From Bdellovibrionota bacterium (GTDB lineage: Bacteria > Bdellovibrionota > FAC87 > UBA2466): a stretch of DNA of 60,977 bases. Position 1 is the first letter of the stretch; every line of letters starts with the position of its first letter. This document shows, one piece after another, positions 1-60,977 of this stretch. Below the pieces are notes generated by a model. The model had not been told where the DNA came from. It saw only the letters and a list, made by a program, of their open reading frames with translations, and did not search any database. Location of the stretch: positions 1-60,977 of the forward strand of contig JBGSST010000158.1 in the NCBI GenBank assembly GCA_041736915.1. Reading direction: 5' to 3'. The translations under genes were made by a program, and so were the position numbers.

Positions 1-11
1 CACCGCCCCCT

Positions 12-32
12 AAAAGGGGCCAACCCCCTTTT
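12..32 (-). terminator. Hairpin just downstream of the Sco-like gene (possible intrinsic terminator)
   Basis: AAAAGGGG-CCAAC-CCCCTTTT forms an 8-bp perfect stem with a 5-nt loop, 5 nt past the stop of the minus-strand ORF ending at 38. The T-run is part of the stem, so it is weak as a canonical terminator. Confidence 0.3.
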
Positions 33-37
33 GGGAA

Positions 38-634
38 TCAGTAAACTTCGCGGATTAGCTTTTTGGCGTCGCGGATCAGCTGCTTAACTTCCTGATCTTG
101 GTTGGCGTCGTAGTAGCCACGGATGCGCGCGCGGGAGTCGACCAGCACCAGCTTTTCGCTGTGGATGATGTCGCCCTTTTCTTCCGTGCTCGAAAGCCTA
201 AAACCGTTGCGCACCAGCGACTGAATGTCGTTCTCCGGCCCCGTCAAAAAGAGCCACTTGTACGGATCGGCATCGTACTTCAGCGCGTACTCGCGCAGGG
301 TCTTGGCATCGTCACGCTTGGGGTCCACGGAAATCGAAACTAGGCGCAGATTCTCTTTGAACCGCAGCTTGCTCTGAATGCTGCGCATCTTGGCCGAGAT
401 GATGGGGCATTGGCCGCCGCAGCTCGTGAAGATGAAGCTCGCGATCCAAACCTTGTTCTCGAGGTTCTTCTCGCTGTACTTGTCGCCGCTACGCTCGATG
501 AGGTCGAACGCCGGAACGGTGCCGTAGATCGGCAGCTTCTTCTCTTCGAAACTTTTCGAAACGGAGAGAACGCCCACCGCGATCACCGGCATCAAAAATA
601 GAATCACCAGTACGTGTCCAAAGCGGAACTTCAT
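38..634 (-). CDS. Sco1/SenC-family copper chaperone (thioredoxin fold)
   Basis: 198-aa ORF with an N-terminal membrane anchor, the Sco CxxxC signature (FTSCGGQCP) and the downstream conserved His (IIHSEK). There is a 4-nt overlap with the upstream permease gene. Confidence 0.85.
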   Translation of the reverse strand: MKFRFGHVLVILFLMPVIAVGVLSVSKSFEEKKLPIYGTVPAFDLIERSGDKYSEKNLENKVWIASFIFTSCGGQCPIISAKMRSIQSKLRFKENLRLVSISVDPKRDDAKTLREYALKYDADPYKWLFLTGPENDIQSLVRNGFRLSSTEEKGDIIHSEKLVLVDSRARIRGYYDANQDQEVKQLIRDAKKLIREVY

Positions 635-1410
635 GTTCTAACCTCCGTAGTTTTCGAAACCACCCAGGCTCCCAAGCCCAGGAACAAAAAACCAAATGCG
701 ACCGTTACGGCAAGTGAGCCCGCGGCGCCCATGACGAACGGAATCTCAAATCCGTACAAACCAGTCTTCAGCACGGTAAGCCCGTAGGACAGCGGATTCA
801 CCAGCATCAGCCCCTTGAGTACGGCCGAGGCTTTATCGAACGGAAAGAACGCCCCCGACAGCAGCCACAGCGGCATCAGCACTACGTTCATGATGGAATG
901 AAAACCCTGTACCGAGTCCAGCTTCCACGCGAAGAAAAAACCCAGGGCGGACAGGGCAAACGACAGCGCCACGATTCCGGCCACGGCGATCCAGATGTGG
1001 GCGTGGAAAATAGGAATGCCCGCTACCGGCGCCAGCATGAGAAACAGCGTTCCCTGTAGCGTCGCGATCAGCGTGGTGCCCCACACTTTGCCGCCAACGA
1101 GCGCGGAGGCTGGCAAGGGCGACACGCGCACGGATTGCAGAAAGCCCAAATGCCGATCCTCGATGACCGAGATGTTCGAGAATATCGATGTAAACAGCAC
1201 TACCATCGCGATCATGCCGGGGAAGAAATACTCGAGGTAACCCTGCATCAGTGGCGTGGCGGGGGTGGGCAGCGCCGAGCCGAGCCCTCCGCCCAGAAAA
1301 ATCCAGAACACCAGCGGCGAAACGAGGCTGCCGATCAAACGGCTGCGTTGCCGGTAAAACCGTTTCAGCTCGCGAATCGCCAATACGCTCTGGGCTTCGA
1401 GGGTATTCAC
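631..1410 (-). CDS. ABC-2 type exporter permease
   Basis: 259-aa polytopic ORF (about 6 hydrophobic segments). Its start overlaps the stop of the ABC ATPase by 4 nt. Confidence 0.75.
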   Translation of the reverse strand: MNTLEAQSVLAIRELKRFYRQRSRLIGSLVSPLVFWIFLGGGLGSALPTPATPLMQGYLEYFFPGMIAMVVLFTSIFSNISVIEDRHLGFLQSVRVSPLPASALVGGKVWGTTLIATLQGTLFLMLAPVAGIPIFHAHIWIAVAGIVALSFALSALGFFFAWKLDSVQGFHSIMNVVLMPLWLLSGAFFPFDKASAVLKGLMLVNPLSYGLTVLKTGLYGFEIPFVMGAAGSLAVTVAFGFLFLGLGAWVVSKTTEVRT

Positions 1411-2327
1411 TGTACCTCCGCGTAGCGGCGGCCGGTTCGCTGAAAAAACAGATCGGCCAAAGTTGGCTTGCCGAGGGTCAGGTTTCGCACCTGGGCTTTG
1501 AACTGCGACAAGATCTTCTCGATGACCTCACCCGCCTCATTCGTTTCGAGGTGAACTTGTCCGTCGGTCAGCTTCGCATTGAGCCCCAAGCCGATCAGAT
1601 ACGCCAGCAGGGAGTCCGGAGCATCCGCCTGCACACTGAGTACGTTGCCGCCAAGCTCCGCACGCAATGCCGTGGGGCTGCCCGCCACCACGATCTTTCC
1701 CTGATCCATGAACACCACCTGGTCAGCGGCCTGCGCTTCCTCGATGAGGTGGGTGGTGAAAAACAAAGTCATGCCCTTGCGGCGTTTCAGATCGTCGATG
1801 AGGTCCCAGATCTCTTTGCGTGCGCCGGGGTCGAGGCTCGACGTGGGTTCGTCCATCAAAAGCAGCTCGGGCTCTACTAGACAGGCCCGGGCGATCTCTA
1901 AACGGCGCTTCAGGCCGCCGGACAAAGTAGCCACCATCTCGCCGGCGCGTTCAGCGAGGCCGATGAACTTCAGCCACTCGCCGATCCGGGCTTCGCGTTC
2001 GCGGCGGGGAATGCCGTAGAGGCTCGCCTGACACCATAAATTTTCTTTCACCGTCAGCTTGGGATCGAGCGCGGGGTTTTGAAAGACGATGCCGATCTTA
2101 CGGCGGGTCTCCAGATCCGATACGTCGTTACCGAAGACCTTGACCGTGCCCGAGGTGGGCCGCGCCAGCGTCGTCAGTAGCCGGAAGAGCGTGCTCTTGC
2201 CGCCGCCGTTGGGTCCCATCAGCGCGTACGAGCTGCCCTTGGCCACATTCAGCGAAACACCGTCGAGCGCACGACCGCCGCCCGTATACGAGTAAACGAC
2301 CGAATCGATGGCGATGGCCGGCGTCAC
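1407..2327 (-). CDS. ABC transporter ATP-binding protein
   Basis: Walker A GPNGGGKST, signature LSGGLKRR, Walker B LLLMDEPT. The ORF track extends to 2669, but that extension overlaps ctaB in another frame. A GTG at 2327 abuts the ctaB stop and begins the conserved core (VTPAIAIDSVVYSY). Confidence 0.85.
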   Translation of the reverse strand: MTPAIAIDSVVYSYTGGGRALDGVSLNVAKGSSYALMGPNGGGKSTLFRLLTTLARPTSGTVKVFGNDVSDLETRRKIGIVFQNPALDPKLTVKENLWCQASLYGIPRREREARIGEWLKFIGLAERAGEMVATLSGGLKRRLEIARACLVEPELLLMDEPTSSLDPGARKEIWDLIDDLKRRKGMTLFFTTHLIEEAQAADQVVFMDQGKIVVAGSPTALRAELGGNVLSVQADAPDSLLAYLIGLGLNAKLTDGQVHLETNEAGEVIEKILSQFKAQVRNLTLGKPTLADLFFQRTGRRYAEVQ

Positions 2328-3214
2328 GCGATATCCCAAATCATCGCGGCACCCCACAACGGCAGGTAAAGCAAAGAAGCGAAGAACAGCTTGCGCGCGG
2401 AAGCGCGATCGCGATGCTTGGCGAAGTGGAGGGTGTACAAAAAGAACGTGGCCCCCAGTGCGAGCGCCGACCAAAAATAGAACGGTCCACCCAAGCCCCA
2501 AAATACCGGCGGTACGAGGCTCGCGGGAATCAGCGCAAAGGCGTAGATGGCTCCCCACCACGCCGTCCACTCGCCATCGCGATCCAAAACCGTCAGCACC
2601 GGGAACTCGCCCTTGGCGTACTCGTCGCGGTACATGAACGCGATTGAGAGAAAATGCGGAACCTGCCACAGGAACAACACGCCGAATAGAATGATGCCCC
2701 AGCCACCCATGCGGCCCGTGGCCGCGGTCCAGCCCATCAGCGGCGGCATCGCGCCGGGAATCGCACCGACCAAAGTCGACAGCGAGCTCACGCGCTTGGC
2801 CGGCGTATAGATGCCCAAATAAAACAGCAAGGTCATCGCACCCAGCACGGCAGTGAGCGCGTTGGCGGCGAGCAGAAGCGTGAAGAAGCCGACGAACGAA
2901 ACGAACACCCCAAACGCCAAGGCCGTTTCCGGAGCCATGCGGCCCGTAGGCAGAGGACGATTTGCCGTCCGGCGCATCAGCTTATCGGTTTCGCGCTCCA
3001 CGTACTGATTCAGCGCACCGCTACCGGCGGCCAATAGCCCCAGCCCGACGAGCGTGAAGGTAAAGCGCATCCACTCGCCATCGATACTACCGCCCGTGCG
3101 GAAACCAATGGCGGCCATCACCAACGCCAGCGCCGACAAGCGCGGCTTGCACAGCTCCATGTAGTCGGAAAAACGCGGATTCAAATCGGCGTGAACTAAA
3201 GTTGCGGTACTCAC
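2324..3214 (-). CDS. ctaB: Protoheme IX farnesyltransferase (heme O synthase)
   Basis: 296-aa polytopic UbiA-superfamily protein with a typical CyoE/CtaB N-terminus (YMELCKPRLS). It overlaps the stop of the upstream heme A synthase gene by 4 nt. Confidence 0.9.
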   Translation of the reverse strand: MSTATLVHADLNPRFSDYMELCKPRLSALALVMAAIGFRTGGSIDGEWMRFTFTLVGLGLLAAGSGALNQYVERETDKLMRRTANRPLPTGRMAPETALAFGVFVSFVGFFTLLLAANALTAVLGAMTLLFYLGIYTPAKRVSSLSTLVGAIPGAMPPLMGWTAATGRMGGWGIILFGVLFLWQVPHFLSIAFMYRDEYAKGEFPVLTVLDRDGEWTAWWGAIYAFALIPASLVPPVFWGLGGPFYFWSALALGATFFLYTLHFAKHRDRASARKLFFASLLYLPLWGAAMIWDIA

Positions 3215-4134
3215 GCCATCACCCGTTTCATCTCTTCATGGTGTTCGGAACGCCACACGAGGGCGGTCAGGATCACCGAGGTTGCCAAACAAAGCGCGCC
3301 CACCACGAGATGAGCGGTCGTCAGCGGAATGGGACGCTTCAGCCAGATTATGAACGAGCCAAGCATCACCTGAATCGACAACAGCGTAAGCAAAGCGCCG
3401 CCCACCGTTATCAGAGTAAGCTGCTGTACCTGGTGTTTGAAGATACGCATTACGACAAAGATGCTACCCAGCGTGACTACGATGGCGCCGATCCGGTGCG
3501 CGTAGTGAACCGCCACGGGAAACGTGAACACGGGCGGAATCAAGCCACCGAACACGAGGGGAAAATCAGGAATCGCCAGCCCCGCGCGATGGTGGCGCAT
3601 GGTCGCCCCCAAGATGAGCTGCAAAAAGAACAAGGCGTTTAGTCCCGCGCACAACGTTGTCAGCGATACGCCGTCCGTCTTCGCCCACGGCTCTGGCTGT
3701 TTGGCCCAGAAGCGGGTCGTGGTCAGGGCCATCAGAACGGAGATCGAAAAAAAGATCTGCGCCAGACAAGCGTGCGAGATCGAAACCGCCGCCGGCAGTT
3801 TCAACAGCACCGTCAATCCACCGAGCAAGGCCTGCGTGATCACCACCGCGACCGAAGCGATCGACAAGCGCTTTACTCCGCGCCGAGGCTCATTCGTTTG
3901 GATCGCCCAGCAGAGGCCAAACGTGAGCAGGGCGACCGCGCCCGCCACCATCCGGTGGCCGTGCTCGTAAAAAACTCCGCCCGTCATCTCGGGAAAGAAC
4001 TGTCCGAACGAGAGTGGCCAGTCCGGAACGGCGAGACCCGAACCGGTACTCGTTACCAAAGCACCTGCCGCCAATAGAAAGACCGTCGCCAAAACGACCG
4101 TTATCGCGAAACGATTTACCCACACCGGGGCCAT
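3211..4134 (-). CDS. ctaA: Heme A synthase (COX15/CtaA family)
   Basis: Polytopic protein with His residues in TM segments (HGHRMVAG, SISHACLA, MRHHRAGLA, HYAHRIGA). ATG at 4134 was chosen (MAPVWVNRFAI...). The longer track ORF to 4389 adds an Arg/Cys-rich, non-protein-like extension. Confidence 0.8.
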   Translation of the reverse strand: MAPVWVNRFAITVVLATVFLLAAGALVTSTGSGLAVPDWPLSFGQFFPEMTGGVFYEHGHRMVAGAVALLTFGLCWAIQTNEPRRGVKRLSIASVAVVITQALLGGLTVLLKLPAAVSISHACLAQIFFSISVLMALTTTRFWAKQPEPWAKTDGVSLTTLCAGLNALFFLQLILGATMRHHRAGLAIPDFPLVFGGLIPPVFTFPVAVHYAHRIGAIVVTLGSIFVVMRIFKHQVQQLTLITVGGALLTLLSIQVMLGSFIIWLKRPIPLTTAHLVVGALCLATSVILTALVWRSEHHEEMKRVMA

Positions 4135-4150
4135 GGAACTACTCCTAAAA

Positions 4151-4474
4151 CTACGGGCCTGAAGGACCTGTTTTCGAACCAGCGGCGTCGAACGCCGGAA
4201 GCGGGCTCGAAGGCGTTTTATTAATCGCCGGGTAGACCTTCTTTTTGTAGTACATCGGACGGCCCGTGGATTCACGGGGCCTTGAGGCAAACACGAGAGC
4301 AAAACAAAGCAGCAGACCCAAGGTCCAAAAAATTTGAAGGCGGCTCTCGTCGGGCGAGAACGAAACACCCCGCCCAGCGGCGAGCGCACGTTTCCGCACG
4401 ACTAACTCTAAAAACAAAACTCCCAGGAGCAGAGCCCCCAGGAGTCCGTAAAAGATGATCTTGTACTCGGTCAC
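4151..4474 (-). CDS. Small two-TM membrane protein, unknown function
   Basis: 107-aa ORF with two hydrophobic helices. It is packed between the cupredoxin gene (stop 4478) and ctaA in the same operon. Composition and position are the only support. Confidence 0.4.
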   Translation of the reverse strand: MTEYKIIFYGLLGALLLGVLFLELVVRKRALAAGRGVSFSPDESRLQIFWTLGLLLCFALVFASRPRESTGRPMYYKKKVYPAINKTPSSPLPAFDAAGSKTGPSGP

Positions 4475-4477
4475 TTA

Positions 4478-5179
4478 TCAGCCTTGACCGCCGAAGCTGA
4501 ACTCAACCGGAGCGGCGGCGCCAGCATCCGTCACCGTGACCTTGGCGGTCTTGGTGCCGAGCTTTTCGTGCCATGCTTCCAGCGTGTACTCGCCGTTCGG
4601 AAGGTTAGCGATGCTGAAGGAACCATTGGCGTCGGTGACCGCGTACCACGGGTGATCCAGCACGCCGACATAAGCGGTCATCCAGCCGTGAACGTCGCAC
4701 TTCACGCGAATCATCGTCTCGGGCTTGGCGAACGATTTTTCGATCTTCTGACCCTTGGTCGCCATGCCCATGTTGAAGCCGGGGTTAGTCTTCGGCATCG
4801 CGTGCACATTGTGCAGCGTGGGATCGCTGTTCAGGATCTGAATCGTCTGGCCCGTGCGCACGCCAAACACGTGCGGATTGTAAACGCAGCCCGCTTGGTC
4901 GAAAACGATCGGAGCCGGCTTTTCCGCCGGGATCGCTTCTTTCTTCACGCTTTCTTTAACGTAGACGAAAACGTTCGCCAGATCGCCTTTGGCCGAGACG
5001 ACGACGTCGCCCTTCGGCACCGGCTTGGCGTTGGCTTTTTTGCAAACCGGATCGGCGTCCATTTTCACATTGGCTTGCGCCGGAGCCTTGCCTTTGAAAA
5101 CGGCTTTGCCGGCGAGATTGGCGCCGAAAGCGGGTAGCGCGAAGGCACCCAGAAGAACGAGAGCTTGAGTGTATTTCAT
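4478..5179 (-). CDS. Secreted type-1 (blue) copper protein fused to a carboxypeptidase-regulatory-like beta-sandwich
   Basis: Signal peptide from ATG 5179 (MKYTQALVLLGAFALPAFGA). Copper-ligand pattern: His in LHNVHAM, then C-x2-H-x2-M (CDVHGWM), as in amicyanin-type cupredoxins. The C-terminal VTDANGSFSIANLPNGEYTLEAW motif is typical of CarboxypepD_reg-like domains. Confidence 0.75.
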   Translation of the reverse strand: MKYTQALVLLGAFALPAFGANLAGKAVFKGKAPAQANVKMDADPVCKKANAKPVPKGDVVVSAKGDLANVFVYVKESVKKEAIPAEKPAPIVFDQAGCVYNPHVFGVRTGQTIQILNSDPTLHNVHAMPKTNPGFNMGMATKGQKIEKSFAKPETMIRVKCDVHGWMTAYVGVLDHPWYAVTDANGSFSIANLPNGEYTLEAWHEKLGTKTAKVTVTDAGAAAPVEFSFGGQG

Positions 5180-5288
5180 TGAAAATACCCTTTCTTGATG
5201 AAGTTCAATTTGTGGGGATCTTATAGGAGCGGACCCCCTGACTTGCAACCCTTGATTTTAAAGGATTTCGGGCAGATCGCTAGCTGCG

Positions 5289-6914
5289 TTACCCTTTGAA
5301 AGGCACTGCGGCAATCGGCATGCGACGCCCTGTTCCAAAAGCTTGGGAGGTGACCCGCAAAGCCGGCGGCAGCTGGCGCCGTTTGTACTCTGACGCCCCG
5401 TATAGACGGTAGAAGGTTTCCCAATCCTTACCCTTCGCCGGCGGCATCACGCCCTCTTCGACCACTTTTTGAACCTGTTTGTCCAGAACGGGGTAGGGCG
5501 GGAGGCTGTCCTGGTCTTTTTGATTCGGCCGAAGCTCCGCCGTGGGCGGGCGTTCCAGGATACTGGGCGGGATCAAGACCTCACCGACATTATAGTAACG
5601 GGCCAGGCGGTAGACATCGTCTTTAACCAGGTCGCCCAGCAGGGCCAAAGCGCCGGCGCTGTCGCCGTACAGGGTGGCGTACCCCATGGCGATCTCGCTC
5701 TTGTTGCTGGTGTTGAGCAGAAGCCGGTTGCCCTTGTTGGCCATGGCCATGAGCCAGGTCATACGGATGCGGGGCTGCAGGTTCTCGTGGGACACGCCCA
5801 CCAGGGGTTGCCCCTCACTCTCCAGCCACTGGCGCTCGTACTGGGCCAGCACGGGCTCGATGGAGATGGTCTGAGTTTCGATGCCCAGCCGGCCACCCAG
5901 CTCGATGGCGTCTTTCAAACTGGCGTTGGAGGTAAAACGGGTGGGCAGCAAAATTCCGAGCACGTTGGCTTCGCCCAGGGCGCGTACGGCGATGCAGGCC
6001 GCCACCGCGCTATCGATGCCGCCGCTCAGTCCCAGTATCACGCGCGCCACGCCGGTCTTTTTGGCGTAGTCGCGAAGCCCCATTTCGAGGGCCATGGCGA
6101 TCCACGCTTCGCGTTTTTTCGGCAGCTTGGCGATCTTGCCGGGCGTTTTCACGTCGTTGACCAGCAGAGCCTCTTCGAAGGCCGGCGCCAACGCCAGCAC
6201 TTCACCCTTGGCCGAAACGATGACGCTGCCGCCGTCGAAAAGAATCTCGTCGTTGGCGCCGACCTGGCTGCAGTACACCACCGCGACTTTGTTCTTCTTG
6301 GCAATCTGACAAAGCATCTGGGTGCGATCGGCCGGTTTACCGACGTGAAACGGTGAGGCGGACAGATTCAGCAGCACGTCCACCTTTCGCTTTTTCAGCA
6401 CGGTCAGCGGATCGTGTTCGTAAGGACGGTGCAGGTGATCGGTGTGGTTCCAAATCTCTTCGCAGATGCTGACGGCGAATCGGACCTTGTCCTGCTCGAA
6501 CACCAGCAGGTGATGATCGCCGGCTTCGAAGTAACGTTCTTCGTCGAAGATGTTGTAATAGGGCAGCAACGTCTTGCGGTAGACCGCTTCGATTTTTTTG
6601 TTCCGGATGAGCGCGGCGGAGTTGAAAAACGGTTTGCCCACTTTAGACGGATTGGGCTCCACGAAACCCACGACGATGGTGATGTCGCTAGATAGCTTGG
6701 TGATCGCTTTCAGCGCGTCGAGGTTTCCCTGCACGAAAGAGTCGTAGTTGAGCAGGTCACGCGGCGGGTAGCCGGTGGTGTACAGCTCGGGAAAAACCAA
6801 AAGCGTGGCCCCCTGCTTCTTGGCTTGGGCGACGGCCTGCTGCGCTTTTTCGATTTGCTTCGAGAAGGCACCGATTTTGGGATTGAGCTGAGCGACCGCT
6901 ACCTTCAACGACAT
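5289..6914 (-). CDS. nadE: Glutamine-dependent NAD+ synthetase
   Basis: 541 aa. N-terminal CN-hydrolase/glutaminase domain plus a C-terminal NAD synthetase domain with the PP-loop SGGIDS. Confidence 0.9.
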   Translation of the reverse strand: MSLKVAVAQLNPKIGAFSKQIEKAQQAVAQAKKQGATLLVFPELYTTGYPPRDLLNYDSFVQGNLDALKAITKLSSDITIVVGFVEPNPSKVGKPFFNSAALIRNKKIEAVYRKTLLPYYNIFDEERYFEAGDHHLLVFEQDKVRFAVSICEEIWNHTDHLHRPYEHDPLTVLKKRKVDVLLNLSASPFHVGKPADRTQMLCQIAKKNKVAVVYCSQVGANDEILFDGGSVIVSAKGEVLALAPAFEEALLVNDVKTPGKIAKLPKKREAWIAMALEMGLRDYAKKTGVARVILGLSGGIDSAVAACIAVRALGEANVLGILLPTRFTSNASLKDAIELGGRLGIETQTISIEPVLAQYERQWLESEGQPLVGVSHENLQPRIRMTWLMAMANKGNRLLLNTSNKSEIAMGYATLYGDSAGALALLGDLVKDDVYRLARYYNVGEVLIPPSILERPPTAELRPNQKDQDSLPPYPVLDKQVQKVVEEGVMPPAKGKDWETFYRLYGASEYKRRQLPPALRVTSQAFGTGRRMPIAAVPFKG

Positions 6915-6917
6915 ATC

Positions 6918-7499
6918 CTACGGCTCCACGTCCCCGGTCGGCTCTCCCGCGGGAGCTTCGGCCTTGGCCGGAGCATTGCGCGTGGGGGTAAAAGTTTTTT
7001 CGAACTCTTCCGGAGAAAGGCCACCTTCCTCCCAGAGGCTTCTCATATAGGGCTCGCGGGCCTGAAGCCAAGCGGATTGCTCTTCCACGATCTCGGGAGC
7101 CCCCTGCAGCATGGGAAAGTACCGAACGAAGTGCGATTCATCGCGGTTGGGCTGAAAGCGGGAGATCCAGGGGAAGACGCTCGGAAAGGTCACGGCCAAA
7201 CCCAAAATTAGCAGAATCGGCACCAGCGTGGTCAGCGTGGCGCGCGACACTTTGGCGCTCGACAGCCACGTGCGCTTACCCGACAGCGAAGCCTCGGCCA
7301 CGCGCAGAGAGAGCTCGTGCGACACTCCGGGCGAGGTCACCATCGCGAGAATCTCGCGCACCTGGCGGACCTCTTTTTCGATACCGCGGCAGGGTAGGCA
7401 GCCTTCGACGTGGCCCTTGATCTCGTCGTGGCGGCCCGCCGGCAAAAGCGCTTCGATATAGTCGGAAAGCAGGCTCTGGCAGAAAAAACAGCTCATCAT
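6918..7499 (-). CDS. Anti-sigma factor (zf-HC2 type), single-pass membrane protein
   Basis: N-terminal H-x3-C-x2-C motif (HVEGCLPC) preceded by C-x2-C..., plus a central TM segment. Its start overlaps the stop of the upstream sigma gene by 4 nt. Confidence 0.7.
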   Translation of the reverse strand: MMSCFFCQSLLSDYIEALLPAGRHDEIKGHVEGCLPCRGIEKEVRQVREILAMVTSPGVSHELSLRVAEASLSGKRTWLSSAKVSRATLTTLVPILLILGLAVTFPSVFPWISRFQPNRDESHFVRYFPMLQGAPEIVEEQSAWLQAREPYMRSLWEEGGLSPEEFEKTFTPTRNAPAKAEAPAGEPTGDVEP

Positions 7500-8089
7500 A
7501 GAACGGTCTCTCTCGTCGTCTCTTTACGGCGCGAATCGGAGGTCGCCAGAACTTTGGGGCCGTGAAATTTTTCGGCGCACTCGCGGCGTCCGCGATGTAG
7601 CCGCTGGCGGTAAACGCCCCAGCGTAGACCAAGGATCTGCGCCGACTCTTCATCTTCGAACTTCAGCAGGTCGCGCAGCACGAGCGGAAAACGGAAATCC
7701 GGCTCGAGCAGTTTCAGGCGGTCGACGATGGTCTGCGCCCAGTCCCGTTCGCCCTTCAGCTTGTTCCACTCGCTAATGAGATCGGTTTCAATTTTGGGGA
7801 AGTAACGGGTGTCGCGTCCCAAGCCGCTCTCGGCGGGGTTCATCAGGCCGTGGCGCTCGATGTGACCACGCGCCAGCTGGAACAGCACCAGCTGCTTCTC
7901 GAACGGATTATTTCCCGCCTCCGCCCCCCACAGTTTTTTGTGGGAATCGCCAAAGTCGCGAAAAATCTCGAGCAGCAGGTCGTCGCAGTCCTTCGGGGCC
8001 ACCCCCATGAAGTAGCAAAAGTCGTAGATTCTCCGCTCGTTTTCCTTAACGAATTCACGCAGGTCGGAAGAAGATTTTCGCGCGGCCAT
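7496..8089 (-). CDS. ECF-type RNA polymerase sigma factor
   Basis: 197 aa. The C-terminal sigma-4 HTH-like segment (ESAQILGLRWGVYRQRLHRGRRE) and the coupling to a zf-HC2 anti-sigma gene support the call. The sigma-2 region is divergent. Confidence 0.65.
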   Translation of the reverse strand: MAARKSSSDLREFVKENERRIYDFCYFMGVAPKDCDDLLLEIFRDFGDSHKKLWGAEAGNNPFEKQLVLFQLARGHIERHGLMNPAESGLGRDTRYFPKIETDLISEWNKLKGERDWAQTIVDRLKLLEPDFRFPLVLRDLLKFEDEESAQILGLRWGVYRQRLHRGRRECAEKFHGPKVLATSDSRRKETTRETVL

Positions 8090-8229
8090 GATCCATCATT
8101 TATATACCGGCGGCCGTTGACGGGCCAGTGCGCACTTTGATGCTACTGGGCAAAACCCGATAGACAAACCCGTGGCTGGCTGCGTACGTTGGGCGCGGCT
8201 CTACAGGGAGCCATGGCGGGGAGGCCAGC

Positions 8230-9033
8230 ATGGTTTGGAAGGTCGGGGTCATCAACACACTTTGGATTGCTTTGCTGTTCGTCACTCCGGGGCACGCGCA
8301 GAACGGACGGCAGAACCTGGACGAGACGGTTCTCTTCCGTTGGCTCTCCAAGGAAGATCGCTTTACGCAGGTTGCCCCTCACGAAGTGCAACCCAAAAAC
8401 CTTTACCTGCGCTGGGACAATCGCGAGCAAAGGTACGTCTGGGTTACCGGCGACAACCGCCACATGATTTTGAGCAAGTCGAAGGTGCAGGGAGGCCGCA
8501 TCGGCCATGCCGGCCAGAACGCCCGCAACTGGTTCGTGTACAACGAGCTGGATTATCCCCCGTGGAAGAAAAACACCGAGCGCACCCGGCCCGAGGTATG
8601 GCGCTGGGATCCGACGCGCGTGGTGGGTGGCTCGTGGACTACCGGCACCTACGTCTCGGAGCGGGCCGCGGTGGGGTGGGAGAGCTGGGGCGGTGAGCTG
8701 GACCCGATTTCGGTGCCGTTGCCACCTATTGTTGAGCCGCCGGTGAAGCCTCCCGTGACTCCCCCGACCAACGAGTTGAGTTGCACGATCCAGGGGCCGA
8801 CCTCGGCCATGCTGGGCTCCTCGGTGGTCCTCACGATGACGACCACGGGGCCGGTGAAGTCGGCCATGCTCAACGGAGCCGCGGTCGATTTTCCCTTGGT
8901 GATGCGTATGTGGACGGTGGAAAAAGATCTCGTGAGCACGTCGACCCCCGACAAGATTACAATCGTCGGATCCGTACGGGGCGAGCGTAATTTAAGTGCC
9001 GACTGCCGGCTCGAAGTGCGCATTACGCGCTAG
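8230..9033 (+). CDS. Secreted hypothetical protein with Pro-rich linker
   Basis: 267-aa ORF with a signal peptide (LWIALLFVTPGHAQ), a PPIVEPPVKPPVTPP linker and GC3-biased coding. Confidence 0.5.
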   Translation: MVWKVGVINTLWIALLFVTPGHAQNGRQNLDETVLFRWLSKEDRFTQVAPHEVQPKNLYLRWDNREQRYVWVTGDNRHMILSKSKVQGGRIGHAGQNARNWFVYNELDYPPWKKNTERTRPEVWRWDPTRVVGGSWTTGTYVSERAAVGWESWGGELDPISVPLPPIVEPPVKPPVTPPTNELSCTIQGPTSAMLGSSVVLTMTTTGPVKSAMLNGAAVDFPLVMRMWTVEKDLVSTSTPDKITIVGSVRGERNLSADCRLEVRITR

Positions 9034-9101
9034 CGGGAACGTTTCCTTGCAGGCGTCCCAGTTTCACGTATTGTGCTTTGCGTTACAGGGTGGAGGGGTC
9101 C

Positions 9102-10127
9102 ATGACTAGCGTTCTCATTGCTTTCTTCTTTAGTTTCACTGTTTTGGCTACGGGGTTGCCACCCGAGGCGAAGACTACCGAAGCCACCCTTAACGAGGAT
9201 TACGAAAAACGGGTCACTCCGTTTTTCAAAGCCGGTCATACCGGCACCTTCTTCGGCAAAGACAAAGCGCTGCTGAGCTACCGCACGTTCGAAGTAGAGA
9301 ACGAGAAAGCGGCCATCGTCTACGTGCCCGGCTGGACCGAGACCGGGCAAAAGTACGCCGAGCTTTTCTACAATCTGAATAAGTCGGGCTACTCGATTTA
9401 CGTTTTGGACAACCGCGGCCAGGGGCTTTCGCAGCGTTTGGCGCCGAATCCGCAGATGGTGCACGTTGAGCATTATGCGGACTACGTAGCGGACCTGAAG
9501 CAGTTCGTGGACCAGGTAGTGAGAAAAAAACCTCACCGGAAAACGTTCATGCTGACCCATTCGATGGGTGGCCTCATCGGTGCGATCTACGCCGCTTATT
9601 ATGGGTACGATCTCGATGGGTTGATTTTGTCTTCGCCCCTGTTGCAGGTGCACACGGGTAACGTTCCCGAAAGCGTGGCGTACCGGCTGGCGTCGACGTC
9701 GGCGTACTGGGGCTGGGACAAAAGCTACATCGTTACCCACGGCGATACCTCTAAGCTTACGTCGTCGGATTTCAATGAGCAGAAGGCTACCCACAGCCGT
9801 GCACGTTGGGGCAAGAAAGTGGCCCTGTGGTACAGCGTCCCCGAAAGTTACATGAGCGGTAGCAGCAACCGCTGGTTGCAGCGCACGATCGAGGCCACGC
9901 GGTGGCTCGGAAACCGTGGCGCCAAAAGAATTGAGATCCCCGTCATGGTGTTCAAAGCGGAGCTCGACACCCGTGTTTGGAATCCCGGCGTAGACAAGGC
10001 TTGCGGGATGATGAAGCGTTGCGAAAGTCACCTGATCCAGGGCGGCTACCATGAACTGTTCTTGGAAGCGGATACGCTTCGCGATAGCATCATCGACAAA
10101 TTGCTCAGCTTCTTCGAAAGGAACTAA
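9102..10127 (+). CDS. Alpha/beta hydrolase (lysophospholipase/monoglyceride-lipase-like)
   Basis: Nucleophile elbow HSMGG and a C-terminal GGYHELF (catalytic His region). ATG at 9102 is preceded by GGAGGGG. The track ORF begins at a TTG at 9078. Confidence 0.75.
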   Translation: MTSVLIAFFFSFTVLATGLPPEAKTTEATLNEDYEKRVTPFFKAGHTGTFFGKDKALLSYRTFEVENEKAAIVYVPGWTETGQKYAELFYNLNKSGYSIYVLDNRGQGLSQRLAPNPQMVHVEHYADYVADLKQFVDQVVRKKPHRKTFMLTHSMGGLIGAIYAAYYGYDLDGLILSSPLLQVHTGNVPESVAYRLASTSAYWGWDKSYIVTHGDTSKLTSSDFNEQKATHSRARWGKKVALWYSVPESYMSGSSNRWLQRTIEATRWLGNRGAKRIEIPVMVFKAELDTRVWNPGVDKACGMMKRCESHLIQGGYHELFLEADTLRDSIIDKLLSFFERN

Positions 10128-10131
10128 CTAA

Positions 10132-10620
10132 ATGATCACCAAGGGTAAGGTTGTCTCTCTGGCGTACACGCTCACCAACGACGAAGGAGAGGAGCTTGAC
10201 CGCGCGGACAAGGGAGAGCCGTTTTCCTACCTGCACGGCTCCCGGCAGATCATTCAGGGGCTCGAGTCGGCCGTAGAGAAGATGAACATCGGCGACAAGA
10301 AGAAGGTTACCGTTTCGCCCGAAGAAGGCTACGGCGAGCACGATCCGAAGCTGAAGTTCACGCTCGATCGCACCAACTTCCCTAAGGATGTCGAGCTCGA
10401 GGTGGGCATGCAGTTCGAAGCCAATCTTTCTGATGAAGAAGAAGACGGCCGCGTCTTCACCATCGAAAATATCAAGGGCGACAAGGTCGACGTGAATGGC
10501 AACCACCCGCTCGCCGGCATGACGCTACACTTTGACGTGGAGCTGCTCAGCGTTCGCGAAGCAACCAAGGATGAGCTGGAGCATAACCACGCGCATGGCG
10601 ACAACGGCCACGACCACTAG
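10132..10620 (+). CDS. slyD: FKBP-type peptidyl-prolyl isomerase, SlyD-like, with His-rich tail
   Basis: 162 aa. FKBP core with an insert-in-flap region (NHPLAGMTLHFDVELL) and a C-terminal HNHAHGDNGHDH metal-binding tail. Confidence 0.85.
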   Translation: MITKGKVVSLAYTLTNDEGEELDRADKGEPFSYLHGSRQIIQGLESAVEKMNIGDKKKVTVSPEEGYGEHDPKLKFTLDRTNFPKDVELEVGMQFEANLSDEEEDGRVFTIENIKGDKVDVNGNHPLAGMTLHFDVELLSVREATKDELEHNHAHGDNGHDH

Positions 10621-10645
10621 ACGCCTTCTTGAAAATTAGGGGTGA

Positions 10646-12043
10646 GTGTATCATCCAAGGGTGCCACTTCCCCACCTTAGCCAGTTAGTGTTTCTGCTTG
10701 TTTTGGCGGGTAGCGTATCGGTTTTTGCCAAGCCGCCCACTTGTTTCAGCTCCTTTGCCACTTTGGGCGAAGGTGAGGATCCCGTTCCGCTTATAGAGCA
10801 AACCTATGCCCAACTCATCGATCGTTTGGGTAGTGGGCTGAAGTCCGAACAAATCAAAGCGATGGTCGAAGCCGGCGATCCGTTTACGGTGGGCGACGCG
10901 CCTGAATCGGAGGCGCTGCAAAAAAGTCTCACCGAGTTTCGTGCGTTGCTCGAGCAACGGGCCTGGAACTCCGGCCCCACGCAGCGCCGACTCTTAGAAA
11001 CCCTTTCGGCGTGGCAGGCCGCGCGCCAAGACGCCGACATTCGCGTGCGCATCAAAGTTCAGCGGGGTAAGGAACCTACCGACGTCCCCTTTGAAAGCGG
11101 CGCCAAAACGACGATGAGCCCCGACGGCCGCTTCATTGCGGCGATTCCGGACTTTCCCCGTGGCGAAACCACGTCGATTTATTGGCACGACTCGCTTATG
11201 GGCAAAACCACGAAGGTCGATGTACCGGGCGTGAAGGCCGTAAGTCTTGCCTTCGATCCCGACGGCAGCGCCCTGCACCTGACCTGGATGGGAAAAATTG
11301 TCCGCGTGCCGATCCAACAAGACGCCTTGGCCGTGGCCCAAAAACAATCCTTTGGCGAGGACTGGCTCGGTTACTCGCCGCCGACCCTAATACCGGGGGG
11401 AAAGCCCGGAGTTAGCTACTTCTCCTCCGCCCATCCGCAACGGAGATTGCCGCGATTCCGTCGCATCGATACGCAGTCTGGGACGGTTACCGACATCGAT
11501 CTGAAAACCCTTTTGGATGAATCACTCTGGAGTCTGAACCAATGGGGCGTAGTGCCCGGAACGTCGACCGTGTGGTTTTTATGGGAAAGGGGGGGGAGCT
11601 GCGACCTCGCCCTGGGAGAATTTTCGGCCGACGGAAAGTGGACTCCCAGCACGATTCCCCAGCGGCATTTTCCTTACGAGAAGTTTGACCCTCCGCGAGT
11701 CGCCGTCGGCGCAAAGCAGGCCTACCTGACTTACGGCTCGGAGGTAAAAATCGTGGACCTCGAAACCCTGGCAGAAAAAACGGTGGAGCTACCGCCCGAA
11801 AAATGGGGCAATGCCGCGCGCGTACACGATTTGGCCGCCTCCGCTCATTCCGATCGCTTGGCGGTTAGGGTGAACAGCTCGGCGGCCGCGCTTCTCCACG
11901 TCGACACTCAGACGGGACAAGTTTTGAGCACGGTGCCGCTCACCAACGGCGATCAAATTAAAAACCTACGTTTAAATCCCTCCGGCGACGTAGCCACGGT
12001 CGATACGCCGGATGGGATTCGCGTCATTCCTCTGCAAAACTAG
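10646..12043 (+). CDS. Secreted hypothetical protein, beta-propeller-like (repeated PDG motifs)
   Basis: 465-aa ORF with a signal peptide and repeated SPDGRF/DPDGS/TPDG motifs reminiscent of TolB/WD40-like blades. GTG start at 10646 (an alternative GTG lies at 10661). Confidence 0.5.
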   Translation: MYHPRVPLPHLSQLVFLLVLAGSVSVFAKPPTCFSSFATLGEGEDPVPLIEQTYAQLIDRLGSGLKSEQIKAMVEAGDPFTVGDAPESEALQKSLTEFRALLEQRAWNSGPTQRRLLETLSAWQAARQDADIRVRIKVQRGKEPTDVPFESGAKTTMSPDGRFIAAIPDFPRGETTSIYWHDSLMGKTTKVDVPGVKAVSLAFDPDGSALHLTWMGKIVRVPIQQDALAVAQKQSFGEDWLGYSPPTLIPGGKPGVSYFSSAHPQRRLPRFRRIDTQSGTVTDIDLKTLLDESLWSLNQWGVVPGTSTVWFLWERGGSCDLALGEFSADGKWTPSTIPQRHFPYEKFDPPRVAVGAKQAYLTYGSEVKIVDLETLAEKTVELPPEKWGNAARVHDLAASAHSDRLAVRVNSSAAALLHVDTQTGQVLSTVPLTNGDQIKNLRLNPSGDVATVDTPDGIRVIPLQN

Positions 12044-12045
12044 GC

Positions 12046-12993
12046 TTAGTGAGCCCGGCGGTAGAGGGTGTACAGGGCCTCTAAAGCGCTGCCGCGGCCG
12101 GATTCGTTGGCGAACGGGATGGTCGCGCCAAACTCGCCCGCCATGTAGTAGCGCACGTAGCCTTGGTCGTTCAAATACCAGGCGGCCTGTAGCGCCGAAA
12201 CGGGGTACATCGTAACGCGCTTGGCGCGCCCACTCAGCCACGTGTCGGTGACTTCGGGATACTTAAAGCCCGAGGGCGGAGTCACGGTCTTGATGTTGAC
12301 CTGCACGTCGGTTTTGCGATCGCCGTTCTTTTTTTCGTCCCACGTCAGCTCCGCGAATTGGCGGTAGGCGACCGTGGTTCCCAAGAACTCGCCGGCCTTG
12401 AGGCCAACCGTGGCCGAAAACGGAAAGGATTCGATGTCGGTCACGTTGGGGCGTAGCTCACCCGTTTTTGCATCGACGGGAACAAAATTCAGCATGGGCT
12501 CGAAGCCCCCGGTTTTGCGTCCGTAGCCCGCCACCTTGAGCAAAGACTTCCAAGCCGCATCGAAACCGATTTCGCCCGTGCGACTGTCACCCACGAACTG
12601 GCAGGCCCCTTCGGCCACGTACCAAACTTCACGGCGGGCCACGCCTTCAATTTGCAACTTCTTTACGGGAACGGTATTGCAGGGGCCGCAGCGCTCGACC
12701 AGCTTCAGCAGCTCTTTACGGTCGCGGCGCCAGGCCGATTCCAGGGCATCGAGGGTATCGGCGGCCTCCCCCTTGGCTAACGCCTTGTCCATGTCGGCCT
12801 TCGCGTTGGCTTCCGTTTTTTCCGCTTCGGCCAGGTCGCTACGGCACGATGTGTCATTTAGACGTGCCTTGAAGAATTCTACCGCGGGCTTGTTACCCGT
12901 AAGCACCTGGCTTTCGCCCATAGGCGGAACTACCGGCCGCTCGGCGGCCAAAAGCGTGTGAGAAAACAGTGTGATGACTAGCAATAACTTCAT
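12046..12993 (-). CDS. Secreted hypothetical protein
   Basis: ATG at 12993 gives a clean signal peptide (MKLLLVITLFSHTLLAAE). The track ORF extends to 13074. Confidence 0.5.
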   Translation of the reverse strand: MKLLLVITLFSHTLLAAERPVVPPMGESQVLTGNKPAVEFFKARLNDTSCRSDLAEAEKTEANAKADMDKALAKGEAADTLDALESAWRRDRKELLKLVERCGPCNTVPVKKLQIEGVARREVWYVAEGACQFVGDSRTGEIGFDAAWKSLLKVAGYGRKTGGFEPMLNFVPVDAKTGELRPNVTDIESFPFSATVGLKAGEFLGTTVAYRQFAELTWDEKKNGDRKTDVQVNIKTVTPPSGFKYPEVTDTWLSGRAKRVTMYPVSALQAAWYLNDQGYVRYYMAGEFGATIPFANESGRGSALEALYTLYRRAH

Positions 12994-13093
12994 AACGAAC
13001 CCCCCAAACGATTGCGTTCCCAACTCAGGCAACCGGTTAACGCGCACCGTAAAGGGTTCAACGTGGCTTTTCAAGGCTGGAGCCGGATCGGTG

Positions 13094-13609
13094 TTAGCTT
13101 TTCGCTTTACCGGGTCCGATGATCCACGTGGCGGTTACCCGCGCCACTTCCACGTCTTGCTCGTCGAAGAGCGAGGCGGTGACCTCGAACGGGGTGTTAG
13201 CTTCGAGCGGCTGAATCTCGGGTACCTCGCACTGGGCGGTGAGCGTGCCGCGGGCTTTTTTGAGGAACTCGGTTTGCAGCTTCTTCACGATGCCGCGGTG
13301 GTCTTTGGGGGTGGCCGTAATCACGGCGAGACCGGTGGCCAGCTCACCCAGGTTGGTAAGCGCTACCGCGTGTACCGAGCTCAAGTGGTTACGCACCTTG
13401 CGGCGATCGCGCATCGCGACCTTGGCGAAACCGGGGCGTAGCTCCTTTACGTCGGCCTTGATCGTGCCGGAGTAAGGAACCACCGTGCCCAGCAGGCGGC
13501 TGAAGATCGCCGGCCCTTGCGGAAGGTCTTTCAAAGACCGCCAGCCTCCCAATAAATTTTCGGGGGAGAACTTCAGGCCTTCGCCCTTCAAAAGCTTCGC
13601 TAATCGCAC
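13094..13609 (-). CDS. Hotdog-fold thioesterase-like protein (DUF4442/PaaI-like)
   Basis: Conserved NHLSSVHAVALTNLGELATG core. GTG at 13609 is preceded by AAGGAGG. The longer track ORF (to 13996) overlaps the plus-strand gene and looks non-coding. Confidence 0.6.
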   Translation of the reverse strand: MRLAKLLKGEGLKFSPENLLGGWRSLKDLPQGPAIFSRLLGTVVPYSGTIKADVKELRPGFAKVAMRDRRKVRNHLSSVHAVALTNLGELATGLAVITATPKDHRGIVKKLQTEFLKKARGTLTAQCEVPEIQPLEANTPFEVTASLFDEQDVEVARVTATWIIGPGKAKS

Positions 13610-13732
13610 GGGAACCTCCTTGTTGAGGAAGTGAGTTGTATCGCATGCGGGGAGGAAATTGAAGCACGGCGGCTTTTCACCGATGGGCCAAACGCGGTAG
13701 CGGTAGATCTTTTGAGGGGGGACTTGGTGGCG

Positions 13733-14146
13733 ATGAAAACGGTGTATCTCAGCGGCCCGATCATGGACGAGCACGAGGGCGTGGCCCGCGAATGGCGTGA
13801 GCGGGCGAAAAGCCTGTTGGGTGGTCATTTCAAACTTCTCGATCCAATGCGCCGGAACTTTTCCGACCGCGAGGTCGACAGCGCCAACGAGATCGTCGAG
13901 TTCGATCTTCAGGACATCCGCGACGCCGACATCATTCTGGTGAACTACAACCGCGCCAGCATCGGCACCAGCATGGAAGTGTTCTACGCGTCCCACGACT
14001 TGGGAAAGTTCGTCATCACGTTCTCTCCATATTCCTTTAAAGATTGCAGCGCTTGGATGGTTCGCTTCAGCACGAAGATCTTGCCATCGCTAGAGTCGGC
14101 CAGCGACTACCTGGTGAAGCACTTCTCGAAGCCAGACGCGGATTAA
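13733..14146 (+). CDS. Nucleoside 2-deoxyribosyltransferase-like protein
   Basis: 137 aa from ATG 13733. Features: N-terminal VYLSGPI, DADIILVN, and GTSMEVFYA with the candidate catalytic Glu. Confidence 0.55.
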   Translation: MKTVYLSGPIMDEHEGVAREWRERAKSLLGGHFKLLDPMRRNFSDREVDSANEIVEFDLQDIRDADIILVNYNRASIGTSMEVFYASHDLGKFVITFSPYSFKDCSAWMVRFSTKILPSLESASDYLVKHFSKPDAD

Positions 14147-14150
14147 TTAG

Positions 14151-14714
14151 TCATTGCGAAGCCGCACGCCGTGCGGCTGAAGCAACCTCATTGCCATCTC
14201 GCCACATCTTTTCGAACTGGTCGACGTAGCGCTGCACGATGGCGGGATCGTCTAGGTAGAGCTGGTTTTCTTGGTTTCGTAGGTAAGCATTCCTAGTGTA
14301 ATTGAACGAGCCGGTCTCGAGCCGCTTGCCGTCCACGAGTGTGAATTTGTGGTGCATGTAACTGCGTTGCTTTCCGTACCTGACGTTCGTACCGGCCTTT
14401 ATCAATGTCGAAACGGTGGAGTAATTCATTTTGGAGCGTCCGGCATCGACCAGAATGCGTACCGGTATCCTTCGCGACGCCATGAGAATTTCGTGAGTTA
14501 TCTTCTCGTGGGTAAGGTCGAAAACCGCGATGTCGAGTGACTTTTGGGCACTCTGAATAAACTTCCAAAGCTTTTCGTCGCACGGCTCGTCCGGTGAAAA
14601 ACAGACTTCACCAGTTGGCGTGGCGGTGGCCGCCGAATCGACGACCCGAGGTTGCTTGCTCGCGCAGCCAACGCCGGACAACAAGATTACGGAGACAAAG
14701 AAAAAGGCTTTCAC
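14151..14714 (-). CDS. Secreted single-HKD phospholipase D-family protein (Nuc-like endonuclease/PLD)
   Basis: Lipoprotein-type signal (LLSGVGCAS) and one HKD motif (HHKFTLVDGKRLETGSFNYT). The size (187 aa) is typical of Nuc-like dimeric enzymes. Confidence 0.75.
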   Translation of the reverse strand: MKAFFFVSVILLSGVGCASKQPRVVDSAATATPTGEVCFSPDEPCDEKLWKFIQSAQKSLDIAVFDLTHEKITHEILMASRRIPVRILVDAGRSKMNYSTVSTLIKAGTNVRYGKQRSYMHHKFTLVDGKRLETGSFNYTRNAYLRNQENQLYLDDPAIVQRYVDQFEKMWRDGNEVASAARRAASQ

Positions 14715-14795
14715 CCGCCAAAGTTAACACGCGCATCCGGTAGCGGCATTGCGTGTCGCGGCGGCCTGAAAGCCTTCTCGATTCTGTCTAGAGTT

Positions 14796-15221
14796 TTAGC
14801 GGATAACTTTTTGGTAAAAGACTCCGCACGCCGAAATGGAATACTCTCCGTGCTCGTCTTTATCCATCGCGAGCTTCCAGCGCGTTCCCACCGGGAACTT
14901 CGAAACGTAAAGGATGCACGAGGCACCGTCGTCACCCTTGATGGAGATCCGTTTTTCGTTTTCCGTACCCTGCAGCACTTTTTCGACTTCGAAAGTCATC
15001 TGCGTGGGAAAGGAACCTTCCGAACCGCTACGGTAAACACCGTGTTTCAGCACGGTCCCGCGCACGATCGTAAGCGGCCGATACTCGCCAGCGGAGTGGT
15101 TTCGCATCGTCTCCTCGAACGTGTCACCCAACGAGATACACGAGCACGCCTGTCCCACCGACGGCAGCAAACTCGCAACGAGCACCAAGCCCAACCATTT
15201 TTTTCCGAACCAATTTTTCAT
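14796..15221 (-). CDS. Small secreted protein whose predicted mature N-terminus is Cys-x-Cys (TIMP/NTR-like)
   Basis: Signal peptide ending VGQA followed by CSC. 141 aa with four Cys in total (see findings). Confidence 0.5.
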   Translation of the reverse strand: MKNWFGKKWLGLVLVASLLPSVGQACSCISLGDTFEETMRNHSAGEYRPLTIVRGTVLKHGVYRSGSEGSFPTQMTFEVEKVLQGTENEKRISIKGDDGASCILYVSKFPVGTRWKLAMDKDEHGEYSISACGVFYQKVIR

Positions 15222-15334
15222 TTATTTGTCCTCCCTACGTAGGTAGTTAGGATTTCTGACTCGGCTAGCCAAGGCTTTTAGCGAAAAGCCGCAGCCGCCG
15301 ACGTATCGATCGGGCGCGGGCTGTGCGCCCTTGA

Positions 15335-16297
15335 TTAGGCGACGCGTTCGACGACGAGGCTCAGCAGTCCCGCCAGAGCATCGCGGATACCGTGGGGCGG
15401 GAGGGCCGACAACGCTTGCTCGCTGGCCGCGCGGCAGGCCGCCAATTTTTCGTCGAGCGCCCGCTTGTGCTCCGGTACGGCATAGGATTTTTTTCCGTGC
15501 GCGACCGCAGTTTCAATGGCGTCGCCGCGCTCGAAGGTGCGGGCAAGCCGCGCGTGAAAATCGGAATCGATCCGGGCGAGCCACCAGCTGGCGCGATTGA
15601 GGCGGCCCTCTTTGAGATCAGACCACGGATCCTTGCCGTCACCGCCTTTGAGATCGAGTAGGTCGTCGCTGAATTGGAAAAGCTCACCGAACGAACGCGC
15701 GAACTGCCGCACGGCCGGCACGTAGTCGTGATTCATCAGGGTGGGGCCCGCGACGGCGGCCCATTCGAAAAGCGCCGAAGTCTTTAAGTGACTCACCTCG
15801 ATGAAAGGCTGCTCGGTCAGCGGGTTCTTGCCGAGTAACTCTCTTTGGATGAGCTCGCCCGACGACAGCGACTGCAGCGCTTGGCACAGCTCGACCAGCA
15901 TGCGGGTGTCGCCTTGCTTCGCTAAGCGCAGAAGGGCGTCGCTCAAAAAATAATCACCGGACAGAACCGCGGCTCCGTTGCCGTGCGCGTAGTTGGCCGA
16001 GGGGCCGCCGCGTCTTTCCGTGGCCATATCGACAACGTCGTCGTGAAGCAAAGACGCCGTGTGAATGGCTTCGACGACCCACGCGTAGAGGTCGAGCCGC
16101 TCACGGGGGGCTCCGGCGAGTGAGCCGAACCAATATACCCAATGCGATCGCAATCGCTTCCCCTTGCGTTGCCACAGCGTTTGCACGACGGCCGGAATCT
16201 TATCCGCGTCGGGCTTCCGCTCGAACAATGGCATACGGTCGAGGCGGCGGATATCCTCGCGGTTGCTTTCGAAAGCTTGCACGATGCTAGGAATCAC
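15335..16297 (-). CDS. Long-chain polyprenyl diphosphate synthase
   Basis: First Asp-rich motif LLHDDVVD and second FQFSDDLLD. GTG at 16297 is preceded by GGGGAGG and lies 1 nt after the menA stop. The track ORF (to 16381) overlaps menA. Confidence 0.85.
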   Translation of the reverse strand: MIPSIVQAFESNREDIRRLDRMPLFERKPDADKIPAVVQTLWQRKGKRLRSHWVYWFGSLAGAPRERLDLYAWVVEAIHTASLLHDDVVDMATERRGGPSANYAHGNGAAVLSGDYFLSDALLRLAKQGDTRMLVELCQALQSLSSGELIQRELLGKNPLTEQPFIEVSHLKTSALFEWAAVAGPTLMNHDYVPAVRQFARSFGELFQFSDDLLDLKGGDGKDPWSDLKEGRLNRASWWLARIDSDFHARLARTFERGDAIETAVAHGKKSYAVPEHKRALDEKLAACRAASEQALSALPPHGIRDALAGLLSLVVERVA

Positions 16298-16298
16298 T

Positions 16299-17171
16299 TT
16301 AAGCGCCTCCCCACATGAGCTGCAGCACGACGCCGGCCAACAGCGGAATCGTGATCCCGATGAGAAAACGGCCCGGAGCAACGACCGACTTCGTCACGTG
16401 ACTTCCGATGAGCAAACCCGTGATGAGAAGTAGCTTCGCCGGTAACGGCAACGGCCCGAGCGCGAAGGTCGCGGCCAGCGAGAGCGTGGCCACGAGATAA
16501 CAAGTAGTGGCGCGGCGGCGGGTTTTCTGCGCTCCGTGGAGAACGGCATAGGTACGCTTGCCGGCCGCCGCGTCGGTAAGAATCTGCGAAGGCTGGTGAG
16601 CGAGCAACACCGCCACCGCAAGTGTGCCGCATCCGAGCACGCCAAAAAACAAAGTGGCGTAGGAAGGGGTCGGGCTCAGTAGCCAAAGGCAGCCGAACAC
16701 GCCAACCCCGTAGCAAAAGCCGGTTACGCTTTCTCCCCAGCGCGAATAAGCGAGGGGATGACGGCCAAAATTGTACCAAAGGCCCAAACTCACGGGCACG
16801 AGGGCCACGGCCAAAATCCAAAATCGATTTTCGAGTACGAGCGAGGCAATGCCTACGGTAAGTCCCGCGGCGAAGCTCAGCCAGCCGTGCGTACGCACGG
16901 TACTCAAAGAGAAGCCGTGGTAGCGGACCCAGCTCAGCACTTTTTCCGAGTCGGCCCCGCGACGCCAGTCGTTCTCGTCGTTAAAGACGTTCACCGCATG
17001 TTGCAGACAAACCACTCCGAAGCCGGCCAGCAGCAAAGCGGGCAGGGTGGCGTGCAGGGGTGACGCGGCTAATAGCCACAGCACCGGCACGATGGAAATA
17101 AGGTAGATGGCAGGCTGTAACACCTGCCATCCCCTTAACTCACCTAACAAGGCATTTGCCTCATTACGCAA
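16299..17171 (-). CDS. menA: 1,4-dihydroxy-2-naphthoate polyprenyltransferase (UbiA superfamily)
   Basis: 290-aa polytopic protein with a MenA-like NDENDWRRGAD motif. It is operonic with the polyprenyl synthase and divergent from ubiE/menG. Confidence 0.75.
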   Translation of the reverse strand: MRNEANALLGELRGWQVLQPAIYLISIVPVLWLLAASPLHATLPALLLAGFGVVCLQHAVNVFNDENDWRRGADSEKVLSWVRYHGFSLSTVRTHGWLSFAAGLTVGIASLVLENRFWILAVALVPVSLGLWYNFGRHPLAYSRWGESVTGFCYGVGVFGCLWLLSPTPSYATLFFGVLGCGTLAVAVLLAHQPSQILTDAAAGKRTYAVLHGAQKTRRRATTCYLVATLSLAATFALGPLPLPAKLLLITGLLIGSHVTKSVVAPGRFLIGITIPLLAGVVLQLMWGGA

Positions 17172-17721
17172 GCGCGGCCTCGCGCTCTTGCACTTTCGTC
17201 AGCGCTTCCTGGAACCACGTGGCGTGCTCCCGTTCGGAATCGATAACGCGCTGATACACTTCAGCGGCCTTCTTGTTGTTCTGCTCGATGGCCTGGTCGC
17301 GGAACTTGGGATAGATCTGCTGGTATTCCCGTTCCTCGACGCGGATGGCGACCTTGAGCGCGTTCTCAATCACCTTCTGCGGATTCGCTTCGATCAGCTT
17401 GTCGCAGTTGGCTTTGATGGTCGCGATCGTCGCCTTGGCGCGCGCCGTATCGTGGCCTTCGGCCGGCTTGCCCATGTCCTTGTACAGTTCACGGAGCCAC
17501 ACCGAGTGCAGCTTCTCTTCGCCGGCCACTTTCAAGAACAGCTCCGACAATTCGGGGTATCCGGCCGTACGCGCCCAGCGCGCGAACTCCGGGTACATTA
17601 CCGCATTCTCGTACTCTTCCACGTCCACGAACGATTCGGCCGATTGTTCAAGCCGTTCGCCCTTCTGTGCCGCGGCGAAGCAGCCAAAGATCATCTCTTC
17701 GTTGATTAGCTTAGTTTCCAT
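17164..17721 (-). CDS. Rubrerythrin-type ferritin-like diiron protein (no rubredoxin domain)
   Basis: Two E...ExxH half-sites (AGEEKLHSVW; VEERE...DSEREHATW) and YPEFARWA/YPKFRDQA repeats typical of rubrerythrins. There is an 8-nt overlap with the menA start. Confidence 0.75.
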   Translation of the reverse strand: METKLINEEMIFGCFAAAQKGERLEQSAESFVDVEEYENAVMYPEFARWARTAGYPELSELFLKVAGEEKLHSVWLRELYKDMGKPAEGHDTARAKATIATIKANCDKLIEANPQKVIENALKVAIRVEEREYQQIYPKFRDQAIEQNNKKAAEVYQRVIDSEREHATWFQEALTKVQEREAALA

Positions 17722-17746
17722 ATGCTCAGTCCTCCTGGATTACTGA

Positions 17747-17768
17747 AGTTTCAAAATATTCTGAAACT
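17747..17768. promoter_or_regulatory. AT-rich perfect inverted repeat (candidate operator) in the rubrerythrin/ubiE divergent intergenic region
   Basis: AGTTTCA-AAATATTC-TGAAACT has 7-bp perfect arms. It lies 26 nt upstream of the rubrerythrin start codon in an otherwise GC-rich genome. Confidence 0.35.
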
Positions 17769-17831
17769 ACAGAATAGATATTGAAAGGTGCGGTGCGCTG
17801 TCAATAAAGTAAGTGCTGGAGGAATAAGCCC

Positions 17832-18545
17832 ATGCCCCTCGACTTTGCCCCCGTAGCCCCGGTCTACGACCGCCTGAACGACGTCATCTCGCTGGGTCAG
17901 CACCGGCGGTGGAAACGGCGTCTCGTGGGCACGTTGTTAGACTTAGCCGGCAAAGGGCGCTGGCTCGACATGGCGGCCGGCACCGGCGACGTGGCGGAGC
18001 TAATGGTGAAATCGGGCGTTCCCGAGGTAATTGCGGCCGATCCTTGTGCGCCCATGGTGGCGTTGGGGCGAGAGCGCACTAGCGCCGGCATTTCGTGGCT
18101 GATTGCCCCGTCGGAGAAGATTCCCTTGGGTGACGGCACGGTGCGGGCGATTGCGTGCTCGTTCGGCGTGCGTAACTTTACCGACCGGGGTCAGGCCTTT
18201 CGCGAGTGGAACCGCGTGCTGGAGCCGGGTGGCGTTTGTGGTGTGCTCGAGATGCACCCTCCGGCGGAAGGACTTTTCTTGGGGCTCTTTCGTTTTCATT
18301 GGCGCTGGGTAATGCCGCTTCTGGGGAAGTTGGCCGGCCGGGGGCAAGAGTACCGCTACCTGCAGGAGTCGGTAGAGGGCTTCGTGTCGCCCCGGGGCTT
18401 GGCGGAAGAGGCTTTAGCCGCGGGGCTGGAGCCCCTGGGGTTTAGTTCCCTATTCGGAAAAGGGATGGTATCTCTGTCTCTCTTTCGGAAACATGGCGGA
18501 CGCGAAAAAAATTCAAATGACCGAGGAGGAGATCGCCTTCTCTGA
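17832..18545 (+). CDS. ubiE: Demethylmenaquinone/ubiquinone C-methyltransferase
   Basis: UbiE/MenG N-terminus (YDRLNDVISLGQHRRWKRR), a SAM motif (LDMAAGTGD) and LEPGGVCGVLE. Confidence 0.85.
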   Translation: MPLDFAPVAPVYDRLNDVISLGQHRRWKRRLVGTLLDLAGKGRWLDMAAGTGDVAELMVKSGVPEVIAADPCAPMVALGRERTSAGISWLIAPSEKIPLGDGTVRAIACSFGVRNFTDRGQAFREWNRVLEPGGVCGVLEMHPPAEGLFLGLFRFHWRWVMPLLGKLAGRGQEYRYLQESVEGFVSPRGLAEEALAAGLEPLGFSSLFGKGMVSLSLFRKHGGREKNSNDRGGDRLL

Positions 18546-19032
18546 GATTATCGGCGATCTCGTGGAACAGTGGGGCTTCAACCGCAACCTCGGCCGCATC
18601 TGGTCGCTGCTGTTTCTACGCAACGAGCCGTTGAACGCCTCTGACGTGCAAGAGGCCCTGTCACTTTCGGCGGGCTCCGTTAGCTCTGGCCTATCCGAGC
18701 TGCAAACCTGGGGCTGCATCAAACGCCTACGGGTAGCCGCGGACCGCAATTTTTACTTCGCGGCCGACGAGAACATCTGGCGCTCGGTGGGCAACGTGCT
18801 GCGCACCCGCGAGCTACGCATTCTCGAAGAGGCCCGCGCGGGCATCGACGGACTCGTGCAGGTCATTCCCAAGCGCAACAAGGGCGAGCTGGGGAACTTT
18901 CAGGTTCGTCGCTTGAAGATCGTGCGCGAAGACATTCACACTGCGCTGGAGCTGTTCAGCAGTTTGCTGGTTGGCAACCCGATGGGGCTCGCCAAGATCT
19001 CTAAGCTGGTTACGCGGTTACGCGCGCGTTAA
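18493..19032 (+). CDS. GbsR/MarR-type winged-helix transcriptional regulator
   Basis: 179 aa with a GbsR-like pattern (FSEIIGDLVEQWGFNRNLGRIWSLLFL...LSLSAGSVSSGLSELQTWG). Confidence 0.65.
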   Translation: MADAKKIQMTEEEIAFSEIIGDLVEQWGFNRNLGRIWSLLFLRNEPLNASDVQEALSLSAGSVSSGLSELQTWGCIKRLRVAADRNFYFAADENIWRSVGNVLRTRELRILEEARAGIDGLVQVIPKRNKGELGNFQVRRLKIVREDIHTALELFSSLLVGNPMGLAKISKLVTRLRAR

Positions 19033-19054
19033 TCGCGAGTTTACAAACGAAACG

Positions 19055-19084
19055 GGGGGACGGCAGTTTTACCTGCCGTCCCCC
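19055..19084. terminator. Strong hairpin between convergent genes (intrinsic terminator, best for the minus-strand gene)
   Basis: GGGGGACGGCAG-TTTTAC-CTGCCGTCCCCC forms a 12-bp perfect GC-rich stem. On the minus strand it is followed by CGTTTCGTTTGT. Confidence 0.6.
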
Positions 19085-19101
19085 GGACGTGCGTTTAGTG
19101 A

Positions 19102-20523
19102 TTAGTTTTGCGAAGTGATACGGATGCGAGCCGCCGTGTAGATATTCTGAGGGTCGGCGACCGTTACGTCGGAGACATGGTCCCCGGCGGCAGACGATAC
19201 GTCCTTGTAGTAGAACGTGGCGCTGCTGGTTCCGCTAACCATCGAGGCGCGGGTGATCGCCGTGGTGCACGACGAGTTGCTGAAGAAGCGCGCTTTGTCG
19301 TCGCTGCCACTCAACATTGGCGCGTAGTTAGCCAACGTCCGTGTCGGCAGGCTCACGTTGTCGAGCAGCTGCACCGTAAGTCTCGTACAAGCGGCACGCC
19401 TTACCGTCATCGTGGTATCCGCCGGTGAGTACGCCAACGTTCGCGCTAGCAGGGCCACGTCGACCACGAAGCGTCCCGTGTGCGGCGAGAGAGTTAGCGA
19501 AGGCGAAGCGCTCACGACTCGGGCGGGGATTTCCAAGGCCCCGGCAACCGTGCCCTTGATGTAGAGGAGCACGCGTGACCTGCCCTGGTCGATGGCTACG
19601 TTGAAGGGAGCCGTTTTTGCGGTGTCCGAGCAGTCGGAGGTGAGGAAGAATCGCGATCCCGCGACGGGCGACACCTGGATCTGCAGGTCGGACGGGGAAT
19701 TCGTTTCATTACCGAACTGGTCGCCTACTCTTACCAAAGCCGCGCCGCATGCGTTCAAGGCGATTCGTGGAAAGTACGTCCAAACGTTCTTAATCGGGGC
19801 CGCCACGATGGTGGTGGAAAGCATTCCATCGGCTACTCCCGGAGCTTGGGCTTGAAGCGTTTGTACTCCCGCCGAATTTCGTTTGGAGTAAAGGCCGTAG
19901 GTCGCCCGGTTGCCGAAAGGTAACGGCACGTTCTGCGCGTTCGCGCAGGCCGAATCCTTGTAGAAACCGTTGGAAAGGGTGAACGTTGCATTGGACACCA
20001 CCACGTTGTCGTGGATGTCTAACGACCGGAGTACCACCGGGAAACATTCCCCGGCGACGGCGTTGCTTTTTCCGGTGATATTCACCTTTAACGATGTCGA
20101 GGGCAGTACGGTTCCCGCCGCATTCAAAGGTTCTTTGTTCACGTCCCAGCGCAGTTTCAGCGAGAAGGCTCCACTGCGTTTTGTGGACACGTAAAAGTCA
20201 GCGGAGGTTGAGCCCGATGGCATCGGCACCGAGCCAATCGCTAGGCGGCACGCTGAGTCGCGGTACATGGCGATCGATAGGTCTTCCGCGGCGAACAGAA
20301 GTTCCTGCGCTACAGGCTGATTGGCTACGATCTTAAACTTCGCGCATCCGCCGGCGAGGATCCTTTCCGGGGAGGTTAGCTGAAAAGTTGGTCCGGCCGC
20401 TGGCGCTATCACGACCGGAGTGTTGTTCTCTCCGACCTGGTTCTGGTTTGCGTTCTGGTCACCGCAACCGGCGATGACCGAGGCGATGATAAACGCGGCT
20501 GGAAGATATTTGAGTTTGCCCAT
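19102..20523 (-). CDS. Lipoprotein with four tandem Ig-like repeats
   Basis: ATG at 20523 gives a lipobox (VIAGCGDQ). Four repeats of about 100 aa each carry a conserved Cys pair (C...[FY]xDSxC). Confidence 0.6.
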   Translation of the reverse strand: MGKLKYLPAAFIIASVIAGCGDQNANQNQVGENNTPVVIAPAAGPTFQLTSPERILAGGCAKFKIVANQPVAQELLFAAEDLSIAMYRDSACRLAIGSVPMPSGSTSADFYVSTKRSGAFSLKLRWDVNKEPLNAAGTVLPSTSLKVNITGKSNAVAGECFPVVLRSLDIHDNVVVSNATFTLSNGFYKDSACANAQNVPLPFGNRATYGLYSKRNSAGVQTLQAQAPGVADGMLSTTIVAAPIKNVWTYFPRIALNACGAALVRVGDQFGNETNSPSDLQIQVSPVAGSRFFLTSDCSDTAKTAPFNVAIDQGRSRVLLYIKGTVAGALEIPARVVSASPSLTLSPHTGRFVVDVALLARTLAYSPADTTMTVRRAACTRLTVQLLDNVSLPTRTLANYAPMLSGSDDKARFFSNSSCTTAITRASMVSGTSSATFYYKDVSSAAGDHVSDVTVADPQNIYTAARIRITSQN

Positions 20524-20626
20524 GATGTTCTCCTTATGTGACTGGAGAACGAGCTGGTCCGCCAAAAGGTTACAAAGGACCGTCTAAGGGCCGAGAGTGT
20601 AAAAAGTTTGGTCACCCCGAAACGGG

Positions 20627-21208
20627 CTATTTCTGGGGCTTGGCGGTTTCGACCGACCCCGTGAAGAAATCACTGCGGTCGAAGGTTTTGCGCAGCCGAT
20701 GAATCTTTACCTTTACGGCCTGCTCGGTACTTCCGACGAGGGCCGCGGCCTCGGCGTGGCTGTGCCCTTCCAGGCAGACGAGCAATAGCAGGTAGCGGTC
20801 CGGAGGTGAAAGCTGGTCCAGCTGGCGGCACAGATTGGCCACCCAGTCTTTTCCGCCGCTTGCCACCTGCAGCACGTTCTCCAGCTCATCGATGGGACGC
20901 TTGGGGCGATTGCGGGGGCTTTTCACGTAGTCCAAGAACTTGTTGCGCGTTACCGTGAAGAGCCAGCTTACGAAATGGGTCGGGTCTTCCAGCGTGTCCA
21001 GGCTCTCTAGTACCTTCACGTAAGTCTCTTGGGAAAGGTCGCGGGCCTCTTCGATGTTTCCGGTGAGGTAAACGCAGAACCGAAAAAGGCGATCGTGAAT
21101 CCTGCGCACGAGGTCGTTTACCTCGCGGGGCCCATGTTTGCGCGCCTTCACAAAAAGCTCGGTGGTGCTCGTTCGGTCGGCCTTGGGATTTCGATTGCGG
21201 CCGCTCAT
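20627..21208 (-). CDS. ECF sigma factor (kinase-associated)
   Basis: 193 aa. Sigma-2 (DLSQETYVKVLE...FVSWLFTVTRNKFLDY) and sigma-4 (HSHAEAAALVGSTEQAVKVKIHRLRK). Its start overlaps the STK stop by 4 nt. Confidence 0.85.
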   Translation of the reverse strand: MSGRNRNPKADRTSTTELFVKARKHGPREVNDLVRRIHDRLFRFCVYLTGNIEEARDLSQETYVKVLESLDTLEDPTHFVSWLFTVTRNKFLDYVKSPRNRPKRPIDELENVLQVASGGKDWVANLCRQLDQLSPPDRYLLLLVCLEGHSHAEAAALVGSTEQAVKVKIHRLRKTFDRSDFFTGSVETAKPQK

Positions 21209-22695
21209 GGGCGTCCTTTCTTTTCTAGTTTTACCCGCACGCTTCCGGCGGCTTCTTCAATGGTAACGCGACCGGAGTAGGTTTTGTAACCCGATCGCTG
21301 CAGGACTAAACGGACCGATTCACCGCAGGGGACATTGACCGTCACGGGGGCTTCTCCCGCTGGACGATCGTTCACCACGGCGTGCGCTTTGGGAGGCAAA
21401 CTTTCGATGGAGAGCTGGCAACCTGGTGACCCCGTCGCGGTCGCGGGTGAGCGGTGGAGGCGCGCCCGAAAGAGGAACACGGCCGACACCACCATCACGA
21501 AACCTGCCACCTTGAACCACCGAAGAACCGACTTTCGTCGACGTGATCCCCGCGGCACACGAACATTCACGTGGGTTTGCAGCTGAATCTCGTTACTCCT
21601 GAGGGCCTCCGCCGAGAACTCGGATTCGATCCCAGCCTCTGCCTCGACCTTGGCTTCGGCAACGCCGCCGAGCTGGCGGCCAAATCCCTCGAGTCCGGCC
21701 AATAGCTCCATCTCTTCCCGGGTGGAAAGCGGAGTGCTCCGGCGGCTAGGGGCCTGGGCCTGCCGCTTTTCTTGGTCGAAGAGAACACCTAGCTTCTTCG
21801 ATACGCGGTGTTCGTCGTAGCTAGGAGACACCTCGTCCAAGAATCGTCTAAGCTCCCGGCCCATCTCTCCCGCGGATTGGTAGCGGTGGTCGGGATCTCG
21901 TTCGAGGGCGCGAGTGAGAATCGGAAAGAGACCTTTGGGAATCAAAGGATTGCTTTCAATCAGCGCGGGCAGGTTTCGTTCGCGGGCATTGGTTAGAATC
22001 TCGTTATCACTTTCGCCGCCATACGCTTTGGCGCCGATGAGCATCTCTAGCAGCACCAGCCCCGCCGAGAAGATGTCACTGCGATGATCCACCGTTTGGG
22101 CGTTGGCTTGTTCCGGGGAGAAGTACGGCACTTTTCCTCGTACGAATCCCGGTCGGGTCAGCTTTAGGTGGGAAGCCGCTTTAGCGATCCCGAAGTCCAC
22201 CAGCTTCACGTGCCCTTCGTAGGTCAGCATGATGTTCTGCGGAGAGATATCGCGGTGAACGATGCGGAGTGGTTCTGCGGCCCCCGGCGGAATCGAGTGG
22301 TAAGCGTAGTCGAGGCCCTGGCAGATGGCCTGCGTTACGTAAGCGGCGAACTCCGATGAAACCGCCTGCCTTTTCTTGCGGCAGCGTTTCAGGACGGCCG
22401 ATAGGTCCGGGCCGTGTACGAATTCCATCACGAGCAGAAAGTTGCCGTCGTCCTCTACGAAGTCGAAAACCTGCACGATGTTGGGGTGGCTCATCTTGCT
22501 GTTGAGATGGGCCTCTTCCTTGAAGCGCTTCACGGCGTCGTTATCGAGCGCGCCCGGAATAATGCGTTTCACCGCAAATTGCTTGAGGAAGCTGCCAGCC
22601 CCGCGGGCGGTCGCGCGGTATACCTCGGCCATGCCGCCTCGCCCGAGCGGTTCTTCGAAGGTGTACTTGCCAATTTGGAATGGTTTAAAGCCCAT
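21205..22695 (-). CDS. Hanks-type Ser/Thr protein kinase with TM segment and C-terminal PEGA-like domain
   Basis: GRGGMAEVY glycine loop, VKR Lys, HRDISPQN catalytic loop, DFG, and SPE. A TM segment (VAGFVMVVSAVFLF) is followed by a PEGA-like beta domain. Confidence 0.9.
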   Translation of the reverse strand: MGFKPFQIGKYTFEEPLGRGGMAEVYRATARGAGSFLKQFAVKRIIPGALDNDAVKRFKEEAHLNSKMSHPNIVQVFDFVEDDGNFLLVMEFVHGPDLSAVLKRCRKKRQAVSSEFAAYVTQAICQGLDYAYHSIPPGAAEPLRIVHRDISPQNIMLTYEGHVKLVDFGIAKAASHLKLTRPGFVRGKVPYFSPEQANAQTVDHRSDIFSAGLVLLEMLIGAKAYGGESDNEILTNARERNLPALIESNPLIPKGLFPILTRALERDPDHRYQSAGEMGRELRRFLDEVSPSYDEHRVSKKLGVLFDQEKRQAQAPSRRSTPLSTREEMELLAGLEGFGRQLGGVAEAKVEAEAGIESEFSAEALRSNEIQLQTHVNVRVPRGSRRRKSVLRWFKVAGFVMVVSAVFLFRARLHRSPATATGSPGCQLSIESLPPKAHAVVNDRPAGEAPVTVNVPCGESVRLVLQRSGYKTYSGRVTIEEAAGSVRVKLEKKGRP

Positions 22696-22799
22696 AGCTG
22701 CTCTTTCGTATCGGCTTGATTGAAACTAAGGGTAAGAGCTCGTCGGCTCGTGAAAACCCGCAAAAAAACCGAAACGTTAGGGATCGGGTGCGATCCCTT

Positions 22800-23780
22800 A
22801 TGCCGTTTATGAAGCGACAAGTTGCCTTAGGGTTGTTGGCCATACTGGCCTGCGCCGAGCTGTTTGCCGCCAAAGTGGTCTTCGATAAGGACTGCCTGCC
22901 CGAGGTATTGGCGCTGATTCGGTCTGCGAACAAGGAGCTGATCATCAGCGTGTTCGACATCAACGAGCCGCAGATCGTCGACGCTCTGATGCAGGCCCAT
23001 TTCCGCGGCGTTCGCGTGCGCATTCTCACCGATCGCCGGCAGGCCATGGGAGAGCACTCCCGGGTGCCCGACTTACTGCTGATGGGGCTCGAGGTGCGGC
23101 TGAACTCTCGCCGGCGCTTGCACCACAACAAGTTTGCCGTGGCCGATGGCGTGCGTAGCGTGAGCGGCTCGTTCAACTGGACCAACGGCGCGGCCCGCAA
23201 TAACTCCGAAGACCTCACGGTTTTGGAAACGGGGTTGCTCCGCGGCAGTGAGAAGGAATCGATCGGCAACTTCCAGAACAAGTTCTTGGAAGACTGGGTC
23301 AAGAACACACGCTCTAAGTCGGATGGCTATTTCACGAAGCTCTTCAAAGAGAAGGGCAACGCCGTTTTCGAACGGTGGCGGCCCTGGGTGAAGCAGGTTC
23401 TCGAGGGGGCCACACCGGCCAATCCCATGGAGGATGGCCGTTTGCGCGAGGCGATCGATCTGGCCGACGTATATTACGAAACTCAGCCCGAGCTTTTAGG
23501 ACTGGTGGCCCGGCACGCGACCGATTCCGGAAACAAAGCGCTGCGTAGCCGCATGGCCGCTATCGAGTTTCTGGGTGACGTGGAAACGCGGGACCCGGCT
23601 CACCACGCTCTAATTCAGGTGGCCGAGCATGACAGCCGCGAAGAGGTGCGCACGGCGGCAATAATCGCGCGCATGAAGCTGGGCGGAGTTTTAGAGGGCG
23701 ACGAAAAATTCGAAGGGGCTCGCGGTTCGCCGCGCAGAATGGGCGTTTACTGCCGGTCGCTATTGTCACGCCTGCGCTAA
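22800..23780 (+). CDS. Secreted single-HKD PLD-family domain fused to HEAT-like repeat region
   Basis: ATG at 22800 gives a signal peptide (MPFMKRQVALGLLAILACAELFA). HKD motif HHNKFAVADGVRSVSGSFNWTNGA. The C-terminal third has HEAT/PBS-lyase-like helices (LRSRMAAIEFLGDV...EVRTAAIIARMKLG). Confidence 0.7.
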   Translation: MPFMKRQVALGLLAILACAELFAAKVVFDKDCLPEVLALIRSANKELIISVFDINEPQIVDALMQAHFRGVRVRILTDRRQAMGEHSRVPDLLLMGLEVRLNSRRRLHHNKFAVADGVRSVSGSFNWTNGAARNNSEDLTVLETGLLRGSEKESIGNFQNKFLEDWVKNTRSKSDGYFTKLFKEKGNAVFERWRPWVKQVLEGATPANPMEDGRLREAIDLADVYYETQPELLGLVARHATDSGNKALRSRMAAIEFLGDVETRDPAHHALIQVAEHDSREEVRTAAIIARMKLGGVLEGDEKFEGARGSPRRMGVYCRSLLSRLR

Positions 23781-24473
23781 GTCGAACCACAAGAATTCGC
23801 TCGTGGACTGTAGTCCCTTGAGCGCGATTTTGCTCTCGTCGGAAACGGCCACTCCGTCACCGGGAAGAACCTTTTCACCGTTCAACGAAAGCTCACCGCT
23901 AACGAGCTGCAGCCAGCCGTGACGTCCGGGGGCCAGAGCTTGGGTCAGCTCGTTTCCTTGGTCGAGGCGGCAGGCAAAGATCTTGGCATCCTGGTTAATC
24001 GCGATTGATTCTGAGGCGCCGTCGCCCGACACGATTAATCGGAGCTGATTACGTTTTGATTCGGGATCGAAAAACTTTTGGTCGTAACGGGGCGTAAGGC
24101 TCTTCGCGTTCGGGAAAAGCCAGATCTGCAGCAGGTGTACGGGTTCTGATTCCGAAGGGTTGAACTCACTATGCTGCACGCCGCTGCCGGCGCTCATGTA
24201 TTGCACGTCGCCGGCCTTGATGACCGATCCGTTGCCCATGCTGTCCTTGTGCTCTAGTGACCCGGCCAGGATATAGGTCACGATCTCCATGTCGCGGTGG
24301 GCGTGGGTGCCGAAGCCGCGTCCCGCCGCCACGTAGTCTTCGTTGATGACGCGCAACGATTGAAAATGCTTGTGCGCGGGGTCTTGGTACTCGGCGAAAG
24401 AAAAGGTGTGGTACGTCTGCAGCCAGCCGTGATCGAAGAAGCCGCGGTCTTTGGATTTTCTGATCTTAATCAT
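23766..24473 (-). CDS. Pirin-family cupin protein
   Basis: 235 aa with the pirin metal site region GFGTHAHRDMEIVTY and a bicupin length. Confidence 0.85.
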   Translation of the reverse strand: MIKIRKSKDRGFFDHGWLQTYHTFSFAEYQDPAHKHFQSLRVINEDYVAAGRGFGTHAHRDMEIVTYILAGSLEHKDSMGNGSVIKAGDVQYMSAGSGVQHSEFNPSESEPVHLLQIWLFPNAKSLTPRYDQKFFDPESKRNQLRLIVSGDGASESIAINQDAKIFACRLDQGNELTQALAPGRHGWLQLVSGELSLNGEKVLPGDGVAVSDESKIALKGLQSTSEFLWFDLAQA

Positions 24474-24478
24474 GGGTT

Positions 24479-25306
24479 CTATTTACCGGGGTCTTTACCT
24501 TCAGTCACCCCGGGGAAAAATTTTCTGGCCTCCACGCAGGCCTCGATAGTCTTTTCGTTAGTTACCTTTTGAACCTCAGCCTTGAGTTTGTCGGCATCCC
24601 AGCCAGGGTTCTCGGCGCGCAGCTTAATGGCGTAGTTGGAATGGTAGACGTCGCGCATGTTGTCTTTCCAGATTCCCGTGGGCGAAAAAGTTTCTTTGGG
24701 GCCGTACTTTCCGTCCCAGAAGATAATCTGCGTGAAGCGGGTTTTCTTGGGGGCGACCGCCTCCACCACGATGAGGCCATCGACGCTTTTCAGCAGGTCG
24801 ATGTGTTTTTTCATCTGGTACCGGTAGGTTTTTTTGTCGGGCGAGTAGGACTTGTTTAGGTACGTCGTTTCGTAGCGCAGGTCGGGTACGAAGGGCACGG
24901 GGATGGGCCGGTGCCAAAAGACCGAAAAGCCGGTCGGCGTGGTCTCGGTTCTCTTTATCTCTTCAAACCCGGCGAACAGCTCTCCGTACTTTTCCACGTT
25001 ATCGAGAATGGCGATCACCTTGTCGGGTGAGTCGTTGATCGTTTGCGTTACCGACGCCCCCATGAAAAACGGCCGTTCGGGGTGGCGATGGCAGGTAAGG
25101 CGAAACACCCCCTCGGTCGCCTCGTCATACGAGAACCAGGCCGGCGGCCAATGCTGCTCGAAGCTCTCCAAAAGCCTCGTGTAGAGGGTCTCGGGTCCGC
25201 CGTTGGCGGGGGGGAGGGCGGGGGCCGAGCCGGGAAAAAGAAACGCGGTCGCCAAAGCCAGCCCGCGAACGGAGGAATGCCAGTTTAGGTGTGAAGCGTA
25301 AGCCAT
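24479..25306 (-). CDS. Secreted hypothetical protein (possibly START/SRPBCC-like lipid-binding fold)
   Basis: 275-aa ORF with a signal-like N-terminus. The fold guess rests only on size and pattern. Confidence 0.4.
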   Translation of the reverse strand: MAYASHLNWHSSVRGLALATAFLFPGSAPALPPANGGPETLYTRLLESFEQHWPPAWFSYDEATEGVFRLTCHRHPERPFFMGASVTQTINDSPDKVIAILDNVEKYGELFAGFEEIKRTETTPTGFSVFWHRPIPVPFVPDLRYETTYLNKSYSPDKKTYRYQMKKHIDLLKSVDGLIVVEAVAPKKTRFTQIIFWDGKYGPKETFSPTGIWKDNMRDVYHSNYAIKLRAENPGWDADKLKAEVQKVTNEKTIEACVEARKFFPGVTEGKDPGK

Positions 25307-25427
25307 CTTCCCTCATCTTCCTCTCCACCCCAGTCCGGTTCAAGACTGATTCAAATTATGCCGATAACGCATTGTGTTTCTGAGCGGGCCATGAACACCC
25401 GCCTTATGAGCTCTTTAGGAGATCAGC

Positions 25428-27131
25428 ATGAGCGAAATTGGAAAAGTATTGCGGATGAAGCGTTTCAAGATGACCGACCCCGAAGGGAAGGTGAAGTTTC
25501 TTTTTGAGACTGCGCTTGGCAACAAGTACACGTTACGCCTCACCGACGTTTCCATGACGGGCCTTGGGGGCATTCTTCAATCCTCGGCTCTTGCGGCAAA
25601 CGAAAACTTTGAAATGGGAATGCTCATTCCATCTTCGAAGATCACCTGCGAGACCAACGAGTTTACGCTGGGCCGTCTGGTGCTGCGGCGGTTCAGCCAG
25701 AACGGCAGCGAAGTCTCCGTGGCCTTCTCGACCATCGACTCTCGCATCCCCGTAGATGGCGTCTTAAGCCGGTATCTAGAAGTGGATGTCGATTCGAAGA
25801 AGTCCGCTTACGACTTCGAACTGAATCCTGAGCGCTTCAGCGTTCTCAGCTTTCGTGAAGTGAACCAGACGAACGTAGACCTCTTTCAGAAGACGGAGCA
25901 ATTCAAAATCTTTTTCGAAGAATGGCAGAAGTCAAACAAGTACCAGTACTACACTGTGCGTCTCCCTTCGAAAGGTGAGCGCGTAAAGCTAAAACAGCGC
26001 CGCAAGGGCGATCGCAACGATTATCTGGTGGCTAGCTCCAATGACTATCTGGGCTTAGCCTCTCATCCTCAGGTAATCGAGGCGGCGAAAAAAGCTATCG
26101 ACATTTATGGGTTCGGTTCGACTGGTTCCCCGGTCACGACGGGACTCACGGCGGCCCATGAAGAGCTTCAAAGCACGCTGGCGTCACTTCTCAAGAAAGA
26201 CGACGTAATGCTTTTCAATTCCGGCTACACGGCCAACATCGGGGTGATCAATGCGCTGACCAATGCGCAGGATCTCGTCGTAGCCGACGTACTGGCGCAT
26301 GCTTCCATTCAAGACGCTATGGGCTTGTCGAACGCGACCAAGCGCTTTTACAAGCATAACGACCTCGCTCATCTGCAAAAAATCATGGATGAGAATCGGG
26401 CCAGCCACTACGGTTCACTAGTAGTTACGGATGGCATTTTCTCGATGGACGGCGACGTAGCTCCGGTGGACGCCCTTTCTAAGGTTTGCCGCCAGAATCG
26501 TTCACGGCTCATGGTGGATGAAGCTCATTCATTTGGAGTGATTGGACCTACTGGGCTGGGTGCGTGGGAAAAGTTTCCGGAAGCGGAAGTCGACATCGTC
26601 ATGGGAACATTTTCGAAGATCTGCGGCGGCATCGGCGGGTTTGTTGCGGCTAAGCAGGACGTGATCGACTGGGTTCGTCATTACTCACGCGCCTATATCT
26701 TCACCGTAGCGGTGCCTCCTTCGACGGCAGCCGCCGCGCTAGCCGCCATCAAGTTGTTCCAGGCTGAACCGGAACGCGTCGCCCAGCTCCATACCAACAT
26801 CAACCACTTCGTTAAGGGACTTCGCTACCTTGGTTGCACGATCCCGGCGAACCACGAAAGTCCCGTAATTCCCGTCGTCATCGGCGACGAAAAGAAGCTT
26901 GGGCTCATGAACGAAATCTTTCGTGATGAGGGTATCTACGTGGTGCCCATCGTACATCCCGCGGTCAGTCGCAAACAGTGCCGCTTCCGTTTTACCGTAA
27001 TGGCGACACATACGACATCTGATCTCGACTACATCCTGAATGTGCTGGAAAAAGCGATGCTGAAGGCGAACTTCACTTTCGCAAAAGATGCCAAAAACGC
27101 TCCTGGGCAGGAGAAGTCAGTGGCTGCCTAA
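25428..27131 (+). CDS. PilZ-like N-terminal domain fused to a PLP-dependent alpha-oxoamine synthase (AONS/KBL/serine-palmitoyltransferase family)
   Basis: The C-terminal ~370 aa show NDYLGLASHP, DEAHSFGVIG and the PLP-Lys motif GTFSKICGG. The N-terminal ~150-200 aa extension carries a DxSxxG PilZ motif (DVSMTG), preceded by LRMKRF. Confidence 0.8.
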   Translation: MSEIGKVLRMKRFKMTDPEGKVKFLFETALGNKYTLRLTDVSMTGLGGILQSSALAANENFEMGMLIPSSKITCETNEFTLGRLVLRRFSQNGSEVSVAFSTIDSRIPVDGVLSRYLEVDVDSKKSAYDFELNPERFSVLSFREVNQTNVDLFQKTEQFKIFFEEWQKSNKYQYYTVRLPSKGERVKLKQRRKGDRNDYLVASSNDYLGLASHPQVIEAAKKAIDIYGFGSTGSPVTTGLTAAHEELQSTLASLLKKDDVMLFNSGYTANIGVINALTNAQDLVVADVLAHASIQDAMGLSNATKRFYKHNDLAHLQKIMDENRASHYGSLVVTDGIFSMDGDVAPVDALSKVCRQNRSRLMVDEAHSFGVIGPTGLGAWEKFPEAEVDIVMGTFSKICGGIGGFVAAKQDVIDWVRHYSRAYIFTVAVPPSTAAAALAAIKLFQAEPERVAQLHTNINHFVKGLRYLGCTIPANHESPVIPVVIGDEKKLGLMNEIFRDEGIYVVPIVHPAVSRKQCRFRFTVMATHTTSDLDYILNVLEKAMLKANFTFAKDAKNAPGQEKSVAA

Positions 27132-29023
27132 TGACTTTTTCAACCTTCTCCATAGCTGTTCTCATGGCATTGTCTCGACTCATGGGGGTCGATCCATTGC
27201 CAGCAAAGAATCCATCGGGATGGACCGTCGTCCAGGATTGGACGGCGCAGGAGAGCGGTCACGTTCTACGTGCGCGATCGTCAAAAGTTGTTGAACAGTG
27301 CCAAGCCAACCCTAATCTAGTCGTCCGTTTTCCCGTCATCGTTCATTCGGCCCATGAAATCTACATGGACGGGCAGAAGATTCTTACCTTTGGCGACAAG
27401 TCGTTCCGTACGGTCCGGTCGTTTTACGGCTATCCGGAGATAGCATGCCAGGAATTGGTCGCCGCCAAGGAAATGGAGTGGGTGGCTCACTCCTATAGCC
27501 GCTACTTCGCGCGAATTCACCACTACCCGGAGGTGAGAGAAAAGCTGCAGACGGGCATCCTCATCACCGAGACACTCAATGCCATAGCCGCGGGGGCTCT
27601 GCTGATCATTGCGATCTTTACCGTCGCGATCTTCCGCGGAAAAGTAGAGCAGAAGCTGTGGGTTTCGTTAGGGCTGGCTAGTCTAGGGTTCTGCGTCTAT
27701 TTCACCAACACGGTTCCCTTCCTTTTTGGATTCTCCCACAGCATGCTGGCGAGCCATAAGCTGGCCGACCTAGGTTTATGGGCCGGCACCGCTTTCTACT
27801 TTTACGCATTATTGGTTTATGGGGTCTGCAATAAGTTGGTTTACCAGGTGTACTGCGGACTACTCTTTCTGGCCTGCGTGATCATCAGCTTTGGCGCCGA
27901 CGGCGACGTTGTTCAGTTTGGGACTACACTTCCTTTTTTAGGAACACCCGTGTTGCTCATCTCATGCGGTTTGCATGAGTTTAGAAGAATGCGCGCTGGC
28001 GCAGACAGAAAGAAGGCCGGTTTTGCCATTCTCAGCCTGCTGTTTTTCTTCTTAGTTTCGGTCAACGATATTCTGTCAGTAGTTGGTTTAGCCGATGGGT
28101 ATATGTTTCTTTCTGTCGGATTCATCGGGGGAATGCTGTTTTTCGCGCTCTCGATCAATGAGAATATCAGCGTGGTTTACCAGGAGCGCGATTACCTGAA
28201 TTCGAATCTGGAAAACGAGGTCGCCCGAAAAACGGAAGAGCTTCAGGGAAAAACCGAAGCTCTGGAACTGGCGATGCGTGACCTAAAGGCGACTCAAGGC
28301 GAACTGGTTCAATCCGCCAAGTTAGCTTCGCTAGGCACACTGTCTGCGGGTATTGCCCACGAGATCAATAACTCTTTGAACTTCGTCTACGGGGCTTTGC
28401 GCCCTCTAGAGAACCTATTCGAAAGAAATTCCGATATTCCGTCGGACCAGAAGGAAAAGGCCAAAAAGTTATTCGGGGTAATGGGCGATGGTTTGCGCCT
28501 AACCTTCGAGATCATTAAGAGCCTGCGTAACTTTACCGGATTGAACCAGGCGAAGATGAACGATATCGATCTCAAACAGGTGATCGAAACGGTCCTTACC
28601 ATCCTGCGAAATCGCACCAAGAACTCGGTTAAGGTCCACGTCGACATGCCGGGCGACGTACACGTTTACGGAAGCGTAGTCGGGCTCAATCAGGTTTTCA
28701 TGAACCTGGTAGGGAATGCCATCGACGCTATGCCCGATGGGGGAAACCTTTGGATTAGCTGCACATCGGATGAAAGCCAGGTGGTCGTCAAACTAAAGGA
28801 TAGCGGCCAAGGGATTCCGAAGGACGTACAGGTTCGCATGTTCGAACCATTCTTCACCACTAAAGAAGTTGGTAAGGGCACGGGGCTTGGTTTGCACATC
28901 GTTAGGCAAGAGATTGAAAAACACCGCGGCAACATTCGCTGCGAGTCCGAGCCCGGTCAGGGAACAACGTTCATCATTACTTTCCCTCTTTCGGAAGAAC
29001 AGTTTCTCAAGGAGGCCGCATGA
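27131..29023 (+). CDS. Sensor histidine kinase with 7TMR-DISM-type extracellular and 7-TM input
   Basis: Signal peptide, a ~130-aa extracytoplasmic domain, about 7 TM helices and a coiled coil. H-box AHEINNSL, N-box NLVGNAIDA, G-boxes DSGQGIP and GTGLGL. The start overlaps the upstream stop (TAATG). Confidence 0.85.
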   Translation: MTFSTFSIAVLMALSRLMGVDPLPAKNPSGWTVVQDWTAQESGHVLRARSSKVVEQCQANPNLVVRFPVIVHSAHEIYMDGQKILTFGDKSFRTVRSFYGYPEIACQELVAAKEMEWVAHSYSRYFARIHHYPEVREKLQTGILITETLNAIAAGALLIIAIFTVAIFRGKVEQKLWVSLGLASLGFCVYFTNTVPFLFGFSHSMLASHKLADLGLWAGTAFYFYALLVYGVCNKLVYQVYCGLLFLACVIISFGADGDVVQFGTTLPFLGTPVLLISCGLHEFRRMRAGADRKKAGFAILSLLFFFLVSVNDILSVVGLADGYMFLSVGFIGGMLFFALSINENISVVYQERDYLNSNLENEVARKTEELQGKTEALELAMRDLKATQGELVQSAKLASLGTLSAGIAHEINNSLNFVYGALRPLENLFERNSDIPSDQKEKAKKLFGVMGDGLRLTFEIIKSLRNFTGLNQAKMNDIDLKQVIETVLTILRNRTKNSVKVHVDMPGDVHVYGSVVGLNQVFMNLVGNAIDAMPDGGNLWISCTSDESQVVVKLKDSGQGIPKDVQVRMFEPFFTTKEVGKGTGLGLHIVRQEIEKHRGNIRCESEPGQGTTFIITFPLSEEQFLKEAA

Positions 29024-30228
29024 AGCCGGTCTTATTTTTTGTGGATGACGAGCCTCATAATCTCACGGTTTTCGAAGCGGCGATGCCTTCGGAATGGGAC
29101 GTAAAGACGTTCGATGATCCGTTGAAGGCCCTCGAAGCGCTCGAACGTTCGGTTCCTTGCGTGATTGTGTCAGATCAAAGAATGCCCGGTATCACGGGCG
29201 TCCGTTTCCTCGAACTGGCGAGAAAACTTCATCCGAATGCGATTCGAATCATCGTCACCGGTTACTCCGAGGAGGATTTGGTTGTCGAGTCGGTCCGAAA
29301 GGCGCAGATCTTCGATTACATCAAAAAGCCGTGGGAGCCCGACGAACTGCTGGCGAGTCTTACGCGGGCAATGGAATTCTACCGCGCCAATGAGGAAAGC
29401 CGCCGGCTCACTGAGGAAATTAAAGCTCGCAATCTCGAGCTGGAAGCTACGACTAAGGCATTGGAAGAAGCCAAAACTCGCGAAGAAAAGTTTCGTAAGG
29501 AGCTGGAGTGCTGGGTTCCGCCGTTCGTTCTGCGGTACTTGGAAAACGGGCAGGAACGGTTGCCGATTAAACGCGACATCGTTGGTATCGCATTCGACAT
29601 CATTGCAAGCTCCGGAATTCACAACAAGGAAGTCTCGGGACGGCCTCTGCGCAGCCTCGTCATTCAAGCTTTTTCCGAAAGCTTGATTCGGCACGGCGGT
29701 TGGCGTGAGTCGCATGCCGGTGATTCGGCTTATGGCCATTTTGGTCTCATGGAGACGGCGAACAACCCTTACGAAGCGGCCTTCGCGGCGGCCCGCGAGT
29801 TTCGCGTAGCGCTAAAGAGCATTACGGACGTGCACGGCATTGAGATCGAATGCGGCGTTGCGCTTCACGTGGCGCGCGGTTGTCAGGTGGATATCCATCA
29901 AGTGCAGTTGCAGACTGCTGCCGGGTCGGTAACGCAAAAATCGTTCGATACCTCTTCAATCGAAATCGATCTGCTTCATCGTATGGAGAAGCTAGTTCAT
30001 CAGCTGCCCGGCACGAACATCGTGATGTCGGGAGACTTCATTAGGTCACTCCGAAATCCGCCCGATACGGCGAAGCCGCTCGGCGACTTCAAGTTCAAGG
30101 GGCAGGACAAGCCGGTGGAGCTGCACGTGTTTCCGTCCAACCGAGTGAAGCCGGAAGACCTGGATAAGGTTCGTGCAGCCCCCGAATCAGTTCCCCAGAA
30201 CGTGGTTTCCATTTCGAAGGTCGCGTAG
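29020..30228 (+). CDS. Response regulator: receiver domain plus class III nucleotidyl cyclase homology domain
   Basis: REC motifs (FFVDDEP, VSDQRMPG, KPW), a coiled coil, then a CHD-like region (GIAFDIIASS, GDSAYGHFG, KFKGQDKPVELHVF). ATGA overlap with the kinase gene. Confidence 0.75.
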   Translation: MKPVLFFVDDEPHNLTVFEAAMPSEWDVKTFDDPLKALEALERSVPCVIVSDQRMPGITGVRFLELARKLHPNAIRIIVTGYSEEDLVVESVRKAQIFDYIKKPWEPDELLASLTRAMEFYRANEESRRLTEEIKARNLELEATTKALEEAKTREEKFRKELECWVPPFVLRYLENGQERLPIKRDIVGIAFDIIASSGIHNKEVSGRPLRSLVIQAFSESLIRHGGWRESHAGDSAYGHFGLMETANNPYEAAFAAAREFRVALKSITDVHGIEIECGVALHVARGCQVDIHQVQLQTAAGSVTQKSFDTSSIEIDLLHRMEKLVHQLPGTNIVMSGDFIRSLRNPPDTAKPLGDFKFKGQDKPVELHVFPSNRVKPEDLDKVRAAPESVPQNVVSISKVA

Positions 30229-30333
30229 GCCAGACTAATAGCTTAGTGATAACGGTAACTTACTATCCATCCAACGTTACGGTTGCCGCGTTCCGTCGAC
30301 CAAGGTAAACCCGTTGGTTCGTTTCGTTCCTTC

Positions 30334-30410
30334 GGGTGCCTAGCTCAGTTGGTTAGAGCGCCGCCTTCACACGGCGGAGGTCACAGGTTCGACCCCTGTG
30401 GCACCCACCA
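30334..30410 (+). tRNA. tRNA-Val (anticodon CAC), CCA encoded
   Basis: A perfect cloverleaf was read by hand: acceptor GGGTGCC/GGCACCC, D-arm GCTC-AGTTGGTTA-GAGC, anticodon arm CCGCC-TTCACAC-GGCGG, variable AGGTC, T-arm ACAGG-TTCGACC-CCTGT, discriminator A, then CCA. Confidence 0.95.
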
Positions 30411-32151
30411 TTTTTAGGCAGGTACTGGAAACGTCCTCCACCCTGCAATCAGCCGAAAAGGACGAGCCATCCCGCAAAATGAAATCCAGCCGCCGATTCC
30501 CTTCGGCATCCTCATCACCCACAACAACCGCTTCAAATAACCGTGCATAGACGCTCCTGAGAGCCACAGGGTCGTGTGCAGCAAGTTTCCTTTGTGCTTC
30601 CTTAGCCGCATCACCATAAGAGGCGATATTGCGCGCTGAGTCGTGGATGGCGGTAATCTTCTCTTCCAGAGCCTCCCGCTTTATTTTGAGCTTTCCAATT
30701 TCCGAGTTAATCGCAGCCATTTTTGCGCGGTATTCCTGCTTAAAAGCATCCGCTTCGGCGCGGTCGGTCCCTTCCAGCAAGAAATCCAATCTCATATCCA
30801 ATTTTTCCCTAGATTTTTTGAGTCCGACGATCTGGCCATCAAAATGATCCAGTTGCTCCGTGCAGGCAGCTAGAGCCTCATCATTTTTAAGGATGCGAGC
30901 CCTGATCGCCTCCTGCATCTCTTTTGAATTCGCGCTGATCTGGTTGACGGTTTCCTGGGTCTTTTCTTCGATGATCTCAGCGGGGATTCTGATTTTGTGA
31001 CCTTTGTTCCAGTAATAAAGATGCTTTAGTTGGCTCGTGCTTGACCATGCTCCGGTGCCCGCAAATGTCGAACCATCTTTGAATTTGAGCACACCTGACA
31101 GCGGATAAATTCTACGGGTGGCTTTATCGACTGTTTTATTACCGGCAACGAGAGTGACGGTATCTTGCACCTTTTCCCAAAGTTCCGAATCAATCGCCTG
31201 ACCGTGGGGCAGCTCGATTTCCTGATAGCGGTCATAGGGCATTAGCTTGTCTTGGTTTTTCTCTTTATTCTCGCGATTCAAAATCCATTTGCCCATGTAG
31301 CGGCTGTTGGTCAAAAGTCCGCGCAAGATTCCGATGGTAAATGGCTCCCCGCTCTTGTTGCACACGCCGCTTTTTTCGCACCTCTCCAAAAGGCGCTCAT
31401 AAGAACGGCACGCCAAAAACTCATTCATGATCCAGACGACTTGCTTCATTTCCTGATCATTGATCGTGTAAAGCCCGACTTTGGGTTCACCATTCACTAA
31501 AAGCTGATCAAGTCCAAGAAACGTGCGCGAGGTATTGAACTTCCCCGAATGAATCATCGCGGAGAAGTTGTTTTCTTTGATCCGCCTTGAGGTTTGGTTG
31601 GATTCGTATTCGGCAAAGGCCGCCATGATGTCGAGCTGGAAAATCTGGGATGGATCATTCGGATTAAACGGGAAGCTGCGAATACAAATGGCGCAATCTT
31701 TCTCAATGCAAAGTCGAAAGAAGCGTTTCCAAATATCCGTCTCTCGTGCGATGCGGGCGAGTTCTTTGAAGATGACGAAGCGGTATTTTCCAGACTGGAT
31801 ATTGCTTTGCAGCCTAATGAACTCTGGTCGCTTGTCGTGACGGCCCGTAATCCCTGGTTCGATATAAAACTTAGTGATCTTGTAGTTCACCTTATCAGCG
31901 TTCGAGCGCGTGATGGCCTCGGAAATAGAGATGTAGATTTGTTGCTCAAGCGAGCCCTTTTCAACGGAAACTTGCTGATCGGTAGAAAGCCTAAGATACG
32001 CGGCTCCGTTGATAGTGTCCCAGCTTGGATCAACTGGTTGCCATGTCTCGATGTACTGTTGGGCCAGCGTCTTGCAGTCTTCAACGATACGGGCAACAAG
32101 TCCCTTGAACTCATCACGGGTCATCTTAGGTTTGATCGCCAATGCCGACAT
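30367..32151 (-). CDS. Large serine recombinase (integrase)
   Basis: 594 aa. N-terminal resolvase-type catalytic motif AAYLRLSTDQQ, a recombinase/zinc-ribbon-like middle and a long coiled-coil region. The last 14 codons plus the stop are encoded antisense to the tRNA-Val 3' half. Confidence 0.85.
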   Translation of the reverse strand: MSALAIKPKMTRDEFKGLVARIVEDCKTLAQQYIETWQPVDPSWDTINGAAYLRLSTDQQVSVEKGSLEQQIYISISEAITRSNADKVNYKITKFYIEPGITGRHDKRPEFIRLQSNIQSGKYRFVIFKELARIARETDIWKRFFRLCIEKDCAICIRSFPFNPNDPSQIFQLDIMAAFAEYESNQTSRRIKENNFSAMIHSGKFNTSRTFLGLDQLLVNGEPKVGLYTINDQEMKQVVWIMNEFLACRSYERLLERCEKSGVCNKSGEPFTIGILRGLLTNSRYMGKWILNRENKEKNQDKLMPYDRYQEIELPHGQAIDSELWEKVQDTVTLVAGNKTVDKATRRIYPLSGVLKFKDGSTFAGTGAWSSTSQLKHLYYWNKGHKIRIPAEIIEEKTQETVNQISANSKEMQEAIRARILKNDEALAACTEQLDHFDGQIVGLKKSREKLDMRLDFLLEGTDRAEADAFKQEYRAKMAAINSEIGKLKIKREALEEKITAIHDSARNIASYGDAAKEAQRKLAAHDPVALRSVYARLFEAVVVGDEDAEGNRRLDFILRDGSSFSADCRVEDVSSTCLKMVGATGVEPVTSAV

Positions 32152-32156
32152 CTTTA

Positions 32157-32567
32157 CTAACCTCCCGAATTTCTCACCGCGTCCGCAAATATTTGACTGA
32201 CATCATTGATAAGCGACGGGGTTAAGTTTCCTCGCACATAGCACTTAAATTTTTTCGCGTTCTCAATCACCGCAGCTCGCTTCGTCCGCATTTTTTTGCG
32301 AAACAATTTCTTCTGCTGGCGAACGCAGGGTTTGCACTTGCTGGCGAATCGCTCTCGCTTCTTGTGAAACTCTTTCCAGGGTTTCCATTTTTGACAGCGT
32401 GTGCATACCCTTCCTTCGGATTCCTTGAGCGTTTTTCCCCGGCAGCTCGCGCATTTTTTCTCGCCTTCCGCGAACTGCTTTCGCTCCTTATTTTCACCGC
32501 AAACATAGCATTTTTTGGTGTTCTCAACAACCGTTTGATCGCTGGAATTTCCGTTATTTACGAGCAT
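32157..32567 (-). CDS. Basic Cys-rich protein with four CxxC pairs (double zinc-ribbon-like)
   Basis: 136 aa with CYVC, CASC, CTRC and CKPC, and Lys/Arg-rich. It ends 5 nt upstream of the recombinase start. Confidence 0.55.
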   Translation of the reverse strand: MLVNNGNSSDQTVVENTKKCYVCGENKERKQFAEGEKKCASCRGKTLKESEGRVCTRCQKWKPWKEFHKKRERFASKCKPCVRQQKKLFRKKMRTKRAAVIENAKKFKCYVRGNLTPSLINDVSQIFADAVRNSGG

Positions 32568-32666
32568 TTTTGACTCTCAAAATGCCCGGCTTCGCGTTCG
32601 GTTGAAGAGGCCAGTTAGGTTCCTAAAAGTCTCGCCACGGAGGGGAGAGAAGCACGTTAATAGGGG

Positions 32667-33053
32667 CTATTCCTGCTCCTTCTCCGCCTCATTAGGAGGC
32701 TGGTTTACTTGGGTCACTGACGCTGTGAAATCGGCCAGAAGGCGACCCAAGAACTGCTCTTTCGAGAATTGAGTGTCACCAGTCTTGGCTTGCTGGCGAA
32801 ACAACAGCTCCAACTTGTCCGCATTGGACAGGCTCGTTTCCTGCAACTCGCGCTTGTCGTCGTCGGTCAGTTTGCTGATCGCCTTTGCAACGTAGTCGCT
32901 AAAGCTGATGCGACGGCCAAAATCTTTTTTGTTCAACTTCGCAAGCTCGCGACGAATCGCACGCGCAATATCTTTATGTACGCGAATCGGAACGGTGTTA
33001 GTCGGATTGTTCTTGGTTGGCTGAGGCTTCTGATTCTGTTCGTTCGGTTCCAT
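32667..33053 (-). CDS. Small DNA-binding-like protein (ribbon-helix-helix-like)
   Basis: 128 aa. A polar N-terminus is followed by a beta-strand/helix pattern (VPIRVHKDIARAIRRELAKL) resembling RHH/MobC-type accessory proteins. This is a pattern-only call. Confidence 0.4.
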   Translation of the reverse strand: MEPNEQNQKPQPTKNNPTNTVPIRVHKDIARAIRRELAKLNKKDFGRRISFSDYVAKAISKLTDDDKRELQETSLSNADKLELLFRQQAKTGDTQFSKEQFLGRLLADFTASVTQVNQPPNEAEKEQE

Positions 33054-33310
33054 ATCGGACTCCTGTTTGAGTGAAGTCCGCGATGGTTGGTAGGGCTTCG
33101 GATAAGTATTGTATTGGCTCTGGACGTAGAGGCCGTAAAAACTAGGCGTTTATTGAGATGGGCTGCATACGAGCAACAAGCATCTCAGTCCGTAATAAAT
33201 TGTCATTTTTGAATTTCTGGAAACTCTCGTCATATCCATTACTTCTTCTCCTTCCTTTAAAATCGCCCCCTATGACCGATACATAAGCAAATGCACACAC
33301 CATGTCATAC

Positions 33311-34057
33311 CTACAGAGTGATGCAGGAGTTACGCAGATTGGTGAACACCTTGTTTTCGGTTCCACTCCATTTTGAAAAATCTGAGTAGTAGAACTTCGG
33401 AGTTTCTTCACCCATCACGCTCTTCTCGATGCCACGGATGTAGTTGAGCAATGCTTCATTCTTACAAATGTAGAGAACACCAGGAATAGACTTGGTGTTG
33501 TAATATCGACGAACAAGATCCTTGTACCGATCCGCATACTTCCTTGCCGCCTCGTATTCCAAAGCAAGACGAAAAGGTTTTGCTTGCAGCTCGATTTCAA
33601 CTACGGCATCGGGGCGAATATCTCCCATCAAAAAATCTTCCACCGAGAAGGAAACAAGCCCATCTCCCGTGATTAGATTCTCAGGATAGTAGCGTTTGAG
33701 CTTTTTGGATTGCGACAATATCCAACGAACTTCGAGTAAATCCACATCGTGAGCAGGTGCTTTGCTGCCAAGCTCCTTTTTAACATTTTTTCCAAGCGGC
33801 ATGATGAATCGTTTGAAGCCTTCGTCTGCCAAACTGAAAAGAGCCTTGTGCCCAAGTCCGTAATGAAAAGCTCCCTTGATCAGACGATTCCTAACCAGTT
33901 TTGCGAGGCGATTCTGCACGCTTCGTCTGTTGTAATCGGAATAGATGTGGCGGTGAATCTGATCAGTCGCCGCAATTTTGTTTTCGTATAGGTATCGAAA
34001 TAGTTTTTCATCTGAGGAACCAATTTCGATTCCTCGTTTTGGTTTCATAAGCTGCAT
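33311..34057 (-). CDS. Replication-relaxation (Replic_Relax)-like protein with N-terminal winged helix
   Basis: 248 aa. The N-terminal wHTH pattern (DEKLFRYLYENKIAATDQIHRHIY...VQNRLAKLVRNRLI) and the size match the family. The start overlaps the stop of the upstream FtsK-like gene by 13 nt. Confidence 0.5.
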   Translation of the reverse strand: MQLMKPKRGIEIGSSDEKLFRYLYENKIAATDQIHRHIYSDYNRRSVQNRLAKLVRNRLIKGAFHYGLGHKALFSLADEGFKRFIMPLGKNVKKELGSKAPAHDVDLLEVRWILSQSKKLKRYYPENLITGDGLVSFSVEDFLMGDIRPDAVVEIELQAKPFRLALEYEAARKYADRYKDLVRRYYNTKSIPGVLYICKNEALLNYIRGIEKSVMGEETPKFYYSDFSKWSGTENKVFTNLRNSCITL

Positions 34058-35655
34058 ACTTCGTCTCCTTCTTCTTCAGCAGCATTGGCGAGATCGCTCG
34101 CGGAATCAGCAGCGTTTGCATCACTTTCATTTGCTGGTTTGCTACGGTTCGCAGCCTGCTCTAGTTCACTCGCGGCGGCTTTTTGTTGCGCGGGGATCTC
34201 GATCATGGGGTGGTAGAGTTTGCGCACTTCTTTGGCAAACTCCGCCTTAATTCGTGAGCACCGATCCACAATATCGACATCAGAGATGTAGGGAGCCTGT
34301 ACTACGGTGAGCTTGTTCCCGAGACTCCAGATGCCACGCCCCTTGGTATCGGGCAGCTCGGCGGCATCTTTGTTTCCAAGGACGATGAGCGATCCTTGCA
34401 AGGTGTTCATCTTGAAACACATTCGCGCCGAGATGTTTTCCTGAATGCTGGTTGCGATGATCTCTTTTGAGACCTTTTGAGTAGCCAGAATAAGATGGAT
34501 ACCGGCAGCGCGAGCGAGCTTTGAGAGATCGTCGGTGAGTCGTTGCGCTTGCGACGCCAAATTGAACTCAGGATCATCTTTGGCTCGTTTCATGTAGAGC
34601 ACTGACGCTTCGTCTACAGCTACGATGATCCGCTCTCGTTTGTCGCGCTTTGGCTCGATGAATTTCAGTTTCCTTTCCTCCAGGTAGTTGAACCTAGCCG
34701 TCATCTCGGCCTTCATTTTCCGCAGGATGTATACAGCATCAGCCATATTTTTAATCACGCGGACGTTGGGCGTATCGCTAAAATCGACCATCTCCAGACC
34801 GGCCTTAAGGTCGATGAGATACATTTGCAGGTGTGGGGATGATTGCAGAAGACCAACCAAGGCTTGCTTGAAGAAACAGCTTTTGCCTGCACCCGTGGTG
34901 CCCGCGATAAGCATGTGCGGCAGATCGCAAATATCTTTTTGCACCACACCGTCGAGTGCGCGACCAATGTAGAAACTGTACGGCTTCAGTTTCTCCTTCG
35001 CACTCACGTCTTCGTAGCTGACGTAGCCAGGGAGTTTCTTTTCCGTAAGCGTGAGCGAGATGAATCTTTGACTCTGCTCGTGCTCGATGGATTCAACTGC
35101 CTTGCCAAAGGCGGCTTCGAGATCGCCCGTAGCTGATTCAAAACGGGCTTTCCCAATGTTTCGAGTATCGAAGGTGAGCTTTACCCGTTTGGCGTCGAGA
35201 TTCTTACGGCTGACGAGCACAGGGCATTCGCCTACCTTGTTGGTTAGGCCAATGGCCTGGAATATCTTTTGGTACTTCGTGCGGGTGAATCGGAGCTGGA
35301 AGCCCAGCACAATCGAAATACAAGCCGTTAAAAGGCCGCTGACGACGTACAGGTGACTTGCAACGCTTTGGCGGTAGATCCAGGCGAGAAACTTTGTGCC
35401 AATGAGTTCAGGGGCTAGTTCCAGCAAAAGCCGCAAGTGATAGCCCTTGTAGCAGGCGTATAGGGCCGCACCGTAAACAAGAACAGTCGCGGGAATGGTG
35501 TAACGTGGCTTTTGGAAATGGAGCCTCACAAAATGAGAGAGGCCCATTCCGAAAACCACGACAGTTTCTTGCAGCACGTCCTCAATCAGTCGCGCAGCGG
35601 GACTGTCCCCACGGCGACCGGAGGGTGACTGCTCGTAAGATGATTTGCCTTGCAC
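34045..35655 (-). CDS. FtsK/SpoIIIE-family DNA translocase (candidate coupling protein)
   Basis: N-terminal TM helices, Walker A GTTGAGKS, Walker B IIVAVDEAS, and an FtsK-type LILATQK motif. GTG start at 35655 is preceded by GGAG. Confidence 0.85.
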   Translation of the reverse strand: MQGKSSYEQSPSGRRGDSPAARLIEDVLQETVVVFGMGLSHFVRLHFQKPRYTIPATVLVYGAALYACYKGYHLRLLLELAPELIGTKFLAWIYRQSVASHLYVVSGLLTACISIVLGFQLRFTRTKYQKIFQAIGLTNKVGECPVLVSRKNLDAKRVKLTFDTRNIGKARFESATGDLEAAFGKAVESIEHEQSQRFISLTLTEKKLPGYVSYEDVSAKEKLKPYSFYIGRALDGVVQKDICDLPHMLIAGTTGAGKSCFFKQALVGLLQSSPHLQMYLIDLKAGLEMVDFSDTPNVRVIKNMADAVYILRKMKAEMTARFNYLEERKLKFIEPKRDKRERIIVAVDEASVLYMKRAKDDPEFNLASQAQRLTDDLSKLARAAGIHLILATQKVSKEIIATSIQENISARMCFKMNTLQGSLIVLGNKDAAELPDTKGRGIWSLGNKLTVVQAPYISDVDIVDRCSRIKAEFAKEVRKLYHPMIEIPAQQKAAASELEQAANRSKPANESDANAADSASDLANAAEEEGDEVCSL

Positions 35656-35740
35656 ACGAAATCTCCGTGCGCTCGGCGCATCATGGTGGTGGCAAAGCGG
35701 AGCATTTTTTTAGGCGCGCAAGGATGCGTGGCCCAGGTTT

Positions 35741-37225
35741 TCACATCAAGGCAGCGGCCTTAGTTCCGACGTTCTTTACATCTTCCACAGCTTCCGGTGC
35801 GCGTTCGCTACCGCTATCACGCAGCATCGGCGAAAACACATAAGCCAGAAACGCCGTAGGCAAAGGCCCGACCAAAAGTTGCAACCAAGAGTAGATGGAA
35901 TACATCTTATAGAGTCGCGAGGTGATGAGACTTGCGCTGTAAAGTGAAACCATGTCCTGTAACTTTCCGAAGGATTGCATCACGTCGGCTGATAACGCGA
36001 TGTTGGTCATGATGTGATAGAACAGTGTCCAAATCGGGGTCCAAAGCAGAACTGAAAAGTAAATCATGTACCAGTAGAGGATCGCTTTCCATCTGCCAGC
36101 GACGACGAAAAAGACTAGAAACGGGAAGATCATGATCAAAATCATTTTCACGAATCCCGCGATGTGCGGAGCACGCGATAGGTCGTTGGCAAACTCGTCC
36201 GCCCTTGCTGTGGCAGTGCCAATGCCGGAAAGCTCGCCGAGGCCAAGCATGTGCAACACGCCATCAAAGGAAAATACCCGGCTGATGTAGCGAGCCGCTT
36301 TTCCGGCCATGCCCGGAACCTCAGATCCCTTTTCGATGCCCAGGAACCCCTCGCGCTTTTCAAGCTGCTGGTTGATAAGCCATTGAGAGATCCAAAGGTT
36401 TGCCATCGTCTTTCCGCCGGTAAGCCCAGGGTCGAGATGCTTTTTTGCTTCGGCCTCCTCAACCCCCATCTTCGAGAAGTAGTAGGCGACCATGTTGGTG
36501 CGCATCTCTTCCTTGAGATCAAGGCAAGTGACCGGCGCACTTCCAGGCGGGGTTGCGATTTTGTAGCGTTTCAGCTCTTCGTCCACGTCGGGATAGTTGC
36601 CGAAGAAACGATCCAGCATGTCCACGTCTTTGAATTTCTCGATAAAGGGCAGCGCCCTTTCAAAGCATTGCTCTTGGTAGAGATCGATTTTGGAGCGCAG
36701 CTCGCCATCTTCAATGGTTTGTGACGAGGCGAGCATGATCGCCTTGTAGAAAAAGCTGGGCGATTCGAGTTGCGAGTTGGTTTTCTTAAAAATATTGTCC
36801 ACGACAACGCCCAGAAACCGCGCCACCTCCTCAGCCGAGCGAGTCAGAATATCGAAGATGAAGCTTACCTCGTATTCGGCATCAACTTTTGGAATCTTCT
36901 TTTTGATATAGCTATTCGTGTGCCATGACACCTGCGAAAATTTCTTCACTGGCGTATGCGACTGAACTTTTAAAAGGCTGATCCCAAGAAACAAGCAGGC
37001 AATGATCTTCACGAATGCAGAAAGCGGCACTGCTTTCTTCGATATGAGTGTATCGGGCATGTAACGCGAAAAGAACTTCACGCAGGTAAAGAAGAACATC
37101 GCTCCGAATATCAGGAGCAAAATCGCGAGAAATATTTTCTGCGACGTAATGATCTTGATGAACTGCGAGTGCAGTGCAAGCCCTAGATATTGATAAAATG
37201 CTTCATAGGCGGTACTTGAAAACAT
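35741..37225 (-). CDS. Polytopic membrane protein, TraG N-terminal-domain-like (F-type mating-pair stabilisation/pilus assembly)
   Basis: 494 aa with multiple TM segments at both ends and a large soluble loop. Its position after the traH-like gene matches the F order traH-traG. The family call is tentative. Confidence 0.45.
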   Translation of the reverse strand: MFSSTAYEAFYQYLGLALHSQFIKIITSQKIFLAILLLIFGAMFFFTCVKFFSRYMPDTLISKKAVPLSAFVKIIACLFLGISLLKVQSHTPVKKFSQVSWHTNSYIKKKIPKVDAEYEVSFIFDILTRSAEEVARFLGVVVDNIFKKTNSQLESPSFFYKAIMLASSQTIEDGELRSKIDLYQEQCFERALPFIEKFKDVDMLDRFFGNYPDVDEELKRYKIATPPGSAPVTCLDLKEEMRTNMVAYYFSKMGVEEAEAKKHLDPGLTGGKTMANLWISQWLINQQLEKREGFLGIEKGSEVPGMAGKAARYISRVFSFDGVLHMLGLGELSGIGTATARADEFANDLSRAPHIAGFVKMILIMIFPFLVFFVVAGRWKAILYWYMIYFSVLLWTPIWTLFYHIMTNIALSADVMQSFGKLQDMVSLYSASLITSRLYKMYSIYSWLQLLVGPLPTAFLAYVFSPMLRDSGSERAPEAVEDVKNVGTKAAALM

Positions 37226-37228
37226 CGC

Positions 37229-37420
37229 TTAATCTCCACATAAAATGTCGTCCGAACAATCCTGCAAAGCAGATCGCGACTGTTCCCCGCGACGGACGGC
37301 GCTGTTGGTTTGAATTCGGTGGCCGCGTGCCACGTCCTCGTATTTCAGACCCTCTTCGTTGATCTGCATGAGAACTGTGTTGAGCGGTTCCGTTCTTTTA
37401 GCTTCAAGAAGCATGGTCAT
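37229..37420 (-). CDS. Small hypothetical protein in tra operon
   Basis: 63-aa ORF exactly filling the gap between the traH-like gene (4-nt overlap) and the traG_N-like gene (3-nt gap). Confidence 0.35.
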   Translation of the reverse strand: MTMLLEAKRTEPLNTVLMQINEEGLKYEDVARGHRIQTNSAVRRGEQSRSALQDCSDDILCGD

Positions 37421-38523
37421 TTCGATCTGCTCTTTGAGGGCTTTGCGCTTTTGCTCCGCCTCCGCCTTGCGGTTGTCGGAAGATTTACGTTCTGCGTCAC
37501 CCGCGTCATGAAATCGAGCGATTGACTCATCTTCTCGGTGAAGGTTGGCATCGCGAGCGCGTCCGAGAGCTTCGCTAAAGCAGCTTCCCGCACTCGGTAC
37601 GGCATGAAGGCAAGCGATTGCAGGGTTTCATGATCGACCGCGCCAATAGCGACGTTACCGTTAAGCTCCTTCAAATCACGGTCAGAGACGACGCGGTAAA
37701 CGCTGGCACCAGAACCCGCCGATTCCACTTTTTTAAGAAGGGCTGCGATCTTCTTGTATTTTTCCTCTCGAAGCGACGTTAGGTAAGTGCGTGGCGTAAG
37801 AATGACGTTACGCGGACCGTAGTCCACTGACACGTTACCCTTGCTCACGATGGAATCACCCACAACGCTTTTCACGATGTTGAGAAGATCGGTCGATTCC
37901 TGATCGGTCATGCCCTGCCACTGCGCCGAAGATTCCAAAAGGCGATTGGATGAGGCTTTGCCGAACTTGTTGCCAGCCCAATTGGAAAGGTCGGCATTCC
38001 AGTGGTTCTTGCAACTTTCCATCGCGGCTTCCATATCACCGCCGTTATTTTGAATGGACTGATGCACGCACTGCTGGCGTTCACGGTAAAAATCTTCAAC
38101 ACGGCTATCGACGTACTTATCCACGATAGAGCACTGATCGAGGCGCATTCCTGAAAGCATGTTCGCATTCAGGTGGAAGTTTTTAAGGATGCTGCACCAA
38201 GTCGGGGACATGTAGCAGGTGAGAAGCATCGGGGCCGAGGCCACGATGTTTTTACCGATGTCGCCAAAGTATTTCGCATCGAGCAGATTGCGAAGACTCG
38301 CCTTGATGGTCTGATCAAAGTTGATGCGTCCGCAGTCAGAACCAATTCCCAAATTGAGGTTCAGTTCAACGGAACGGTATTGGTCAAAGATCGGGTCTTT
38401 GCCAAACCCGTGCTGCTTGAACAGATACTCATTCGGCGAGAATCGGTTGGAGTTGCGGTAATCCAGCGACTCCGCATGGAGAGCTGGCGTAAATAGCAAC
38501 GCTCCGAAAATAAGAAAACGCAT
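37417..38523 (-). CDS. TraH-like conjugative pilus assembly protein
   Basis: ATG at 38523 is preceded by AGGAGG and gives a signal peptide (MRFLIFGALLFTPALHA). The Cys pattern around GSDCGRINF ... LLTCYMSPTWCS ... LDQCS resembles the TraH CGGID/CPxC region. Confidence 0.5.
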   Translation of the reverse strand: MRFLIFGALLFTPALHAESLDYRNSNRFSPNEYLFKQHGFGKDPIFDQYRSVELNLNLGIGSDCGRINFDQTIKASLRNLLDAKYFGDIGKNIVASAPMLLTCYMSPTWCSILKNFHLNANMLSGMRLDQCSIVDKYVDSRVEDFYRERQQCVHQSIQNNGGDMEAAMESCKNHWNADLSNWAGNKFGKASSNRLLESSAQWQGMTDQESTDLLNIVKSVVGDSIVSKGNVSVDYGPRNVILTPRTYLTSLREEKYKKIAALLKKVESAGSGASVYRVVSDRDLKELNGNVAIGAVDHETLQSLAFMPYRVREAALAKLSDALAMPTFTEKMSQSLDFMTRVTQNVNLPTTARRRRSKSAKPSKSRSK

Positions 38524-38533
38524 AGATAACCTC

Positions 38534-41113
38534 CTACAAGCCATTAGGGTATTTCTCCGCAAGCATCGAAAGCGCCTCCCACTTCTTTCCGGCAAACTTT
38601 TTCAATGCTCGATCTGCTTCAGCCGCGGCTTTGGCATTGGTAGGCGATAGCCACATGCTGAGTGGTGTCGGGTGGTAGCGGAATGCTCCCTGCACGGTCT
38701 TCTTTTTGTTCATGTAAAAGACCTCAGCGTACTGACCGCGCTTGGTACGCAAAGACTTGATGATTTCGACGTTCGCCTCATCGAGCATGGAGGAGTGCTG
38801 CGCGAGGTAGTCCACGTTGTCGGTATTCATTTGCAGGAAGATGTAGTTGTCAGCCACACCCCAAAATGCCTTGCCAACATCCAGCTCGAAATAGTTCTGT
38901 GGCCTCGGTGTCAGAGTGATTAGCCAGTAACCGAGCTTGCGGCAGGTTTCCGCCATATCAACGGCGAAATCGCGCACGGCGGGGTTGTTACGCCCCAACA
39001 TCGCGAATTCCTCGAAGACGATGAATCCGCCCCGGCCCTTGTTCTCTGGCAGCTTGATCGTCTGGCGAATTTCTTCAACCACTGCCATCGTCATCAGCGT
39101 TTGCAGGACGGGATCGTTATCAAGCGCATCGAGATCGTAGGCGTAGAACAGACACTTTTTGCGCTTTCTTTCGGGGCTACCGCGAAAGAATTTTGCGTAA
39201 ATTCCGTCGTCATAAAACGGGCGCAACTTGTGAACCAAATCGTCGATAGCAGTCCTTAACCGCTCGTTGCCGTCTGAAACGAGAGCGCCGAGCTCGGCCA
39301 CGAAGTCTTCCATCGTCAGCTCAACTTCTTTGTCGCTGTTTTGCTGCAACAGCTCACCATCCACATAAGCAAGGCCCTGCTGCTTACACTTTTTGATGTA
39401 GGCAAATTTCAATGCGCGACTGATGGATGCCTGATGCTCGCTTTCAATTTCAAAGGAAGGCGACGTGAGTTTGACCGCTGTGATAATGAGCTTCGTCAGT
39501 AACGCGATCTTGTCTTCGTCATACACTCCGCGAAATGGACTGAATGGAACTTCGCCGTTGCGATCAAATACCGTGAGATCGCCGTCGAAGTATTCCGAGA
39601 GCATCGTGTAACTGGATTTCTTGTCGATGATGAAAATGAGCGGTTCAGGCATGTCCGGCTTGGTCCGCTTGGCCGCTTGGATACAGTCGATGACAAACGC
39701 ACTTTTCCCAGAGCCGCTGTCCGCGAGAACAACGGTGTGATTCGATGTCTCGTTCTCCGTCAGGGAAAACGGAACGAGGTTGTTTTCGCGAGACAAGAAA
39801 AGTTGCAACGGGTTTTTGAGACCGCGAAAGGAATCAAAGACCGGCACAAAGTTGACCGCATCCGAGCGAAGAATACGGATGTACCGCTGCGCCGACATAT
39901 CCGAATCTGGCATGTAGTTGAGCGGCAAAGAGTTGAGGCAAAGTCCAAGGCCAATGTCGTTCTCAACGATGACTTCGCACTCAAGCTCGTTGTGAAACAC
40001 GTTCACGATTTCGCGGGTGCGCTCGTCCAGAATATCTTCGTTTTCACCTTCAATCGTGACGTTGAAAGTCATGTGAAGGCAGCGATCCTCTCGTGCGAGC
40101 TTGTCTTGCACTTCCAGGATCTCTTCGCGCTGGCGACGAGCTTTTGCCGACGGCGTGTTTTGTAGAAAGAACTCTTTGAAGTCGAAGAACCGCTTTACTT
40201 TCCCCTTACTCGGAAAGTTGAAGTTGAGAGACATCGTGAAAGGGAAAGAGAGCTTGGTGAAATAGGCCATCCCGCCCGGATACGCATACTGCGGACTCGT
40301 TTTAAGCGAGATAGTGCGGGTTTTGATCCCTTCGCGCTCGATGCCCTGATAGTCGAGCGTGGGGCTTGAATAGATGAACTGCTGCGCGAGCGATTGGCTT
40401 GGATTGTACGGTGCGAAACTTCTTTTGTAATAGGTCTTGGGATTAAAAAAACGGCGCAGAATATCCAAGACTCCTTGAGCGTCGAGTTGGCGAAGTTTGA
40501 TCTTGGAATTGGCGGAAAAATCTGCGACCAAGTGTTTGAATCGCGTCAGCTCCCGGACTGTGTGCTTGAAAGTTCGTCCCAGAACAATGTCATCATTTGC
40601 CAATATCTCTTTGTAGCTGTGCGGCTGCTTTTCGGTAAGAAAGTAGCGAACAACAAGCAAGGTGCGCCGACTGAGCGGAGCAACGGATTGACTCGTCCCG
40701 CAAGCGCCTTGGTACTGCTCAAGACGCTTATCAAAGAGTACCGACGAAATGCCGTGGCCACTCGGATACTGTTTTTTCAGCGAGTCCCAAACGCGATCTT
40801 TGCTGGAAATCGCGGACTGCTCATAGATAACTTGCAGCACACATTCTTCGGGAAGACTGAACCAAGGTTTGACGTGCCTGACGGCATCAATGATTTCTTT
40901 TTCTGTCATCACCTCATGTTCAAGAAGCTGCACCTCGAAGACGGCGCCCAGCGAACCGTCACGCTGTTGGAAAATGCCCCCTTCCTCGATGAAATCATCA
41001 TAGGGAAGAAGGCTGCTTAGAGACTCTGGCCTACTGAAAAGCGCTTTAGTCAGATTTTCCCGATTGGTTAGAAATTTCTGGATCGGCTTTGGAACTAAGT
41101 TCGTATTCATCAT
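38534..41113 (-). CDS. traC: TraC/VirB4-family conjugative ATPase
   Basis: About 860 aa, Walker A ADSGSGKS, Walker B-like FIVFEEF, typical F-type TraC length. ATG at 41113 follows GGAG (the track begins at a TTG at 41122). Confidence 0.85.
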   Translation of the reverse strand: MMNTNLVPKPIQKFLTNRENLTKALFSRPESLSSLLPYDDFIEEGGIFQQRDGSLGAVFEVQLLEHEVMTEKEIIDAVRHVKPWFSLPEECVLQVIYEQSAISSKDRVWDSLKKQYPSGHGISSVLFDKRLEQYQGACGTSQSVAPLSRRTLLVVRYFLTEKQPHSYKEILANDDIVLGRTFKHTVRELTRFKHLVADFSANSKIKLRQLDAQGVLDILRRFFNPKTYYKRSFAPYNPSQSLAQQFIYSSPTLDYQGIEREGIKTRTISLKTSPQYAYPGGMAYFTKLSFPFTMSLNFNFPSKGKVKRFFDFKEFFLQNTPSAKARRQREEILEVQDKLAREDRCLHMTFNVTIEGENEDILDERTREIVNVFHNELECEVIVENDIGLGLCLNSLPLNYMPDSDMSAQRYIRILRSDAVNFVPVFDSFRGLKNPLQLFLSRENNLVPFSLTENETSNHTVVLADSGSGKSAFVIDCIQAAKRTKPDMPEPLIFIIDKKSSYTMLSEYFDGDLTVFDRNGEVPFSPFRGVYDEDKIALLTKLIITAVKLTSPSFEIESEHQASISRALKFAYIKKCKQQGLAYVDGELLQQNSDKEVELTMEDFVAELGALVSDGNERLRTAIDDLVHKLRPFYDDGIYAKFFRGSPERKRKKCLFYAYDLDALDNDPVLQTLMTMAVVEEIRQTIKLPENKGRGGFIVFEEFAMLGRNNPAVRDFAVDMAETCRKLGYWLITLTPRPQNYFELDVGKAFWGVADNYIFLQMNTDNVDYLAQHSSMLDEANVEIIKSLRTKRGQYAEVFYMNKKKTVQGAFRYHPTPLSMWLSPTNAKAAAEADRALKKFAGKKWEALSMLAEKYPNGL

Positions 41114-41128
41114 TTTCTCCAAGTGTGA

Positions 41129-41515
41129 TTAAAGTCTGCTGTTGCGCATGGGTTCGGTTCGTTCGGGAGCTGGATTCTTCGGTGCGGGATCAGGCTTCGT
41201 CACCGGCTTGAACACTTTTTCGAGGCCACCTGAAGTTGCCCAATGCGGTTCTTTGACGATGCTGCGAATCCATCCACCAAGAAAGTAGTCACCCGTCGGA
41301 AGTTCGTTAGGATGAACCCAGATATCCGCGATCACCGGCGCTGACCTTTTCGGAATCACCTTGTCGTCAGACGGCGCGAACGTGACATCAAGCGGTTTGT
41401 CGCCGCCCTCGTCATATCCGGCTCTGGCGTCAAGCATCCGTAGGCTCGGCGCACGGTTTGTGGCGCAGGCCGCGAGAAACAAAGTGCTGAACACAAATAG
41501 ACTGATCGTTTTCAT
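41129..41515 (-). CDS. traV: TraV-like outer-membrane lipoprotein
   Basis: 128 aa with a lipobox (LFLAACAT). Its position between traB and traC matches F-like systems. Confidence 0.55.
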   Translation of the reverse strand: MKTISLFVFSTLFLAACATNRAPSLRMLDARAGYDEGGDKPLDVTFAPSDDKVIPKRSAPVIADIWVHPNELPTGDYFLGGWIRSIVKEPHWATSGGLEKVFKPVTKPDPAPKNPAPERTEPMRNSRL

Positions 41516-41524
41516 AATTTCTCC

Positions 41525-42799
41525 TTACTCCGCAATTTTGGTGAAATAGGAATAGACGCTCTTGTCTTGCGAATCGGCTTTGCGAAAATACCAGTTGGGA
41601 AGCTCCACCTTGTCTTGCATCACAACCCAGATGTCCTGACCGGAGCCGATGTTGATCGTGGGAAGCAGCCGGTTGGCCTGCTGCAAATACCACTGCGTCA
41701 CCATCGAGGCCGCATTGCTCGCGCCACCGGCACCGATGTATTTCGCTTGATCTCCTGTGACCACCGATTGGCCGCCACCAAGAGCATTGGTTTGCTGAGT
41801 CGTTTGCGCTTGTTGAATCGCTTTCCCAACACCTTCGACAACGGAGGAGAGAAACGCAGTTGCAGCCACGCGGTCCTGCTTCGTACTGACCGATCCGATT
41901 ACAGCAAAGCTGTTGTCCGTGTCGTCCGCGACAAAACCATTCACCTCGCGCTCAAACATTTTCCCCTTCTGCGAAACGCACGAGATTTTCACCATCTGCA
42001 TTTGCACGCGCTCGGTGCTGAGATCGCCCTGGGCTTTGGAAATGCCGAAGCAGCCGGTGAGATCGACCTTGGTTCGGTTAGGGCCAATAAATGCGTAGTC
42101 GAGTTGCAAAAGGACCGGATAGTTTTTCCCCTCCGGCGCTTCCACACCCGTCATCATCTTGGCTTTGACGTAGCTGCCGGAGGGAATGACAACGCCCAGC
42201 TCTCCGACTTCAGCCTCCTTCACCGGAAACGAAATGGTCGCAGGCCCTTTTGCCGAGATGCGCGGAGCGGCAAAGCCCGTTCCCACCGATGGACTCATGC
42301 CAGCGCCGCGCTCACGGTAGAACTGCTGCGTGGGGTAAGACTCACTCGGCGAGCTTGGCTGTGGCGGATTGCCGAAACCTGGAGCTTCGCCGTTCGGATT
42401 GGATTGCTGCTGCGTATTATTGGTCGGTGGGGCCGTTCCAGTCGCAGGTTGCTGCGTCCCGTTTAGCCGATTCAAAATTTCGGTAAGTCGAGACTCGATG
42501 CCGGATAACTTTTCGTCGGTCGCGGTTTGCTTGGCCTCAAGATCCTTGATGGCCTTTGAAAGCAGTTGGTCGCGGCGTTTGTAGATGGAATCCGTCGATC
42601 CAAGAATTTTTCCACCTTCAAAGGACACCCCGTCCTTGGATTGGAAAACATAGGTTTCGCGCTCCATTCCCTTGCTGGCGACGTAGGTAAGTAGCAGTAG
42701 CAGACCAACACCAGCGGCGATGACGTAGATTCGCTTTTCCTTGTTGTTCTTCCACCACTGAGCCGCTTTTTCGACATACGGTTTTAACTTCTCTTTCAT
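41525..42799 (-). CDS. traB: TraB (VirB10-like) T4SS core protein
   Basis: N-terminal TM segment, a Pro/Gln-rich linker, and a C-terminal domain collinear with F TraB (IPSGSYVKAKMMTGVEAP...CFGISKAQGDLSTERVQMQMVKISC...INIGSGQDIWVVM). Confidence 0.75.
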   Translation of the reverse strand: MKEKLKPYVEKAAQWWKNNKEKRIYVIAAGVGLLLLLTYVASKGMERETYVFQSKDGVSFEGGKILGSTDSIYKRRDQLLSKAIKDLEAKQTATDEKLSGIESRLTEILNRLNGTQQPATGTAPPTNNTQQQSNPNGEAPGFGNPPQPSSPSESYPTQQFYRERGAGMSPSVGTGFAAPRISAKGPATISFPVKEAEVGELGVVIPSGSYVKAKMMTGVEAPEGKNYPVLLQLDYAFIGPNRTKVDLTGCFGISKAQGDLSTERVQMQMVKISCVSQKGKMFEREVNGFVADDTDNSFAVIGSVSTKQDRVAATAFLSSVVEGVGKAIQQAQTTQQTNALGGGQSVVTGDQAKYIGAGGASNAASMVTQWYLQQANRLLPTINIGSGQDIWVVMQDKVELPNWYFRKADSQDKSVYSYFTKIAE

Positions 42800-42914
42800 A
42801 AGGCAATACTCCTTGAGCCTCCGCCTCTTCTTTTGTGGTGAGAGGGGATTTCATTTTTTGAAATGGCTCTTGATGGAAGTAGCCTTATGAAACTGATTCG
42901 GATCTGACGGCTGT

Positions 42915-43721
42915 TTAGCCTTCTTTTTCCTTTTCTTTCTTCACGACCGCTACGGGTAGATTCACATTGTAGTAAACGGATGCCGGTTTCGCGACGATGC
43001 GCAGAAATACAGGACGCTCTGTCTTTTCATTTCCTGAAATTTTCTGTTCATCAATCTGCGAGAGAATTGCTGTGTTGGGGCTGCCGAGCGTGAGCTTGGT
43101 TACGTCGATCACGAAATCCTTATCATCGGCGTTGCTTGAAATCTTGAAGACGTAGCCGTTGAATTTCGCGCCGGTGTATACTCTGACGAGCTGGCAGTTG
43201 ATGCCGCTTACCTTGGTATCAACGGTGCGGATCAGTTTTTTCACCTGATACCCAGATACATGATCGCCGCGAATCATGGCTTTCATCAGTTCCAATTCGG
43301 AAACCCGTTCGCCCGTCTGATCGTTTGCCTCCGCCTTTTCAATCAGAGAATCCTTTCGTCTCAGATCGTAAAAGGAGTCGGTGTTTTCAGGGGCGGCCTT
43401 CGGCACCACCACGAGTTTGGTGTTGATGATCGACCCGTCGCTCATGATGAAAGTCACCTTGTCTTCCCCTTGAGAAAAACGAGGCGTAACTGACATCAGA
43501 GCATAGTTGGGTTGCTCCTCATCAGCGGGTCCAATCACGAAACGCGAAGCTTGGGAGATGGTTTTGACCGTCGTGGGGAAACGCACAATTGTCGGCCCAC
43601 CATACGAAAGCGTGATGGTTTCCATCTCATCGCCAACGTAAACGATGCGGGCAAAGCCTGTGTTGCTCCACAGCGACAACAAAATAAATCCGAAACCGAA
43701 TACTTTATAGAAGTTTTTCAT
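42915..43721 (-). CDS. traK: TraK (VirB9 N-terminal-like) T4SS core protein
   Basis: 268 aa with a signal peptide. The pattern and gene order (traE-traK-traB) match F-like systems. Confidence 0.6.
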   Translation of the reverse strand: MKNFYKVFGFGFILLSLWSNTGFARIVYVGDEMETITLSYGGPTIVRFPTTVKTISQASRFVIGPADEEQPNYALMSVTPRFSQGEDKVTFIMSDGSIINTKLVVVPKAAPENTDSFYDLRRKDSLIEKAEANDQTGERVSELELMKAMIRGDHVSGYQVKKLIRTVDTKVSGINCQLVRVYTGAKFNGYVFKISSNADDKDFVIDVTKLTLGSPNTAILSQIDEQKISGNEKTERPVFLRIVAKPASVYYNVNLPVAVVKKEKEKEG

Positions 43722-43723
43722 GA

Positions 43724-44485
43724 TTACTCTCCCGTGTTCTGAAGTGATTTTTTGGCCCTGAACGCTTCAACCTTGTTCCATCCGAGCTTGGATATTTGCA
43801 GATACCAACGACGCCCGCTTTCCGGTGGAACAAGCTTCAGCTCCATTTCGATGACCTGATCTTCGTGACCAAGAAAATTATTCTGCGAGTAGAACTCAGC
43901 GCGACTTATTGCCGTGACACGGTAGTTGCCCTTCTCGTCCGCCTTGACCTCCTTCTGGTTCACATGAAGAAGCTGCGAGATACCGTTTTCTTTGACCTGG
44001 CTCATCCAGTCGGCGATCTCCATTTTGAATTTGATCTTGAGTTCAGGACTCATCGAACGCGAAAGCGACTCGTACTGCTCGTCAATGTTGGTAGGGTTGA
44101 CGTTTCCAAGCTGCGATAAAAAGTCTGCCACCGCATCATTGACGTAGCTTTCGGAAACCGTTTGCGGCGAGGCCGTGGTGAAATCCATCACGCCAGGTGC
44201 CAAGATGTATTCCTTGAGGCGGTAACGCTCCATGAACTTGAGAAAGGAATACTCTCTGATGACCGCATACGTTGCGAAGACCGCAACGACGGCTGCCAGA
44301 ACGTATTTCAACGTCATCTGCGTTTTGAGATACGCTGCCTTGTAACAGATGTACTTGGGCAGATTTTTGAGATCCAACCCTTCGTACTCGCCAAGAGGAG
44401 GCGTCTTGAGTTTCGCCGCCTCGATTCCTTTTTGTGCCGCACCTATCATTTCGTTTCTCCATTCAAATATTTTTTTTAAATTCAT
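43724..44485 (-). CDS. traE: TraE-like bitopic inner-membrane T4SS protein
   Basis: 253 aa with a single TM segment (VLAAVVAVFATYAVI) followed by a TraE/VirB8-like periplasmic domain. It lies between traL and traK. Confidence 0.6.
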   Translation of the reverse strand: MNLKKIFEWRNEMIGAAQKGIEAAKLKTPPLGEYEGLDLKNLPKYICYKAAYLKTQMTLKYVLAAVVAVFATYAVIREYSFLKFMERYRLKEYILAPGVMDFTTASPQTVSESYVNDAVADFLSQLGNVNPTNIDEQYESLSRSMSPELKIKFKMEIADWMSQVKENGISQLLHVNQKEVKADEKGNYRVTAISRAEFYSQNNFLGHEDQVIEMELKLVPPESGRRWYLQISKLGWNKVEAFRAKKSLQNTGE

Positions 44486-44497
44486 CGCGTTCTCCCT

Positions 44498-44809
44498 TTA
44501 GTCCGAATAGCGTTTTCCGCCCTGTGGGTTGATGATTCCGGGCAGCGAAACGCCGAGCTTTGCATAGGGCCAATGCAGGAAGATCCCGCGCTCGTTGTTC
44601 TTCTTGATGACAGGCCCAATACCAAGAAAGACCACCAAAAGAGAAAACATCGTGAACCACGAGTAAAAGAGCACGCCGAAGATCATCACGATGGTTAGCG
44701 CAATGAAGGCATCGGAGAGTTCCCAATGATCGAAGATGGTAATCGGTGAGTCGATGGTTTGGCTCACGCGATTTCCTGAAGTCGCTTTCAGGTTGTCATA
44801 CCGAACCAT
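44498..44809 (-). CDS. traL: TraL-like T4SS protein
   Basis: 103 aa from ATG 44809 (MVRYDN...). It has a TraL-like hairpin of two TM helices followed by KKNNERG. The longer track ORF overlaps the pilin gene. Confidence 0.6.
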   Translation of the reverse strand: MVRYDNLKATSGNRVSQTIDSPITIFDHWELSDAFIALTIVMIFGVLFYSWFTMFSLLVVFLGIGPVIKKNNERGIFLHWPYAKLGVSLPGIINPQGGKRYSD

Positions 44810-45236
44810 GTTCGCCCTCCCGATCCTTGTCTTCGAGCAAGGCAACATAGGGTTTCTCCATTGTTTCCACTTGTCCGAAAATGCTGCTGTCGCCACTGAT
44901 GCTGAATACGTTTTTCACCCAAGTAGGAGCTGTCCCGAAGACCACGGCTCCGATTACACAGATGACGGCCATGCCGAAGCGTTGCTCTTTCAACGCCCAG
45001 GCCGCACTCATGATGCAAAGTCCGGCGAAAAGCCGCGCGCCCCACTTGAAAAGTCCCGTATCGATGAGGTGCAGGAGTGTGCCCGCCGCCTCTAGCTTGG
45101 CACTTTCATCCCGTCCCGGAAGATTACCGATGTCAGCAAGTGCGATGTCTGCGTACATCAGAACAAAACCAACGACGGCAACCGCGATCAGGCCAAAAAG
45201 TTGCCAGTCCCACCACTTTGGAATCCATTTCACCAT
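44796..45236 (-). CDS. Candidate conjugative pilin (TraA/TrbC/VirB2-like)
   Basis: 146 aa. A leader-like TM segment is followed by two hydrophobic helices separated by a short charged loop (LKEQR). It is the first gene before traL, as in F (traA-traL-traE-traK-traB-traV-traC). AAGGA lies 8 nt upstream of the ATG. Confidence 0.55.
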   Translation of the reverse strand: MVKWIPKWWDWQLFGLIAVAVVGFVLMYADIALADIGNLPGRDESAKLEAAGTLLHLIDTGLFKWGARLFAGLCIMSAAWALKEQRFGMAVICVIGAVVFGTAPTWVKNVFSISGDSSIFGQVETMEKPYVALLEDKDREGEHGSV

Positions 45237-45328
45237 AACGATTTCCTTTTTCTTCAGCAGCTCCGCTCTGTAGTGGTGGGAAGTGCGTATTCAATATTGG
45301 CCTCGCTGCTGCGGTGGGCCTAAAAACC

Positions 45329-46114
45329 TTATCCGCCGCTCGCCTGAGCGTTGATAGCTTCAAAGACCGAATCGGTGCTCTGATAACCAGAAAGCCGGTA
45401 CACAACTTTCTTTTGCAAATCCCCGATCAGAAGAAACGGCACGCTCTTGATCTGGTGCTTGTCCACGTCGGCCTTACTGGCTTTGGTCACAGCGACTGTC
45501 AAGCCAGGTAGCGCGACATCATTGCCATCAATCTGAAACGCTTCGACGTAGAAGCCGCGAGACTGCAAATCTGAAACGGTGGCAAACATGCGCTTGCAGT
45601 GCGGGCACTGCGAATCAAAGTAGAAGCGGAAACGATACCTGCTTGTCTCTGGGGGTGCCTTTTGCAGACTCTCTTTCGCATTCACTAGGATCGCTTTGCT
45701 TTGCGGCTCCATCTTAGCTTCGTTCTTTGCAAGGTACTCCTGCATCCGGCCCATCATCCGACTCGTTAGCTCATTTTTCTTTTCGATCATGGCGAACCAA
45801 TTTTTGATATTCTCGTCCGTTGGATTGCGCACCAATTCCATAAACGGTTCAGGCGGCGTATACTCGCCTTCGCGGAAAAATTCTTTGTTGCTCGGATCAA
45901 GATGCGCTTTCCAATCGAACTTGTCGGGTGTTAACGCCGATGACTTCTTCTCCGGCACGGCAGCCGGAGTGCTCTTTTCTTCCTTTTTCTGTTCGTTCCA
46001 GTAGTCGATACCGGAATTGAAGAAATTGAAGTCGTTGGCGTGTGCCTCGGAGGACACCAGCACAACGCCAACGACTCCGCCCCATACTGCGGACAAAATG
46101 GATCTAGGCCACAT
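45329..46114 (-). CDS. TraF/TrbB-family periplasmic thioredoxin-fold protein with CPHC active site
   Basis: Signal peptide and a C-terminal thioredoxin-like domain (FYFDSQCPHCKRM...VPFLLIG). Confidence 0.6.
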   Translation of the reverse strand: MWPRSILSAVWGGVVGVVLVSSEAHANDFNFFNSGIDYWNEQKKEEKSTPAAVPEKKSSALTPDKFDWKAHLDPSNKEFFREGEYTPPEPFMELVRNPTDENIKNWFAMIEKKNELTSRMMGRMQEYLAKNEAKMEPQSKAILVNAKESLQKAPPETSRYRFRFYFDSQCPHCKRMFATVSDLQSRGFYVEAFQIDGNDVALPGLTVAVTKASKADVDKHQIKSVPFLLIGDLQKKVVYRLSGYQSTDSVFEAINAQASGG

Positions 46115-47723
46115 GAAATGCTTCCTCCAAATCTATGAGCCCTTGAGCGGCGAGGCTAAAGGCCGCTTGTTGCAGGCTCGTTTGCAGACATTCTTTACGC
46201 GGTTTGCCGTTAAGGTAGGCGGCTACCCCTTCGCCATCAGCGTATTCCAAAATGGGGATTCGTCCGCTAATGCCGCCAATACATTTGTCGCAACCTGCGG
46301 CGTTTCTCGTCTTGAATTTCGGCTTGTCCTGTAGGGTTTCTTCTAACGGCCTCAACTTATCGAGATACAATGGCTTCGATGCGCCGCTAATGACCGGAAC
46401 CGAACAGTGCTCGCAGAGTTTCTTGACGAGTCGCTGCGCTCCAATGAAGCGGAGCGAGGAGCTAATCGAGAAATCATCAACTCCAAGAGCCTTCAAACGC
46501 TCGATGCTTTCAACAGCGCCGTTGGCGTGTAGGGTCGAAATGACAAGGTGGCCCGTGTTGGCGATCTTGAAACTGAGCTTCGCTGTTTCTTCATCACGGA
46601 TCTCGCCGAGTAAAATCACGTCCGGGTCCTGACGCATGAGCGCACGAAGGGCAGCGGCAAACGAGAGATGACGGCTGATCTCCGTTTGCGTGACACCGAA
46701 AAGCTCGTACTCCGATGGGTCTTCCAGGGTCGTGATGTTCTTTGTCTTGTGGTCGAGCGAATTGATAAGGCCGTAAAGCGTTGTCGTTTTGCCGCTACCC
46801 GTTGGGCCGGAGATGATGATCAAACCATTCTTCAACTCTGCCGCGTTCTTGAGATCCACGAGTGACTTTGCCTGCAATCCTGACTCTTCGATGTGGAACT
46901 GCCGTTCTTGATCGAGAAGGCGCAACACGATCTTGTCGCCGTGGCGCGAAGGCAATGCGTTCACTCGCAGATTCAACTTCAAATCGTAGTAGGTAGCGCG
47001 AGCGTCCTGCGGCTTACCCGAAACCGAGAGATCCAGGTTGGTGAGCCATTTGACCTTAGTTATAAAGGCGTCGCGGTGCTCTTTCTCCAAAGCCTTCCAC
47101 GTTACAAGGTCGCCGTGGATGCGAAAGCGTATCTCAAGTGATTCCGCCTTTGGTTCAATGTGAATATCGCTGATGGACCGCTCTTTTGCGGTTGCAATGC
47201 ACTCTCGGTAGAGCCGTGCATAGGGATTGTCTGATTTGATCTTGAGATCGTCGGTGATGTTTTCTGATAAAACGAGACGACCTTGCGTGCCATTTTCGGA
47301 AGATGCCCCCGTTTGGTTTTTTAGGTACTCGTAGATATGAGCTTCAACGATTTTAACGTCGAGCCGCCAGCGCCACTTCTTTTCAAAGTTCTCGATGATC
47401 TCGTCTTGGAAACGATCCGATACCGCATGAAGGATACGTCCTTCAGCACCAATGGCGATCAATCCTTGCTCGTGGAGCCAGTCGCTTACCTCTGGGATGA
47501 TCGCGGCGGTCGATAGACGCGCCAGGATTTCCGGCAGCGGTTCTTTGAGTTTGAGCTTCAAGAACGAGGACAGTTCCAGATTGAGCGTGTTCTGGTCAAT
47601 GTGCCCCAGCTCGCGCAGAAGGCGTCCAAGGGGAGCCTTCTTATAGCGTTGCACGGCAATGGCCTCGGCAATCGCTTCGGCAGTGACGGTATTTTTCAAA
47701 ACTAGATGTTCACCAAATCTCAT
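46104..47723 (-). CDS. GspE/PilB-family secretion ATPase (T2SS/type IV pilus type) with tetracysteine motif
   Basis: ATG at 47723 lies 2 nt after the traU-like stop. Features: GSPII_E N-terminal-like region, Walker A SGPTGSGKTTT, Asp box/Walker B DVILLGEIRDEETA, His box TGHLVISTLHAN, and CEHC...CDKC. Confidence 0.85.
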   Translation of the reverse strand: MRFGEHLVLKNTVTAEAIAEAIAVQRYKKAPLGRLLRELGHIDQNTLNLELSSFLKLKLKEPLPEILARLSTAAIIPEVSDWLHEQGLIAIGAEGRILHAVSDRFQDEIIENFEKKWRWRLDVKIVEAHIYEYLKNQTGASSENGTQGRLVLSENITDDLKIKSDNPYARLYRECIATAKERSISDIHIEPKAESLEIRFRIHGDLVTWKALEKEHRDAFITKVKWLTNLDLSVSGKPQDARATYYDLKLNLRVNALPSRHGDKIVLRLLDQERQFHIEESGLQAKSLVDLKNAAELKNGLIIISGPTGSGKTTTLYGLINSLDHKTKNITTLEDPSEYELFGVTQTEISRHLSFAAALRALMRQDPDVILLGEIRDEETAKLSFKIANTGHLVISTLHANGAVESIERLKALGVDDFSISSSLRFIGAQRLVKKLCEHCSVPVISGASKPLYLDKLRPLEETLQDKPKFKTRNAAGCDKCIGGISGRIPILEYADGEGVAAYLNGKPRKECLQTSLQQAAFSLAAQGLIDLEEAFHVA

Positions 47724-47725
47724 AG

Positions 47726-48739
47726 TTAAAGCCCCTGACAAACGGCTTGCATCAAACCTTGCGCGGCAATCGTCGAAGCGACGTAGGGCAGGTCTTTGGT
47801 GCAAGACACTTTTTTCCAAACCGTAAAAAGGTAGTTCTTCATTTTTCCGCTTTGCAGGCGGCCTATGTCGGTCGCCATTGCAGCGGTTTCGAGAAACGCC
47901 ACGTTCTGACCGCGACGAAAACACTGCGACTGAGTGGGAGAAATCATCTGCCACTTCTCGTCTGCGCTTGAATCGACGCTCATAAAAACTTCGCTTCCCA
48001 AACTCTTCAGACGATCCGCGATCATCAGCGCACCGACGGTCTGACTTGCGCCGTCATAAGTGCCGTAGCGTGGGAAGAAGATCCCCCATCCGTTACACAC
48101 CTGGCGAGGAGACGGTGGGTACTTGGGTAGCGGATTAGGGAAGCTGCATATCGGCGCTCCCCCGCCAGGTGTTCCAGGTTCTCCAGCGACGGAATTTGCA
48201 GCTCCGTAGAGAAGACACGCTTTCGGGGCGGCCATCCAAGCTAGAAATGCGGGCTGCAAGGAGTCACCGCTCCCCGTGCGCCAATGCGAATCGACATGCT
48301 CACTCATCGCTTCAAAACACCACCGCTCAATCGGAATGTCGTCACACGGCATCGCTCGATACGGGATGTTGATGAACGGAACCGTCAGCGCGTGCGATTG
48401 AAACGAATGCGCGCCTTGATCCCCTTCTGCGCCGAAAGGCAGTCCCGATCCCATCGTGCCAAGTTGCACGGCAGCTCCGGGGAGAGATCCAAAGAATGTC
48501 TCCTTGGGATTCGCCACCGACTCAACAAACGTCACCGGAACGTAGTAGCTAAAGTGCGCGCACGGTCTTGGGACCGGCCAGCCGCACATCGCCGGAGTGA
48601 TGTTCAGCTCCATGCAACTATTGAACGCCGGCGTCTTCACCACCGAGCAGACGTTTGGAAAAAGGGCGAAAGCCTGCTGCTCAAACAGCAGCGCAATCAG
48701 TCCTGGCAGAAGATAAATTTTTGGTTTCCAAAAGTTCAT
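47726..48739 (-). CDS. traU: TraU-like periplasmic Cys-rich T4SS protein
   Basis: 337 aa with a signal peptide. Many conserved-looking Cys and aromatic-rich motifs are collinear with F TraU (approximate match by eye). Confidence 0.5.
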   Translation of the reverse strand: MNFWKPKIYLLPGLIALLFEQQAFALFPNVCSVVKTPAFNSCMELNITPAMCGWPVPRPCAHFSYYVPVTFVESVANPKETFFGSLPGAAVQLGTMGSGLPFGAEGDQGAHSFQSHALTVPFINIPYRAMPCDDIPIERWCFEAMSEHVDSHWRTGSGDSLQPAFLAWMAAPKACLLYGAANSVAGEPGTPGGGAPICSFPNPLPKYPPSPRQVCNGWGIFFPRYGTYDGASQTVGALMIADRLKSLGSEVFMSVDSSADEKWQMISPTQSQCFRRGQNVAFLETAAMATDIGRLQSGKMKNYLFTVWKKVSCTKDLPYVASTIAAQGLMQAVCQGL

Positions 48740-48996
48740 CAGTCTACATCCCCACCATTTGCGAATTGCCGTTTGGAAACGAGTAGAAATCGGCGATTCT
48801 TTGGGTGGTCCTCGACCTGCCGTAGCTGTCCGTCGTGGTAGACGAAGTGAAATGAGCCGTATCGCATCTCGATGCCGAACTCTTTGCAGAATGCTTTTTG
48901 AAGGCGGTCGGCAGCTTCCTTGATGACGGCCAGATCCGGCACATTGGAAAGCGTTTCGCGAAAGTCGCGATTATCGAATTGATCGTTTTTAAGCAT
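48739..48996 (-). CDS. Small DUF2292/YezD-like protein
   Basis: 85 aa from ATG 48996, preceded by a perfect AGGAGG. It has the YGSFHFVYHDGQLRQVE motif characteristic of YezD-like proteins. Its stop overlaps the traU-like start (TGATG). Confidence 0.5.
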   Translation of the reverse strand: MLKNDQFDNRDFRETLSNVPDLAVIKEAADRLQKAFCKEFGIEMRYGSFHFVYHDGQLRQVEDHPKNRRFLLVSKRQFANGGDVD

Positions 48997-49039
48997 CGTG
49001 ATCCTCCTATAAGTTGTTTGGTTAGAGCCTCGTACATTG

Positions 49040-49249
49040 CTAAAAGTCCTCTTTGTCTGGGTCGCGAAGGTGTTCATACGAATTTTCGTTGGCACACATG
49101 CGGGCATAGATGTCCACGCTGTCCCAATCGCATTCGCGGCAGAAATATTCTCCGCCGACATTTTCCAACCTGGTCGAAGAGCAAACAGGGCAGCAGCGGG
49201 GTTGCTTCTTGCGACGAGACTTCTTTTCACGATCAGCCATTTCGCTCAT
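49040..49249 (-). CDS. Small zinc-ribbon protein, first gene of the tra operon
   Basis: 69 aa with CPVC...CREC. GGAGG lies 8 nt upstream of the ATG. Confidence 0.5.
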   Translation of the reverse strand: MSEMADREKKSRRKKQPRCCPVCSSTRLENVGGEYFCRECDWDSVDIYARMCANENSYEHLRDPDKEDF

Positions 49250-49339
49250 GGCAAATTCCTCCAGAGATGCGCGCAGAATTTCTTCCGCGCTGCGGTTGCA
49301 GTTTTTTTGAGAAGTGCGCGCCTCTCGCCCTTAATAAAT

Positions 49340-49355
49340 TTCAAGGGCTGTGCCA
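49340..49355 (-). promoter_or_regulatory. Candidate sigma54 (-24/-12) promoter facing the tra operon (imperfect -12)
   Basis: The minus strand reads TGGCACAGCCCTTGAA. It has a perfect -24 TGGCAC and correct spacing, but the -12 reads TTGA instead of TTGC. It lies about 90 nt upstream of the zinc-ribbon gene start. Confidence 0.3.
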
Positions 49356-49523
49356 CGCGCTTGGAGGTATTGCGTAAGCGTCTGATTAGAAAAATCTTTT
49401 GCGAGGTTTCAGAAGAAAAAATTGAGAAAACGCGGAAGTAAAAATCGGGCGAGATGTGGGACGCGATTTTGCGTGATTGAGCATGAAATCAGGGGATTAC
49501 GGGGTGGGCGAACTCTGGGACGA

Positions 49524-49781
49524 GTCCAAGAGTTTGGACAGCGAAAAATCAGGGATGGAGAGGTGACGTGTCCAACACCTCGGACACATTTGAAAGAGAG
49601 CTAAAACCGGCCAATTTCCAAATGTTATCGCTCAAAACCAGAATCAGTTTGACTCGCTGTCCCAAGTGTGGGACAGTACGGCGGTTGATGGTCTGGATTT
49701 CGTAGATTCTTCTTTGATCACCTGTAGTTGTAGCAACTAGGGAAAGCCTTTTAGCATCGTAGTTTGTCCAAGACTTCGGAC
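49524..49781. promoter_or_regulatory. Four GTCC-N8-GGAC palindromes (candidate enhancer/UAS sites for the adjacent sigma54 activator)
   Basis: The four sites are GTCCAAGAGTTTGGAC (49524-49539), GTGTCCAACACCTCGGACAC (49568-49587), CTGTCCCAAGTGTGGGACAG (49657-49676, 8-bp perfect arms) and GTCCAAGACTTCGGAC (49766-49781). Confidence 0.6.
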
Positions 49782-49918
49782 GGTTTTTCCCCGCTCCTCA
49801 GCTCTGATTTCCCCTCTGTTTCGCCATCCGACGATGAATCCTAATCAACAATTTCTCTAGCACTTTCCGAGTAATGCACGTTCGCTCCAGTTGTTGCGGG
49901 AAATAGAAATTTTGTGCG

Positions 49919-49934
49919 TGGCATGACGGTTGCT
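49919..49934 (+). promoter_or_regulatory. Sigma54-dependent promoter (-24/-12) of the cargo operon
   Basis: TGGCATGACGGTTGCT matches TGGCAYG-N4-TTGCW at every conserved position (GG 49920-21, GC 49932-33). It lies 51 nt upstream of the ATG at 49985. Confidence 0.7.
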
Positions 49935-49984
49935 CAAGCATGTCTACGCACGCACTGTTTTGCGTAGAAAGGGGAAGCAGACCG

Positions 49985-51388
49985 ATGGAACATAAAATTT
50001 TAGTCGTCGATGACAACGCCGATAACCTGGAAGCTACCGAGCTGCTTCTTCGAGACAATGGCTATGAAGTCGATGTGGTTCGTACCGCCGCCGGAGCCGT
50101 TGAGAACATCAAACGTGATAGCAGTGGATACTCTCTCGTAATTCTCGACTATCACCTTCCAGACAAGACAGGTGCAGATGCACTTGCTGCACTTCGCGCT
50201 ATCAACCCAAACCTGTACGTTCTCGTTTACTCGGGCGACACGAAGTCGCGTGATCCGGTCAAGGCGACGTTACGCGGTGGAGCCGTTGATTTTATCGAGA
50301 AGAGTGAAGATCCACGCTATTTCCTGAGCATCGTTCAACAGTGGTGTACCAAGTTTGACGAAACGACCCGGATTCTGATTCCTCCCGCCGCTCTTTCTGA
50401 AAACGAGAGATTGATTCGCAGTCTAGGCATCGCTGGCCGCTCCCAGGCGTTAGCCCAAATATGTCTCGACATTCAAAAGTACGCTCGCGAAGAGGCGGGA
50501 GCCAACGTCCTCCTCCTCGGTGAAACCGGAACCGGCAAAGAAGTCATTGCTCGCGCTATCCACCGCAACAGTCCACGCAACAGCGGGCCGTTCGTCGCGA
50601 TCAACTGCGGTGCTATTCCTGAAACCCTAATTGAGAGCGAACTATTCGGCCATGATCGCGGTGCATTCACCGGCGCTAACATGCGCAAAGAAGGCAAGTT
50701 CGAGAACGCCAATCGTGGGACGATCTTTTTGGACGAAATCGGAGAAGCAACACTCGCAACGCAAGTAAGACTCTTACGGGTCATTCAGGAAAAAGTCGTT
50801 ACTCCGCTCGGCAGCAATCGCCTGGTGAAAGTTGATGTACGCATTATCGCTGCCACAAATCGCGATCTCCTATCGGAAGTCGAGGCGGGAAGGTTTCGCG
50901 AAGACCTGTATTATCGCCTCAACATCATCTCTATGCACATTCCTCCGCTTAAGGAGCGCCGAGAGGATATTGCACCGCTGGTCATGCACTTCTGCGATCA
51001 GATCAATCGAGATAAGAATAAGAAAAAGAGTTTCCTGATGCGCACCGTCCGGTTGATGGAAAACTACTACTGGCCGGGCAATGTACGCGAGCTTGAAAAC
51101 TATGTGACCAAACTTCTGACTCAGAGTGAATCAGAGACGATCACGCCCGAATGCCTCGACGCTAAATTTTTCAGTGTAGCACCGCTTCAGACGTTGACGT
51201 TGCCTGATCTCGTCAGTCGTCAGGAAAAAGAGCGATTCGATTTCATTTCGGAAAATCTCAAATCATCAAAATCAATGCGTGATGCCGCAAAGAAAATGGG
51301 TGTTTCAAAGAGCACGCTGCATCACATGCTGAAAAAATTCGGTGTTATTAGGGGCGACGCCTCGAAGGAGGTATCTAGTGCAAGGTGA
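49985..51388 (+). CDS. Sigma54-dependent response regulator (NtrC family: REC, AAA+, Fis-type HTH)
   Basis: REC (ILVVDDN, LVILDYHLPDKTG), Walker A GETGTGKE, GAFTGA loop present (DRGAFTGA), Walker B IFLDEIGE, C-terminal HTH (MRDAAKKMGVSKSTLHHMLKKFGV). ATG at 49985 follows AAAGGGGAAG. The track ATG at 49940 would sit on top of the promoter. Confidence 0.9.
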   Translation: MEHKILVVDDNADNLEATELLLRDNGYEVDVVRTAAGAVENIKRDSSGYSLVILDYHLPDKTGADALAALRAINPNLYVLVYSGDTKSRDPVKATLRGGAVDFIEKSEDPRYFLSIVQQWCTKFDETTRILIPPAALSENERLIRSLGIAGRSQALAQICLDIQKYAREEAGANVLLLGETGTGKEVIARAIHRNSPRNSGPFVAINCGAIPETLIESELFGHDRGAFTGANMRKEGKFENANRGTIFLDEIGEATLATQVRLLRVIQEKVVTPLGSNRLVKVDVRIIAATNRDLLSEVEAGRFREDLYYRLNIISMHIPPLKERREDIAPLVMHFCDQINRDKNKKKSFLMRTVRLMENYYWPGNVRELENYVTKLLTQSESETITPECLDAKFFSVAPLQTLTLPDLVSRQEKERFDFISENLKSSKSMRDAAKKMGVSKSTLHHMLKKFGVIRGDASKEVSSAR

Positions 51389-52178
51389 AAGACTGTCCAT
51401 CAACTACCGAGATATTTCGGCTCTAGGTTATGATTACGTTCAAGAGAAAACTTACACCGCCGACCATCCCGATGTTGTCGCCTGGGCGAACTCGTTTTTG
51501 AGTCGTTTTAGGGAAAAGAAAATTTTTGAGCGGTTTGATTCCGAACAGGCTTCGCCATCACTTGTGAAAACGAAAGTAGTTGGTACTCAGTGGCACCGCT
51601 TCTCCGAGTTCATGCCCTACATCCTTTGCTCGGCATCGGCGAGGGTGTCGAATAACCGGCTGCGTCACTACACAATCCAGACGGCCTATGAGGAATTGGG
51701 GGCACGCAACGCCGACGAGATTCATCACGAGATGTTTTGGGAAACGGCTCTTGCGGCAGGTGCCCAAGACTCTGATCGCGCTCGGATGGCGAATGAACCA
51801 GAAATTAACGACGCCCTGAAATTCCTTGAGCACGTTTTAGTGACCGCGAAGTCGGATGAGGAAATCTTGGGGCTTCTTCTCGGTCTTGAAATTTGCGCTG
51901 AGGAGAATATCGAAACCGTATTCTCTTCGCTCGCGCATACAAAGGCGCTTGAAACCTCCCTCGCCGAAACGAAGTTCTTCAAACTACATCGCCAATTGGA
52001 GATGGAGCACATCAGGCTCGACGTTTCGATCTTCTTGCGTTTCTGCCAGACCTCCGAGGAAAAGACGCAGCATTTTACCAGCGGTTTTGATTCTGGCGTT
52101 CAGTTTTGGGATGAGTTTTGGTCTGGCATTGGAAAAATTATCGTTCGCGAGCAGCGCAGGGGGACTTCCCGTGCATAA
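51378..52178 (+). CDS. Heme-oxygenase-like diiron (HDO) / iron-containing redox enzyme family protein
   Basis: About 266 aa, all-helical. Candidate ligand motifs: YEELG...EIHHEMFWE, GLEICAEENIE and FFKLHRQLEMEHIRL. GTG at 51378 is preceded by AGGAGG. Confidence 0.6.
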   Translation: MQGERLSINYRDISALGYDYVQEKTYTADHPDVVAWANSFLSRFREKKIFERFDSEQASPSLVKTKVVGTQWHRFSEFMPYILCSASARVSNNRLRHYTIQTAYEELGARNADEIHHEMFWETALAAGAQDSDRARMANEPEINDALKFLEHVLVTAKSDEEILGLLLGLEICAEENIETVFSSLAHTKALETSLAETKFFKLHRQLEMEHIRLDVSIFLRFCQTSEEKTQHFTSGFDSGVQFWDEFWSGIGKIIVREQRRGTSRA

Positions 52179-53382
52179 GCGTGGTGAATTCATCAAGCTC
52201 TTGCTTGCAGCGTTTATTTCGCAGAGCGGCAGCCATTTCCTTACCCTCGCTCTTTCAGCAATGGTGTTTGCGAAAACCGGCTCCGCCGTCAAAGCATCCC
52301 TGATCTTCGTGCTTTCTTACATGCCATCGGTGTTCGTTTCTTCCTCGCTTGGCGGGTGGATTGATCGCGCTATTTCAAAGAAGCTCCTGGTGGGCAACGA
52401 CGTTCTAGCAATTTTCGTAAGTGTCCTCTGCGGCGCTTGCGTTTATTACGAGCTTCCCATTGTCGCACTTTGTACTGCTGTGGCCATTCGCTCACTCCTC
52501 CTTTTTACGTCGCGAACGGCGATGACTAAATGGGTGAAAGTCATTTCACCGGATAGCCTGGCCGCGTCCAGGATCAAGTTATTCTTTCTGAGCTTTTTTC
52601 TTTCGACAGTCGCAGCGGGCGTGCTGGCGAGCCTTTTCCTCGGTAAAGTTTCGATTTGGACTATTGTTGCCGTTGACGCCGCAACTTATGGCCTCGGAAT
52701 AGTAGTTATTTCATTTTTGCGGAAGCTCGAAGTCGCTCCCGCCCTCTCCGAAGTCCGCGCTAACCACATCGTCGCCACGATTACAGAGATCCTTGCGGAC
52801 CCAATGCTGAAGGCGAGCTTTATAGCGGTTTGTTTTTCCCAAGCGATTTTCCAAGGGGCCTATTCTATCCTCGTGTCCTATCTCCCCTTACGGCACTTCG
52901 ATATTGGCCTGTCGGGTACAGGCATTTTTCAAGTAGCCGCATCGGTAGGTATCATTGGAGGGTTCTGGGTCAATTGGCGTTTCCCAAGTTTCCTGAAAGG
53001 AAATGGCGGTTGGCCACTTCGATTGATCGTCTGCACCATCACAGGAATTGTCGGACTTCTTTTGACTACGCAGACGGATCTTCGTTTAGGGGTCGCGAGC
53101 TTCTTTGTACTCAATCTTGCTTATGAAGCTATCTGGCTCTTTCATAGCTCCGAATTTTTCGCAGGTAGCCCCGCTAACAATATGGCGCGTTACCAGTTCA
53201 CGCTGTCTTCTGTGGCTTCGCTCCTGATGGCACTATCAACGCTCGGCTATGCCGCATCTATTGATCAGTCCGGTGCTCAAGGTGGCGTGGCGCTCACGTT
53301 GTCTACCGTGGTGCTCGGCTGGCTCGCGGTTTCTCGTATCTCCACTCAGCGCAAGCAAGTGATCGTGGGGGTGCGAGCATGA
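52171..53382 (+). CDS. MFS transporter (EntS/MFS_3-like exporter)
   Basis: About 403 aa from GTG 52171 with about 12 TM segments. The N-terminal pattern FISQSGSHFLTLALSAMVF...YMPSVFVSSSLGGWIDR is typical of the 'transmembrane secretion effector' MFS group. Confidence 0.75.
   Translation: MHKRGEFIKLLLAAFISQSGSHFLTLALSAMVFAKTGSAVKASLIFVLSYMPSVFVSSSLGGWIDRAISKKLLVGNDVLAIFVSVLCGACVYYELPIVALCTAVAIRSLLLFTSRTAMTKWVKVISPDSLAASRIKLFFLSFFLSTVAAGVLASLFLGKVSIWTIVAVDAATYGLGIVVISFLRKLEVAPALSEVRANHIVATITEILADPMLKASFIAVCFSQAIFQGAYSILVSYLPLRHFDIGLSGTGIFQVAASVGIIGGFWVNWRFPSFLKGNGGWPLRLIVCTITGIVGLLLTTQTDLRLGVASFFVLNLAYEAIWLFHSSEFFAGSPANNMARYQFTLSSVASLLMALSTLGYAASIDQSGAQGGVALTLSTVVLGWLAVSRISTQRKQVIVGVRA

Positions 53383-60977: not shown

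What the first reader, a model, noticed from the sequence alone, without database searches (positions are those of the whole stretch)
25428..30228. PilZ-like/alpha-oxoamine synthase fusion in one operon with a 7TMR-DISM kinase and a receiver-cyclase
The 567-aa first gene carries a complete PLP-dependent alpha-oxoamine synthase core (DEAHSFG, GTFSK). This is the family of AONS, KBL and serine palmitoyltransferase.

- The core sits behind a ~150-200-aa N-terminal extension with a clear DxSxxG PilZ motif (DVSMTG). The upstream Arg motif is only RxxR-like (RMKRF).
- The gene is translationally coupled (TAATG, then ATGA) to a histidine kinase with a 7TMR-DISM-type sensor, and to a response regulator whose output is a class III cyclase-homology domain.
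- In that cyclase domain the usual Asn of the (V/I)N-x-A-x-R-x-E motif appears to read Asp (IDLLHRME), so its activity or specificity is uncertain.

A nucleotide-second-messenger receptor domain fused directly to the committed enzyme of an amino-ketone or sphingoid-base-type pathway, next to a nucleotide cyclase, suggests post-translational signal control of lipid or amino-ketone synthesis. I do not know of a described case.
Basis: partly seen in the sequence, partly recalled or inferred. Interest (0 to 1): 0.65.

Follow-up and report, generated by a model that had tools for sequence, protein, structure and literature searches.

The report
PilZ-gated oxoamine synthase signalling cassette
An enzyme that makes lipid-like amino-ketones carries a built-in sensor domain of the type that binds the bacterial messenger c-di-GMP, and in relatives of predatory Bdellovibrio it always travels with its own membrane sensor kinase and a cyclase-type response regulator; I found no description of this three-gene module.

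Summary
Three translationally coupled genes (25428-30228, + strand) encode:
- a 567-aa fusion of a PilZ-like beta-barrel to a complete PLP alpha-oxoamine synthase (AOS);
- a 7-TM histidine kinase;
- a receiver-cyclase response regulator.

Pfam sees neither the PilZ nor the cyclase domain. AlphaFold models built on family alignments do:
- The N-terminus matches c-di-GMP-bound PilZ domains (YcgR, MrkH, Alg44, BcsA).
- The regulator's C-terminus matches class III cyclases (OaPAC, CyaC, CyaB).

Both domains are non-canonical:
- The PilZ arm reads RxxR-h-x-h instead of RxxxR-h-x-h, while [D/N]hSxxG is intact.
- The cyclase keeps both metal Asp, the base-pair Asp and the Arg. It has Ser for Lys/Glu and an invariant Asp for the transition-state Asn.

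The fusion is not a gene-calling artefact. At least 119 full-length homologues (47-65% identity) exist in Bdellovibrionota/Oligoflexia. In all 11 other loci examined the order is AOS-kinase-regulator with unrelated flanks.

The AOS is nearest to Sphingobacterium serine palmitoyltransferase but passes no NCBIfam equivalog cutoff.

Most likely this is a second-messenger-gated amino-ketone/sphingoid-base synthase hard-wired to a dedicated two-component system. It resembles Cqs/Lqs in logic but not in ancestry. Ligand, product and wiring are inferred, not shown. No description was found in the literature searched.

The parts
25418..25422 (+). Shine-Dalgarno AGGAG, 5 nt upstream of the ATG of gene 1
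25428..27131 (+). Gene 1: PilZ-like/alpha-oxoamine synthase fusion, 567 aa
   Evidence: ORF. At least 119 full-length homologues at 47-65% identity.
25452..25781 (+). PilZ-like beta-barrel, residues 9-118. It includes the N-terminal arm R9-x-K-R12-F-x-h (25452-25466) and the [D/N]hSxxG motif DVSMTG (25545-25562).
   Evidence: AlphaFold model with block-mean pLDDT 83-97 over residues 11-120. Foldseek top hits are PilZ domains with c-di-GMP, E about 1e-4. R9, R12 and G45 invariant, S42 46/47, N/D40. 8/47 members give weak Pfam PilZ hits.
25782..25877 (+). Conserved linker, residues 119-150 (E131, L132, F137, F142 nearly invariant). Low model confidence when folded in isolation.
25878..27068 (+). 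PLP-dependent alpha-oxoamine synthase domain, residues 151-547. H291 at 26298-26300, D364/H367 within 26517-26531, Schiff-base K397 at 26616-26618.
   Evidence: Pfam Aminotran_1_2. End-to-end alignment to Sphingobacterium multivorum SPT 8guh/3a2b at 239 bits. Catalytic residues conserved.
27131..29023 (+). Gene 2: sensor histidine kinase, 630 aa. Signal/anchor residues 1-20, periplasmic domain 21-148 (27191-27574), seven TM spans 149-342 (27575-28156), H-box AHEINN with H410 (28355-28372), HATPase_c 517-621 (28679-28993).
29020..30228 (+). Gene 3: response regulator, 402 aa. REC residues 6-114 (29035-29361; D52). Coiled-coil and cyclase-transducer-like segment with ELECWVPPF (29500-29526). Class III cyclase-homology domain about 183-375 (29566-30144) with D193, S231, D235, D310, D317 and R321.
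   Evidence: Pfam REC. AlphaFold pLDDT 87. Foldseek hits OaPAC, CyaC, CyaB and Cya2 at E 1e-11 to 1e-10. Conservation. Register against Cya2.

Best explanation
The three genes are one conserved signalling-metabolic module of Bdellovibrionota.

**Gene 1.** It encodes a catalytically intact PLP-dependent alpha-oxoamine synthase of the SPT/KBL/BioF type. The enzyme condenses an amino acid with an acyl thioester to give an alpha-amino-ketone, probably long-chain and sphingoid-base- or CAI-1-like. Its first ~120 residues form a divergent PilZ barrel. This most likely acts as an allosteric receptor for a cyclic (di)nucleotide, with c-di-GMP as the default candidate. Enzyme output would then be set post-translationally by messenger level, as in the PilZ-gated synthases BcsA and Alg44.

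**Genes 2 and 3.** They are a dedicated two-component pair. A 7-TM kinase with a small periplasmic domain phosphorylates a REC/coiled-coil/class III cyclase-homology regulator. Phosphorylation would switch the regulator's dimeric cyclase-like domain.

**Coupling.** The obligate linkage implies that enzyme and two-component system act in one pathway. Either the kinase monitors the envelope or the enzyme's lipid-like product, or the regulator's nucleotide output feeds back on the PilZ-gated enzyme, directly or through the cell's c-di-GMP network.

**Shown:** gene structure, folds, motif and catalytic-residue conservation, and synteny.
**Inferred:** ligand, product, sign of regulation, and which component is upstream.
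For: **Fusion and cassette conservation**
- The fusion is conserved as one ORF in at least 119 homologues.
- The PilZ-like family was found essentially only as this N-terminal extension: 40 representatives among 1.84 billion proteins. Those checked are about 550-570 aa fusions or truncated copies.
- The cassette AOS-HK-RR is present in all 11 other loci examined, with unrelated flanks. In the contig-end loci L007 and L010 the regulator is missing or cut off. This holds whether the search was anchored on the AOS or on the RR, and includes cultured Oligoflexus tunisiensis and Bdellovibrio sp. qaytius.
- About 30 further contigs are shared between the AOS and RR hit lists, judged by matching contig lengths.
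- The genes are translationally coupled.

**PilZ-like domain**
- The fold is PilZ.
- The invariant residues are the ligand-contact ones: R9, R12, S42, G45 and N/D40. They follow the h-x-h and [D/N]hSxxG patterns defined by Galperin and Chou (bioRxiv 10.1101/814665).
- hhalign puts R12 on the last Arg of MrkH's RxxxR and DVSMTG on DISDGG.

**AOS domain**
- The catalytic His, Asp, His and Lys are conserved.

**Response regulator**
- The cyclase fold is confident.
- Both metal Asp and the Arg are retained, along with an intact 'ELECWVPPF' transducer-like helix. Mean column identity is 60% and 31 columns are invariant. This argues for a constrained functional site.
Against: - No binding or activity data exist.
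- The first Arg of RxxxR is hydrophobic (I/M/L) in all 47 aligned members. From my own knowledge, mutating that Arg abolishes c-di-GMP binding in canonical PilZ proteins.
- Pfam PilZ and Guanylate_cyc models fail on the window's proteins.
- The cyclase lacks the Lys/Glu specificity residue (S231) and the transition-state Asn (D317). It may be inactive or may do something else.
- The AOS substrate class is unresolved: bioF 374 bits, SPT 328 and KBL 319, all below cutoff.
- No pathway genes (reductase, ceramide synthase, ACP) are linked to the cassette.
Confidence: 0.45

Rival explanations
1. **Autoinducer-type circuit, analogous to Vibrio CqsA/CqsS and Legionella LqsA/LqsS/LqsR.** The AOS is a signal synthase making a diffusible or membrane-partitioning amino- or hydroxy-ketone. 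The 7-TM kinase is its cognate receptor, and the regulator is the output. The PilZ domain merely lets c-di-GMP gate signal production.
For: - The logic matches Lqs: an AOS-family synthase genetically tied to a polytopic membrane kinase, plus a regulator with a nucleotide-cyclase-like (not DNA-binding) output domain. The Lqs system is reviewed in PMC3376566. LqsR's output is described as a degenerate GGDEF-like fold in PMC10653808.
- The module is self-contained, with no linked pathway genes.
- Synthase-kinase-regulator in one operon is the classical autoinducing layout (my own knowledge of agr and com).
Against: - The parts are not orthologous. The NCBIfam alpha-hydroxyketone synthase model scores 194 bits against a cutoff of 428.
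- CqsA structures score 102 bits against 239 for SPT.
- The sensor has 7 TM spans plus a periplasmic domain. CqsS has 6 TM spans (abstract of PMC4821796); that it lacks a periplasmic domain is from my own knowledge.
- The regulator's output matches class III cyclases, and no LqsR or GGDEF structure is among the top 50 hits.
Confidence: 0.25
2. **Private-messenger loop.** The divergent cyclase-homology domain makes a nucleotide, possibly non-canonical, that is the specific ligand of the equally divergent PilZ-like domain. Kinase input would then control the enzyme directly and post-translationally.
For: - Both domains are so divergent that Pfam misses them.
- Both families appear confined to this cassette: 40 representatives for PilZ-like and 142 hits for the cyclase-homology domain.
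- Both deviate at ligand-contact positions (RxxR; Ser-Asp and Asp-Arg pairs), and those deviations are invariant across the family.
Against: - From my own knowledge, PilZ domains are known to bind only c-di-GMP, and class III cyclases make cyclic mononucleotides.
- Co-occurrence is equally explained by any shared function.
- Distant relatives of the PilZ-like domain (P0274, P0277) keep the canonical RxxxR. This points to descent from an ordinary c-di-GMP binder.
Confidence: 0.1
3. **Ligand-free adaptor and pseudo-cyclase.** The PilZ-like barrel has lost nucleotide binding and serves as a docking or localisation domain, for the regulator, the kinase or the membrane. The cyclase-homology domain is a non-catalytic binding module.
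For: - The first Arg of RxxxR is absent in all members.
- Some PilZ-related domains lack binding and act through protein contacts (bioRxiv 10.1101/814665).
- The cyclase lacks two of six canonical residues.
- Family-specific invariant charged residues outside the PilZ motifs (K71, E78, R83, R87, D104) could form an interface.
Against: - The residues that stay invariant are the nucleotide-contact ones (R9, R12, S42, G45, N/D40).
- The cyclase-homology domain keeps both metal-binding Asp and its transducer helix under strong constraint.
Confidence: 0.15
4. **Ordinary housekeeping BioF/KBL with an irrelevant N-terminal extension.** Adjacency to the two-component system would be coincidental.
For: - The best NCBIfam score is bioF, at 374 bits.
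- JGI annotates homologues as 8-amino-7-oxononanoate synthase or glycine C-acetyltransferase.
Against: - All equivalog cutoffs are missed.
- No biotin or threonine-catabolism genes are adjacent.
- The cassette is invariant in the 11 other loci with different flanks.
- The extension is conserved with a specific motif pattern.
Confidence: 0.05

Closest known systems
PilZ-gated synthases (cellulose synthase BcsA; alginate co-polymerase Alg44)
   Same: A PilZ beta-barrel is fused in cis to a biosynthetic enzyme. The [D/N]hSxxG motif and an Arg-bearing N-terminal arm are present. The model superposes on the BcsA and Alg44 PilZ domains.
   Different: - The domain is N-terminal rather than C-terminal.
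- The enzyme is a soluble-type PLP alpha-oxoamine synthase, not a glycosyltransferase or secretion component.
- The arm reads RxxR instead of RxxxR.
- The domain falls below the Pfam PilZ threshold.
Cqs/Lqs alpha-hydroxyketone quorum sensing (CqsA-CqsS; LqsA-LqsS-LqsR)
   Same: An AOS-family enzyme is genetically tied to a polytopic membrane histidine kinase. In Lqs there is also a response regulator whose output domain has a nucleotide-cyclase-like fold rather than a DNA-binding domain.
   Different: - The AOS is nearer to SPT, KBL and BioF than to CqsA.
- The sensor has 7 TM spans plus a periplasmic domain.
- The output is a class III cyclase fold rather than a degenerate GGDEF.
- The synthase carries a PilZ-like domain.
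- The distribution is Bdellovibrionota, not the gamma- and beta-proteobacteria in which lqs/cqs clusters have been described.
Bacterial serine palmitoyltransferase (Sphingobacterium multivorum SPT, PDB 3a2b/8guh)
   Same: It is the best solved-structure match and the only one aligning from the N-terminal helix to the C-terminus (residues 152-545 against 6-391). The catalytic His, Asp, His and Lys are shared.
   Different: - The window's protein scores 328 bits against a cutoff of 640 on the NCBIfam SPT model.
- It has the family-specific loop GSTGSPVTTG where SPT has GCAGSRFLNG.
- It carries a PilZ extension.
- No linked sphingolipid genes were found.
Receiver-class III cyclase response regulators and other regulated class III cyclases (CyaC of Spirulina, CyaB of P. 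aeruginosa, OaPAC)
   Same: The layout is REC, then a coiled-coil/transducer helix, then a cyclase-homology domain. Both metal Asp, the Asp of the base-recognition pair and the transition-state Arg are present.
   Different: - Ser stands at the Lys/Glu position.
- Asp stands at the Asn position, invariant in the family.
- There are many family-specific invariant His residues.
- Pfam Guanylate_cyc does not recognise the domain.
7TMR-DISM receptors (e.g. RetS, LadS, NicD)
   Same: An N-terminal extracytoplasmic domain is followed by seven TM helices and a cytoplasmic signalling module. The Pfam 7TMR-DISM_7TM model aligns over positions 4-201 of 205.
   Different: The score is below the gathering threshold, and no DISMED1 or DISMED2 domain was detected.

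Membership tests
PilZ domain (PF07238) | Six-stranded beta-barrel fold of PilZ | tested here: met
   The AlphaFold model on a 47-sequence alignment has block-mean pLDDT 83-97 for residues 11-120. The top 16 Foldseek PDB hits are all PilZ domains: YcgR, MrkH, Alg44, BcsA, PP4397 and PlzA (E 1e-4 to 1e-3; TM up to 0.56 on the shorter chain).
PilZ domain (PF07238) | RxxxR motif in the N-terminal arm | tested here: not met
   The family motif is h-R9-x-[KR]-R12-[FY]-x-[VIL]. The position of the first Arg is I, M or L in 43/47 members and never Arg. R12 aligns with the last Arg of MrkH's RxxxR.
PilZ domain (PF07238) | [D/N]hSxxG motif | tested here: met
   N (33) or D (14) at position 40, C/V/A/L/I at 41, S42 in 46/47, G45 in 47/47.
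PilZ domain (PF07238) | Pfam HMM above gathering score | tested here: not met
   There is no hit for the window's protein. 8 of 47 members give weak hits, best E 0.031.
PilZ domain (PF07238) | Binds c-di-GMP | not testable with these tools
   Needs DRaCALA, ITC or MST.
Alpha-oxoamine synthase family (PLP fold type I, CoA-dependent acyltransferases) | Fold type I domain with the Schiff-base Lys, the stacking His and the Asp-x-x-His PLP contacts | tested here: met
   Aminotran_1_2 at E 7e-50. K397, H291, D364 and H367 are conserved in >=97% of 119 homologues. Strong matches to SPT, KBL, BioF and ALAS structures.
8-amino-7-oxononanoate synthase BioF (TIGR00858) | Score above the equivalog cutoff | tested here: not met
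   373.9 bits against a cutoff of 426.45.
Serine palmitoyltransferase (NF047600, NF047599, NF047603) | Score above the equivalog cutoff | tested here: not met
   328, 305 and 236 bits against cutoffs of 640, 500 and 670. S. multivorum SPT is still the best solved-structure match, so an SPT-like activity is not excluded.
Glycine C-acetyltransferase KBL (NF005394, TIGR01822) | Score above the equivalog cutoff | tested here: not met
   319 and 271 bits against cutoffs of 460 and 493.
CqsA/LqsA alpha-hydroxyketone autoinducer synthase (NF005526) | Score above the equivalog cutoff; nearest relatives are CqsA/LqsA | tested here: not met
   193.9 bits against a cutoff of 428. CqsA structures score 102 bits against 239 for SPT.
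7TMR-DISM receptor | Seven TM helices matching PF07695, preceded by an extracytoplasmic DISMED domain | tested here: inconclusive
   Hydropathy gives seven spans and a periplasmic domain of about 125 aa. PF07695 scores 17-19 bits against a cutoff of 29 in the window and in one (L003) of the four homologues scanned. No DISMED hit was found.
Histidine kinase (HisKA/HATPase_c) | H-box and GHKL ATPase domain | tested here: met
   HATPase_c at E 9e-29. HisKA is weak (E 0.012), with the H-box AHEINN at 409-414.
Class III nucleotidyl cyclase (PF00211) | Cyclase-homology fold | tested here: met
   AlphaFold pLDDT 87. Foldseek hits include OaPAC at 8e-12, then CyaC, CyaB and Cya2, with TM about 0.7 on the target.
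Class III nucleotidyl cyclase (PF00211) | Pfam HMM hit | tested here: not met
   No Guanylate_cyc hit in the window's protein or in any of 36 homologues, even at E <= 10.
Class III nucleotidyl cyclase (PF00211) | Six canonical catalytic residues: two metal Asp, the Lys/Glu + Asp/Cys base pair, and the transition-state Asn and Arg | tested here: not met
   D193 and D235 are invariant, D310 is invariant and R321 is nearly invariant. The Lys/Glu position is S231 (register against Cya2). The Asn position is D317, invariant.
Class III nucleotidyl cyclase (PF00211) | Converts an NTP to a cyclic nucleotide | not testable with these tools
   Needs an enzyme assay with LC-MS.
Response regulator receiver (PF00072) | REC domain with the acidic pocket, phospho-acceptor Asp and conserved Lys | tested here: met
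   Response_reg at E 1.6e-17. D9/D10, D52 and K103 are present.

The most novel reading that the evidence does not exclude
The cassette is a closed signalling loop that needs no transcription. The fused enzyme makes a lipid-like amino-ketone. The 7-TM kinase senses it. The phosphorylated regulator's atypical cyclase domain makes a nucleotide, possibly a non-canonical one. That nucleotide is the private ligand of the equally atypical PilZ-like domain, which sets the enzyme's activity. A variant reading is that the RxxR PilZ-like domain is a protein receptor for 3',3'-cGAMP. Bdellovibrio makes that messenger, and the paper describing its synthase mentions no protein receptor (PMC9140294).
Probability: 0.1. 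Interest if true: 0.9.

Novelty: new variant of a known kind. Interest (0 to 1): 0.66.

Why it matters
PilZ domains are known to gate polysaccharide synthases, flagellar brakes and transcription factors. A PilZ-type receptor built into a PLP alpha-oxoamine synthase would extend second-messenger control to amino-ketone, sphingoid-base or autoinducer chemistry.

The invariant linkage to a 7-TM kinase and a receiver-cyclase gives a compact three-protein system. In it, one can test how a membrane signal, a cyclic nucleotide and a lipid-like metabolite are wired together.

The system occurs in a phylum (Bdellovibrionota) whose predatory life cycle is already known to be driven by c-di-GMP and cGAMP. 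The two divergent domains also mark blind spots of current Pfam models for PilZ and class III cyclases. The cassette is present in cultured strains (Oligoflexus tunisiensis, Bdellovibrio sp. qaytius), so the question can be addressed experimentally.

Tried and rejected
**Searches that gave nothing or little**
- Pfam and NCBIfam scans gave no PilZ or cyclase hit for the window's proteins. Only weak PilZ hits appeared in 8/47 homologues, and no cyclase hit in 36 homologues.
- Profile searches of PDB sequences with the PilZ-like profile and the cyclase profile gave nothing significant. Only fold comparison worked.
- hhalign of the PilZ-like profile against single YcgR and MrkH PilZ sequences gave low probabilities (36% and 5%). 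I used these only for motif register.
With a narrower alignment it returned only 5 loci.
- The search with the kinase's sensor region was swamped by transmembrane words.
- The 2016 Bdellovibrio c-di-GMP capture-compound paper (Rotem et al.) is not held. I could not check whether a homologue was pulled down.

**Ideas considered and set aside**
- Membership in Cqs/Lqs: rejected on AOS scores, sensor topology and output fold. The analogy is kept.
- The upstream SRPBCC/START-like and pirin genes as part of the module: rejected, because they are shared only with the closest relative L008.
- Glu two residues before Gly in strand beta-4 of the cyclase domain as a further defect: rejected, because the active guanylate cyclase Cya2 has Glu there too.
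- A sigma-28 promoter: only a weak lead.

**Not done**
- I did not build an AOS phylogeny. Reference sequences were available only through PDB alignments, and HMM and phmmer scores place the clade about equidistant from SPT, KBL and BioF.

Full report
**1. The observation**

ORF listing confirms three co-directional genes:
- 25428..27131, 567 aa
- 27131..29023, 630 aa
- 29020..30228, 402 aa

The junctions read ...GCCTAATGAC... and ...GCATGAAG.... AGGAG lies 5 nt before the first ATG, and AAGGAGG precedes the third gene. A tRNA-Val at 30334..30410 closes the unit.

**2. Gene 1, the enzyme part**

- Pfam finds only Aminotran_1_2, at residues 203-539 (E 7e-50).
- NCBIfam places the protein among the CoA-dependent alpha-oxoamine synthases, but below every equivalog cutoff:

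| Model | Score (bits) | Cutoff (bits) |
|---|---|---|
| bioF | 374 | 426 |
| SPT (Bacteroidota type) | 328 | 640 |
| KBL | 319 | 460 |
| alpha-hydroxyketone autoinducer synthase | 194 | 428 |

- Against PDB sequences the ranking is as follows:

| Structure | Score (bits) |
|---|---|
| Sphingobacterium multivorum SPT | 239 |
| Thermus AOS | 222 |
| KBL | about 220 |
| BioF | 206 |
| ALAS | 200 |
| Sphingomonas SPT | 193 |
| CqsA | 102 |

- S. multivorum SPT is the only structure aligned from the N-terminal helix to the end (residues 152-545 against 6-391).
- H291, D364, H367, K397 and the FSMDGD segment are conserved in >=97% of 119 homologues. The enzyme looks active.
- A family-specific loop GSTGSPVTTG replaces the GxxGSR(F/M)LNG loop of SPT.
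- I therefore file it as an unassigned AOS clade, SPT-like in overall architecture. Substrates are unknown.

**3. Gene 1, the N-terminal extension**

- A homology search returned at least 119 proteins of 538-588 aa with 47-65% identity over 94-100% of the query. They come from Bdellovibrionota, Bdellovibrio, Pseudobdellovibrionaceae, Oligoflexales and Oligoflexus. The fusion is a conserved single ORF, not a gene-calling artefact.
- In an alignment of 47 diverse N-termini only seven columns are invariant: R9, R12, G45, K71, G82, D104 and P108. S42 is 46/47. Position 40 is N (33) or D (14). Position 41 is hydrophobic. Position 13 is F or Y, and position 15 is V, I or L.
- This matches the [D/N]hSxxG motif and the '...R-h-x-h' pattern that Galperin and Chou define for PilZ (bioRxiv 10.1101/814665).
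- The first Arg of RxxxR, however, is I, M or L in 43/47 members and never Arg. The arm reads h-R-x-[KR]-R.
- An AlphaFold model built on that alignment is confident for residues 11-120 (block-mean pLDDT 83-97) and all-beta.
- Its best PDB matches are c-di-GMP-binding PilZ domains: YcgR (E 1e-4), MrkH, Alg44, BcsA, PP4397, PlzA, MotI and VCA0042.
- Sequence methods barely see this:
  - There is no Pfam hit for the window's protein.
  - 8/47 members give weak PilZ hits.
  - There are no PDB sequence hits.
  - hhalign probabilities are low, though the MrkH alignment puts R12 on the last Arg of RxxxR and DVSMTG on DISDGG.
- A profile search of 1.84 billion representative proteins found only 40 relatives. 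Those checked are about 550-570 aa fusions or truncated copies of them.
- Two short distant relatives keep a canonical RxxxR-h-x-h: RGSSRFTI and RKSSRLAI.
- The domain is thus a divergent PilZ derivative that was found essentially only on this enzyme.
- Residues 119-150 form a conserved linker (E131, L132, F137, F142) that leads into the AOS N-terminal helix.

**4. Gene 2**

- It has HATPase_c (E 9e-29), a weak HisKA hit, and the H-box AHEINN with H410.
- Hydropathy gives an N-terminal signal/anchor, a periplasmic domain of about 125 aa, and seven spans between residues 149 and 342.
- Pfam 7TMR-DISM_7TM aligns over nearly its whole length, but at 17-19 bits against a cutoff of 29. This holds in the window and in one of the four homologues scanned.
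- '7TMR-DISM-type' is a fair description of the topology. Family membership is not proven.

**5. Gene 3**

- The REC domain (residues 6-114) has its acidic pocket, D52 and K103.
- The remainder has no Pfam hit, either here or in 36 homologues. JGI does label some homologues 'class 3 adenylate cyclase'.
- An AlphaFold model of residues 155-402 (pLDDT 87) matches class III cyclases: OaPAC at 8e-12, then CyaC, CyaB, Cya2, bPAC, RhGC and mammalian AC/GC, with TM about 0.7 on the target.
- Motif register, supported by the marginal HMM alignment to Cya2, gives these assignments:

| Canonical position | Residue here | Conservation in the family |
|---|---|---|
| Metal Asp 1 | D193 | invariant |
| Metal Asp 2 | D235 | invariant |
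| Lys/Glu specificity | S231 | nearly invariant, flanked by invariant R229 and E230 |
| Partner of the base pair | D310 | invariant |
| Transition-state Asn | D317 | invariant |
| Transition-state Arg | R321 | nearly invariant |

- The segment ELECWVPPF before strand beta-1 resembles the cyclase-transducer helix of regulated class III cyclases. This comparison rests on my own knowledge of that element.
- With 60% mean column identity and 31 invariant columns, among them six His (H201, H240, H283, H293, H320, H327), the domain is under strong constraint. Its chemistry is not that of a textbook adenylate or guanylate cyclase.

**6. Linkage**

- Look-ups anchored on AOS homologues and on regulator homologues, plus tblastn over all fetched loci, show AOS (555-570 aa), kinase (607-654 aa) and regulator (400-458 aa) in that order in every locus examined with enough sequence. 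In the contig-end loci L007 and L010 the regulator is missing or cut off.
- The loci include Bdellovibrio sp. qaytius (CP025734) and the type strain of Oligoflexus tunisiensis.
- In the most divergent locus (L009, 43% identity) the regulator is adjacent but inverted.
- Flanking genes differ between loci. Only the closest relative (L008) shares the upstream pirin and SRPBCC genes.
- About 30 further contig lengths are shared between the AOS and regulator hit lists.
- The module is therefore self-contained. No reductase, ceramide synthase, ACP or biotin gene travels with it.

**7. Mechanism**

My best-supported reading (confidence 0.45) is a second-messenger-gated alpha-oxoamine synthase hard-wired to its own two-component system.
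- **Shown:** folds, motifs, catalytic residues and synteny.
- **Inferred:**
  - The PilZ-like barrel binds a cyclic (di)nucleotide, with c-di-GMP the default.
  - Binding changes enzyme activity through the linker and the N-terminal helix. In AOS dimers that helix helps form the partner's active site; this is established structural knowledge of the family, not tested here.
  - The kinase and regulator act in the same pathway as the enzyme.

How they connect is open. The options, with my confidence in each, are:
1. **Cqs/Lqs logic (0.25).** The kinase senses the enzyme's product (PMC3376566; PMC10653808). This gives the same circuit plan from non-orthologous parts.
2. **Private loop (0.10).** The regulator's nucleotide is the ligand of the PilZ-like domain.
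3. **Adaptor and pseudo-cyclase (0.15).** The PilZ-like domain and the cyclase domain have both become non-catalytic binding modules.
4. **Coincidental housekeeping enzyme (0.05).**

An indirect route is also conceivable, because Bdellovibrio has a cAMP-activated c-di-GMP phosphodiesterase (abstract of PMC6717892).

**8. Comparison with known systems and novelty**

- PilZ fusions listed in the reference survey involve BcsA, Alg44/HlyD, REC, GGDEF, EAL, HD-GYP, MCP and CheC. The word 'aminotransferase' does not occur in that paper.
- No paper in the library links PilZ with any AOS-family enzyme: the only listed paper containing both a 'PilZ' match and an AOS term is a sphingolipid physiology review.
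- The cassette is therefore a new variant built from known kinds of parts: a PilZ-gated enzyme, an AOS, a 7-TM kinase and a REC-cyclase.
- Both signalling domains are divergent enough to escape Pfam.
- It is not a member of Cqs/Lqs, BioF, KBL or the curated SPT families by the tests run.

**9. Limits**

- All functional statements are in silico.
- I built no rooted AOS phylogeny.
- I could not read the Bdellovibrio c-di-GMP pull-down study.

Noticed in passing
window 30334-32151 and onward to 60977: tRNA-Val (30334-30410, +) lies directly after the regulator gene. A 594-aa large serine recombinase (30367-32151, -) has a 3' end that overlaps the tRNA. G+C falls from about 58% to about 50% from roughly 30 kb to the window end. 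This looks like an integrated mobile element of more than 30 kb. No second copy of the tRNA 3' end is in the window, so the far end lies outside it.
   Followed up: partly
L008:7612-8661 and L001:6179-7117: In the closest relative (L008) a tyrosine integrase sits downstream of the cassette, where the window has the serine recombinase. L001 and L012 have integrases a few kb upstream. The neighbourhood of the cassette seems to be an integration hotspot.
   Followed up: no
L003:5936-7777: A 613-aa subtilisin-type (S8) peptidase with a C-terminal canonical PilZ domain (PF07238) lies directly upstream of the cassette in one metagenomic relative. This is another unusual enzyme-PilZ fusion in the same lineage.
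   Followed up: no
window 24479-25306 (-) and 22716-23780 (+): Divergently transcribed from the operon is a 275-aa protein with a hydrophobic N-terminus that looks like a signal peptide and a weak SRPBCC/START-like (Polyketide_cyc2) match. Further upstream are a pirin and a PLD-like protein with HEAT repeats. The SRPBCC and pirin genes are shared only with the closest relative L008, so they are probably not part of the module.
   Followed up: partly
window 25360-25367: An exact sigma-28 (FliA) -10 consensus, GCCGATAA, lies 60 nt upstream of the start of gene 1. It is also present in L008, and as GCCGATAG in L001, but absent in the other loci. There are 5 copies in the window against 1.8 expected. 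This is a weak hint of flagellar or attack-phase regulation.
   Followed up: partly
P0241 (2344 aa): A very long protein matches columns 63-96 of the PilZ-like profile 32 times (E 3e-48). It is presumably a repetitive beta-hairpin protein unrelated in function. Unexplained.
   Followed up: no
P0274 and P0277: Two short, probably truncated, distant relatives of the PilZ-like domain carry the canonical RxxxR-h-x-h arm (RGSSRFTI, RKSSRLAI) and NYSxxG. This suggests the AOS-fused clade descends from an ordinary c-di-GMP-binding PilZ and later shortened the arm by one residue.
   Followed up: partly
window 29566-30144 (cyclase-homology domain of the regulator): Six His residues (H201, H240, H283, H293, H320, H327) are invariant across 36 homologues. 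The pocket is acidic (D193, D235, D310, D317, E230, E323). This is not typical of adenylate or guanylate cyclases and hints at altered metal or ligand chemistry.
   Followed up: no
L011:14293-15371: In Oligoflexus tunisiensis a TPR protein with a canonical Guanylate_cyc domain (PF00211) lies about 6 kb downstream of the cassette. The lineage therefore also has ordinary class III cyclases that Pfam recognises.
   Followed up: no

Follow-up and report, generated by a model that had tools for sequence, protein, structure and literature searches.

The stretch of DNA analyzed here, referred to as the window, is 60,977 nt long, and ARAGORN detected a single tRNA gene in it, an intact tRNA-Val(CAC) on the plus strand (30334–30410) with its anticodon at 30368–30370. 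Overlapping this gene on the minus strand is the ORF of a large serine recombinase in its integrated form (30367–32151), which encodes 594 amino acids, including a tail antisense to the tRNA, and whose translation contains the motif YLRLSTDQQ. The TGA stop codon of the ORF occupies 30367–30369, covering the first two bases of the anticodon and the one that precedes them. An earlier note on this locus had described a 594-residue ORF ending inside an intact tRNA-Val with its TGA in the anticodon loop, and this was upheld by ARAGORN and the ORF list. It had also placed the final 14 codons and the stop codon (30367–30411) antisense to the tRNA, which held for 44 of the 45 nt; the sole nucleotide of that stretch outside the tRNA is the A of the Met-581 codon at 30411.

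The protein is a large serine recombinase in which a catalytic serine domain is followed by a Recombinase domain. Both were identified with Pfam, as a Resolvase domain (PF00239, E 4.1e-18) and a Recombinase domain at residues 233–332 (PF07508, E 2.6e-14), and the catalytic residues R54 and S56 were invariant across 61 homologues. Over the zinc-ribbon region no Pfam zinc-ribbon model matched and no CxxC pairs were found, and the alignment with SPbeta SprA runs through residue 523. Residues 391–562 gave a match of the coiled-coil type, which was weak only. The order of a catalytic domain and a recombinase domain is shared with SPbeta SprA, A118/LI, Bxb1, and phiC31; the zinc-ribbon-like region with a coiled coil that comes next in those enzymes is only tentatively inferred here. 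Since the recombinase family profile spans SprA residues 63–523 of 545, residues 1–582 of the present protein are taken as a complete serine-integrase core.

On the other side of the recombinase gene, a cysteine-rich basic ORF of 136 amino acids (32157–32567, minus strand) ends 5 nt before the recombinase start codon. No Pfam family was found in this ORF or in the one at 32667–33053. The cysteine-rich ORF is a possible candidate for a directionality factor, a function that is inferred without any activity data. The next genes after 32667–33053 are Replic_Relax-like and FtsK-type, and Pfam analysis of 33311–47954 (minus strand) revealed DNA-processing and mating genes of the Replic_Relax-like, FtsK/SpoIIIE, TraH, TraC, TrbI, and T2SSE-type ATPase kinds. 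From the G+C profile and these conjugation genes the element body was placed at 30407–60977, running off the contig end; its G+C content is ~50%, against 58% for the genome. The gene content is that of an integrative conjugative element, with an integrase and mating and translocation genes in a compositionally distinct island at a tRNA, while excision and transfer are inferred. As inferred from the sequence, an integrative conjugative element at least 33 kb long has probably integrated at the 3′ end of tRNA-Val(CAC), and the window contains its attL junction. No tyrosine integrase was found on the window contig or on contig C11 of the same assembly, which is described below.

The overlap between recombinase and RNA gene was then compared across related loci. 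The recombinase adjoins a tRNA or tmRNA gene in 19 of 21 loci, and in all 19 of these the ORF stops within the RNA gene, with overlaps of 38–164 nt; a common reading frame relative to the CCA end is used in 18 of the 19. In addition, the C-terminal peptide corresponds to a translation of an antisense tRNA T-arm in 69 of 106 homologues of near-full size. The regularity of stop, frame and terminal peptide in these sets argues that the overlap is not due to chance.

The earlier note had suggested that attR be sought as a second copy of the tRNA 3′ segment. No second copy of the tRNA-Val 3′ half is present in the window or the assembly, and the far end was located by an inverted arm instead. The outer arm of the element-side half-site is 22 nt long (30419–30440) and encodes VEDVSSTC. 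Whole-genome BLAST of the 4.75-Mb assembly returned a single other copy (E 4e-5), a perfect inverted repeat at positions 8291–8312 of C11. A 7-nt block, CCACCAT (30405–30411), is identical at the two ends, being present as ATGGTGG at C11 8272–8278 (locus L013), and an ORF of 156 amino acids with a helix-turn-helix (HTH) match starts within this core. The C11 end therefore carries the 22-nt arm, the 7-nt core, and an in-frame 3′ gene fragment, termed here the C-fragment. Inward of the arm, C11 has a G+C content of 49–50%, as in the element, and in the whole assembly the recombinase family and the C-fragment are each represented once. It is likely that C11 carries the attR end; note, however, that attR sits on a different contig from attL, so that the linkage rests on sequence logic alone.

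Joining the two ends at the shared core generated an in-frame ORF of 736 amino acids, whose alignment with natural, uninterrupted proteins of 730–739 amino acids extends from end to end. Three such proteins, P0040 (730 amino acids, 43% identity), P0024 (739 amino acids, 43%), and P0195 (737 amino acids, 34%), come from three sources and are colinear with the joined ORF over ~720 residues. The reconstructed attP consists of an arm, 12 nt, GG, 12 nt, and the second arm, the arms being the 22-nt inverted repeats; the inner 12 nt of the element-side half-site (ACCATTTTTAGG) lie at 30407–30418. The symmetry centre gives an inferred crossover dinucleotide at 30405–30406, tRNA C71–C72, which is CC on the plus strand and GG on the recombinase strand. 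Identity between attB and attP amounts to only 7 nt in the reconstruction. The arms here reach to about position 34 from the centre and would be longer than known attP half-sites, which are roughly 25 bp. A conserved GAGGAC motif lies 27–33 positions from the centre. The register was examined in five elements by setting the centre 2 nt after TGG+1 and comparing the two halves at outer positions 13–40. The halves matched at 24 of 28 positions in the present element (G000), and in the others at 23 (G234), 22 (G167), 21 (G006), and 14 (G348). The crossover is accordingly placed, as the likely site, at tRNA positions 71–72, inside the ORF, on the strength of attP symmetry and not of any experiment. 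By the same inference the tRNA-Val up to ~30404 would be host-derived, and the ACCA at 30407–30410 would be supplied by the element after integration. The host-derived part of the ORF (30367–30404, minus strand), assigned from the sequence and the attP reconstruction, would encode the tail end GATGVEPVTSAV (residues 583–594) together with the stop codon, antisense to the tRNA.

A crossover adjacent to the arms was considered as an alternative. Here strand exchange would occur at the GG at 30417–30418, 7–8 nt past the tRNA; the gene would still be split, the circle would encode 728 amino acids, and the tRNA would remain untouched. In its favor, both of the perfect arms in the present element are followed by GG, such that a spacer-free palindrome can be written, and the join is in frame. 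Against it, the K-M-V core of the uninterrupted proteins is lost and the spacing is wrong. The distance from the core K-M to a QKY motif is 37 amino acids in G000, G006, G348, P0024, P0040, and P0195, and this is obtained only with the tRNA-core join. Moreover, no common dinucleotide lies beside the arms in G234, G006, G167, and G348, whereas a TGGN-NN centre is common to all five elements, and the identity block of the two ends, CCACCAT, is at the tRNA end. The 728-residue join was rejected on spacing and on the comparison across elements, and this alternative is regarded as very unlikely.

With the crossover at the tRNA core, the proposals of the earlier note that the crossover lies in the 3′ part of the tRNA, that the integrase gene spans attP in the excised form, and that integration swaps its C terminus are all supported in silico, by the symmetry centre at C71–C72 and by the 736-residue in-frame join. 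The effect is larger than was proposed: instead of one tail being exchanged for another, a 154-residue domain with two HTH units would be lost and 12 tRNA-derived residues gained. The note had allowed that its reading would fall if the crossover lay outside the integrase ORF or if the overlap were not conserved in relatives; neither is the case, as the crossover falls within the ORF and relatives share the overlap.

The uninterrupted gene was also sought at the DNA level. P0024, P0040, and P0195 are known as proteins only, and the contigs encoding them are 28.5, 2.5, and 11.8 kb long, respectively; it is possible that they derive from tandem arrays instead of circles. Searches of metagenome contigs (17 loci) and genome contigs (11 loci) matched the N-terminal part of the query only in every case, and viral contigs yielded no loci. 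Neither excised-circle DNA nor an empty attB was found. Contigs from a source-like metagenome run (X1) bridge attL, with no alternative junction among the contigs inspected, and in a second run (X2) a 3′ part of the recombinase that is 99% alike was present on a contig ending at 30419.

The empty site was looked for in relatives without success. In the sister genome G001 the same tRNA-Val is followed by a different island, and the homologue of the C11 flank gene in that genome has no neighboring tRNA; nor did the C11 flank proteins match the tRNA loci of G001 and G002. A similar search for G234 showed the left flank of its island to be an insertion sequence with five identical copies.

The complete genome G234 contains both ends on one molecule, as a 32.9-kb island of low G+C content with the recombinase and a tRNA-Ala at one end and the C-fragment, in the same orientation, at the other. 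Pairs of recombinase and C-fragment on one contig were also observed in G006, G167, G348, and G207. A candidate pair in G376, with the C-fragment on C143 and the recombinase on C110, was rejected as a single element; the cores differ and the two therefore belong to separate elements.

In Pfam, the C-fragment matched an HTH model and, in part, the Recombinase model. Its AF2 model (pLDDT 79) showed a disordered stretch (residues 1–31) ahead of two helical DNA-binding units, of which the second superposes on the serine-integrase recombinase domain 9dxd_A (72 residues, rmsd 2.1 Å). A Foldseek search with the C-fragment returned nothing at E ≤ 0.001, and the weak matches were to paired-domain, Tc3/Mos1, and serine-integrase recombinase-domain structures only. 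In more distant relatives the same module is fused to the recombinase (G218, 753 amino acids; G211, 793; G230, 657), and no internal palindrome was found in these three uninterrupted genes. Given the Pfam matches, the model and the fused relatives, the C-terminal part is taken to be a genuine domain of this clade. A promoter scan found no sigma-70-like promoter upstream of the C-fragment, and a ribosome-binding motif is present there but is not conserved; expression of the C-fragment in the integrated state is therefore doubtful, as far as can be inferred from the sequence. The two halves were predicted to be in contact with a score of 0.48, the best of three controls scoring 0.01; the runs agreed in at least 51% of contacts, and the partner pLDDT was at least 68. 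Of 80 solved complexes, 58 reached the mark set for a contact, as did 2 of 110 mismatched pairs. At scores of 0.60 or below, only 7 of the 80 solved complexes reached it, together with both of the mismatches that passed. The prediction thus lends weak support only to a contact between the two halves.

It could be argued that the read-through into the tRNA is incidental. In this case the recombinase would be complete at ~582 amino acids and merely without a stop codon of its own, the HTH ORF at the far end would be an independent gene, and the long database proteins would be chance fusions. It is true that the core is already as long as known serine integrases, that the authors who described dsiB in Dehalococcoides argued likewise (PMC3146451), and that most single-stretch matches in a profile search are stand-alone proteins of 135–260 amino acids. 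However, all reconstructed pairs join in frame with constant spacing, and the uninterrupted proteins from three sources are colinear over ~720 residues. In addition, the module is fused in distant relatives that have no internal att site, and the C-fragment ORF has its start precisely within the recombination core, its first 31 residues being a predicted disordered linker. Taken as one joint reading, incidental read-through is thus considered highly improbable.

The structural account, in which attP lies within the gene and integration splits it, is the one that is probably correct, although it remains an inference from sequence. In this account, attP would sit in the codons for the disordered linker between the canonical core and the C-terminal two-HTH domain, and since it is inside the gene, the circular element would encode the 736-residue enzyme. 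The element's own large serine recombinase would have carried out the insertion into the 3′ end of tRNA-Val, with strand exchange between attP and attB at tRNA positions 71–72 and with the last bases of the tRNA, ACCA, restored by the element. At attL, codons 1–582 would be kept, followed by 12 antisense-tRNA codons and the TGA in the anticodon loop, and at attR on C11 the remaining 154 codons would lie behind a core-derived ATG. Insertion would thereby remove the last 154 residues, with the two-HTH DNA-binding domain, and substitute 12 antisense-tRNA residues.

What the split does to the enzyme is less certain. One possibility is a suicidal split, in which the cut is the one described but neither half works in the chromosome, as in archaeal SSV-type integrases (PMC7253208), and the element could leave only through the action of a second copy, a tandem insertion or another recombinase. 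That archaeal precedent is in its favor, as are the lack of a promoter-like site upstream of the C-fragment, remnants in relatives that fit tandem insertion or accretion (the outer flank of the G006 attR, and G378), and the existence of small degenerate copies, such as that of G006 (6.3 kb, with a truncated recombinase). However, the serine-integrase core is still complete in the N-terminal part and its catalytic residues are invariant, and the apparently intact conjugation set would be useless without excision. Furthermore, most N-terminal ORFs have no internal stop, with 15 of 19 loci at 588–624 amino acids, and ~137 of 150 listed C-fragment matches are likewise without one. A suicidal split is thus judged unlikely.

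The alternative is that the split constitutes a built-in state switch, with a full-length, integration-proficient enzyme made from the circle only. This is put forward tentatively, and we would not favor it outright, as the activity and directionality of the two forms are inferred. The chromosomal copy would give a truncated enzyme with a complete core that still performs excision, which it must do because the element needs excision for transfer; a small directionality factor would probably be required, and perhaps the free C-fragment too. A bolder reading, which can be offered as no more than a possibility with its function inferred, is that directionality in this serine-integrase family is controlled by where attP lies in the gene. 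The full-length enzyme, made from the circle alone, with its two-HTH domain on the long outer attP arms, would drive integration, and the chromosomal core without that domain, possibly with the free DNA-binding fragment, would favor or permit excision. Gene architecture would then set the direction instead of, or besides, a separate directionality factor.

Partial precedents are known, namely dsiB over attL at ssrA (2011) and the SSV1 and Mx8 tyrosine integrases, and the view of the earlier note that no such case was known among serine recombinases of integrative conjugative elements is partly corrected by the first. In the ssrA islands of Dehalococcoides (McMurdie et al. 2011), the large serine recombinase gene dsiB lies by attL, convergent with the tmRNA gene, and, like the present ORF, extends at its 3′ end into attL and the RNA gene; its authors thought DsiB perhaps fully functional only on the circular element and judged the overlap probably non-functional (PMC3146451). 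The islands differ in that they target tmRNA only, inserting at the T-loop with a 20-bp direct repeat, whereas many tRNAs as well as tmRNA are used here. They also carry a small second serine recombinase, DsiA, and a ParB/Mom/RecF-like module, both absent beside the present recombinase, and no far-end C-terminal domain was described for them, in contrast to the separated 154-residue two-HTH domain found here. In the SSV1-type ('suicidal', type I) tyrosine integrases, reported from archaea only (PMC7253208, PMC8371274), attP likewise lies in the ORF, integration at a tRNA splits the gene into N- and C-terminal parts at the element ends, and the att site is translated. These enzymes are, however, of unrelated fold and chemistry, and the split passes through the enzyme and inactivates it, whereas in the present element the catalytic core is already complete before the cut. 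The myxophage Mx8, a bacterial element, also has attP inside int, and integration gives a new 3′ end and an altered protein that is active with changed properties (IntP/IntX; PMC6070905, citing Tojo 1996 and Magrini 1999), but its enzyme is a tyrosine recombinase and it is not a conjugative element. As a serine recombinase, the present integrase is therefore an analogue and not a member of the SSV1/Mx8 group. With canonical large serine integrases it shares att sites with a short core and inverted half-sites; those enzymes differ in having attP outside the gene, protein-coding or intergenic targets, and no extra two-HTH C-terminal domain.

For annotation, the 594-residue database protein is chimeric, combining element sequence with antisense-tRNA sequence, and the HTH ORFs that stand alone in 162 of 401 sampled genomes would be integrase fragments and not regulators. 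Serine integrases were not known to target tRNA genes according to a 2015 database paper. Across Bdellovibrionota, the family described here is directed at the ends of many tRNA genes as well as of tmRNA and represents a missed class of tRNA-targeting elements, which would escape island finders that search for tyrosine integrases and long tRNA repeats alone. Large-DNA insertion relies mainly on serine integrases as tools, and the control of their direction is an active question. If loss of the C-terminal domain alters activity, the split gene would be a natural integration/excision switch and, among serine recombinases, the equivalent of the SSV1 and Mx8 designs.

The window is the entire contig C209 of an assembly of 4.75 Mb in 476 contigs. 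The sole tRNA that ARAGORN found in it, tRNA-Val(CAC), lies on the plus strand at 30334-30410, and a recombinase ORF of 594 amino acids with Resolvase and Recombinase domains runs on the minus strand at 30367-32151. The final 14 codons of this ORF (MVGATGVEPVTSAV) and its stop occupy 30367-30411, 44 of these 45 nucleotides being antisense to tRNA-Val, and the TGA overlaps the base preceding the anticodon together with anticodon bases 1 and 2. The earlier note had described an ORF ending within the antisense tRNA-Val, and had proposed a swap of the C terminus on integration; the description held when compared with the ARAGORN call, the ORF and the sequence. At tRNA-Val the G+C content drops from ~58-60% to ~50% and remains so up to the contig end, over a stretch encoding TraC, TraH, TrbI, an FtsK/SpoIIIE translocase, a Replic_Relax-like protein and a T2SSE-type ATPase. 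This gene set identifies the stretch as a conjugative element running off the contig. On the chromosomal side of tRNA-Val, a three-gene signalling operon (24000-30300) has a G+C content of 52-55%, between the 58% of the genome and the 50% of the element.

A search of the assembly for a second copy of the tRNA 3' half, the check proposed in the earlier note, found none. The 22-nt stretch just within the element (30419-30440) has exactly one other copy, at 8291-8312 of contig C11 (E 4e-5), and the G+C content of C11 is 49-50% (element-like) on one side of this repeat and 54-58% on the other. With the low-G+C side placed inward the two copies are inverted, which is what a serine-integrase attP, the site carried by the circle, should show for its P and P' half-sites. 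The sequence CCACCAT/ATGGTGG is common to both ends, 12 bases outside each arm, being located at 30405-30411 at the tRNA end and at 8272-8278 on C11, where it holds the ATG of a 156-aa ORF (the C-fragment). Note that attR sits on a separate contig (C11) from attL (C209). No tyrosine integrase was found on either contig. Directly inside the far end, adjoining the C-fragment, is a 434-aa AAA_16/STAND-type ATPase (C11 8919-10223) that could be a cargo or defence gene.

The crossover was positioned by comparing the left 40 nt of the reconstructed attP with the reverse complement of its right 40 nt, the centre being chosen as the two bases after TGG (antisense CCA) plus one base. Centred in this way, the two halves matched in register in five elements, over outer positions 13-40, at 24/28 positions for the present element, 23/28 for G234, 22/28 for G167, 21/28 for G006 and 14/28 for G348, the last four being related genomes. 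The resulting layout has a central dinucleotide (GG, or TC in G348) flanked on each side by 12 nt and then by a 22-nt arm. The symmetry places the crossover in the window at 30405-30406 (tRNA C71 and C72), an inference without experimental proof. Given that position, recombinase residues 1-582 (the N-part) would be element-encoded, residues 583-594 (GATGVEPVTSAV) would be read from host tRNA DNA, and the final ACCA of tRNA-Val would be supplied by the element.

Joining the recombinase strand to C11 at the shared core generated an open 736-aa frame. This ORF could be aligned from one end to the other with three natural, uninterrupted proteins, each from a different source, namely P0040 (730 aa, 43% identity; ENA), P0024 (739 aa, 43%; Logan) and P0195 (737 aa, 34%; JGI). 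All three proteins, and the reconstructions from the present genome, G006 and G348, have the core K-M and a conserved QKY motif 37 residues apart. Joining the ends right at the arms instead also kept the frame open (728 aa), but the core and the 37-residue spacing were lost. When metagenome, genome and viral collections were scanned, no uninterrupted gene was found, and no excised-circle or empty-site DNA was seen in the sequencing runs. A separate observation came from an unrelated 2019 cave metagenome, in which the 3' part of the recombinase is ~99% alike (window 30419-31149) and a short contig connects a tRNA-Val with the arm (5 differences over 81 nt); another habitat therefore harbours a close relative of this element.

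The N-part profile covers residues 63-523 of the 545 in SPbeta SprA, and R54 and S56 are invariant in homologues, so the N-part was taken as a complete serine-integrase core. The C-fragment was modelled (pLDDT 79) with its first 31 residues, which correspond to the translated att site, predicted to be disordered and followed by two small helical DNA-binding units. Its best fold matches, which were weak, were bipartite HTH domains (Pax paired domain, Tc3/Mos1), and the second helical unit superposed on a serine-integrase recombinase domain. The predicted contact between the two parts scored 0.48 (best control 0.01), with runs agreeing in at least 51% of contacts and a partner pLDDT of at least 68. 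In calibration, the contact mark was reached by 58/80 solved complexes and 2/110 mismatches, and scores of 0.60 or below comprised only 7/80 solved complexes and both mismatches that passed; the prediction thus lends weak support only. No promoter-like site was found before the C-fragment, which leaves its production in the chromosome undecided.

More than 140 homologues of ~580-600 aa were recovered, those with names all being from Bdellovibrionota (Pseudobdellovibrionaceae, Bdellovibrio, Oligoflexia and Bacteriovoracales). Among the 21 loci in which the 3' end of the gene was in view, 19 had an RNA gene abutting the recombinase in convergent orientation, either a tRNA (Val, Gln, Ala, Asn, Leu, Asp or Met) or a tmRNA gene; the ORF stop lay within the RNA gene in all 19, and 18 of them used a common reading frame. 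Antisense T-arm peptides form the C-terminal ends of 69 of the 106 full-size homologues. At one of the two loci without a recognisable tRNA (L019, contig C11 of G167), the flank past the recombinase stop begins TGGTGGAATCGTCGGGATC, possibly a decayed tRNA 3' end.

The complete genome G234 contains a 32.9-kb low-G+C island with the recombinase and tRNA-Ala at one end and the C-fragment at the opposite end, in the same orientation, the 25-nt inverted arms matching at 23/25 positions. The DNA adjoining the far end of this island (L039, C1:675938-677133) is a 1.2-kb repeat, presumably an insertion sequence, with five identical copies in the genome; it stops 2-3 nt away from the att core and, as inferred from sequence, probably destroyed the outer half-site and immobilised the island. 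At L037 (G006, C122, ~53830-53900) and L045 (G378), part of a further recombinase 3' end (CECLKVVG..., IFRAWIKMVD...) survives as a short remnant outside the C-fragment start and makes an attP-like junction within the chromosome, which suggests that related elements inserted in tandem or accreted. In a sister species of the same genus (L011, contig C121 of G001), the same tRNA-Val (2656-2733) holds a different island with no DNA similarity to the window element, marking this tRNA as an insertion hotspot; just past the tRNA, the opposite strand appears to carry the 3' end of a different integrase gene.

Of the 401 genomes of the phylum that were sampled, 162 contain C-fragment-like ORFs, and the C-fragment profile found 19,411 proteins (cluster representatives). 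The best single-stretch matches were mostly stand-alone proteins of 135-260 aa, and three were fused at the C terminus of 671-737-aa proteins. The top profile hits (P0121-P0134 and others) are proteins of 500-1100 aa in which the first HTH unit (profile positions ~20-72) is present in 7-14 tandem copies. Since some distant relatives have the module fused without an internal palindrome, it was interpreted as an ancestral domain of the clade, the att site having ended up in its linker in this subfamily.

The concordant evidence makes it likely, although inferred from sequence, that attP lies inside the recombinase gene, that integration cuts the gene and that the tRNA is restored. According to one published account, Mx8 and SSV integrases span attP, and in Mx8 int acquires a new 3' end on integration (PMC6070905). 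Dehalococcoides provides the nearest precedent, its authors suggesting that the recombinase may only be complete when the element is circular (PMC3146451); that paper describes no separated domain, judges the overlap probably non-functional and concerns tmRNA only. The literature searched yielded no account of this Bdellovibrionota family or of a serine integrase split at the level of domains.

The main rival for the function of the split is that it is 'suicidal', as in SSV-type integrases, which have been described as archaea-only (PMC7253208); this was considered unlikely. A state switch is favoured instead because excision is indispensable to a conjugative element and the truncated product amounts to an entire core, but this preference is tentative and falls short of an even bet, being inferred without activity data. 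Under the state switch, full-length enzyme would come from the circle only and would drive integration, and the truncated core would drive excision with a small factor, for which a Cys-rich ORF at 32157-32567 is a putative candidate, its function likewise being inferred.

What the first reader, a model, noticed from the sequence alone, without database searches (positions are those of the whole stretch)
49340..49968. Divergent sigma54 control region: four GTCC-N8-GGAC palindromes between two outward-facing -24/-12 elements
The 735-bp gap between the tra operon (minus strand, start 49249) and the cargo operon (plus strand, start 49985) holds four 16-20-bp palindromes. They share GTCC-N8-GGAC half-sites and start at 49524, 49568, 49657 and 49766.

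- To the right is a near-consensus sigma54 promoter, TGGCATGACGGTTGCT (49919-49934), facing the activator gene. This implies autoregulation.
- To the left, on the opposite strand, TGGCACAGCCCTTGAA (49355-49340) faces the tra operon. Its -24 is perfect but its -12 reads TTGA.
- The sites lie about 140-400 bp upstream of the cargo promoter and about 170-430 bp upstream of the tra-facing element. These are typical enhancer distances for bacterial enhancer-binding proteins.
- An 8-bp-arm hairpin (TCTACGCA-N10-TGCGTAGA, 49943-49968) sits at the predicted 5' end of the cargo mRNA, just before the RBS.

If both promoters are real, one activator would co-control conjugation genes and cargo.
Basis: seen in the sequence. 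Interest (0 to 1): 0.7.

Follow-up and report, generated by a model that had tools for sequence, protein, structure and literature searches.

The report
Two-way sigma-54 switch for conjugation genes
The 735-bp gap between a conjugation (DNA-transfer) operon and a sensor/activator operon looks like a real two-directional sigma-54 control region, and relatives in predatory Bdellovibrio-type bacteria share the layout, so a signal-sensing activator probably decides when this mobile element transfers.

Summary
Observation confirmed. The four GTCC-N8-GGAC palindromes are the only matches in the 61-kb window (0.77 expected) and lie within 258 bp. Both -24/-12 elements and the hairpin are at the stated coordinates.

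Interpretation supported by comparison, not by experiment.
- Relatives with 85-90% identical activators keep the half-sites and TGGCA/GGTTGCT while the bases between them vary.
- Distant relatives of the activator each sit behind their own TGGC-N7-TTGC promoter. Each has its own 6-N4-6 palindrome repeated 2-5 times.
- Palindrome sequence follows the activator's predicted DNA-recognition helix: same helix, same palindrome.
- Across 80 TraU-linked loci, nearly all Bdellovibrionota, sigma-54-like motifs facing the tra operon are about 10-fold enriched. They often lie 25-110 nt before a conserved zinc-ribbon first gene.
- The -12 C is often replaced in this family, and three relatives have the same TTGAA as here. 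The odd left element therefore fits the family.

The "cargo" operon is more likely the element's own signalling module: enzymes, an exporter-like protein, a periplasmic binding protein, a histidine kinase and the activator.

The architecture matches zraP-zraSR. Its use to drive an F-type conjugation operon appears undescribed in the literature I could search. The hairpin is real sequence but folds no better than shuffled controls.

The parts
49524..49539 (.). Palindrome 1, GTCCAA-GAGT-TTGGAC. Proposed activator (bEBP) enhancer site. Its centre is about -413 from the right TSS and about -203 from the left TSS.
   Evidence: Kept in L011, L016 and L019. Degenerate in the L002 family, which carries an insertion next to it.
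49568..49587 (.). Palindrome 2, GTGTCCAACACCTCGGACAC. It fits TGTC-N10-GACA.
   Evidence: Half-sites are kept with a variable centre in L002 (AATCCGTT) and L011 (AACACCTT). One half is lost in L016 and L019.
49657..49676 (.). Palindrome 3, CTGTCCCAAGTGTGGGACAG. It fits TGTC-N10-GACA.
   Evidence: Kept in every relative that covers it.
49766..49781 (.). Palindrome 4, GTCCAA-GACT-TCGGAC. Its centre is about -171 from the right TSS.
   Evidence: Kept at -218/-219 from the ATG in all relatives, with four different centres.
49919..49934 (+). Sigma-54 -24/-12 promoter of the activator/signalling operon, TGGCAT-N5-TTGCT. Predicted TSS about 49945 (inferred from the standard spacing).
   Evidence: TGGCA and GGTTGCTCAAG are invariant in 4 diverged sequences while the spacer varies. 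Equivalent promoters lie 48-70 nt before the first ATG in L013, L014 and L015. 15 non-redundant examples occur in TraU-linked loci.
49340..49355 (-). Sigma-54-type -24/-12 promoter facing the tra operon, TGGCAC-N5-TTGAA. Predicted TSS about 49329 (inferred).
   Evidence: TGGCACA and CTTGAAATTT are invariant in 5 sequences while the flank and spacer vary. A homologous position in front of the zinc-ribbon gene carries TTGCA, TCGCA or TTGAA in relatives. Motifs on this strand are 10-fold enriched.
49375..49387 (-). IHF-like site AATCAGACGCTTA, centred about -52 from the predicted tra TSS. Candidate DNA-bending site.
   Evidence: Conserved, and closer to the consensus (ATCAA-N4-TTA) in L016 and L019. 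Tentative.
49447..49522 (.). Two direct repeats GGGCGAnnTGTGGGACG at 49447-63 and 49506-22. Each carries an extra GGGAC half-site.
   Evidence: family D3. Conserved in A3. Function inferred only.
49943..49968 (+). 8-bp hairpin at the predicted 5' end of the activator-operon mRNA.
   Evidence: One compensatory A-U to G-C change in L011, and a different shifted stem in L002. Not more stable than shuffles.
49264..49326 (-). Leader stem of the predicted tra mRNA, GAGAGGCGCGCA...UGCGCGCAUCUC. It starts about +4 and ends just before the Shine-Dalgarno sequence.
   Evidence: (pair I8). The G.A mismatch becomes G.U in L019. z = -0.9, so it is weak.
49985..51388 (+). NtrC-type response regulator and sigma-54 activator (bEBP), 467 aa. 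It has a receiver domain, an AAA+ domain with GAFTGA, and a C-terminal HTH (KMGVSKSTLHHMLKKFG).
   Evidence: Pfam and alignment A2.
51378..58264 (+). Rest of the operon: haem-oxygenase-like iron enzyme, MFS-like membrane protein, ATP-grasp ligase, short-chain dehydrogenase, periplasmic binding protein (55341-56495) and histidine kinase (56492-58264). Proposed signal synthesis, export and sensing module.
   Evidence: The same composition is found in L002-L011. Analogous modules with other enzymes occur in L014, L015, L024, L031, L036 and L079.
49040..49249 (-). First gene of the tra operon, a 69-aa zinc-ribbon protein (CPVC...N14...CREC).
   Evidence: Homologous first gene in L015 and many TraU-linked loci.
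37417..48996 (-). F-type transfer genes downstream of the zinc-ribbon gene: an 85-aa protein, TraU, a PilB/GspE-type ATPase, TraF-like, TraL, TraE, TraK, TraB/TrbI, TraC and TraH.
   Evidence: Pfam and gene calls in L001.

Best explanation
The gap 49250-49984 is a bidirectional, enhancer-dependent (sigma-54) control region of an integrative conjugative element.

Proposed mechanism (inferred, not shown):
1. The element's NtrC-type response regulator (49985-51388) is phosphorylated by the kinase in the same operon (56492-58264). The kinase probably senses a ligand held by the adjacent periplasmic binding protein.
2. The activated regulator binds as dimers to the four 16-20-bp GTCCAA-N4-TTGGAC palindromes, and possibly to two extra half-sites.
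3. It assembles into an ATPase ring and contacts sigma-54 RNA polymerase by DNA looping at two outward-facing -24/-12 promoters.
4. The right promoter (49919-49934) drives the regulator's own operon, giving positive feedback.
5. The left promoter (49355-49340) drives the zinc-ribbon gene and the F-type transfer operon.

The non-consensus -12 (TTGA) of the tra promoter is typical of this element family. From established work on -12 mutants (my own knowledge), it should weaken the locked closed complex and change basal or induced levels rather than abolish sigma-54 use.

Shown here: the sequence features, their conservation, and the way palindromes follow the activator HTH across relatives. Inferred: binding, looping, transcription starts, and the nature of the signal.
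For: 1. All four window matches to GTCC-N8-GGAC cluster here, against 0.77 expected.
2. In relatives whose activator is 85-90% identical, sites 2-4 stay at -414/-324/-218 from the ATG. Half-sites are kept and centres change. TGGCA-N4-GGTTGCT is invariant with a variable spacer.
3. In L016 and L019 the zinc-ribbon protein is only 64-65% identical. TGGCACA and CTTGAAATTT are still invariant while the flank and spacer vary.
4. Distant activator homologues (42-47% identity) each follow a TGGC-N7-TTGC promoter 48-70 nt before the operon start, and each has its own repeated palindrome. L013 has GAACCG-N4-CGGTTC x3 and L015 has TTCAGA-N5-TCTGAA.
5. The 6-N4-6 design recurs:
   - L021: CTTCGA-N4-TCGAAG x3.
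   - L036 and L039: TGACGA-N4-TCGTCA x3.
   - L025: the same palindrome x2; L023: two copies with one mismatch each.
   - L043: CTACAA-N4-TTGTAG (two copies, plus a third shorter TACAA/TTGTA match).
   - L038: TGGCT-N6-AGCCA x4.
6. Palindromes follow the predicted recognition helix. L036, L039, L025 and L023 share KRTTLNSRMK and the same palindrome, although the L036 and L025 activators are only 64% identical and their intergenic DNA is otherwise mostly unalignable. Different helices go with different palindromes.
7. In 80 TraU-linked loci, motifs scoring at least 10 of 11 were counted per 100 kb. The tra-facing strand upstream of TraU has 10.2, the opposite strand 4.2, regions downstream of TraU 1.1-1.3, and the reversed-sequence control 0.9.
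8. In front of 22 zinc-ribbon genes, 14 have a best forward score of 9.5 or more, against 0 on the reverse strand.
9. L028, L058 and L085 have the same TTGAA -12. The -12 C is the majority base at only about 60% of tra-facing promoters, against about 90% of activator-facing ones.
10. At least 10 loci have the same divergent promoter pair.
11. About 35 of the 80 loci have an activator gene 2-5 kb upstream of TraU, mostly divergent.
12. No sigma-70-like promoter, no Rfam family and no conserved ORF is found in the gap.
13. The activator has the receiver Asp, GAFTGA and a C-terminal HTH.
14. rpoN is reported in B. bacteriovorus HD100 (bd0843, PMC3464611) and in Bacteriovorax marinus SJ (PMC3526173).
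Against: - There are no transcript or binding data.
- The left element lacks the conserved -12 C.
- As bare motif hits, neither promoter exceeds chance in the window.
- In close relatives the left element lies in a nearly invariant 115-bp block, so conservation there says little.
- In L015 the homologous tra-side motif is TGGCAT-N3-TTGCA, 2 bp too short for sigma-54. In L075 it is 1 bp short.
- In the L002 family a roughly 620-bp insertion puts sites 2-4 about 840 bp from the tra promoter, and site 1 has decayed. Co-control by these sites is less obvious there.
- A promoter that depends strictly on its own product needs a basal source of activator, and I found none.
- The host of this contig is not identified, so the presence of sigma-54 is assumed from the taxonomic distribution of relatives.
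- The motif enrichment used a threshold chosen by me.
Confidence: 0.68

Rival explanations
1. Only the right-hand promoter is enhancer-controlled. The palindromes serve the activator's own operon, and the tra-facing TGGCAC-N5-TTGAA is inactive or is used by another regulator, another activator or another sigma factor.
For: - The -12 C is missing.
- Sites 2-4 keep their distance to the activator ATG, not to tra, when the L002 family gains 620 bp.
- The L015 and L075 counterparts have wrong spacing.
- A shared motif downstream of the -12 (AATTTAWTAA, then GGG.GAG) is also conserved and might be what matters.
Against: - Tra-facing -24/-12 motifs are enriched on that strand across the family, many with canonical TTGC or TCGC.
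- The footprint in L016 and L019 falls on TGGCAC and TTGAAA.
- There is no alternative sigma-70-like promoter in the gap.
- The activator gene stays linked to the tra operon in about 35 of 80 loci.
Confidence: 0.17
2. The palindromes are operators for a different DNA-binding protein of the element, such as the zinc-ribbon protein encoded by the first tra gene or an XRE-type repressor. They would repress one or both promoters.
For: - The zinc-ribbon gene is always next to the region.
- XRE-like genes are inserted in or next to the region in L002 and L014.
- ICE transfer is often repressor-controlled (general knowledge).
Against: - Palindrome sequence follows the activator's HTH.
- The zinc-ribbon motif stays similar (CPRCG...C..C) across loci whose palindromes differ.
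- The window has the palindromes but no XRE gene in the gap.
- Sites lie 170-450 bp from both promoters and do not overlap them. That is enhancer geometry, not operator geometry.
Confidence: 0.08
3. The repeated palindromes are a DNA-processing or segregation element, such as oriT accessory sites or centromere-like partition sites, that happens to lie next to the tra operon.
For: oriT and par sites are often arrays of inverted repeats in intergenic DNA near transfer genes (general knowledge).
Against: - I found no ParA or ParB gene among the ORFs scanned. The relaxase-like gene is 15 kb away.
- The same kind of array precedes activator operons that are not next to tra genes, in L013 and L014.
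- The link with the activator HTH also argues against it.
Confidence: 0.03
4. The features are chance or RNA-level features: hairpins or terminators with no role in transcription activation.
For: Site 4 plus its T-run is flagged as terminator-like. The predicted leader hairpins are not more stable than shuffles.
Against: - 0 of 100 shuffles reach 4 sites.
- Half-sites are conserved while the centres vary. That is the pattern of a protein site, not of a stem.
- Terminator-like hits do not exceed expectation: 2 found against 1.2 expected.
Confidence: 0.02

Closest known systems
zraP-zraSR (ZraR/HydG) divergent sigma-54 region of E. coli and Salmonella
   Same: A two-component NtrC-type activator controls two divergent sigma-54 promoters from sites in the shared intergenic region. 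One of the two promoters drives its own kinase/regulator operon, giving autoregulation. PMC4987338 states that ZraR controls divergent sigma-54 promoters for zraSR and zraP.
   Different: Here the second promoter drives a roughly 12-kb F-type conjugation operon on a mobile element, not a periplasmic chaperone. The regulator's operon also carries biosynthetic enzymes, an exporter-like protein and a binding protein. The activator is only a generic homologue: Pfam HTH_8 is not hit, and HTH_50 is hit below its cut-off.
NifA (TGT-N10-ACA) and GlrR/QseF (TGTC-N10-GACA) upstream activator sequences
   Same: Sites 2 and 3 read TGTC-N10-GACA, and sites 1 and 4 match in one half. There are several copies 100-450 bp upstream of a -24/-12 promoter. 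The GlrR consensus is listed in PMC4987338. The NifA consensus is from my own knowledge.
   Different: The conserved core here is longer (GTCCAA/TTGGAC). Sister elements use unrelated half-sites with the same 6-N4-6 geometry. The resemblance is therefore in geometry and does not indicate orthology.
Quorum- or pheromone-controlled conjugation (TraI/TraR of Ti plasmids, PrgX/PrgZ of pCF10, Rap-Phr of ICEBs1)
   Same: A mobile element carries its own sensing module, possibly with signal production, next to and controlling its transfer genes. A solute-binding protein takes part in sensing, as PrgZ/Opp does in pCF10 (own knowledge).
   Different: The output here would be a sigma-54 activator acting at a distance, not a LuxR-type activator or a repressor. 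Signal production is only inferred from the gene content.
VasH and Sfa2 bEBPs encoded inside type VI secretion clusters
   Same: A sigma-54 activator encoded within a secretion-machine gene cluster turns on that machine's operons (PMC3439928, PMC8855297).
   Different: That machine is a T6SS and this one is an F-type T4SS. Those activators are not receiver-domain response regulators paired with a kinase and binding protein in the same operon.

Membership tests
Sigma-54 (-24/-12) promoter: right element 49919-49934 | GG and GC dinucleotides separated by 10 bp, within TGGCAC-N5-TTGCW | tested here: met
   TGGCATGACGGTTGCT scores 10 of 11. GG and GC are invariant and the spacer varies in 4 relatives.
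Sigma-54 (-24/-12) promoter: right element 49919-49934 | Placed upstream of a gene start in the right orientation, and recurs at the same place in homologous operons | tested here: met
   It lies 66 nt before the ATG. Equivalents lie 48-70 nt before the operon start in L013, L014 and L015, and there are 15 non-redundant cases in TraU-linked loci.
Sigma-54 (-24/-12) promoter: left element 49355-49340 | GG at -24 and correct 10-bp spacing to the -12 dinucleotide | tested here: met
   TGGCAC-N5-TTGAA. TGGCACA is invariant in 5 sequences.
Sigma-54 (-24/-12) promoter: left element 49355-49340 | GC at -12 | tested here: not met
   It reads GA. Homologous tra promoters in relatives read TTGCA, TCGCA, TTGAA or TTGAT. 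The C is the majority base at only about 60% of the 38 non-redundant tra-facing examples. I therefore file it as working like a sigma-54 promoter, not as a proven one.
Sigma-54 promoters (both elements) | Transcription starts about 12 bp downstream of the -12 element and needs RpoN and an ATP-hydrolysing activator | not testable with these tools
   Needs 5'-end mapping and genetics.
Bacterial enhancer-binding protein, NtrC/response-regulator class | Receiver domain with a phospho-acceptor Asp, and an AAA+ sigma-54 interaction domain with the GAFTGA loop | tested here: met
   Response_reg at 2.4e-18 and Sigma54_activat at 4.4e-69. D55 and GAFTGA are conserved in A2.
Bacterial enhancer-binding protein, NtrC/response-regulator class | C-terminal Fis-type helix-turn-helix DNA-binding domain | tested here: inconclusive
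   There is no HTH_8 hit. HTH_50 scores 23.3 bits, below its 27-bit cut-off. The alignment shows an HTH-like KMGVSKSTLHHMLKKFG, conserved in close relatives and divergent in distant ones.
Enhancer (UAS) for a bEBP | Two or more dyad-symmetric sites about 80-500 bp upstream of the sigma-54 promoter | tested here: met
   Four sites are centred at -171 to -413 from the right TSS and -203 to -445 from the left TSS.
Enhancer (UAS) for a bEBP | Site sequence changes together with the activator's DNA-binding domain across relatives | tested here: met
   The same helix goes with the same palindrome (L036, L039, L025, L023). Different helices go with different palindromes (window, L013, L015, L021, L043). 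The sample is small and qualitative.
Enhancer (UAS) for a bEBP | The activator physically binds the sites | not testable with these tools
   Needs EMSA or footprinting.
zraP-zraSR-type divergent sigma-54 region | Two outward-facing sigma-54 promoters with shared activator sites between them, one driving the regulator's own operon | tested here: met
   Seen in the window. At least 10 further loci have a minus/plus promoter pair 170-1200 bp apart. This holds at sequence level only.
Quorum-sensing-type control of conjugation | The element encodes both the signal synthase and its receptor, and the signal induces transfer | not tested
   Gene content is suggestive: ATP-grasp, iron enzyme, SDR, MFS-like protein, binding protein and kinase. 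Other enzyme sets occur in relatives. No chemistry or induction data exist.

The most novel reading that the evidence does not exclude
A whole family of integrative conjugative elements in Bdellovibrionota uses sigma-54 as the gate for conjugation.

- Each element would carry a private signalling cassette: enzymes that make a small molecule or modified peptide, an exporter, a periplasmic binding protein, a kinase and a sigma-54 activator.
- The activator's recognition helix and its 6-N4-6 enhancer palindromes would have co-diversified between lineages.
- Each element would then switch on its own feedback loop and its own F-type transfer operon without cross-talk with co-resident elements.

This would be a quorum-sensing-like, enhancer-dependent, probably bistable transfer switch.
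Probability: 0.3. Interest if true: 0.8.

Novelty: new variant of a known kind. Interest (0 to 1): 0.6.

Why it matters
How mobile elements decide when to transfer is known for only a few model systems: LuxR-type quorum sensing, peptide pheromones, SOS-cleaved repressors, and the ICEclc cascade.

I found no description of a conjugation operon gated by sigma-54 and an element-encoded two-component activator. I checked a major ICE review, two sigma-54 regulon surveys and several searches.

Sigma-54 promoters are almost silent without their activator and respond steeply. Combined with positive feedback, that would suit the all-or-none activation in a subpopulation typical of ICEs.

The family-wide pairing of recognition helix and palindrome also gives a natural set of orthogonal activator/enhancer pairs. 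These could be useful for studying how DNA-binding specificity evolves and as synthetic-biology parts.

The hosts are predatory bacteria, so gene flow in them also bears on their proposed use as living antibiotics.

Tried and rejected
- Rfam scan of 49000-50100 with permissive thresholds: only one sub-threshold hit (18 bits against a 45-bit gathering score), so no known RNA.
- Sigma-70 scan of the gap: no outward-facing candidate. I found no basal promoter for the activator.
- Terminator reading of site 4: 2 hits against 1.2 expected, so rejected.
- Hairpin at 49943-49968 and the tra leader stem: z-scores of -0.7 and -0.9, with one compensatory change each. Kept as weak features only.
- Small ORFs in the gap (60 aa and 86 aa): not conserved, and L016 has none of 40 aa or more. 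Rejected as genes.
- Homologue search with the 69-aa zinc-ribbon protein: only 4 close hits. Two gave useful short contigs, L016 and L019.
- IHF site for the right promoter: AATCAACAATTTC misses the consensus R, so it is not claimed.
- The L015 tra-side motif first looked like evidence for a non-sigma-54 shared motif, because its spacing is 2 bp short. The wider family set showed it is an outlier.
- Partition and oriT readings were considered and rejected for lack of partner genes, and because the same arrays occur at activator operons away from tra genes.
Full report
**Context**

The window is a complete 60,977-bp NCBI contig. G+C falls from about 0.59 to about 0.51 from roughly 25 kb onward.

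The low-GC part carries these genes:
- a serine recombinase (30367-32151, -), a weak relaxase-like gene and an FtsK-like coupling ATPase;
- a minus-strand F-type transfer operon with TraH, TraC, TrbI/TraB, TraK, TraE, TraL, TraF-like, a PilB/GspE-type ATPase and TraU, ending with an 85-aa gene and a 69-aa zinc-ribbon gene whose ATG is at 49249.

Across a 735-bp gap, a plus-strand operon starts at 49985. It encodes:
- an NtrC-type response regulator that is a sigma-54 activator (Response_reg, Sigma54_activat at 4.4e-69, AAA_lid_14, weak HTH_50);
- a haem-oxygenase-like iron enzyme, an MFS-like membrane protein, an ATP-grasp ligase and a short-chain dehydrogenase;
- a periplasmic binding protein and a histidine kinase.

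**Checking the observation**

All stated features are present at the stated positions.
- GTCC-N8-GGAC occurs four times in the window, all between 49524 and 49781. Shuffles give 0.77 on average and never reach four.
- The sites are best described as 6-N4-6 palindromes, GTCC[A/C]A-N4-T[G/C/T]GGAC. Sites 2 and 3 extend to 20 bp and read TGTC-N10-GACA.
- Each promoter-like element has one mismatch to TGGCAC-N5-TTGCW. Such matches are not rarer than chance in the window, so they need outside support.
- The 8-bp hairpin is real sequence but folds no better than shuffled controls.

**Close relatives**

The activator has relatives at 85-90% identity in several metagenomes. All keep the divergent layout of tra operon and activator operon.

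In the alignment of the gaps:
- TGGCA and GGTTGCTCAAG of the right element are invariant while the four spacer bases change.
- Sites 2-4 stay at -414, -324 and -218 from the ATG, with half-sites kept and centres changed. Site 4 has four different centres.

One lineage (L002-L009) has a roughly 620-bp insertion with two small ORFs between site 1 and site 2. Site 1 has decayed there.

Two further contigs (L016, L019) encode a zinc-ribbon protein only 64-65% identical to the window's. In these contigs:
- TGGCACA and CTTGAAATTT of the left element are unchanged, while the upstream flank, two spacer bases and the bases after TTGAAATTT vary.
- Sites 1 and 3 are kept, and site 2 has lost one half.

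The non-coding gap as a whole shows about 81% column identity in that alignment. This suggests dense regulatory DNA.

**Distant relatives of the activator**

Homologues at 42-47% identity (P0006, P0009, P0010) also lack a Pfam HTH_8 hit.
- Each lies in an operon preceded by TGGC-N7-TTGC, 48-70 nt before the first start codon.
- Each upstream region has its own repeated palindrome. L013 has GAACCG-N4-CGGTTC three times, and L015 has TTCAGA-N5-TCTGAA with variants.
- L015 also has the divergent layout, with a zinc-ribbon first gene and TraC on the other strand.

**The wider element family**

An alignment of TraU homologues retrieved 80 genomic loci. Almost all come from Bdellovibrionota genomes assembled from metagenomes: Bdellovibrionaceae, Bacteriovoracaceae and Oligoflexia.

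- About 35 loci have an activator gene 2-5 kb upstream of TraU, mostly divergent.
- Motifs scoring at least 10 of 11 were counted per 100 kb. The tra-facing strand upstream of TraU has 10.2, the opposite strand 4.2, regions downstream of TraU 1.1-1.3, and reversed sequences 0.9.
- Many tra-facing hits lie 25-110 nt before a zinc-ribbon gene.
- In front of 22 such genes, 14 have a forward best score of 9.5 or more and none do on the reverse strand.
- Among 38 non-redundant tra-facing promoters the -24 TGGCAC is nearly fixed, but the -12 C is the majority base at only about 60%. Variants include TTGCA, TCGCA, TTGAA (L028, L058, L085, as in the window), TTGAT and TTGTA. It is about 90% for the 15 activator-facing promoters.
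- At least ten loci show the same outward-facing promoter pair.
- L015 (spacing 2 bp short) and L075 (1 bp short) are outliers.

**Do the palindromes belong to the activator?**

The 6-N4-6 arrays recur between the promoters of other loci with different half-sites:
- L021: CTTCGA-N4-TCGAAG, three copies.
- L036 and L039: TGACGA-N4-TCGTCA, three copies.
- L025: the same palindrome, two copies. L023: two copies with one mismatch each.
- L043: CTACAA-N4-TTGTAG (two copies, plus a third shorter TACAA/TTGTA match).
- L038: TGGCT-N6-AGCCA, four copies.
- L098: TGGCGA-N4-TCGCCA, two copies.

The predicted recognition helix follows the palindrome.
- L036, L039, L025 and L023 share KRTTLNSRMK and the same palindrome.
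- The window, L013, L015, L021 and L043 have different helices and different palindromes.
- The L036 and L025 activators are 64% identical. Their intergenic DNA is mostly unalignable apart from the TGACGA/TCGTCA sites and half-sites and the tra-facing TTGGCAC-N5-ATTGCC.

The zinc-ribbon motif stays similar across loci whose palindromes differ. This argues against it being the protein that reads them.

**Other anatomy**

- Standard spacing predicts transcription starts near 49945 (+) and 49329 (-). These are inferred, not measured.
- Site centres are then -171 to -413 from the right start and -203 to -445 from the left start.
- An IHF-like ATCAR-N4-TTA is centred about -52 from the tra start. 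It is conserved and closer to the consensus in L016 and L019.
- Two direct repeats add GGGAC half-sites at 49447-63 and 49506-22.
- The gap has no sigma-70-like outward promoter, no Rfam family and no conserved ORF.

**The 'cargo' operon**

In relatives, the operon holding the activator always combines a kinase or a solute-binding protein with variable enzymes.
- L014 and L024 have a radical SAM enzyme.
- L015 has YcaO.
- L079 has a dehydrogenase and a haem-oxygenase-like enzyme.
- L031 has DUF6421 and a dehydrogenase.
- L036 has a family-5 binding protein.

I read this as a signalling module of the element. The element may make its own signal. This is an inference from gene content only.

**Comparison with known systems**

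- The architecture is that of zraP-zraSR, where ZraR controls divergent sigma-54 promoters including its own operon (PMC4987338).
- The site geometry resembles the GlrR site TGTC-N10-GACA (same paper) and the NifA site TGT-N10-ACA (own knowledge).
- Activators inside secretion-system clusters are known for T6SS (PMC3439928, PMC8855297).
- A major ICE review mentions RpoN only in a reference title. Two sigma-54 regulon surveys do not mention conjugation or Bdellovibrio. My searches found no paper on sigma-54-gated conjugation.
- rpoN is reported in B. bacteriovorus HD100 and Bacteriovorax marinus SJ (PMC3464611, PMC3526173).

**Verdict**

- Two points need correcting: the 'cargo' operon is probably regulatory, and the hairpin is unremarkable.
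- The regulatory design is known. Its use as the switch of an F-type conjugation operon, and the lineage-specific pairs of helix and palindrome, make it a new variant of a known kind.
- No experiment backs any of this yet.

Noticed in passing
L002:8930-9580 (also L003-L009); L014:1269-1523: The L002 lineage has a roughly 620-bp insertion between palindromes 1 and 2. It carries an 86-aa ORF (minus strand) and an XRE-like HTH ORF (plus strand) that ends just before site 2. L014 also has an XRE-like 84-aa gene directly upstream of its enhancer region. This could be an added layer of repression.
   Followed up: partly
window 46104-47723 (-): A PilB/GspE-type (T2SSE) ATPase sits directly after TraU inside the F-type transfer operon. 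It is found next to TraU in nearly all of the 80 related loci. This is unusual for F-type systems.
   Followed up: partly
window 49040-49249 (-): The first gene of the tra operon is a 69-aa zinc-ribbon protein (CPVC-N14-CREC). It is conserved as the first gene in many related elements, where the motif reads CPRCG...C..C. Its function is unknown, and it could be a small regulator.
   Followed up: partly
window 49676-49745: A block between palindromes 3 and 4 (GTACGGCGGTT.ATGGT...GATCA.CTGTAGTTGTAGCA) is conserved as strongly as the palindromes in all relatives. It has no assigned role.
   Followed up: no
window 49849-49865: The block CAATTTCTCTAGCACTT is nearly invariant, about 80-95 nt upstream of the predicted right TSS. 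It is only a poor match to IHF. It may be a bending-protein site or a second regulator's site.
   Followed up: no
L015:5234-5300 (minus strand); L075 around 1650-1750: The homologous tra-side motif in L015 is TGGCAT-N3-TTGCA, 2 bp too short for sigma-54. In L075 it is 1 bp short. These are either decayed promoters, assembly errors, or a sign that the shared downstream AATTTAWTAA/GGG.GAG motif also matters.
   Followed up: partly
L048:2190-2240: TGTCCCAC-N20-GTGGGACA lies near the tra-facing promoter of L048. It has the same half-site as window palindrome 3 but a long spacer. No activator gene is within the fetched locus.
   Followed up: no
L029 (CAZUYQ010000011.1): A near-identical element (TraU 93%) lies on a contig binned as Polynucleobacter, a betaproteobacterium. 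This is either misbinning or transfer across phyla.
   Followed up: no
window about 24000-32200: G+C drops from 0.59 to about 0.51 near 25 kb. A serine recombinase lies at 30367-32151 (-). Between 25.4 and 30.2 kb lie an aminotransferase, a 7TMR-DISM histidine kinase and a 402-aa response regulator. The left boundary of the element was not mapped, and the right boundary is beyond the contig end.
   Followed up: no
window 36910-36925 (-): TGGCACACGAATAGCT, one mismatch with GG-N10-GC intact, lies inside a 494-aa tra-region ORF upstream of the FtsK-like gene. It could be an internal sigma-54 site or chance.
   Followed up: no
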